Source: Octopus sinensis
Lineage: Eukaryota
Length of the DNA stretch: 37,191 nt
NCBI RefSeq assembly: GCF_006345805.1
Contig: NW_021835940.1
Span: 1-37,191 of the forward strand
Direction: 5' to 3'
Made by a program: the position numbers and the translations under genes. The notes beneath the pieces were generated by a model. That model was not told where the DNA came from, made no database searches, and worked only from the letters and a program-made list of their open reading frames with translations. Shown here in pieces: positions 1-37,191 of this stretch (the stretch's first letter is position 1; every line of letters starts with the position of its first letter).

Positions 1-228
1 TAATCACACACTCACAGGCGACGCCCGCAAACCGAGATGGTTTTTTAAGCGGATATCTCTCGCGATAGTACGCTCTAACTCATTCTCGATCGCATCAGCC
101 TTTAGCCCATTAAATAATCAGCTTTTTTGATTAATTCATTAAATAATCACAAAAATTTTATTATGATTTTGTATTTTTTTCAACAACAACAAACAACAAC
201 AATAGCCCTGCCGCAAGATGAGAACGAC

Positions 229-1686
229 ATGTTAACATCTCGCTTGGGCCAGCCATATAAGATCAAGACAGAAAAAGAACATGTTATCAAGAAATTAACT
301 AATCCAAACAAAGATGTGTGTCTCTCCTCCATCTATTTTCTCTTTTATGGTGTGGCTGAAGAAGACATTGTTTTTTTCGTTTGTGTATTGTTTTTGGTAT
401 GTGGTCTCCAAATAAATTCAACAGAATAAACTGGTCTTTAAGAAACACAGTGGTAATCAGTCTGACAAATCTGATCTGTCGTACTGGATTGGAAACTTTA
501 TTAAGAATTTGGTTACAACGTGGACAGTCAAGCTAAAACGCAAATAAAGGGATATTGGAAAATTAATAATTCCTGTCATAACAGATCTTTTTATTTCTAA
601 TTGACTCCCTAAATAGGACACTTCATAAAAAATATATTAATGTGGTGATAGATAGTCCACAGGTTTACCCATATATAAAATAAGCTACTTATTATAAATT
701 AAAATTGTCTTCAAGAAAGAGGGAACCGCCATAAGTTTGAGGAGAGAAGTCGGATTTATCTTTAAAATGAATTCCTACAGAAGTCTAACATCTCGACTGT
801 ACAATAGGAATGTTTGAAAATAAAGGTAGCTGTATTTTGAAACTGACCAAAAATCACAGTCTTTAACTCAAAAATTGAAAAAAAGAGGTTACATTTGACA
901 CTTTTTAACTGTCTAGATGACATCAACGTAGACATATTCAAGTCTGTTCGGTAACTTTTGCAAAGAAACAGCTCACGTATGACTGAATAAATGTTATATT
1001 TTGTTCAAGATCGAAATATCTTTTACGAAACAGTTGATCAACTAGCAACAAGGTGTGTCAGAATACTGATTATTTGAGATGCCATAATGAAATTGAAATA
1101 CATCGATCTACATCTCTGGCAGCAATAAGGAGAAAGAAATTTTCAAGACCCATTCTGTTCAATCGTTTTTGGCTAATGAAAATTTATAAATATGTGTGGA
1201 TACACTAATAAATATGGAAACCAAAGTCCAGTAAATTAACCCGAATATATTTGTACTGTGAAGAGAACAATTATACTTATCGATGTCGAGATAAGACGGA
1301 TTTGATTTGGCCAAAACAATAAAAAATCTAGGTTTGAAGGCTTTTCCACGACTGTCAAATAAAGATTATTCCATTGGGTATGGAGTTGTCTTAAAATGCT
1401 AAAATGATTATATAGATAAACTAGCTATTAAAGAAAAAACTTGTCTCCGATCAGTTATGCTAAAAAAAACTCTTGAAAGCATGATGACTGAACCCGGGAT
1501 GAAGATATATAAGTACGCTTTTGCTACCGCCTTGTAAAATTGGAATGCCGCAAAGACATCCCAATAAACGCTGAAGAAGATGTGTCGACTGCCCATGTAA
1601 TGGTGATAAGGAATGAAAGATTTGGAAACAAACCCTTCTTCTATACGGAGAAATTGCCAATGATTGGTATTGAAAGATTTAATTAA
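229..1686 (+). pseudogene. Possible decayed multi-exon gene of unknown function
   Basis: Protein-like stretches (…FLFYGVAEEDIVFFVCVLFL / NKLVFKKHSGNQSDKSDLSYWIGNFIKNLVTTWT / LECRKDIPINAEEDVSTAHVMVIRNERFGNKPFFYTEKLPMIGIERFN*) are separated by candidate 23-28 nt GT..AG segments. Several internal stops remain and no family was recognised. Confidence 0.25.
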
Positions 1687-1756
1687 ATAGTATAATTTAA
1701 AATTTGGTCTAATTTTGATTAAATTAGATTTCACAAAATAAATTAGTATATTTTAA

Positions 1757-2191
1757 TTATTTGGTTATGCTTGTTTTCCTCTTGGGAAAGTACAGACGGC
1801 TGTCACTTTTATCAATCACTTTCTACTGTAAATAAATAAAAATTTGAAACCAAAGATTGTGAAATCCACCCAATTTCTTGTGATTCAGTCTGCGGTCTCA
1901 AATATTTTTTTGTCGGTTCTTGGTTAGCTCTTCGAATTTGATGGAGGAATTCGTCTTAAAGTTTTATTTTAAACATCACTGTCAGTTTCGTAATCACAAA
2001 CAACGTTCCACGAGTTCGGTTTTTCTGCGTATGAATTCACTGATATTATCATTTTAAAATAAACTTTTGCGAAATGGGTTTATTCCGTATTGGTCATTTA
2101 ATATCATATGTCTGTTTTCTTTAAGAATTGTTTCTATTAATCTAGCATTTTTTGCAACGTAGTCGATTTCTTCAATCTTTTCACCAGCCAT
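1757..2191 (-). CDS. FAM183: FAM183/CFAP144 ciliary microtubule inner protein (4 exons)
   Basis: Removing introns 2040-2064 (25 nt), 1955-1979 (25 nt) and 1823-1850 (28 nt) gives MAGEKIEEIDYVAKNARLIETILKENRHMILNDQYGINPFRK-NSYAEKPNSWNVVCDYETD-EFLHQIRRANQEPTKKYLRPQTESQEIGWISQSLKVIDKSDSRLYFPKRKTSITK*. The Y.INP.RK, KP.SW and P.KKY..PQTE.QEIGW motifs match FAM183. Not present in the ORF track. Confidence 0.85.
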
Positions 2192-2199
2192 TTATTACT

Positions 2200-2213
2200 G
2201 TCTCCAAGGAATC
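2200..2213 (-). promoter_or_regulatory. X-box-like (RFX) site directly upstream of FAM183
   Basis: GATTCCTTGGAGAC has one mismatch to RYYNYYNNRRNRAC and lies about 8 nt upstream of the ATG of a ciliary gene. Confidence 0.4.
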
Positions 2214-2301
2214 AAATTTATTATAAATAGCATTTAAAATAAAAATGAATCAACCAACAATAACCGTAGTTAATTTATTGCAAAATTTGATCGAATTAAT
2301 G

Positions 2302-2795
2302 CTATTGAACAAATATTGTAGAAAAGGCTCGATTCTTGGAGAAAAAATCATGTGGCTGTCGCGTGAGGATGATTCTCCTGTTAATTAAAGCCTGAAAACA
2401 TAAGATTTGAAAACAAAAAATTTTATTTTCTGGTAAAATAGGAGTTTTGTATTCTCCGAAATTGCAGATATACTTTTGATTTTTGAACCGCAGACACAAA
2501 AGCAAACCGCTTTGACTATGATGGGCACAAAAAAGTTTCAAAGTACTAAAGGGGATCGAGATTTACCAGTCACACCGCAAACTCATCGACAGGAGGGGAT
2601 TGTATCCTCTCGCTTGTCGCCTCAGTGCTGGCAAGTTTCTGGCGTAGAATTTCATGAGTTTACTCAATTCAGGTTGTCTTTTCTGTTCTGAGTCTGTGCA
2701 ATGGTTGGCAGGTCTGAACTTTTTGAGAGCGTTCAATATGCGTTGGGCAGATTTTTCTTCTATGTTTCTATAAATATTTTATTAATAATAATTAC
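2302..2795 (-). CDS. Unknown spliced coding fragment (5' end unresolved)
   Basis: An open exon (NIEEKSAQRILNALKKFRPANH…LSMSLRCD) joins ORF 2302..2541 in frame through a 21-nt GT..AG intron at 2546-2566. A candidate 28-nt intron lies at 2768-2795. No family recognised. Confidence 0.3.
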
Positions 2796-2929
2796 AAACA
2801 TTTTCCTTATTTGTCAGAAAATTCCGAAAGTGGCTCAACTGATAAATATTTAAAAATAATTGAAGATATAAATTCGCAATTTGATGCAAGATTTTAGGTT
2901 TTTAGTATTTAATTTAAGCTGACAGAGCT

Positions 2930-3145
2930 TTAAAGAAGGTGCAAATTCAATGAGATTATTTGCGTCTCCATTAATTATGAAAAGTGAGGAGGTTTCCGGC
3001 AATAATGAAAGGAAAAATTTACCGATGTTTAGATCAACATATGTCTGCGAATCGACTTTTAGTAAACTTGTTTGAACTAAAACAAAGTTTCGCAGCAGAT
3101 TGACTGATAGTCATCTAAATGATTTGTTACGTACTTCAACTGCAT
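2930..3145 (+). mobile_element. hAT (Buster-like) C-terminal dimerisation-domain relic
   Basis: LPMFRSTYVCESTFSKLV*TKTKFRSRLTDSHLNDLLR matches the F.STY.CE..FS….K.R.RL motif. Confidence 0.75.
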
Positions 3146-3670
3146 CCGCTCTTCCAGAAGATAAGAAAATCTCAAAGTATGCTTCCTTGGTGGACACATG
3201 TTGCTTTTCCCTTTGGCATTCGAAACCAATGGGGTAATTGGTTCAAAAGCTCTCAAACCCCTCTCAAAGATTGGTTCAATTATCTCGAAGAGGAGTCACG
3301 ACAGTCGCGAAACGAGCTGATTTTTCCACTTAATTGCCTGTCCATTCTCTCGGCGATTAATTCAAATTAAACTTTTTTCTACCTTTTTAACTATTAAGTG
3401 TTTATTATTTGAAAAAAGTACTGAAATAACCTTAAATTTATCGCTAAAAAGTTTTTTCTTAAAGGAAAATATGGTTGTTTGATATTAATAAACGGGGCGT
3501 TTCCATTTGAGAAAACACATTAAATCCATTCAAAAATAAACAATTCAAATGATAAACCAAAAACAAATTACATTTTGTTTAGTGGTCCAAACAAGGCGGA
3601 ATAGCGATTAATAATTTCACAAATAAAAAAACCCACAGCAATTAAATTATTTTTATGAAAAAGCAAAAAA

Positions 3671-5049
3671 TTATTGTTCATCGGGGAGGTTTACTACATT
3701 AACTATATTGGTATCACGAGACTTCTTAAAATAAAAAGGGAGACTCCATAAAACACTCATCTTGCACAAAATCCCTCCCATGGACACAACAAAGTAGCAA
3801 CTCCCTACAAAATCAAAATGTTTGTCGAAATTCTTGTCTTGCCCAATCAAAGTCTGACTCACAAAAACCCCCACAGATGCGGAAAGCGCGAACATCAACG
3901 TCAAAAGTGAGTTCAAATCAAGCATTCGAGTCTGACCAAATGCAACCTTGGTGATACTGTCCACCAAGACATGCCAATAGGCCATCCCAAAGCCATAGAG
4001 GAAGGCATAAGTCATCTCAAACATCAACCACAGCCCTATACCTTCCCAGTAGTCGAAAGCACCAAATCTGGATATATAAAAGTCAGCAAACAGGCCAAAA
4101 TACACGTGGATAGAAAAGTGACAACAATGTCAAATTTCCTTGAATGTCCGACCACAGTGAACACAAGTCTTCAATAAAAAAACCACCCAACCTCGTAAAA
4201 AAGACCGAAATCCCCGTGAACCCCAAAGAGTAGCACTCTCCTCCAAGTTCCACTCAGAGGTTGCCATGTAGTGCGGAAACACAATTAAATTCGAAAAGAA
4301 ACACAGTCCGTAGAATATCGAGGACACAGACAAAACCGAAAAATAAATTTTGTCCCAAGTATTAGGATTTGAAGTTTGGGAAGGTTTTTTGAGAGAATTG
4401 GGGTCACTTTTGTCATAAAGCCCGGGTTTTCTTGTAGTCAAAATCTTGAAAATAATAAAAAACGGCGTGGTTGATAAGAGGAGGCCCCAATATACCAAAC
4501 ACGAGCCTAAGGCGGTAAGATCAAAGGACTACCAATGAGAGAAAACTTTTTTATCAAAGGAGCCGACAGAAATGCAAAGACGACAATTCCCAAAGAGTAC
4601 CCAGAGAAGGAAACAGCTCGATAAAACTTCTTTTTAGACTTGAAGTAAGAATCCGAAAAAATATTCGCCTCAAAGTGAATCAGGCCAATTCCCAGTCCCG
4701 AGAAGATTGCTGGGCAGAATATAAAGAATTTGTTGTTGACCGAAAGACATTGCTGGACGACCCCGCCTACGGAGATGAGGACCATTGCAATATTGGAGAA
4801 GGCATTAAATTTGTAGAAGGAGTGCAAACATGAGGCGAGGGAGTCTAAATTGGAAACTCAGTACAAACTTGATAGAAAAAATAGGAAAAAATTGAGTGAT
4901 GAAGCGTAGGAGAAGGTGTAGGGGGTGCTCAGGGTTAATTTGAGCCAATTAAGCTCGAGTAGTACGAAGTTCAGCATTAAGCCTCCAATTATAAATTGGA
5001 CATAAAAAATTCCAATCGTTGACCAAAATTTAAGTGTTTTTGTTGACAT
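3671..5049 (-). CDS. MFS transporter, monocarboxylate transporter (SLC16/MCT)-like (5 exons)
   Basis: Hydrophobic ORFs are joined by introns 4845-4868 (24 nt), 4507-4532 (26), 4169-4191 (23) and 4016-4041 (26). Motif GLGIGL…YFKSKKKFYRAVSFSGYSLG resembles MCT YF.KRR..A.G….G. One 1-nt frameshift near 4225 in a homopolymer is needed to restore ATLLGFTGISVFFTRL. Confidence 0.7.
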
Positions 5050-5405
5050 CACTTTGATAGGATTTTTTAAAAATAATCTTATTATTTTGGGATAACATTC
5101 ATTTATAAATTAATTAAAACATTAATATAAAATATAACAAAAATAATTCAATATAAAAATGATTATAAATAAATCAATCTCATTTAGGTTGCATTCTTTA
5201 TTAATCAATCATGATAAAATTTGTGGTAAACAATATCGACATTGTATCAATCAAAATTTCCTCAATTTTTCACCAATGACGTCAATCCCATTTTTGAAGA
5301 CTCCAGACAACTCCACTTTTCCGCAACGGTGAGTCTAGAAATCCCGTCTACGTGGATAAAAACGGTCCTTCAAGTTTTATTAACCCAACTTTTATTAATT
5401 AAAAT

Positions 5406-6782
5406 TTATTTGTTAATAAGGCTTTTTTGCACAATTGTACATAGCTGAAATAGTCTGCATAAATCGAGTATCCTTTGGCTTGTCCAGTCCATGAGAAATA
5501 GACTTTCTGATCAAAAACAGAAACTCATGTTTGCTGAGCTTTCCATCCTCTAAAATAAATCCTCTCCATCACCGTCATTATCCAAAACTGCGAAAAAAAT
5601 TTCCACCAAAACAGCAGAGAGTTCTCGACCAGTCACAATCTTGCTCAGTCTCTTAAGGGCCTCACGATCAAAGGGGACATCCGCGAGGTTATAAAAATCA
5701 AGAATCACAACAATGTCATCAATCTTGCTCAAAAACATGATGAAATGCGAATAATCCTCCCTTGACACAACCAGAGGAGGAGAATGCCCTTTCAGTCTGC
5801 GACCAATACGGGCTTTTCTTGCGGGAGAAATGTGAGCGTAGTGAGAAAACACACTCGCAAATCGAATAGCCGAGATAGAACTACCACCCTCAGCCAATCG
5901 ACGGAACTGGCATATTTCAGACCACATACCTCATGACGGGCCATTTCCTCGTGAAGTCTTGTAAGGAAAACTACAAACTGATCTAATTCAACTGTCCCGT
6001 CGAGAGACTCCCCAAATAAGTATCTCTCAATACAAGTGACCCCTTTCCTCACACTGGAGTGAGTTCCGTGACTTGTGTCTCTGTGTCGACTCCCAATAGA
6101 GGATCTCTCAATTACCAGTTCTCTCAGCTTTTTAAACTCAGAATGGGATATATTTCCATTCCCGTCCAAGTCCAGCATATTGAAACACACCTCCACGTGC
6201 CAAAGGGGAACTAAAATGACTTTTCTGACTCTAACTTGATATAAGAGCTGTCATTAGAAGGTAATCTCCAAAGGAAATCAATCCGCGAGAGAATATCTCA
6301 CCAAACACTGTTTCCGCGTTCTCACCGTGCTTCATTTGGGCCTCTGCCTTCTTAACTGTGCAAGTCCGGAAACAATCGAGGCCCAAATCTGCCAATTAAT
6401 GATTTTTGTGACTTTTAGGTTGCCTCACGCCTGGGGTGATGGCTCGGTAGAGGTCTTCTATGCTCATATAAACGACGTCGTCAACACGGAGGGTCGAGAA
6501 GTAACGGAATATTTTATCAGGAGTGGAATATGCTCTTATTCTGTTCTCATACTCCATTATCTTTCGATCTCTGAATGTCGGACCTGATTCTGAGGGTTTT
6601 CTATTATTTTTAGTGTTATAAAAATACTTTTCGTCGGGTTGGATGACGACTGTGCTTACTACTAGGGCACTCATAAGGACAATTGATTTTGAGGGGAACT
6701 GGGAGGGTGGTCGAATCCATTCTGGTAAAACAGAAAAGAGCCGCTTAGTCGTAATTAAACGTTGTATGAAATTATATATCAT
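5406..6782 (-). CDS. MICU1: Mitochondrial calcium uptake protein 1 (5 exons)
   Basis: [26 protein letters not shown] signature, EF-hand loops [12 protein letters not shown] and [12 protein letters not shown], and C-terminal GLDKPKD…AMYNCAK. Introns 6389-6412 (24 nt), 6211-6235 (25), 5907-5929 (23) and 5550-5572 (23) give one uninterrupted frame. Confidence 0.95.
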
Positions 6783-7023
6783 AACGTAAACATATGAACT
6801 ATTTATTTATTTTTATTATTGTTAAAATATATCATTTCAAAATATTGAAATTTAATTTGGTTTTGTGTATAAATTATCCTGTTGACATGATTTTCTACAA
6901 AGTCAAAGTTTGTGGGTTACTCAATTTGGGTAATGTCCCAAGAAATATCGATTCCTGTTACTAAACAGCATCAAAAATTTATATGTTCATTTAGTAATAG
7001 TAATTTTTATTTTTAAACATTTA

Positions 7024-7330
7024 TTGCATAAAATAATTGATTTTTATTTGAGCAAGGGATATCTATCTTTGTGTAAACCCGAAGAGATCAGATTATTGAC
7101 TATCTTCATACTCCTAGCGAGAAAGTTTATTTACCTGTATCTTATGTTTAAACGTTTTTGGATTATTTTGTCCGATTTATTACTGTTGAAGAACAAGAAT
7201 AACTGTTTGATTATATTTGGATTTATCATCCGAATACGGGCTATCCAGGCCGAGATAAATTATTTAATCATACGAAGATCTTGGAATTAGCATGGAATTC
7301 AGAATTCACTTCGTTAAGGATGTTTTTGTT
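7024..7330 (+). mobile_element. Degraded integrase-like N-terminus (Ginger/Polinton/Gypsy-type)
   Basis: Fragments IDFYLSKGY…LARKF and VRFITVEEQE*LFDYIWIYHPNTGYPGRDKLFNH resemble the region before and including the integrase H..GH.G.DK motif. Heavily decayed. Confidence 0.3.
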
Positions 7331-8039
7331 GTATATAATTCTTCGAAAAAAGACCATTTTCCAAATATACATAAACATGCAGCTTTATATGACGAAAATC
7401 GAACTAATTAAATTAATAGTACATTTGGAAAAATTGATTCGGACCTTCGGAAACTAATTTTGTTTTTCCATGAAACATATTCGCCCAAAGTTATCCTTAA
7501 AAGGGTACAATTACAGCAGTGCATAGAATGAAGACATCTGCAAATTGAGAAAAGAAAAAAAATTATACACGAAATTACTAAGATTTGTAGATGCCTTGGA
7601 TCGTCAAAAACTTAGAATCAGAATTTATAATATTCAAGAGATTATTATTACAAAATCTAAGAAGAGGAGGATAAATTTTGGAGGGAGTGAATGTGTAAAA
7701 TTGGATAAAAAGAATCCTAACTTTTGGAATGCCTGCAATCGTTTAAGGCAAAGTTCATTCACATTTATTTTAAATGAGATTCTAAGATGGACGATAACTC
7801 AGGATTTCACACCAAATATTGACACTATTATGAAGAAAAAAAATCTTAAGTTTCTGGTACATATTGAAATTAAGATTAAGAAATGTGCTATTAAATGTCA
7901 CAGTCCGATAAAGTTAAATGCTTTTAAATAATAAAAAGCTCCGAAATATTATAAAAATCAAAGATCCCTTGAAATAATTGTCAAATAAATTTGATTGAAT
8001 CACTATGAAGAAAACAATTGATGGATAAATTCCTGCAAA

Positions 8040-8185
8040 AACAACGCACTTGGTTTTGACCGGATTCTAATTGCTGTATACACGAATGCATCAGATAGAC
8101 TACTTTTTTTAGTTATTGAGATTCCTAATGCAAGTTGGTCTTTGGGTTATCTACCATCTGACTGGAGACGGTCAGAAATTTGGAG
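8040..8185 (+). mobile_element. LINE reverse transcriptase relic
   Basis: GFDRI…NASWSLGYLPSDWRRSEI matches the non-LTR RT N-terminal PG.D.I…N..W..G..P..W motif. Confidence 0.55.
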
Positions 8186-9133
8186 GATAAAAAATCGATA
8201 AAAATTAATTCAATTCCTCACAAAAACTGCTCCTCGCCCGTTTGGTCCAGAGTCCAGCATCAGGAAAAGCTGAGAAAGATCTTGAGGATTATTGGAATCA
8301 CCTAATTAATTACTCTAATTAACTGTTGGTAATTTTTGGGTTAAAATAAAAAAATAAATAATAAAATAGTGGGGGAAATCGTGTTTAGAAGATTATCCGC
8401 CCGTGTTGAAAGGACCAAATTTCCTTGTGATCAATATTGGGGTTTTCCGACCTGGACGGTCACGTGGTAACTGTTTTTCCAAGTCCACGAAGAAATTTAA
8501 AAAAGTAAATCAGACGACGTTTCCTAAAGTGGCAAACTGGTACTTTAAATAACATCGTATATGTGAAGCATGCGAGTTAATGAATATCAAAATGCTGATT
8601 GAGACACGTCATCCATAAATCCTTAAATTGATCTTTCAAAATATAGTCAGTCTCGATGTGTACTAGGTTGGATTCAACATTAGTTTTGACTGTTATAATA
8701 CCATGTGGTAGCTCTGGTTACTCTAACAGTTGACGCAATATTGCAAATTCCGTATTAGGTAGACACGGGGAGAAAAAAAGGCGACAGTCAGTTAAATTTT
8801 TTAGATACAGTCATCAACAGAGTCAGATTTCTGCTGTCCAAACTGAGATTTATCGAATGGTATATTTGTTTAAATATAAATGCACTAAATAAAAAATGGG
8901 TTCCCATTTGTTGTTTTACTAATAACATAATGTCGTGCAATCTTTCTTAATGGAGACTACCAGTTTATCAATACAAAAAGGGACCCACATAAATTAAGAA
9001 TTCAACATCCAAGACTGTCGATTGCGGAATGTATGTATTTCCCAAATCTATTCCGCTGGCTGTAAGAATACATAATTTGAATTTTAAAAATTATAATTGA
9101 AATATTCACCAATAGAAAATAAAAAAACAGAAA

Positions 9134-10318
9134 TCAAGCACGTTTCTTTTTACGACGCTGAGTAAAATTACTAGCGTGTGGAAATTGGAGGGGGAAAGTA
9201 AGATAAATCTTATTCTTCCCTTTTCCTGTCTTCCTAACCACGCAACCCAATGCCAAAGAATGGGTGGTGACCCTATTCACGGGCACTCCCATATCTTTCG
9301 CCAACGACTCGGCACGGACTTTAAACCCCCTCACAGTCAAAGCCAACAAAATTATGTGACACATCAACTTTCCCTTCAAACGAAAAGGAATTGAATATTT
9401 CCTTATAATAATCACCACCAAAATAACCCCAAATTATCACAGACCACATATTCCTCCAAAACTGTCTGATTGATCAACGTCGGGTATCCAGAAACAAAAA
9501 AATCTGACTCGTCTCACCAAGATGGGCTAACCTGGTTCGTTTAGTTGCTTCGGATTTGCGGAATACAGGCTTATTAGACAGACCAAATAACGGATAGCAC
9601 ATTTCCAGTCATCATTGGAAAGAGGGATCCCCGATTTCATAGACTTGACCCGAGAGACCTTGGGCCACCAGTCTTCTGGGCCTTCTGAGTTCAAAGTTCT
9701 AAGTTTGTCAAAGGAAATGACTTTAAAGTAACTAAATTTACAAAACTGGTTTCGATAGGGTAAAGTTCATGAACAGATGTCGAATTTCTGTTCCAGGCAA
9801 TCATTTCTCGGGAACTTTTGTTCGAATTTGGTAGAACGTTGTTAAGCAACTCCATTTCGTCTGAAATTGAATTGCTTTGAAGTTGGCGGGCAATTTTTTG
9901 GTTAAATTTTTTATTTTTTTTGGTTCCGAACTCTGTAAGAATATTTTTGTTATTGTTTTCAATCCTTTCTGGAATTTTTGCCAATACTCGGAGATCAAAA
10001 ATCGCGGACTTGTTAAGAACAAGTGAATTTCCCACGAGCTGTGCAACATAATACTTTTTTAGTTGATTTGAGTGAACTGAGGTGGAAGTTGCCTCAAAGG
10101 AGACAGGATTTGAAGATACGGTCTGTTCATATATCGTATTATAAATACCAATTTGATGGGTTTGCCTGAATTGGTGTCGTCCTTATATTGGGCATTCCAA
10201 AGAGCATTTTTTTCTAGGCAGCCTGTAATTCCATTTAGTGACACTTAGGGGGTAAAATATAACTTTAACCTAAAGGAATAAAAGTATTATCTTCATATTT
10301 TATGGTTATATCATCCAT
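9134..10318 (-). CDS. POLR1E: RNA polymerase I subunit RPA49/PAF53 (6 exons)
   Basis: FGTKKNKK, ELYPI and C-terminal KLMCHIILLALTVRGFKV…LAKDMGV…LALGC…LTFPLQFP…RRKKKR. Five introns of 26 (10244-10269), 26 (10123-10148), 23, 28 and 26 nt give one continuous frame from ATG 10318. Confidence 0.88.
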
Positions 10319-11026
10319 GGATCCGAACACCACAAAAATGGATTTATAAATTTATATTCAAAATTAGAAGCTTGTCTTGTTTTTCTTTAAATAAAATAAT
10401 TCAAATTACTTATTTTGATTTTTTTAAATTTATATTGCATATATTAATACAGTCAAACCTTAAATTTTCCAAATTCAGCTTTTTATGTCAATCGATAAGA
10501 GCAATTCCATTGTAAATTTTGTCTATCATCTCCTCAAATTTAAACTTAAAAGAGTTGTTTTAAATAAGCAAATGATCCATAGGTTGTAAAATAGCGGTTG
10601 TTTTGCAGGAAAGTATAGCAGTTCAATTGATAGTAAATTTGAATACATTTTATGTAAAAGGCGTTGATCCACACCACAAGAATTTTTGTTTTTTTCATTT
10701 GAAGATCATGATTTTTTTCAAGAATTAATTCGTTGAAAATTTTGCTAGTCATTCACGACCTTTTAGAATGTCAATAATCAATATATTTTCTACATTAAAA
10801 TTCTTAAAGAATCTAGGTTTCTTACATTTTCCAATCATCGATGAACTTTTTTATCTGTCCCAGTCATGTTTTATGAGCTGGGCAACCAGGCCCCTATTCA
10901 CTCTGCGTCCGTTACGTGTTATTGTGTCAAATACTTAGCAAATTAATAGTATGAACTTTAAAAATTAATAAATAGACATTTAATTGTTATTTTTAATGAG
11001 ACATCAACAGCGATTTTTCTTAATAT

Positions 11027-11733
11027 TTAAAAATTCGACCTAAACCCTGAATTTCGAACTTCTACATGTGAATTGGACAACATTGTGACTATTTCGCAAA
11101 TATCGGAAAACTTGGATTCGAATTTATTCAACATTAAACCTGGATTCGTCCCGTAATACATCCTATCATTGGCAACAGATTTGTTTATAGAATTCCTCGA
11201 TAAACCTGAATGGGGTCTCATTTAAAAATGACTGCATCGTTGTATTATAGCAATAGACCAAATATTCTAAAATAAAGACCCATTCATTTTTATTAGGCTA
11301 TTTCAACTTTGTTAATGATCTCGCAATCGTTTCATTACAGAGCTAAACTATTCCCTATAAAATAATTTATCATTCCAGAAAATAACCTGTGATCTAGGGT
11401 TATTAGGTCTGCCGTGCATCTGTTAAATTTTAAACTTCTCGCGAAGAACCCGACTGTCGGTATTTTTGAATTCTGTCCCATTGTCCGGTTGTGGAATCTG
11501 ACATCACCATTAACATAAAAAAAAGACTTGAGATTTTTTGAAACCTCGACTCCTGACTTATTCATTAGTGCTCTGGCAAAAGCAAAACTAAGATAATTAT
11601 AATCATAAAACCGACTATAGAGGTCAATAACGGATAGAATTTATTTATATCCTCAAACCTTTTCAAATCAATAAATTCGATTTGAAAACGCAAATTTGAA
11701 GCAGAAGCCAAAACATTATTAGTTTCATCCACG
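11027..11733 (-). other. Unidentified coding-like segment abutting the GTCTAAAC insertion site
   Basis: ORFs 11335..11565 and 11027..11221, plus an open stretch TVDETNNVLASASNLRFQIEFIDLKRFEDINKFYPLLTSI. Could not be spliced unambiguously. Confidence 0.3.
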
Positions 11734-11764
11734 GTCTAAACCAGTGATTCTCAACCTTTTTTTG

Positions 11765-12441
11765 GTGTTATGGGCGTGTTTTTCGTCTCAAGGAGTGGGT
11801 GAACTATTTTTCACAGATGGAATATTGAATCCCAAGATGTACGTCGAAATTTTGGAAAATTGTTTAGTTCCGTCCATCAATAAATTAAAGCTAAGAAGCA
11901 ATTGGACGTTTCAACACGACAACGATCCCAAACATAAAGCTAAAATAACTACTGAATGGCTTAATAATAATGGAATAAATGTTCTGAAATGGCCTAGTCA
12001 ATCTCCTGACTTAAACCCAATTGAAAATTTATGGAAAACATTGAAAATAAAGGTAGGAAAACGAAGACCTAGAAATATGGTGGAGTTAAAAGCATTCTGC
12101 CGTGAGGAATGGAATAAAATTTCCAAAGAAGAATGCTTTAAATTAATAGATACATACAAAAGAAGATTAGAAGCAGTAATTGTTGCAAAAGGGAATGCAA
12201 CAAAATATTAATAAGGCATCGTGCCAACACTTATTGACCCTTAAATAACGTTAAAAATTAAAAAAATGTTTTTTCTTTGTCAATTATCGCTAATTTTAAA
12301 GATTTAAAATTATTTTCTAAATCAGAATCTTTTGAATTTTTCAAAAAAAATAATTAAAAGTCAAAATACTTCATATTTTATGGGCAAAAACGTAAAATAC
12401 TAAAATTTATTAAGTGGTGCCATGACTTTTTGGGCCCACTG
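11765..12441 (+). mobile_element. Tc1 element, 5'-truncated
   Basis: VLWACFS…QHDNDPKH…WPSQSPDLNPIENLW…KGNATKY (D34E spacing). Right TIR ends …GCCCACTG followed by TA. Inner direct repeat near 12220-12240. Confidence 0.92.
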
Positions 12442-12684
12442 TATATCAAGAATTAGAAAAATTGACTAACGATTTTGTTTAAAATTTTTCATCTAAATTT
12501 TTTTAAGAATTGGAAGCCCGCATAGGGTTAGGGTTAGTTGTTTAAGATTTGAGTTAGGGTTAGGAGCAGACGAAGCTTTTATATGGAATCTATAATTTTT
12601 TTCTATTTTCTAATGTAAATTTTAATTATTATCTCAATTTTAACCGATTTATTTACAATTTTAAATCATTATTTTTTAATGGTT

Positions 12685-14355
12685 TTTTAAAGAAAATTGG
12701 ACACGATTTCCCGAGGGATGAGCAAAAAGTGCTCACTCTCGAAAATGTGGAAGATGCTGCGTAGCATTAAAAACGCCGACAGTACAAACGAGGATGACAA
12801 CAATCACCAACTAGACCTAAACACTTTTATGAAACATTGCGTGAAGATAAGTCACAAGCCTTATAAAAAATCGGAATCCTCTTCAATTATTAAGGGTAAA
12901 CCGAAAAGGGAGCCTCCATCATTGTACTTCCTACCTCGAGATGTCGCTTTAGAAATTTTCCGACTAAAGAATACACGCTCCTGCGGACCAGACGGAATCC
13001 CAGCGATCATGCTCAAAAAATTGGGCGATGCAGCTATCTCTGCACTTACGAGTATTTACAACTACTCGTGCAACTTCAATTTCATTCCAACATTATGGAA
13101 ACTGTCGTGCATTCACCCAATCCTGAAGCCTGGAAAACCGAAGGAGCAACCTGGATCATACAGGCCACTGTTCCTTTTATGCGTCCAGGCACGAATTCTA
13201 GAGAGAATGGTGATGACTTTGATTCGCCCCCTCCTCCCAGAAGTCAGTTTCCAACGTGGATTCAAAGAGGGGCGATCAACTGTCACACACCTAAATGCTT
13301 TAATTAAGTTTATATCCGACAGTCTAAACAATAAACCTAAACAGGAAAAATCCATTGTCTGCTCGATCGACATAAAGAAGGCTTTCGATTCGGTGCCAAG
13401 GAAAATACTCACACAAAAGATCTATTCCTCAAATATTGATACGAATCTAAAACTATGGCTTGGGAATTTCCTGAGCGGCCGTCGGGGAAGGGCTTGCTGT
13501 GGAAACAGATCTTCCATATCGAGACTATTACCAAATGGGGTCCCTCAGGGTTCTCCACTATCTCCACTTTTATTCAATCTCATGATGAACGACATACCAC
13601 AGCCAGAAGGGGACAACGATCTGTTATTACTATATGCAGACGATATTATCGTCGCATCAAGGGATGTGAGCATAATAAAAGCAACGGATAGAATACAGGA
13701 TAACCTCAACAATCTGATTTCATGGCTATATAAAAACGAACTGGAAGCAAGTCCGGAAAAATCTATTTTGACTCTGTTTACGAAAAACAGAAGGCTTGGA
13801 AAGTCTCAATTGAAGCAAAGTTAGACGGGGAAATTATACCGCAGAGCAAAACCCAGAAGATTCTTGGAGTTACATTCGACACCTTTCTAACCTTTTCAAC
13901 CCACGTCGAAAATGTAGTTATGGCGGGTGCAAGAAAGGTTAACTTCCTGAATGCCTTCCTGAAGAACGCAGAAGAATGCAAAGGCCTATATGGCCTAAAC
14001 AACATATATAATCAATACTTGGAACCTACGATCGGCTATGCGTGCGGAATCTGGGGAACAAACTTAAGTGCAAACAATCAATCAAAAATCGACAAAATTC
14101 GGTTGAAAGCGGCAAACCTGCTAAATACTTTTTCCGATAAAGAGATTATCCCAAAAGCCTGGAACAACATCATAAAGTCATCTGCAATCCATCTACGAGA
14201 GGTTCGTCCTGAAAATCCCCATCCGTACCGAAAATGCGTCGGGACAACGGCGGAACATCGGGAGAGGCTGCGCGAACTGCTGAGGGAGGCTGGGATCACC
14301 TGAATTCTTCTTTCTTTTGGCTATGACGGTGGTTTTCTGGTTCAATAAATAAATA
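12685..14355 (+). mobile_element. 5'-truncated non-LTR retrotransposon (LINE, I/Jockey-group-like RT)
   Basis: SCGPDGI, YRPL.LL, QRGF…RST, DIKKAFDSV, GVPQGSPLSPLLF, YADD, and KILGVTFD after one frameshift near 13790-13820. (AAAT)n tail at 14343-14358. Candidate TSD AATGGTT at 12678-12684 and 14356-14362. Confidence 0.9.
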
Positions 14356-14589
14356 AATGGTTAACCAAAAATCAGATAGACTTCTCGATAATCAATAAAA
14401 ATTGTTGATGTCAGTGGGATGTTGGTTTTTTCGAGATCCCGCTTTTTTCAACATGTACCAAAATTATTAAAAATGAGTATAAAGTGAGACTTAGAAAAAA
14501 TTAACATGTATTTTGTATGGTAATATTGCTCAAAAATAAAATTTTGAAAGTATCCATTTATTCGCGTGTCCATTTATCCGACTGTGACA

Positions 14590-14765
14590 TCATATATCAC
14601 TTCAGCTTGTCTCTGCGAATCGTGTAAAATGTTCTGCTCATATCAATGCCCAATATTATGGTTACCATTTCAAATTTTTGGCATATGGTAGGAATAGATC
14701 TACCTCCTTATATTACATCGGCAATTGATCTTCCAAACCTGAATCCACTTTGGATGATTAATTTC
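14590..14765 (-). mobile_element. Non-LTR RT relic
   Basis: QSGFRFGRSIADVI…ILGIDMSRTFYTIRRDKL corresponds to the RT Q.GFR..RS and D…AFD.I motifs, with stops. Confidence 0.65.
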
Positions 14766-14833
14766 TTTTTATTTATAATAAAGTAGCTTTATTCAAATAA
14801 AATTGTATCAAATCGAAAGTAATTGGACGATCC

Positions 14834-15114
14834 ATGAAAAGTGAAAAAGTAGTCAAATATTGTTTAGTTTAAATTGCAATTTAAAAATATTAAATTCTTA
14901 TGGCCATCAGTTTGATTTGAAATGGATAGAATATCTTAAAAACATTTAGTTGTTCATTATACTAACTTTCGTAGGCAAAAAATATTCACCACACGAAGAG
15001 AGTTGGAGACGGGAAATATTTCGAAGCAATCTTGAACTAATTGATCAACACAACTTGAAGTACGAAAGAAGAGAGACTTCGTATGCTCTAGGCATCAATC
15101 AGTTCGCAGACATG
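14834..15114 (+). pseudogene. Cathepsin L-type propeptide (I29 inhibitor) domain without protease domain
   Basis: FDLKWIEYL…KKYSPHEESWRREIFRSNLELIDQHN…YALGINQFADM (ERFNIN-like and GNFD motifs). A 26-nt intron contains TACTAAC. The leader is disrupted and no C1A catalytic domain follows. Confidence 0.75.
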
Positions 15115-15319
15115 GTATCTCATCACTTCTTCTTTATAAAGTAAAAGTAAAACAGTAAAATTAAAAGAAAGCTGTAAATAAGAATTTAGCTTTGATTTAG
15201 AAATAACTTTATTGTTCAGATAGACCAGTCTGTTGACGAAATCGAGTAATGCAGGGTTTCGAGTGCAAGTCTAACATTTGTGGACCATTTCTGCGTGTTG
15301 ATATATGTTTTTGGTTTTA

Positions 15320-15395
15320 AACTTTGGTGCGAAGGAGATTAATGAGAATCCCTTGGACGTCTAAAATAACAGACATGAATATACTAAACGTGACT
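15320..15395 (+). mobile_element. RTE-like LINE C-terminal relic
   Basis: WC.RRLMRIPWTSKITDMNIL resembles the RTE W.RR.L.IPW…TN..VL motif. Confidence 0.55.
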
Positions 15396-15903
15396 ATTCA
15401 CTGATGACGGCGCCACTTCGTCAAACGTTTTAACACTGTAGATGTAAAAAATCTTCAACCGGAAGGACAGAGCACAAATACAAACTTGTATGTCACTCTG
15501 CCCGACACCTAATCACTGTGCAACCAACTTGTTTTTTGGTGGAAAAAAGTTCCACGTTAGAATATTTATACTGCATCATCCAAAAACATAATAATTTTTA
15601 GTTTCTGATGCCTCATTTCACATCTTACAATCATTTGAAAACAGTTTGTAACGTTGGAGAAGTAAATACAGGTAACTCATGCAGATTAATATTTTCAACA
15701 TTTGCTTGTTCACCACTGATATAGTACGTCGCCATCATTTTTTTTTGATTTTTGTCGAGTTGTTCGCAATTCAAGGTTAAAGACGATTAATATTCGCGAC
15801 CCACGCTGGCGATCATCAGTTGACATGTGATGTATTTTTGACATTAATTGCGACCATCAGTTTGACAGGTGATGTATTTTAATTGATGTATTTTGTATTA
15901 ATT

Positions 15904-16160
15904 TTTTTTTAATCATATTTTCATTATTAATAATGTCAGTTAATAAATTCAGAGAAGAGATTGATTTGAGAAATCAATTGAGGAAGCCCGCTGCCTGTAT
16001 GGAAAGCGAGTTCCCTCGGAGTATGGCTATTCCGATCCTTTGTCTTAGCCATACTCCTTCACGAGGATCATTTTCTTTGTGGCGAGCATTCTTCCGAGTT
16101 CGCGCAAGAACTCGGCAGTCGCTGGGCCAACAGCTCCTGATGACTCAGCCGCCCCCCCCT
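15904..16160 (-). mobile_element. CRE-like (RLE) non-LTR retrotransposon 3' end, copy A
   Basis: ESSGAVGPATAEFLRELGR…DPREGVWLRQRIGIAILRGNSLSI, a poly(A) tail, and a 13-bp TSD TTTTGTATTAATT at 15891-15903 and 16161-16173. Confidence 0.8.
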
Positions 16161-16593
16161 TTTTGTATTAATTAAAAAAAACTAATGACATGTTAACACT
16201 TAATCCATCGTTAAACTCTTTATATCTTCTAACATCAATAAGATCCGCTTGAATCTTTCATTGGGTTTTTCTGCAGTTACATGGTAATTAGAATCCGACA
16301 CCTAGGTATATTTTTTTTAAAATACTTTCAATGGTATGGCCAATTTACAAATTTCACAGTCTTTTATAATTTGTTTGATGATTGGACGTTTTACAGTGAA
16401 ATAGAATTCACTACACTTTTTCTGAAGCTTCGTATTCCCCAGTGGGATTCTTGGTGAATGGCGAATGCTAGTGTCCTCATCTCCATTTCATTGTCCAGAC
16501 AAATGACCAATTTGTGTTTTTGGTTATTCTCGTCCTTTAGATAAAGACTATGAGTTATGAGTCGCAAATATACCGATCATTAATAATAATAAA

Positions 16594-16786
16594 TTTTTTT
16601 TTTTTGAAGAAAAGATAATATAAATGAAAATAACTAGACAATGCAGTTATTTTGAACTGCCGGCGCATAAGATGGCCTGGCAGTTCCCTCGGACGATCGC
16701 CAACGAGACTCTTTGGAAAAGATGACGAGTCTCGTTGGGATCCTTGTTTCGTCTGGCAATCTTCGACCCCAGCCCCAGCCGATGAC
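16594..16786 (-). mobile_element. CRE-like non-LTR retrotransposon 3' end, copy B
   Basis: LGSKIARRNKDPNETRHLFQRVSLAIVRGNCQAIL* followed by a short UTR and a 12-nt poly(A). Confidence 0.75.
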
Positions 16787-17221
16787 TTTAAAATATTCAC
16801 GACAAAACATTCAGAATGAATTCAATCTATTATGACAAATAAATTGTTAATCCAGTCCTGGAATGCGGATAAACTGAATAACCGTTAGTGTTCATCCAGA
16901 TGCCGTCTTGTCCGAAAATTATTGGAATTGTGACTAAAGTTACATTATATTTGGTGACTTATCGAACTCGGTTCATTGAATCAGAACAGAGGAATTTTAG
17001 AAATTCCAGGTCAAATCTGGAAATTTCCGGTTTTGAGTGTTTAAGAACATTTCGATTGTTCTAATTGAACGAAATGTTTAAGCCAGGCTGTTGTATTTTC
17101 GGGATTTAAATTTTAGTGAAGACGCTAATTGGATTTACTGGCCGTCGCAATTTACGTGCATGTGATCTGTGATGGACCTCGCCAGGCTAAAGTAAGATAT
17201 TTGATGTCAGTCTTAATTTAG

Positions 17222-18258
17222 AAAATCTCTGATTTGAGTGTGAAGGACTGGCTTTCGTGCGATATTTCGTACGTCTGTAAAATAATAATCACAAAATTTG
17301 AAGATATAGTCAACATAAGGTTTAAATTTCAAGGTTGTATTTCAAGTGGAAATTACAAGTACATTGAACCGGAAATGATATGTTTCATGGGTCTAATCTA
17401 TGGATTACTGGGAGCTTACTTTTTATTTTCTGAAAAGTACCTGAATCAATGTATCGGGGTCTTTTTTCTTCAGTTGAGACATTTAATGGATATATACGAC
17501 GGAATGATCTATCGGCGACGAAAGAATGTTGAGTCTACTCCGATCTTTAAAAACATTGGGTTTTTTATCGACGCCACCTCAGACACTCTTGCCATCTCTT
17601 TGTCAGTAATCGCTATTCTCCTTGGCATCCTCAGAAGGCGCAGACAAAACTCGCCTTTGAAGACGTTTGTAACCTCAAAAAAGAAAATATCGTTTTTTGA
17701 AAGTCCTCTTAAATATATGAAACGTAATTTGACTCCTCTTTTACCAATCGGCTCTGAGGACCTGAGGGCAATAGATATTGTCCGTACTTTTGCACTGAGC
17801 TTCACCTTCGTGATAATTATGGGAATTTTTTGGACCACAACCCATGACATGTACTACTCAATATTTGACAGAGTAGTCGAATCTCCAGACGCAGTAATAT
17901 TTAATATTAACATCGCATAGACAGCCCTTGTTCTGAGACATTTCCACTTGAAAACGACTGCTTTTAAGTTTTTTGTTTATTCGCAAGTAAACCACCTCAA
18001 CTACATCCAAATATTTTTTTTCATGGTGATTGCCAGAAGGCAATGGGTGGGGCTAGTTGTGTGACTTTTAGGACTTTCTTCGAATTACCTATATTTGGTG
18101 GTTCATACTCTGCATAGTGTTCACACTCGTCATCAAATTTGACAGTCATTACGTAGGCTATTTTGAAACTATTTTAGTTAAATTCGCAAGTAAATCTAGT
18201 CCTAGAGAAGATGGTCAAAGTTTAATTGTTTACTTTTTCTTTAGTTTGTACAAAATAA
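17222..18258 (+). CDS. CDP-alcohol phosphatidyltransferase, ceramide phosphoethanolamine synthase (CPES)-like; 5' end unresolved
   Basis: DIYDGMIYR…GFFIDATSD fits the DxxDGxxAR…GxxxDxxxD motif, and SVK…I.P.MI…R…D..DG resembles CPES. Introns 17894-17920 (27 nt), 18047-18071 (25) and 18214-18244 (31) keep the frame to TAA 18256-18258. An upstream intron lies at 17192-17221 (30), but the preceding exon has a stop. Confidence 0.75.
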
Positions 18259-18970
18259 AACATTCTATACATATGGGCAATAGAGGAAACCAATTTGTAT
18301 GTATTCCTTGGTGTCCTTGAAGACAAGATAGCTTAAAAACGTCCGACCTGTCTGTTTGTTAGCTTAGCTATTGAAAAATTAGTATATTTTTAAGGAATCT
18401 TCGACGCTTTCAGCCATTTCGTCAATTCGGCGACGAATCGTATCATTACTCAAAGGTAAATTCCAGCCACATCAAAATGGTCGCACTACTTTTAAAATTT
18501 CAGATGGATTACGTCCCAATATATCTTGTAAAAAAACTGCGATAGAAGGTATTATTAACGATTCACCCGAAACATGGTAGAATTATTTTTAGCAACAATA
18601 TGGGCAATTTTGTAGTATGCAAGTAACCCATCTATGAAATAGGTTAAAAGGAATACTTTTTCGCGCGCAAGAGCATGAGAGTGATTAACTTTTGAAGAGT
18701 TGTAGGTTCATCAATCTTGTTTTTATATTTTGAAAATATTCAAGCGAAGATCCGACTAGATTTGGATGTTTAGTCCTCAAATGGTGTATTAATCTTGCTA
18801 ATTTCATTCAACTATTGGCCAAAGGAATTTTGCAGATTATGCAAAAAGGCCTAGATTTGTTTCCACTGGAAGGGATAAATCCATATTTCAGATATTCTTT
18901 ACGATAAATCAGAGGCGTACATGAATTACCACCAGACATGTGATTGACACGAGTATTTATAGGTATCAAA

Positions 18971-21114
18971 TAGAGGTGTACCGATTAATCGGCCGATAAT
19001 CGGTAATCGGCATATCGGCCACTTTGCCGATTATCGGTAATCGGCAAAATCTGCCGATTAATCGGTAATGTAATTATTTTCCGAAATACAATTGTATACA
19101 ACAAAACGTTAAAAAAACAAAATTTTTTTAAAAGAATCAATAATTAAAGTCTAATGTTTTTAAATTATATTGAAGGTACATCATCATTTCTCCATTCTCT
19201 GGAAAAAGTCCATTTCTTTTCGGTTGATATATATTTCCTCCAGTGCTGAAAACTCTTTCGCTTTCTACAGACGAAGCAGGAGCTGTTAAATATTTCAACG
19301 CCATTTTACTTAAGCGGGGAAATATATTCGTGAAGTTCTTCCACCACGTAAATATATTATCAGTTCGTGGTATTAAATCTAGCTCTAAATAATTTTGAAG
19401 TTCCGTCAAATAGCAATGTTGGTAATTTTTCTCCATAGACATAATTGGGTTAGAAGATGAAATTTGAGAAAATATTTCTTCAAATGTTAATGTTTCCAAA
19501 TTTTGTATTTTTGTCAAAGAAATGGCATTTTCAGATAACTTCGTGTCAGGAGAATTACTATCCTTCATATATTTAACAATCAATTTTTTAATTCTTTCAA
19601 TCATACAAGTCTTATGAAATCTTGTTTTAAATCTGGGATCCAATGTTGTTGTAATACATAGTGATTCGTTTTCAAAATAAAAGGTAAATCTTTTATCAAT
19701 AGAGGACATTAATTTTTCAATTGTTTCTTTGATTTCATAAAATTCACAAGATTCTTTTGCCTTTTCAAGAAATAAGAGAATTGTTTTGATTGAAGGAATA
19801 ATCATGGAAGCAGCAGCACTTCTTTTGCTCGCTTCAATTGTTATTTCCTCAAATAGTTTCAAAATTTTAACAATTTTTTCTGCTGTTATCCACTGTATAT
19901 CTGATAATATTGAAAGATTATTATCAATTGCATATGTTACGAGAGCTTTTCGTTGTTCGATCACTCTCGATAACATGTAATAAGTAGAATTCCATCTGAT
20001 ATTAATATCTTGTTTCAATTTATGGACAAGCAGATTTAATTGAGTTTGCAAGTTAGTTAATTTGCTAATTGCAAGTGCAGAATGATTAAAATGGCTTACA
20101 ATATCCCGACTAGTACTAATAATATTTTTGACATCTTCTTGAGAAAAAATTGATTCATTTATTGATAATTGAAGTGAATGCAAAAAACAAGATTGCGATT
20201 CGATTCCTGACTTTCTTACACCAGCAATCATGTTTGGGGCAGAATCTCTTAAAATTAAAAAAAATGATTTCTCTTTTCAGATTATATTCATCTAATACAT
20301 TAGTTATCTCGTCACAAATCTTAGAAGATGTATGAGAACCTTCCAAGGGAATAACTCGTAACAAAACTCTTTGTTGTGTAAATAAATCTGTTAACCAATG
20401 TCCGGTTATACAAAGAAAAGGTTTATTTGCTGTGGTAGCCGTCCAAATATCAATTGTCAGGGACAAAAATTTGATAGAATCGATATCATTTGTAATCGTT
20501 GCTTTAACATTTTTGAAAATTTCAAGAATAATATTTTCCGAAAAATATTTTCTGGAGGGAATACAATAATTTGGAATAATATGATTTAGTAATCGAATGA
20601 AACCAATATCACCAACAAATGAATAGGGTAATAAATTAACTGCAATCATTTCTCCAATTAATTTATGAATTATTTTTGATTTATGATCGTCAATATTCCA
20701 CATATTTTTCTTTTCTATAACTTGAGTAAGTGTTAACTGCTTCAATTGAGCAAAAGGTCGTTTTTTCTGTAACACAATTTGTTCTTCAGCTAATTGTTCA
20801 CTATGATAAACCCTAAGATGATTTATCATATTAGATGTTGTAAATGTCTTTCGCGTTCGTCCTCCTCTTGATATTAAAATATCGCATAATTTACATACGC
20901 AAAAAAACGAATTATCGTCTGAGACATCAAAAAATTTCCATACAACGCTCGACATGTTAAACAAAATATTTAATTACATTTTTAATAAAATAAATTACAT
21001 ATAAATATATTTTTATGTATAATATAATGGCCGATTAATCGGTATCGGTATCGGTGAAATTGGCCGATAATCGGTAATCGGCAAAATCCAAAAATGGTTA
21101 TCGGTGCATCACTA
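18971..21114 (-). mobile_element. Full-length hAT element (Ac/ZBED-like)
   Basis: Imperfect TIRs TAGAGGTGTACCGAT / ATCGGTGCATCACTA, 8-bp TSD GTATCAAA (18963-18970, 21115-21122), and multiple ATCGG/CCGAT subterminal repeats. Confidence 0.95.
19137..20955 (-). CDS. hAT transposase with BED finger (one homopolymer frameshift near 20260)
   Basis: VWKFF…CKLC…TTSNMINHL…H BED finger, TIDIWT, RDSAPNM after frame correction, CFLH, RWNS and ASSVESERVFS. Confidence 0.9.
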
Positions 21115-21282
21115 GTATCAAATGATAATGGTTAACTATTGTAATGTACTAATTACTGATAATAAAAAAATATTAAAAAAAATAATACCATGTACCAATT
21201 TTTTTTCCATGCACCGTTCGAGTATTTTCCATGTACCAAAAATGGTGCACATGCACCACGGTTGAGAATCACTGGTCTAAAC

Positions 21283-24026
21283 CAGACGTCACCAAACTAC
21301 GGCCCGCGGGCCGGATCCGGCCCGCGACAACATTTTATCCGGCCCGCGCACTATTTCGAGATATTCAATTAATACCTTAATAATTAACTTAAATAAAAAC
21401 TTTAATTAAAAAATTAAACTATTTTGCAAGATTTAATTTGAAAAAAAACTTATCAGCATTAACAGGGGTCACCAAACTTTTTGCACTCGCGGGCCGGATT
21501 GACCCCAACACAATGAACGCGGGCCGGAGCACGTGCATAGCACGGAGCAAAATATCAATCTCACTTCGGAGTTTATAAAATCTATTTAATACATTACCAC
21601 AGCTAAGCCATCTAACTGCAGTGTAATATGGTAAGTCAAAATATTCAGATCCAAAATCGTCAAGTAAAACTTTAAACTGACGGTGATTAAGTGAGCTCCC
21701 TCGAACAAAGTTTATTATGCGAATAACTGGATTCAACACACATAAAATATTAAGAGCCTTCGCACATAGTGCGTGCTGATGAAGGATGCAATGAATGAAC
21801 AAAGTGTTTGAAATATGTAATTCCTCCAATTTATTAGTTATTTGCCCAACTAGACCTTTTTAGAACCAGCCATATTCTTTGCCCCGTCAATCGTAACACA
21901 ACTCAGTTTCTCCCATTCAAGGTTATAGTCACTTATAGTTTGTTCCAATTCATCAAAAATATCTTTTCCAGTGGTTGTTCCATGAATAGAACAAACAGAT
22001 GCCAGTTCTTCAGTTATGGAAATATTCTCATCAACTCCACGAATAAAAATAAGAAGTTGCGATGTTCCCGAAATGTCAACTGACTCATCCAATGCAAGAG
22101 AATACCACAACATATTACTTGTCTTTTCACAAATTTGTAAATATATATTTTTTCCAAGCTCTTCAGTTCTCCGTGATACAGAACTCGCCGACAAACTTAT
22201 TCCATCAAATAAGGAAGAATTTAGTGGGCACAAACAATTAACTGCTTCAATAATGCAATTTTTGATATACATCCCATCACTAAAGGGTTTCCCGTGTTGT
22301 GAAATAATTTTCGTTATCTCGTATCCAGCTCTTGTTACATTTTCATTATTTTCAAAATTTTTTTTTATAAGGCCTTGTTGAATTTGTAAAGTGCGTTTCA
22401 GTGATTCAACTTTATCCTCACGTAGCTTTCCAGTGTACTTGGAATATATCGGAGCATGATTCGTTTCATAATGACGTCGAATGTTATACTCCTTCATAAC
22501 AGAGAGATGTTCGTGGCATATTAAACAATAAGCTTTCTGCTTTAATTCATCTTTCGCAAAAAATACTTCAATTCCCATAATTTATTGAATACACGGCATT
22601 CGCGGTCAACCTTTCTTTTCATATTAGACGCAACAAAGAAAAATTTAACGTTAATGCTGATAAGTTTTTTTTCAAATTAAATCTTGCAAAATAGTTTAAT
22701 TTTTTAATTAAAGTTTTTATTTAAGTTAATTATTAAGGTATTAATTGAATATCTCGAAATAGTGCGCGGGCCGGATAAAATGTTGTCGCGGGCCGGATCC
22801 GGCCCGCGGGCCGTAGTTTGGTGACGTCTGAGCATTAACGTTAAATTTTTCTTTGTTGCGTCTAATATGAAAAGAAAGGTTGACCGCGAATGCCGTGTAT
22901 TCAATAAATTATGGGAATTGAAGTATTTTTTGCGAAAGATGAATTAAAGCAGAAAGCTTATTGTTTAATATGCCACGAACATCTCTCTGTTATGAAGGAG
23001 TATAACATTCGACGTCATTATGAAACGAATCATGCTCCGATATATTCCAAGTACACTGGAAGCTACGTGAGGATAAAGTTGAATCACTGAAACGCACTTT
23101 ACAAATTCAACAAGGCCTTATAAAAAAAAATTTTGAAAATAATGAAAATGTAACAAGAGCTGGATACGAGATAACGAAAATTATTTCACAACACGGGAAA
23201 CCCTTTAGTGATGGGATGTATATCAAAAATTGCATTATTGAAGCAGTTAATTGTTTGTGCCCACTAAATTCTTCCTTATTTGATGGAATAAGTTTGTCGG
23301 CGAGTTCTGTATCACGGAGAACTGAAGAGCTTGGAAAAAATATATATTACAAATTTGTGAAAAGACAAGTAATATGTTGTGGTATTCTCTTGCATTGGAT
23401 GAGTCAGTTGACATTTCGGGAACATCGCAACTTCTTATTTTTATTCGTGGAGTTGATGAGAATATTTCCATAACTGAAGAACTGGCATCTGTTTGTTCTA
23501 TTCATGGAACAACCACTGGAAAAGATATTTTTGATGAATTGGAACAAACTATAAGTGACTATAACCTTGAATGGGAGAAACTGAGTTGTGTTACGATTGA
23601 CGGGGCAAAGAATATGGCTGGTTCTAAAAAGGGTCTAGTTGGGCAAATAACTAATAAATTGGAGGAATTACATATTTCAAACACTTTGTTCATTCATTGC
23701 ATCCTTCATCAGCACGCACTATGTGCGAAGGCTCTTAATATTTTATGTGTGTTGAATCCAGTTATTCGCATAATAAACTTTGTTCGAGGGAGCTCACTTA
23801 ATCACCGTCAGTTTAAAGTTTTACTTGACGATTTTGGATCTGAATATTTTGACTTACCATATTACACTGCAGTTAGATGGCTTAGCTGTGGTAATGTATT
23901 AAATAGATTTTATAAAACTCCGAAGTGAGATTGATATTTTGCTCCGTGCTATGCACGTGCTCCGGCCCGCGTTCATTGTGTTGGGGTCAATCCGGCCCGC
24001 GAGTGCAAAAAGTTTGGTGACCCCTG
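21283..24026 (+). mobile_element. Buster/SPIN (GTF2IRD2-like) hAT, internally deleted, outer copy
   Basis: TIRs CAGACGTCACCAAACT / AGTTTGGTGACCCCTG, TSD GTCTAAAC (21275-21282, 24027-24034) and GGCCCGC subterminal repeats. Transposase from ATG 22867 (MKRKVDRECRVF…CLIC…RRHYETNH…ALDESVD…IDGAKNM…HCILHQ…VRWLS) lacks the C-terminal third. Confidence 0.93.
21463..22830 (-). mobile_element. Inverted copy of the same Buster hAT nested in itself
   Basis: Same TIRs, same internal deletion and same length (~1368 bp). It has its own 8-bp TSD AGCATTAA (21455-21462, 22831-22838). Confidence 0.93.
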
Positions 24027-24094
24027 GTCTAAACCATTAATAAAACAGACTTGACTTTAAGTTGAAGAGAAAACTTACATCATACTCTGAAATT

Positions 24095-24420
24095 AATTTT
24101 TATTATGACCACTTTTCATGATAAAATAATGCCGGCGACAGAGAAGTTCAATTTTATCGGCGCCGAACGAATTACTAGTTTTTTCAATTTTCCGCTTCAA
24201 ATGAAGTCTTTAGATTAAAAAGATTAATACTTATCATTTTTAAACAAAAATGATAAGCTTTTTCACCCAACCGGCGTCGACCCGGATATTCATATTCTCC
24301 GGGAATATCCCAATTAACACTTTCTTAATTTGATTGTATTCGGAAATATTTCTAACGTAAAATTAATTTACTTAATTTACTTTTGAGTAGGCCATTTTTA
24401 AAGATAATTCAATTGAATTT
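24095..24420 (-). mobile_element. Relic homologous to the interior of the 29077-30098 element; Ginger/GIN-like integrase N-terminus
   Basis: The reverse complement shares AATTATCTTT(T)AAAAATGGCyTACyCAAAAGTA and CGAATACAATCAAATTAAGAAAGyGTTAATyGGGATATTCCCGGAG with 29226-29372. It translates to EYNQIKKVLIGIFPENMN…RRRLGEKAYHF…LHLKRKIEKLVI…DKIELLCRRH…GH. Confidence 0.55.
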
Positions 24421-24447
24421 TTAATCAGAATTTTGATTTATCTATAC

Positions 24448-25340
24448 CAGGGGTGCGCAAGCTTTTTGGGTTTGCGGCCGCATAGCATTTATTTTTCCTT
24501 CTCTTCCACGGCCGCACATTTTCTGCATTATTTTTTCGATATTAATTAGTAATTTTTTTTAATTATTAAAAGTGACCGCATAAGTTGCCCATTGTCATCG
24601 AGACCGAATGAGTTCTTGGACAGGAAATGCTCTCGTTCATCAGGGACATCATATTATTAAAATAAATAATTATTTCATGGACAAAAAATAAGAAAGAAGG
24701 AAAGTTAATTAAAAGAAATGTATTATACAAGTTATTCTAATGACGGCCAGGATCTTTGGTATTTTTTGCGAGCTTATTGAAATCCACTGGTAGGGTAGAT
24801 ATCATTATGCGCAAACATGACTCTAAGTTTGCATCCGTTATCCAAGATCTATATTGACTTTTTAAATATTTCATTTTGGAAAATGTAGACTCACATAAAT
24901 ATGTGCTTCCGAATGGCGCATTCAATTTGAAATTCCAATGTAATTCAATTTGAAATTCCAATGGCGCATTCTCAATCGAAACAGTATGTGGTGCTGCAGT
25001 TAATTGAAGTTTGAGTTCAATTTTTTTAAATTCGTTAAATCGCTCTTCAAATTGTTTCGAAATATAATCGAATTAGTATTAAATGTATTTGGTGTAATGA
25101 GTAAAAGTTTGATATTTCTTTTCGTAAATCAAGCACACGACATGCTGTTTCACACCTTGTGATAGCCATCGAACTTGTGCATGGTATAAAATGTCTTCAG
25201 CAGATATTTCACTACCGGAAAGAATGTACGAAACTGTCTATGTCTCAATGCATTGTTTCGGATATATAATAATTTGTTTTACTTCATTAAGTGTATCTTC
25301 AATTTTTTTCATTTGTGAATAAAGTGCTTGTTGGTGAAAT
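24448..25340 (-). mobile_element. Degraded Buster-type hAT (3' part)
   Basis: TIR CAGGGGTGCGCAAG preceded by ATCTATAC; FGSTYLCESTFSKMKYLKSQYRSWITDANLESCLR; upstream HQQAL and VRWLS remnants. Confidence 0.8.
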
Positions 25341-25688
25341 GAAAAAGAAAAAATTGTGTTTTAAAAAATTCAAAATAAGTAAAAAAAACGATTAAAGAAA
25401 TAAAATCGGAAAATATCACACAAAAATGATGAAATTTCAAATAATTCAACCATTAAAAGAAACTGCATCCCGAAATATTCCTTTGAATCCAATTAAATAT
25501 ATAAATAAAGGTAAACCAAATAAAGACAACAGCGCTACATAATGAAAATAAATTAAGCCGTTTATGATAATTACTTTTAATAAAGGTTAACCATTATATA
25601 AAAATAGAATTCTATATAATATGAATATTTTTAATTATTATTTAGGGTTTTTCTTGATTAATTAACACTATGAGCCTTATATTTAAGA

Positions 25689-26264
25689 CTAGCTCGGCAG
25701 CTCGCTTCGCTCACCGCGACCTAGCTCCTGCGGAGGGCCTGTTTCATCAAACAACTATAAGTTTATGTAGATGTATAAAACTACCTGGTTTAATGTAACC
25801 CTATTCTATCGCCTGTTGATAAACGATGTTTGTCGTCCGTCCTTCCTTGGCATATATGAATAAATTTTCTCTTCTGCCTACCTCGAGCATCCCACATACA
25901 GCTGTCCATGTGAAAAGCACTCACTCTCTAAAAATAACCCAACTACCTTTAATGACTGTCCCTGGCCTTGTTTATTGTCATTGCAAAACTCATCCTCAAG
26001 GAAATTGCAGCCTTTTAAATCTAAATGGTAATTCATCAGAAATTATCGGAATTCGTGGAATATAAACAATCCTCACCTCTATACTTACTTTAATATCGTC
26101 GCCTCTATTACGTTAGCCATCAAATTTTGATAACTAACCTCGTTCCGTTGCATAATTTAGGTGGCGCAAGATTTCGTAATAAAACCACTGGAACGCCTAT
26201 CTTTAACTTTAAAAGATTCGATCGGCATTCCAGAGGGATCTAAGGAGTTTAAAATTCAATCCGG
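25689..26264 (-). mobile_element. Helitron 3'-terminal fragment with intact terminator
   Basis: Near-identical to 30313-30847 (helicase C-terminus). Ends with GCGGTGAGCGAAGCGAGCTGC stem-loop, then CGAGCTAG, then T. Confidence 0.9.
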
Positions 26265-26478
26265 TTGAATTTTTAGAAAATAACAAAAAAAATAAAAAAA
26301 ACAAATAAAAATAAATAATAAAAAAAAACTTTAAAAATTTGTAAAATAGTATAAACAAAAAAATCTCTGCCGCCACGGCAACAACCTGTCTAATTTTTTT
26401 AACAGCCAATTAAGATAATGCTTAAAAGCCTTTATAGTCCGGAGATTTAGCTTAGTGACCTTGATTAGACAAACCACT

Positions 26479-26538
26479 GGCGGAAATGGGACAGGCGGAG
26501 ATGCGGCAGGCGGAGATGCGGCAGGCAGAGTAGCAGCA
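26479..26538 (+). repeat. 15-bp GC-rich minisatellite, 4 units
   Basis: GGCGGAAATGGGACA GGCGGAGATGCGGCA GGCGGAGATGCGGCA GGCAGAGTAGCAGCA. Confidence 0.8.
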
Positions 26539-26584
26539 GCCAAAAAAGCGACACACAAAAAAGATTTAATTAATTAACTAAAGT

Positions 26585-28803
26585 CGGAGGAAAAGTTGCT
26601 AGGCGACGTGGGGAGCCTCGAGAAGTGTCATGGTTATTCCAACAAATGGAATAGCTGTCGTTCGCGGCAATGCACACTCCATCATGCGTGCAACCGCAAG
26701 TGCCTTTCTCTAAAATAGTTCCCGTTTGAGTTCGGCAAGTCTCTGTTATGGGATGCGACGTGTTCAGACACTTTCTCGGAGCTCAACCTTCCTTCTTCAG
26801 CTGTCGAGCCTGGCTCAGTCTCTCGCAAAACCGAGAAGATGAAGATTGGAAAGTACAAGGAGCTCTCTGAACGGTATCTGTTCACTCCCATCGCCGTCGA
26901 GACTTCCGGCGTCATCGGCGAAAAGTCTCTTTCCTTCTAAAAAAGCTTGGCCGCATGATTCTCCCATAAACGGGGAGACCCACGCGAGTCCAAGTGGCTT
27001 TTCGAAAGGTTCCTTGGCCATAGTACGTGGAAACTGTGTTTCCATTTACGATGCGGGGGAATTTAGTTAGTTAATAACTATTTGTTAATTACATATAATG
27101 TTAAATTGAGTTAACTAATTGTTAATATTGATGTACAGTGGGGCAAAAAAGTCATGGCACCTTTGCAAATTTTGACTAAATTTAACAATTCTTTGCAAAA
27201 AAATTATTAAATACATTACTTTAAAAAATAAATTAGTAATATAGAACTTTTTAGATAAATTATTAAAAAAACTATCTTAAAGGGAATTATTAATAGTGCA
27301 CTAATTAACGATTTATTTTTAAAAGTCAATTTTTTGAGGGAAAAAAGTAATGGCACGAAATCCAATTAATATTTAGTTGCATTCCCTTTTGCTAGCAGAA
27401 CTGCCTCCAATCGTTTTTTGTAAGAAAAAATTAGTTTTTTACATTCTACTTTAGAAATATTTTTCCATTCTTCGTAGCAAATTGTTTTTAATTCCTGGAT
27501 ATTTTTTGGTTTTCTTAAGCCAACTTTTATTTTTAATATTTTCCATAAGTTTTCGATGGGATTCAGGTCTGGCGATTGACTTGGCCATTCCAAAACATTT
27601 ATTTTGTTTTTTTCTAACCATTTAACGGTTACTTTTGACTTGTGCTTAGGATCGTTGTCATGCTGGAATGTCCAATGTTGTGTCAAATTTAAGTTCGCGA
27701 CCGAAGGTAAAAGACATTTTTCCAAAATTCGCAATATTTAAAAGAATTCATCATTCCATCAATTACAAATAGTTCACCAACACCTGTTGATGAAAAACAA
27801 CCCCACAACATGATACTACCTCCCCCGTGCTTTACGGTAGGTATGGTGCATTTTGGATATATACGCCTGATTTGATTTGCGCCAATTGAAAGCGTGTAGT
27901 TCAGTCCAAAAAGTTGTATTTTTGATTCGTCCGACCACAAAATATTGTTTATGAATTCATTTTCTTTGTTCAAAAGATTTTTTGCATATTGGATTCGCGC
28001 TGAAAGGTGTATTTTCTTTAATAACGGAACTCGACGGGGCCTTCGCTTATTGATACCTTCTTTGCGTAGTGTAGAAGTGATTGTACGAAGGGACACTGAC
28101 GTTCCTGTGATTTTTAAATGATCGGCCAATTCTTTTCGAGTTAATTTTGGGTTTGAAGTAACTAATCTTTTCATTAATGAAGAAGAACGCAGAGATATCT
28201 TTTTTGGAGCACCCGATCTTGGTTTATTAATAACAGTTCCGCGTTGCTTCCATCGAGTAATAATATTTCGAACAGTACTTTTTGGTAATATCAACAATTT
28301 AGAAATCTCTCCATAACTTTTACCGTTTTGGTGGGCAGTTACAACTCGTTGTTTTAGGTCCAAAGAATGCTCTTTTTCTCATCGACGAGATAATTTTAAT
28401 AAAAGGCGAAAAATAAAAGTATATTTATACTAATCGGAATCTACTAATCAATTATATAATAGAACTAAGAATCAATTATTTCAAAGAAAAACACAAGGCA
28501 CCAAAAGATAATCATTTGTATCTTATTGTCAAAAAAATCCATATTTTTTGATAGTGTCATCACTTTTTTACACATCAATTTGGACGTTTTTCTAAATATG
28601 AAGAAAAACAATTATATTTATTTGAAATTCATGAATTAATTAGCACGAAATGGGTTCAAAAGAATGCAAGATTTTATTGTGTAGCATGATGAACTAAATC
28701 GAAAAAGTATCATTGTAAAAATATATTGAATTAAAAAAAATGATAGGTGTGCCATGACTTATTTGCCCCACTGTATATTATAGTGTTAAAATGAAAAAAA
28801 AAA
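26585..28803 (+). mobile_element. CRE-like non-LTR 3' fragment, copy C, with Tc1 inserted in its 3' UTR
   Basis: PFEFGKSLLWDATCSDT…EKMKIGKY…YLFTPIAVETSGVIG…DPRESKWL…AIVRGNCVSI (RLE domain). Poly(A) at 28795-28803. Candidate TSD TAATTAACT(A/T)AAGT at 26571-26584 and 28804-28817. Confidence 0.8.
27136..28773 (-). mobile_element. Full-length Tc1 (DD34E) element with IR/DR ends, frameshifted transposase
   Basis: TIRs CAGTGGGGCAAAAAAGTCATGGCAC / GTGCCATGACTTATTTGCCCCACTG flanked by TA. Inner repeats near 27342-27357 and 28552-28568. HTH, RSGAPKK, WSDESK, TVKHGGG, HDNDPKH and SPDLNPIENLW present. Confidence 0.95.
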
Positions 28804-28823
28804 TAATTAACTTAAGTTGACCG

Positions 28824-29060
28824 TTTTTCTTCAGCTTCGTTTTTCCTCCTTCGGTTATCTATTTAAAAATTATTTTTGAATAATAAAAAATAGTGGAAAA
28901 AAGAGGCATACAGAAAATAAATTCTATCTTTACGAAAAACTTCTTTTCTTAAGGTCGTCTTCCATCCTTCGGTTATCTATTGAAAAAATTATTTTTGAAT
29001 AATAAAAAAGTTTAGGAAAAGAGGCATACCGAAAATAAATTCTATCTTTACGAAAAACTT
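28824..29060 (+). repeat. ~119-bp tandem duplication (2 diverged units)
   Basis: TCCTTCGGTTATCTATT…GAGGCATAC.GAAAATAAATTCTATCTTTACGAAAAACTT occurs twice in tandem. Confidence 0.85.
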
Positions 29061-29076
29061 AACTAAATAGTTAATA

Positions 29077-30098
29077 TGTCACATGGGCGACTATGTCGCT
29101 ATGGGCAGCCAGTCCTTTTACGTGTTTCTATGGAAACCGCAGAAAAGGTATTAAATATTGAATATAGCAATTTATATATGGAAGAGTGTAGATTAATCAA
29201 TTATTCTAATTAAAATTACATTTGAATTATCTTTTAAAAATGGCTTACCCAAAAGTATATTAATTTTAACAGCGTGGTTACTCACACTTTGTGATGTCTG
29301 GTTTAAGGGTTACGTCAGAATATTAACGAATACAATCAAATTAAGAAAGCGTTAATCGGGATATTCCCGGAGGATATGAATGCTCGAAGCAAACACCGGT
29401 TGGCCAAAAGGCTTCCAATTTTTGTAAAAAATGTCTGAAGAATCGTCAGCAGAAACATCATTTAATTTCGAGTTAGGGTTTGGGTTAAGGTCAGGGTTAG
29501 ATTTTGAATATTTATGTTGGCACTTGCCAACGTTAGGGTTTGGGTTAAGGTTAGGGTTTAGATTTTGAATATTTATGTTGTCACTTGCCAACGTTAGGGT
29601 TTGGATTAAGGTTAGGGTTAGATTTTGAATATTTATGTTGTCACTTGCCAACGTTAGGGTTTGGGTTAAGGTTAGGGTTAGATTTTGAATATTTATGTTG
29701 TCACTTGCCAACGTTAGGGTTTGGATTAAGGTTAGGGTTAGATTTTGAATATTTATGTTGTCACTTGCCACGTTAGGGTTTGGGTTAGAGTTAAAGTTGT
29801 TACAAACTTTGCAAAAATTTGATGTAAATTATAATTTGCTAATGTTGCAATTTATATTATCAAAAATAAAAATAATTCACGTTATAATTTGCTAATGTTG
29901 TAAAGAATTTTATTATTTTAAAGCAAGCATGGTTCAAATATAAAACATCATTTTCTCAAAAATTTAAAGTTCAATCATTAGTTCGGATCGATTGCCTTTA
30001 TTTTAGTTGGCCTTTTAGTAAATATTTGCTATGTATGTTGCCATGGAAACACGTAAAGGCCAGGTTGCCCATAGGGGTCTGATCACCCATGTGTGACA
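29077..30098 (+). mobile_element. Non-autonomous TIR element with TGT..ACA ends (Ginger-like)
   Basis: ~60-bp imperfect TIRs (TGTCACATGGGCGA…CTATGGGCAGCC…TTTACGTGTTTCTATGGAAAC versus its mirror at 30037-30098). 5-bp direct repeat TAATA at 29072-29076 and 30099-30103. Remnant of an integrase-like N-terminus inside. Confidence 0.7.
29472..29790 (+). repeat. 60-bp tandem repeat (~5.3 units) with TTAGGG-like tracts
   Basis: Unit GTTAGGGTTTGGGTTAAGGTTAGGGTTAGATTTTGAATATTTATGTTGTCACTTGCCAAC. Confidence 0.95.
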
Positions 30099-30312
30099 TA
30101 ATATTTTTACGCAAATTCTTCTGATTGCGCTGTCAATTGGTGGTAAATTGTGTTAATGATTGTGCTAATGCGGGTTTCAACTATCAAAGTGTTTTCAAAA
30201 TCTGTTAATTGCACACTCTATTCAAGGTCGTGCAATCTGTAATTGCACATTCTGTCAAAGTCAAATATGATAATAGCTTTAATTTTGATTCATGGTCGAT
30301 AATTATTAATAA

Positions 30313-33300
30313 CTAGCTCGGTTCATCAAACAACTATAAGTTTATGTAGATGTATAAAACTACCTGGTTTAATGTAACCCTATTCTATCGCCTGTTGATA
30401 AACGATGTTTGTCGTCCGTCCTTCCTTGGCATATATGAATAAATTTTCTCTTCTGCCTACCCTCGAGCATCCCACATACAGCTGTCCATGTGAAAAGCAC
30501 TCACTCTCTAAAAATAACCCAACTACCTTTAATGACTGTCCCTGGGCCTTGTTTATTGTCATTGCAAAACTCATCCTCAAAGGAAATTGCAGCCTTTTAA
30601 ATCTAAATGGTAATTCATCAGAAATTATCGGAATTCGTGGAATATAAACATCCTCACCTCTATACTTACCTGTTAATATCGTCGCCTCTATTACGTTAGC
30701 CATCAAATTTTTGATAACTAACCTCGTTCCGTTGCATAATTTAGGTGGCGCAAGATTTCGTAATAAAACCACTGGAACGCCTATCTTTAATTTTAAAAGA
30801 TGATTCGGCATTCCAGAGGGATCTAAGGAGTTTAAAAATTCAACCGGATATTCGCAGGCTCTTTCATGGTCCATAATAACGTCTACCGATTTATATATTC
30901 TTTCTTCTCCAGGGATTTTGATTAATAAATCTAAATTTATATTAAGTACCTCATCATTTAGCGGAGCTAATATAGCCCGTTCACGAAGCCAGTCGAAATT
31001 CCTGTAGTGTTCTGATAGTTCAGAATATACTGAACTGAATAATTCTTCTGCTGTATTCACATATATACATAATTCTTCCGGTAGACTGATTTTCTGATCC
31101 TGTATATCTGAAGTAATTGCCCCATTTCCAATATCTAAAAGGATATTTGGAAATATGCTATTGACGCCTTGTAAATGTGCACGTACATTTACATCTAAGC
31201 TTACCTTTTTGACGTGTGTCCACAGGTATGACGATTTGAGGCAGGCATTCAATTCATCCGCAGGCGTCCCTCTTTGAATAATTGGCAGAGTTTGTCTAAA
31301 ATCACCTGCCAATACAACTATTGCTCCCCAAACAACAGTTCCTCACAATCTTGATATCTCTATATGTTCTGTCGACTGCTTCGAATGCGCCCTTATGAGC
31401 CATTGTGCATTCATCCCAAACAATTAACCTAGAATTCATAATTCTATAACCCGCAACTGAATTTTTTTTACATTACAAACCGGTTCAGTATTGTAAGACA
31501 GTTCAAGGGAATGTTGAATGTTGAATGTGCTGTTCGACCTCCATCTAAAAGAGTTGCAGCAATTCCAGACGATGCAACTGCTAATGCTATTAGATTGTCG
31601 CTTCTCACCTTTGCTAACAATAAATTTAGAAGATAGGTCTTACCTGTACCACCTGGTGCATCAATAAAGATGATAGAACCATTTTCTTCTTGGATGACTC
31701 GGTTAATTTCTCTGTATATTTCCAACTGCCCAGGTAATAAGCTTTGTTCTCTTTCTTCCACAATTTTTTGAAGTTCTTCTAAATTATAATGCTCATCTAA
31801 AAAATTTATATTATGAAGATCACTGATTGTTAAACCAAATCACTTACACTCTTACCTACGACAGATATTAGCAATCTGTCTATCATGATTAATCCAATGT
31901 TGAAAATCTCTTCATCAAAAATCGATCTATTCTTCTCTCTTATATATCTTCGCACATGCTTTCTCGATGCCCTTCCCACAGTTGCTTAGGATTAGCTAAC
32001 CCACAATGGGCTAGCATCAAAGTATATAAATACCTTAGTCGCGATGGAGAATCTGCAATTGCGGCTTCTGTTAAAGTCTGATTCCAGAGGTTGTCATCCT
32101 CTAAAAGACCTAATTTAAACAGGCTTCTCTGTATGTTTCGCAGAGTACACCATTGACAGTCCGCAGATCAGTGAATGATTCTGGCCCTCGAATGTTGTGC
32201 AAAAGTAACCTAACACAATAACATTCAAAATTATTTGGATGCACGGTATATACTCTACCCATGCATCCGTACTTACAATATCGTTATGTCCTTTTTACTG
32301 GCTCTCCTCTTATCCTTCTTTTAAATTTCTTTCCGGCCACTTCCCACGTATAATATCTAGGAACATCAACATAATAAATTGTCTTCGCAAATTCATCAGT
32401 CCGACATAATTCAAAGTAGGCCATAAGCGTTGAATTTTTTGGATTCATAACTTGATTACGGGCAGTTTCTTCTCTAAAATATATCCTTTGTCCATTTTCC
32501 AAGTGGCACCGCTAAATGCATACTAATGGATATCTTTCATGAATCGGATATCCGAAAATTCTCCATGCTCCTTCATTACTGCAGATGAATCGTCCATGCT
32601 GAAAAAAGCTTGGCTCGTCACGCTGCTCAATTGTAAAAATTGCTTGATCAGACCCTTTATTAATGTATTTACATACATATTTAATTGATCTAATAGAATT
32701 ACAAAATTCCACATTAATATGTGCATCAAAAATCTTACATAACAGAGGATTATAAGGTACCACCCACCTGTTGTCAATTGTTATTTCATTTTCTTTTCCT
32801 TCGTGGAGAGTTGCAGTAATCCTCCTTCAGCTGTGCCCCTTCTTCGGTAAAGCGGAAATCCATTTTCACCTGTTTGCGTATTATATATTAAGTTTTTAGG
32901 GTACCCTTTAGAACACTTACCATTTCGCATACACGGTGATGATCGTATACATGCCACATGGACCATGTATCATATTTCTTTTTATGATCTCGTATAATTC
33001 TCTATCTCATTTGGATTTGGCAATTCTGCCCGTATGCAATCGTCTATTTCTGTAGCCCTAATTTAGTGACTAACCATAACAATATGTGTATATGTGGCAA
33101 ACCTCTTTTTTGCCACTCTACTGTATACATGTGGCATCTGTCTTTCCAAATATCTGTCCCTTGTGAGAAGATCCATCATCTTATCGACTTTCCGTTTAAA
33201 AACTCTCGCAATGATGTCTTGTCTATACTCTGCCTTTTGCCCTATAAATATGTTATCACTAATTTCTGGCCATTTTTGATTACATGTAAAAGTGATAAAC

Positions 33301-36300
33301 AAATCCGGTGTTCCGTAATTTCTTACGTACGTCATCGCATCTTGTGTGCGTTCATGCATATATCTTGGTCCTCCCGTGAATGACGACGGCAAAATAACCA
33401 TTAGACCTACATCAGTTACATTACCATCATTAATTATTGCATCTCTTAGATGTATATACTCCTCAGCTCTTAGTTTTCGCTGATTTAAACGAATGTAGAG
33501 AAGTCTCTCTGCTTCTATCTTTGCATACATATCTACAATAAACTGATTAAATAAATGTCCTGTACGATGAATCATGTTGAAATCTTGCTCTCGTATCATT
33601 AACCTATAAGAATAAAATTCCATACAACTGGTTTTTTTAGTGGTTGTTAAACCAGTTGATGGATTGATATGCATTACCCTAAAATTGTAGCCATCCTCTC
33701 CTCTGGGGAATATTAATGGGTACTGAAGAGCATCGTATGATCGATGCGTTTCTGAAATTCTCATTAATCCAGTGGATCTTTTGTTTATGATAATGTCTCT
33801 AGTATCATATTGTTGACCTACTATTAAAATTCCTACCTGGTTTGATGTTGGTGCGTTGTATCGACGCTCATGTTCATTTGCAGGTGTTCTATCTGCATGT
33901 ATAACCACCCTATAATCTTCATCAGTTGTAGATCCAGGATCGATCTAAATGATAAAATAATGTATTGCAAATTTGCAACATATTCTGTAACGAACTTATA
34001 ATATCTGCACGTAGTCTTTGATCTGTTAACATCTTTGGTTAAATTGATCCTCGTGATTATCTATAAAGTAAATTGTAAAAATTTAAAATCTTCGCCATCA
34101 TTTGGCAGTAGTGACCCCATCCTATGATATACCTGCCCAAGCACTTTGAATGTTGGCATATAGCCATTCGGTTTGAAATTACCGCTTGTCCCAAAAGATG
34201 TCATCTGAAAAGCATTATTGTACCTGCGAATATTATCAATGAAGTGCCTAGAAGAAGGTGTTTCATTTCTTAACAGTGTTAGAAGAGGTTCTGGAGGCGC
34301 CTCTAAAGCTGGTAAACGTACCTTTCCCCGACTGCAGCAGATCCCAATAGTTTCCCCCTTAAATTTCATTGCTAAGCACCAACTGCATTTTTCCATTAAA
34401 GAACCTACATTACCTAAATTTCTATACTCAATTCCCCTATTATAATTAAATCCAGTGTTTTCTAAACCAATAGAATTTGATACCCTACTATTCCTGCGTG
34501 AAACTCGTAGTCGATTTTCTGTCTGATGTTCATCTTGAGTTAGTTGGTTCCTCCTAACTGAATTTCTTCTTGTGTTCCGATCTCGTCGGCATTCCCTTTG
34601 TTCTTGTGACTCTTGTTCCCTACTAATAGCCGTTGCCATTCTATCTTGTTCTTGCCTATGTTCCCTCTGTTCTTGAGTCTCTTGTTCCCTACTAATAGCA
34701 GTTCCCATTCTATCTTGCTCTTGCCTATGTTCCCTTTGTTCTTGTGTCTCTTGTTCCCTACTAATAGCCTTCCCCATTCTATCTTGTTCTTGTCTATGTT
34801 CCCTCTGTTCTTGTGACTCTTGTTCCCTACTAATAGCCGTTCCATTCTATCTTGTTCTTGTCTATGTTCCTCTGCTTGTGACTCTTGTTCCCTAGTAACA
34901 GCCGTTCCCATTCTATCTTGTCTTGTCTATGATCCCTCTGTTCTTGTGACTCTTGTTCCCTACTAATAGCCGTTGCCATTCTATCTTGTTCTTGCCTATG
35001 TTCCCTCTGTTCTTGATATCTTGTTCCCTACTAATAGCTTTCCCATTCTATCTTGTTCTTGTCTATTTCCCTCTGTTCTTGTGACTCTTGTTCCCTACTA
35101 ATAGCCGTTGCCATTCTATCTTGTTCTTGTCTATGTTCCCTCTGTTCTTGTGACTCTTGTTCCCTAGTAACAGCCGTTCCCATTCTATCTTGTTCTTGTC
35201 TATGATCCCTCTGTTCTTGTGACTCTTGTTCCCTACTAATAGCCGTTGCCATTCTATCTTGTTCTTGCCTATGTTCCCTCTGTTCTTGAGTCTCTTGTTC
35301 CCTACTAATAGCAGTTCCCATTCTATCTTGTTCTTGTCTATGTTCCCTCTGTTCTTGAGTCTCTTGTTCCCTACTAATAGCAGTTCCCATTCTATCTTGC
35401 TCTTGCCTATGTTCCCTCTGTTCTTGAGTCTCTTGTTCCCTACGAATAGCAGTTCCCATTCTATCTTGCTCTTGCCTATGTTCCCTTTGTTCTTGTGTCT
35501 CTTGTTCCCTACTAATAGCCTTCCCCATTCTATCTTGTTCTTGTCTATGTTCCCTCTGTTCTTGTGTCTCTTGTTCCCTACTAATAGCCTTCCCCATTCT
35601 ATCTTGTTCTTGTCTATGTTCCCTCTGTTCTTGTGACTCTTGTTCGCTACTAATAGCCTTCCCCATTCGATCTTGTTCGTGTCTATGATCCCTCTGTTCT
35701 TGTGACTCTTGTTCCCTACTAATAGCCGTTGCCATTCTATCTTGTTCTTGCCTATGTTCCCTCTGTTCTTGAGTCTCTTGTTCCCTACTAATAGCAGTTC
35801 CCATTCTATCTTGGTCTTGCCTATGTTCCCTTTGTTCTTGTGTCTCTTGTTCCCTACTAATAGCCTTCCCCATTCTATCTTGTTCTTGTCTATGTTCCCT
35901 CTGTACTTGAGTCTCTTGTTCCCTACTAATAGCAGTACCCATTCTATCTTGTTCTTGCCTATGTTCCCTTTGTTCCTGTGTCTCTTGTTCCCTACTAATA
36001 GCCTTCCCCATTCTATCTTGTTCTTGCCTATGTTCCCTCTGTTCTTGTGACTCTTGTTCCCTACTAATAGCCTTCCCCATCTATCTTGTTCTTGTCTATG
36101 TTCCTCTGTTCTTGTGACTCTTGTTCTAGTAATAGCCTTACCCATTCTATCTTGTTCTTTTCTGAAATTCCTCATATCATCGGTCTCTTGCCTCCTTCTT
36201 ATAGTTGCTCTTAATCTGTTGCATTCTTGTCGATGTTCCTTTTGATCTTGTGACTCGGATGCCCTTTTCATAGCCATTCGCAATCTATTCTTTTCTCGTC

Positions 36301-36330
36301 TAAATTTGAGATCGAAAACGTCTCATTTGA
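30313..36330 (-). mobile_element. Helitron with frameshifted RepHel (5' end not located)
   Basis: C..C.A…CC..GK zinc finger, FQMTSFG, YDALQYPL, LPSSFTGGPRYM, PDLFITFTCN (Rep motif 1), frameshifted EWQKRGLPHIH (HUH), KYVCKYINKG (Y2), PIF1 helicase [23 protein letters not shown] and FSHGQLYV. CTAG|T 3' end at 30313. Confidence 0.95.
34590..36160 (-). repeat. 69-bp coding tandem repeat (~22 units), 23-aa STPR-like
   Basis: Unit E(T/S)QEQREHRQEQDRM(G/A)(K/T)AISREQ is in frame with the RepHel N-terminus (ORF 34061..34777). Confidence 0.92.
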
Positions 36331-36794
36331 ACTATTTACTTTAATTTTAAATTTATTATCTAGACTAACACTTATATCATCGAAACTATATCGTTTAAAA
36401 TTATTATTTCCTACACTAATTTTTTACGTTTGTGCTACATAAATTATCTAAAAACCTGTGTATTTTCCAAAATTCTTTGTTCTCAATAGGTAATCCGTTT
36501 CCATACACTAAAAATAAATCTAATATTAATACCTCTTTACTTAAGTTTATTTTCTCGAAACGGATCGATTGATTATCTTCTGACAACTGATGACTAGGGC
36601 AACCAAAAAATTGCACTTTTAATAAAAAAATTGCAAAAATGAATTTTAAAAAATTGTAAAAAATTGCAAAAAATAATTTTTTTTAATTGTAAACATTACA
36701 TTATGCAAAAAATTAACGAAATTATTTTTGTATAGGAAATCAATATTCCTGAACATTTTCAGGTTTAAAGTTCCTCTCTTTACTAGAATTTTCG

Positions 36795-36990
36795 TCAAAA
36801 GAGATATTGCCCTTTCGATAGATGCTGAAGATGCATCAACAAAAAATTTGTGTCACACCGTACAACAGATTGAGCAATTGGAGCAAAATAATTCCCTTCA
36901 CTGTCAATAACAAACTCGGGGAATTTCTTTGCATAAAATGAAATTTTCTGTGACACTGTCCTTTTACCATTACAACAAACAACTAAAACA
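36795..36990 (-). pseudogene. Decayed zinc-finger-like segment (CGGBP1/BED-like)
   Basis: KKFPEFVIDSEG then, after a frameshift, FCSNC…VRCDT.FFVD resembles F..DG..LFC..C…V….K..V..H. Confidence 0.35.
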
Positions 36991-37191
36991 CGTTTTAATA
37001 ATCTTTTACTTATTTTTTTTGAGAAAACAAAAATTAAACGAAAATTAAAAATTAATTGATATTCTCTCTTCTCTCTAGGGGAACTACTCCGTTGACCGGT
37101 CATGTCTTGACACCTCTCCTCTTCGTATTGCAGTAAGAAGCAGACTCCTCTGGCAAGTCAACTGACACTCCCAGTTCTTCTCCTCTAGCGA

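What the first reader, a model, noticed from the sequence alone, without database searches (positions are those of the whole stretch)
11734..21282. 9.5-kb hAT-bounded 'pack' segment carrying host genes
Seen: perfect 15-bp TIRs and an identical 8-bp TSD (GTCTAAAC) bracket 9.5 kb. Joining 11742-11766 to ~21187-21274 rebuilds a ~110-bp hAT MITE (…TTTTGGT|ACCATGTACC…). Enclosed are an intron-containing CPES-like lipid synthase gene, a cathepsin I29 fragment, a truncated Tc1, LINE/CRE pieces and a near-intact Ac-type hAT. Inference: genomic DNA was captured between MITE ends, giving a cargo-carrying composite that a Buster-type transposase could move in trans, as a route for gene duplication. Caveats: the left end keeps only ~25 bp and lacks the CATGYACC motifs, so the cargo may have entered after insertion. 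Two independent MITE halves could also share a preferred target sequence.
Basis: partly seen in the sequence, partly recalled or inferred. Interest (0 to 1): 0.75.

Follow-up and report, generated by a model that had tools for sequence, protein, structure and literature searches.

The report
Broken transposon holding whole copied gene
A cut-and-paste transposon at one site of this genome has most of its interior replaced by DNA from two other loci, including a whole intron-containing lipid-synthase gene; the DNA was likely copied in during break repair after the transposon had landed, and the unit is likely no longer mobile, so it is an unusually large example of a known route to gene duplication.

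Summary
Real, and a known kind. The 15-bp TIRs and the 8-bp duplication GTCTAAAC are exact. Paralogous copies of the flanking repeat read straight across the site, so the 9.5 kb is one insertion. A second contig has the same junctions. There is no 110-bp MITE: the ends belong to a Buster-type hAT whose two-ended copies are 518-2949 bp; 27 bp of one end and about 740 bp of the other survive. About 2.7 kb is host DNA from two other loci: a cathepsin-L 5' piece without its start codon, and a segment of contig C8702 with a whole CPES-like gene (2.5% diverged), from which a 3.8-kb TRAM-like gene block is missing. The rest is nested transposons. Only one locus carries it, the short end has lost the family's subterminal repeats, and no intact partner transposase was found, so the cargo most likely entered in place by gap filling (0.6) rather than being carried in (0.25). 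Each contig's gene copy has a frame break; expression is untested. It works like an animal single-copy Pack-TIR, but larger and multi-source. The scan has noted other single gene captures elsewhere in this genome, not this locus.

The parts
11165..11741 (+). Older degenerate repeat (hAT-like by recall), left half; the target of the insertion; continues at 24035
   Evidence: 74-83% matches in six other contigs; four read through to the 24026-equivalent
11734..11741 (+). Target site duplication GTCTAAAC, left copy (nnnTAnnn type)
11742..11768 (-). Surviving 27 bp of the Buster-type hAT end at the transposase 3' side, TIR 11742-11756; last 4 nt (GTGT) shared with the Tc1 side
   Evidence: aligned to 16 other left ends
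11769..12441 (+). 3' part of a Tc1 element with intact right end, sitting at a TA inside the next element
   Evidence: DDE_3 E 4.5e-13; 1.6% from the closest of 10 copies compared; junctions
12442..14589 (.). Part of a multicopy TIR element ending ...CCGACTGTGACA (TGT...ACA termini, Ginger-like by recall), split by a LINE; its intact end abuts the cathepsin piece
   Evidence: joined form 12677-14356 in run X1
12685..14355 (+). 5'-truncated LINE with a 7-bp duplication AATGGTT
   Evidence: RVT_1 E 9.6e-34; ends
14590..15133 (+). Captured 5' piece of a cathepsin-L-like gene: upstream DNA and I29 exon (14977-15114); a 147-bp loss at 14896/14897 removes the start codon; cut inside the next intron
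   Evidence: 2.1-3.9% from copies on C12604, C6410, C1651; I29 E 1.7e-13
15134..17015 (+). Captured intergenic DNA of C8702:445250-446113 (15134-15792, 16783-16824, 16918-17015), interrupted by repeats 15793-16782 and by a 93-bp filler 16825-16917 with no source found
17016..18381 (+). Captured C8702:449910-451275 with a whole CPES-like gene (start 17074, end about 18283; four inferred introns of 24, 30, 27, 25 nt); 3.8 kb of the donor (TRAM-like gene and LINE piece) is missing at 17015/17016
   Evidence: 2.5% substitutions to the donor; catalytic motif intact
18382..18962 (-). Buster-type hAT interior: broken 5' part of its transposase gene; 1-nt overlap with the cargo at 18381
   Evidence: 95% to the 2283-bp copy on C8807; translation; junction
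18971..21114 (-). Nested Ac-type hAT, near intact, own 8-bp duplication GTATCAAA (18963-18970, 21115-21122)
   Evidence: joined form 18962-21115 in run X1
21115..21274 (-). Buster-type hAT end at the transposase 5' side, with four CATGYACC motifs and TIR 21260-21274
21275..21282 (+). Target site duplication GTCTAAAC, right copy
21283..24034 (.). A second, later Buster/SPIN-like insertion at the same target, with a third GTCTAAAC at 24027-24034; absent from contig C9499

Best explanation
One Buster-type hAT insertion, marked by a true 8-bp duplication, now encloses DNA from a cathepsin locus and from the CPES locus of contig C8702; that DNA was likely copied in after the element had landed, by template-switching repair of a break in the element, and the unit is likely immobile today. 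Shown: single target site, family ends, two donor loci, junctions with 0-4 nt of overlap, one locus in two contigs. Inferred: (1) a break inside the element or an abortive excision; (2) synthesis from the cathepsin locus, then the C8702 locus, then return to the element's own transposase 5' part at 18381/18382; (3) further insertions (TGT...ACA element, Tc1, LINE, Ac-type hAT) and deletions (147 bp, 3.8 kb, and the loss that joins nt 27 of the hAT to mid-Tc1), whose order relative to capture is not resolved. The duplicate gene sits behind DNA that lay upstream of the TRAM-like gene and is likely decaying.
For: Empty site read through in 4 of 6 paralogues. Same junctions in C9499, which differs in nested insertions. 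CPES-like gene found only in the window, C9499 and C8702; its donor neighbours are single-copy on C8702 among ordinary genes (coronin-like DUF1899, PDZ, Ssl1/TFIIH). Both hAT junctions are internal, not at a TIR, with 4 and 1 nt overlap. 2 of 19 left-end matches run into the Tc1, and both are this locus. Two other left ends break off at nt 26 and 34, one of them only in one of two contigs that share a flank, so ends erode after insertion. Known hATs need 100-200 bp of each end (10.1101/2022.09.16.508221, passage). Single-copy Pack-TIRs in animals mostly arise this way (PMC8277862, sections 7-9, 12).
Against: No allele with the hAT but without cargo was found at this site, so 'insertion first' is not shown. 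All parts are 1.6-4% from their closest sources, too alike to order the events. At least 67% of the element is gone and one breakpoint is 27 nt from the tip, against a median gap of 4.6% and internal breakpoints in PMC8277862; the filler is far longer than their 224-bp median and the donors are on other contigs, with no nearness shown. Both contigs come from one assembly.
Confidence: 0.6

Rival explanations
1. The composite was built elsewhere (template switch at a stalled fork, or two orphan ends bracketing a rearranged segment) and then transposed once as a unit to this site; the short end eroded later.
For: Perfect TIRs and TSD; donors on other contigs; cargo and element diverge from their sources by similar amounts, so capture fell near the family's active time; orphan ends are common (9 left and 6 right flank 8-mers without a partner); cut-and-paste would leave no source copy.
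Against: No second copy; no source fusion found; 6 kb or more of cargo is far above the family's largest two-ended copy (2949 bp); no long open frame in the family's 7 matches.
Confidence: 0.25
2. Another carrier delivered the block into a passive hAT, for example the TGT...ACA element reading past its end into the cathepsin locus, or an ordinary segmental insertion later trimmed by deletions.
For: The intact end of the TGT...ACA element abuts the cathepsin DNA at 14589/14590; the interior shows at least three deletions.
Against: No carrier end, poly(A) or duplication at 18381; hAT sequence is lost rather than interrupted; none of the 6 cathepsin copies shown has that element at this place.
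Confidence: 0.1
3. Assembly chimera of repeat-rich long reads.
For: In short-read contigs of run X1 one unbroken 1204-base piece carries donor-type letters across the gene, and no listed piece bridges a composite junction (tables cut, contigs show presence only).
Against: Two contigs with different nested insertions share all junctions base for base and share at least 23 substitutions against the donor in the coding region; flanks rejoin exactly at a TSD; junctions lie in unique DNA.
Confidence: 0.05

Closest known systems
Single-copy Pack-TIRs (Pack-hAT) of animals, gap-filling model; PMC8277862 (abstract and sections 7, 8, 9, 10, 12, 14 read; supplements not read)
   Same: Both ends of one TIR element with TSD, filler at least 90% like a unique parent, short microhomology, single copy.
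   Different: Filler 6.6 kb between the hAT parts (2.7 kb host DNA) against their 224-bp median and 5-kb cut-off; two donors; most of the element lost; breakpoint near the tip; secondary deletions.
Ssk-FB4 of Drosophila melanogaster (same paper, sections 9, 10, 12)
   Same: Near-complete intron-containing host gene inside a TIR element, far from the parent.
   Different: Ssk-FB4 has three loci with distinct TSDs, transcription and protein evidence; here one locus, frame breaks, no expression data, and a hAT rather than a MULE-like carrier.
hAT capture of histone H3 in Pseudocercospora fijiensis; PMC6710886 (abstract only)
   Same: A hAT holding a copy of a housekeeping gene.
   Different: Amplified there to hundreds of copies; not amplified here.
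Pack-MULEs of rice (recalled; size and multicopy share as quoted in PMC8277862)
   Same: Pieces of several loci fused between TIRs (recalled).
   Different: Plant Mutator elements, about 300-bp fillers, often multicopy.
Buster family of hAT elements; TSD consensus nnnTAnnn from PMC3517528 (passages)
   Same: 8-bp TSD, TA at positions 4-5 in 17 of 21 flank 8-mers, short TIR.
   Different: No intact transposase of this family found; family placement not tested by a tree.

Membership tests
Pack-TIR (criteria of PMC8277862) | Both flanks are termini (10 bp or more) of the same TIR element | tested here: met
   27 bp and about 740 bp of one family, TSD and empty site
Pack-TIR (criteria of PMC8277862) | Internal DNA at least 90% identical to a unique parent | tested here: met
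   C8702, 92-97%, sole donor for the CPES block; the cathepsin piece has several near-equal parents
Pack-TIR (criteria of PMC8277862) | Filler 100-5000 bp and 80-120% of the parent's length | tested here: not met
   6.6 kb between the hAT parts; about 2.2 kb kept of a 6.0-kb donor span. An operational filter of that survey, not a mechanistic feature
Pack-TIR (criteria of PMC8277862) | No TE within 100 bp of the parent copy | tested here: not met
   The left donor breakpoint (C8702:445250) lies in an old repeat with 70-80% matches elsewhere; no piece of the hAT family matched the 40 kb fetched around the donor
Gap-filling Pack-TIR | Microhomology at a breakpoint | tested here: met
   4 nt at 11765-11768, 1 nt at 18381, 0-3 nt at 15133; 1 nt is chance level and no simulation was run
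Gap-filling Pack-TIR | Cargo-free element at the same site in an allele or relative | not testable with these tools
   No relatives held; both contigs carry cargo
Gap-filling Pack-TIR | Donor near the element | tested here: inconclusive
   Donors are on other unplaced contigs; linkage unknown
Multicopy, mobile Pack-TIR (FoSTeST) | Several loci with distinct TSDs | tested here: not met
   One site
MITE | A short (~110-bp) multicopy element of the rebuilt form | tested here: not met
   Shortest two-ended copy 518 bp; interior is transposase DNA
Buster family of hAT | 8-bp TSD with TA at positions 4-5 | tested here: met
   17 of 21 distinct flank 8-mers
Buster family of hAT | Transposase falls in the Buster clade | not tested
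   Only a weak hAT dimerisation match, E 0.006, below the cut-off; no solved-structure match; no tree
CPES (ceramide phosphoethanolamine synthase) | Motif D(X)2DG(X)2(A/Y)R(X)8-16G(X)3D(X)3D (PMC9550178, passage) | tested here: met
   Regular-expression match in the window ORF; invariant in alignment A1; nearest Atlas clusters named CPES at 0.91 and 0.90
CPES (ceramide phosphoethanolamine synthase) | Makes ceramide phosphoethanolamine | not testable with these tools
   Needs an enzyme assay

The most novel reading that the evidence does not exclude
A hAT assembled a 6-kb, two-locus cassette with a whole lipid-synthase gene behind a swapped upstream region, moved it as a unit, and the copy is an expressed, polymorphic new gene in a genome-reduced animal parasite; pairing between the shared Buster target sites of an old repeat brought the cathepsin donor and the landing site together.
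Probability: 0.08. Interest if true: 0.65.

Novelty: new member of a known kind. Interest (0 to 1): 0.36.

Why it matters
It is a well-resolved natural record of DNA-level gene duplication inside a DNA transposon: target site, empty site, donors and junctions can all be read. It lies above the size range that the animal Pack-TIR survey examined and holds a whole gene, so such cases are probably undercounted. It does not show a vehicle that shuttles genes: one locus, an eroded end, frame breaks. It would matter more if the copy were expressed, or if a cargo-free allele or a second copy settled gap filling against transposition.

Tried and rejected
110-bp MITE: rejected. Two independent halves at a favoured 8-mer: rejected by the empty site and by 1 of 21 flanks. 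My first guess that 18382-18962 was a captured peptidase piece: rejected, it is the element's own transposase. Two word-index protein searches found no relative; the exhaustive search found 27 at E up to 0.001, none at 1e-10. Sequencing runs: no RNA holder listed, which says nothing on expression. Contigs of X1-X5: X1 shows the donor arrangement (joints 15792-16783 and 16824-16918 with donor letters); no listed piece bridges 11741/11768 or another composite junction, and none shows the empty allele; tables were cut and contigs cannot show absence, so presence/absence polymorphism stays open. The 93-bp filler 16825-16917 matched only this locus. Dating by divergence did not order the events. 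No right end was found within 20 kb of the similarly clipped left end on C10363. Paper searches for a like case gave the Pack-TIR survey and reviews; this is not a claim that no closer case is in print, and the unread supplements of PMC8277862 list the sizes of all cases.
Full report
Observation. The sequence shows GTCTAAAC at 11734-11741, a 15-bp TIR at 11742-11756, its exact reverse complement at 21260-21274 and GTCTAAAC at 21275-21282. A third copy at 24027-24034 closes a later insertion. The listed contents are there: Tc1 DDE piece, LINE reverse transcriptase, cathepsin I29 exon, a CDP-alcohol phosphotransferase ORF and an Ac-type hAT.

Setting. The window is the whole of contig C12411 of G000. 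All DNA-level matches of these elements fell on small unplaced contigs, whereas the assembly also has very large contigs. Genes are dense, and the introns I inferred are 24-30 nt. Introns under 30 bp are reported in animals only for myxobolids and a dicyemid (PMC13644364, abstract). The window therefore likely comes from a small parasite genome assembled together with a larger host genome; earlier scan notes say the same. This is inference.

One insertion, not two halves. The left flank (11165-11741) and the DNA after 24034 are two halves of one older repeat. Of 6 paralogous copies fetched, 4 read straight across with a single 8-mer, 1 has its own insert at the same place and 1 ends before it. 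Contig C9499 matches window 1-24447 at 98.5-99.8%, has the same composite and lacks the second insertion 21283-24026; it also differs in three other nested insertions and one deletion, so two haplotypes (or two copies of a larger block) carry the composite. Among all family ends fetched there are 15 distinct left and 12 distinct right flank 8-mers, 6 shared, 21 in all; 17 of 21 have TA at positions 4-5, the Buster consensus (PMC3517528, passages), and GTCTAAAC occurs only here.

The carrier. Pattern searches gave 19 left ends and 16 right ends. Two-ended copies measure 518, 529, 882, 884, 1753, 2038, 2283 and 2949 bp; none is about 110 bp. Their interior is hAT transposase DNA on the minus strand. 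In the window the element keeps 27 bp at one end and 18382-18962 plus 21115-21274 at the other; the Ac-type hAT 18971-21114 is nested in the latter with its own duplication. Against the 2283-bp copy, bases 28-1560 are gone. The lost part includes three GTACCA repeats just inside the TIR (one copy counted). Tol2, Tag1 and Ac need 100-200 bp of each end, so the present unit is likely not a substrate. A protein search scored 150 of 1752 candidates; the 7 matches at 67% identity or more lie in open frames of at most 194 aa, and three of the next matches compared were only 67-69% alike in DNA. Indel errors of the assembly could hide an intact copy.

The cargo. (a) 11769-14589 is a nest: a Tc1 3' part at a TA inside a multicopy TGT...ACA element, which a LINE splits. 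(b) 14590-15133 is the 5' piece of a cathepsin-L-like gene family, 2.1-3.9% from the closest copies; a 147-bp loss removes the start codon, and the piece ends in an intron. (c) 15134-18381 is collinear with C8702:445250-451275. C8702 is a 1.03-Mb contig where the gene lies among ordinary genes that are single-copy in the assembly, so it is the parent. The copy lacks 3.8 kb holding a TRAM-like gene (weak Atlas lead, 0.90; no Pfam match) and a LINE piece, which puts the CPES-like start 64 bp after DNA that preceded the TRAM-like gene. Host cargo is about 2.7 kb, the hAT's own DNA about 0.77 kb, the rest nested repeats. Overlaps at junctions: 4 nt (hAT/Tc1), 0-3 nt (cathepsin/C8702), none (3.8-kb loss), 1 nt (C8702/hAT).

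The gene. With four inferred introns the parent reads 367 codons without a stop, near the 334-401 aa of the full-length relatives found. The CPES motif of PMC9550178 (passage) is intact and the nearest Atlas clusters are named CPES. The window's copy has a 2-base loss at codon 13; C9499 is intact there but has one-base losses in runs near codons 199 and 286; both share a 2-base gain near codon 355. The unshared breaks may be assembly errors. Changes shared by both contigs against the parent: 10 synonymous and 16 non-synonymous as the script counted them (3 of the 16 lie after the shared gain; one codon with two changes was skipped as a gap), pN/pS 0.48, p 0.055 against neutrality; about 0.5 is what one free and one constrained copy would give. 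Against simple decay: at the 7 shown sites covered by both X1 and X3, the 4 where the window differs from both are all synonymous; X3 depth is under 5 and the table is cut, and capture from an unsampled working allele would explain it equally.

Mechanism. Shown: one hAT insertion, replacement of most of its interior by DNA of two other loci, one locus only. Inferred: capture in place by template-switching repair (0.6), or assembly elsewhere and one jump (0.25). Divergences from sources are all 1.6-4% and cannot order the steps. The intact end of the TGT...ACA element against the cathepsin DNA, and the join of hAT base 27 to mid-Tc1, suggest that the original left junction was deleted later; two other left ends clipped at bases 26 and 34 show that this happens. 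So the composite may once have had a working end, which keeps the second reading alive.

An unexplained point. Five cathepsin loci fetched carry a 94-bp piece of the same old repeat, ending at the same target 8-mer (GTTTAAAC), about 740 bp upstream of the captured part. It is only 75-79% like the window's flank, so the loci are not copies of each other. No other fetched locus that was not picked for this repeat matched it. It may be chance, or a shared target may have paired the loci.

Comparison. The case works like the single-copy Pack-TIRs of PMC8277862 (208 of 370 are hAT; median filler 224 bp; microhomology median 2 bp), but fails two of that survey's filters (size, TE-free parent) and has lost far more of the element than their median. 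Whole-gene capture is known from Ssk-FB4 and from a fungal hAT (PMC6710886, abstract); both were amplified, this one was not. Earlier scan notes describe two other single gene captures in this genome (not checked); none covered this place.

Verdict. Real; a new, large member of a known kind; interest 0.36.

Noticed in passing
window 21283-24026: The near-perfect palindrome is a 1368-bp Buster/SPIN-like element (21463-22830) inserted in reverse into a copy of itself, with an 8-bp duplication AGCATTAA on both sides; absent from C9499.
   Followed up: partly
window 11734-11741; L099 (C8896); L111:5138-5145 (C12604): The same 8-mer site of the old repeat was hit twice in the window, holds another insert in C8896 and is where the repeat piece ends at the cathepsin loci: a likely insertion hot spot.
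   Followed up: partly
C8852:145359-147396 (L009, L055, L119): Another two-ended family copy with matching TSD in which about 90 bp of the element is replaced by a 997-bp foreign filler, partly like a neighbouring tandem array.
   Followed up: partly
C8807 (L041:6943-9225) and C12602 (L049:668-2420): A two-ended copy whose flanks do not match (ATTTAAGG, GCATAGAT), suggesting a rearrangement beside the element.
   Followed up: no
L103 (C9899), beyond the clipped element: A one-ended family copy runs directly into an ORF that looks like an innexin (by recall).
   Followed up: no
C12604, C8136, C6410, C1651, C12600, C8318: A multicopy cathepsin-L-like block, 90-99% alike over 1.6-5 kb, with tiny introns.
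   Followed up: partly
window 30380-36320: A Helitron (PIF1 helicase, Helitron_like_N) with a 69-bp tandem array coding 23-residue repeats at its 5' end; 25743-26264 repeats part of it.
   Followed up: no
window 24447: The window and C9499 part here; C9499 continues the old repeat, so the window has a further insertion or breakpoint.
   Followed up: no
window 11742-15900 against C9499: No substitution in 4159 aligned bases, against 10 in 3541 on the left flank and 10 in 2795 further right: possibly conversion or collapsed consensus.
   Followed up: no
window 3671-6806: Two compact host genes on the minus strand, by recall a major-facilitator transporter and a MICU1-like EF-hand protein; the ORF pieces tested had no Pfam match.
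   Followed up: no
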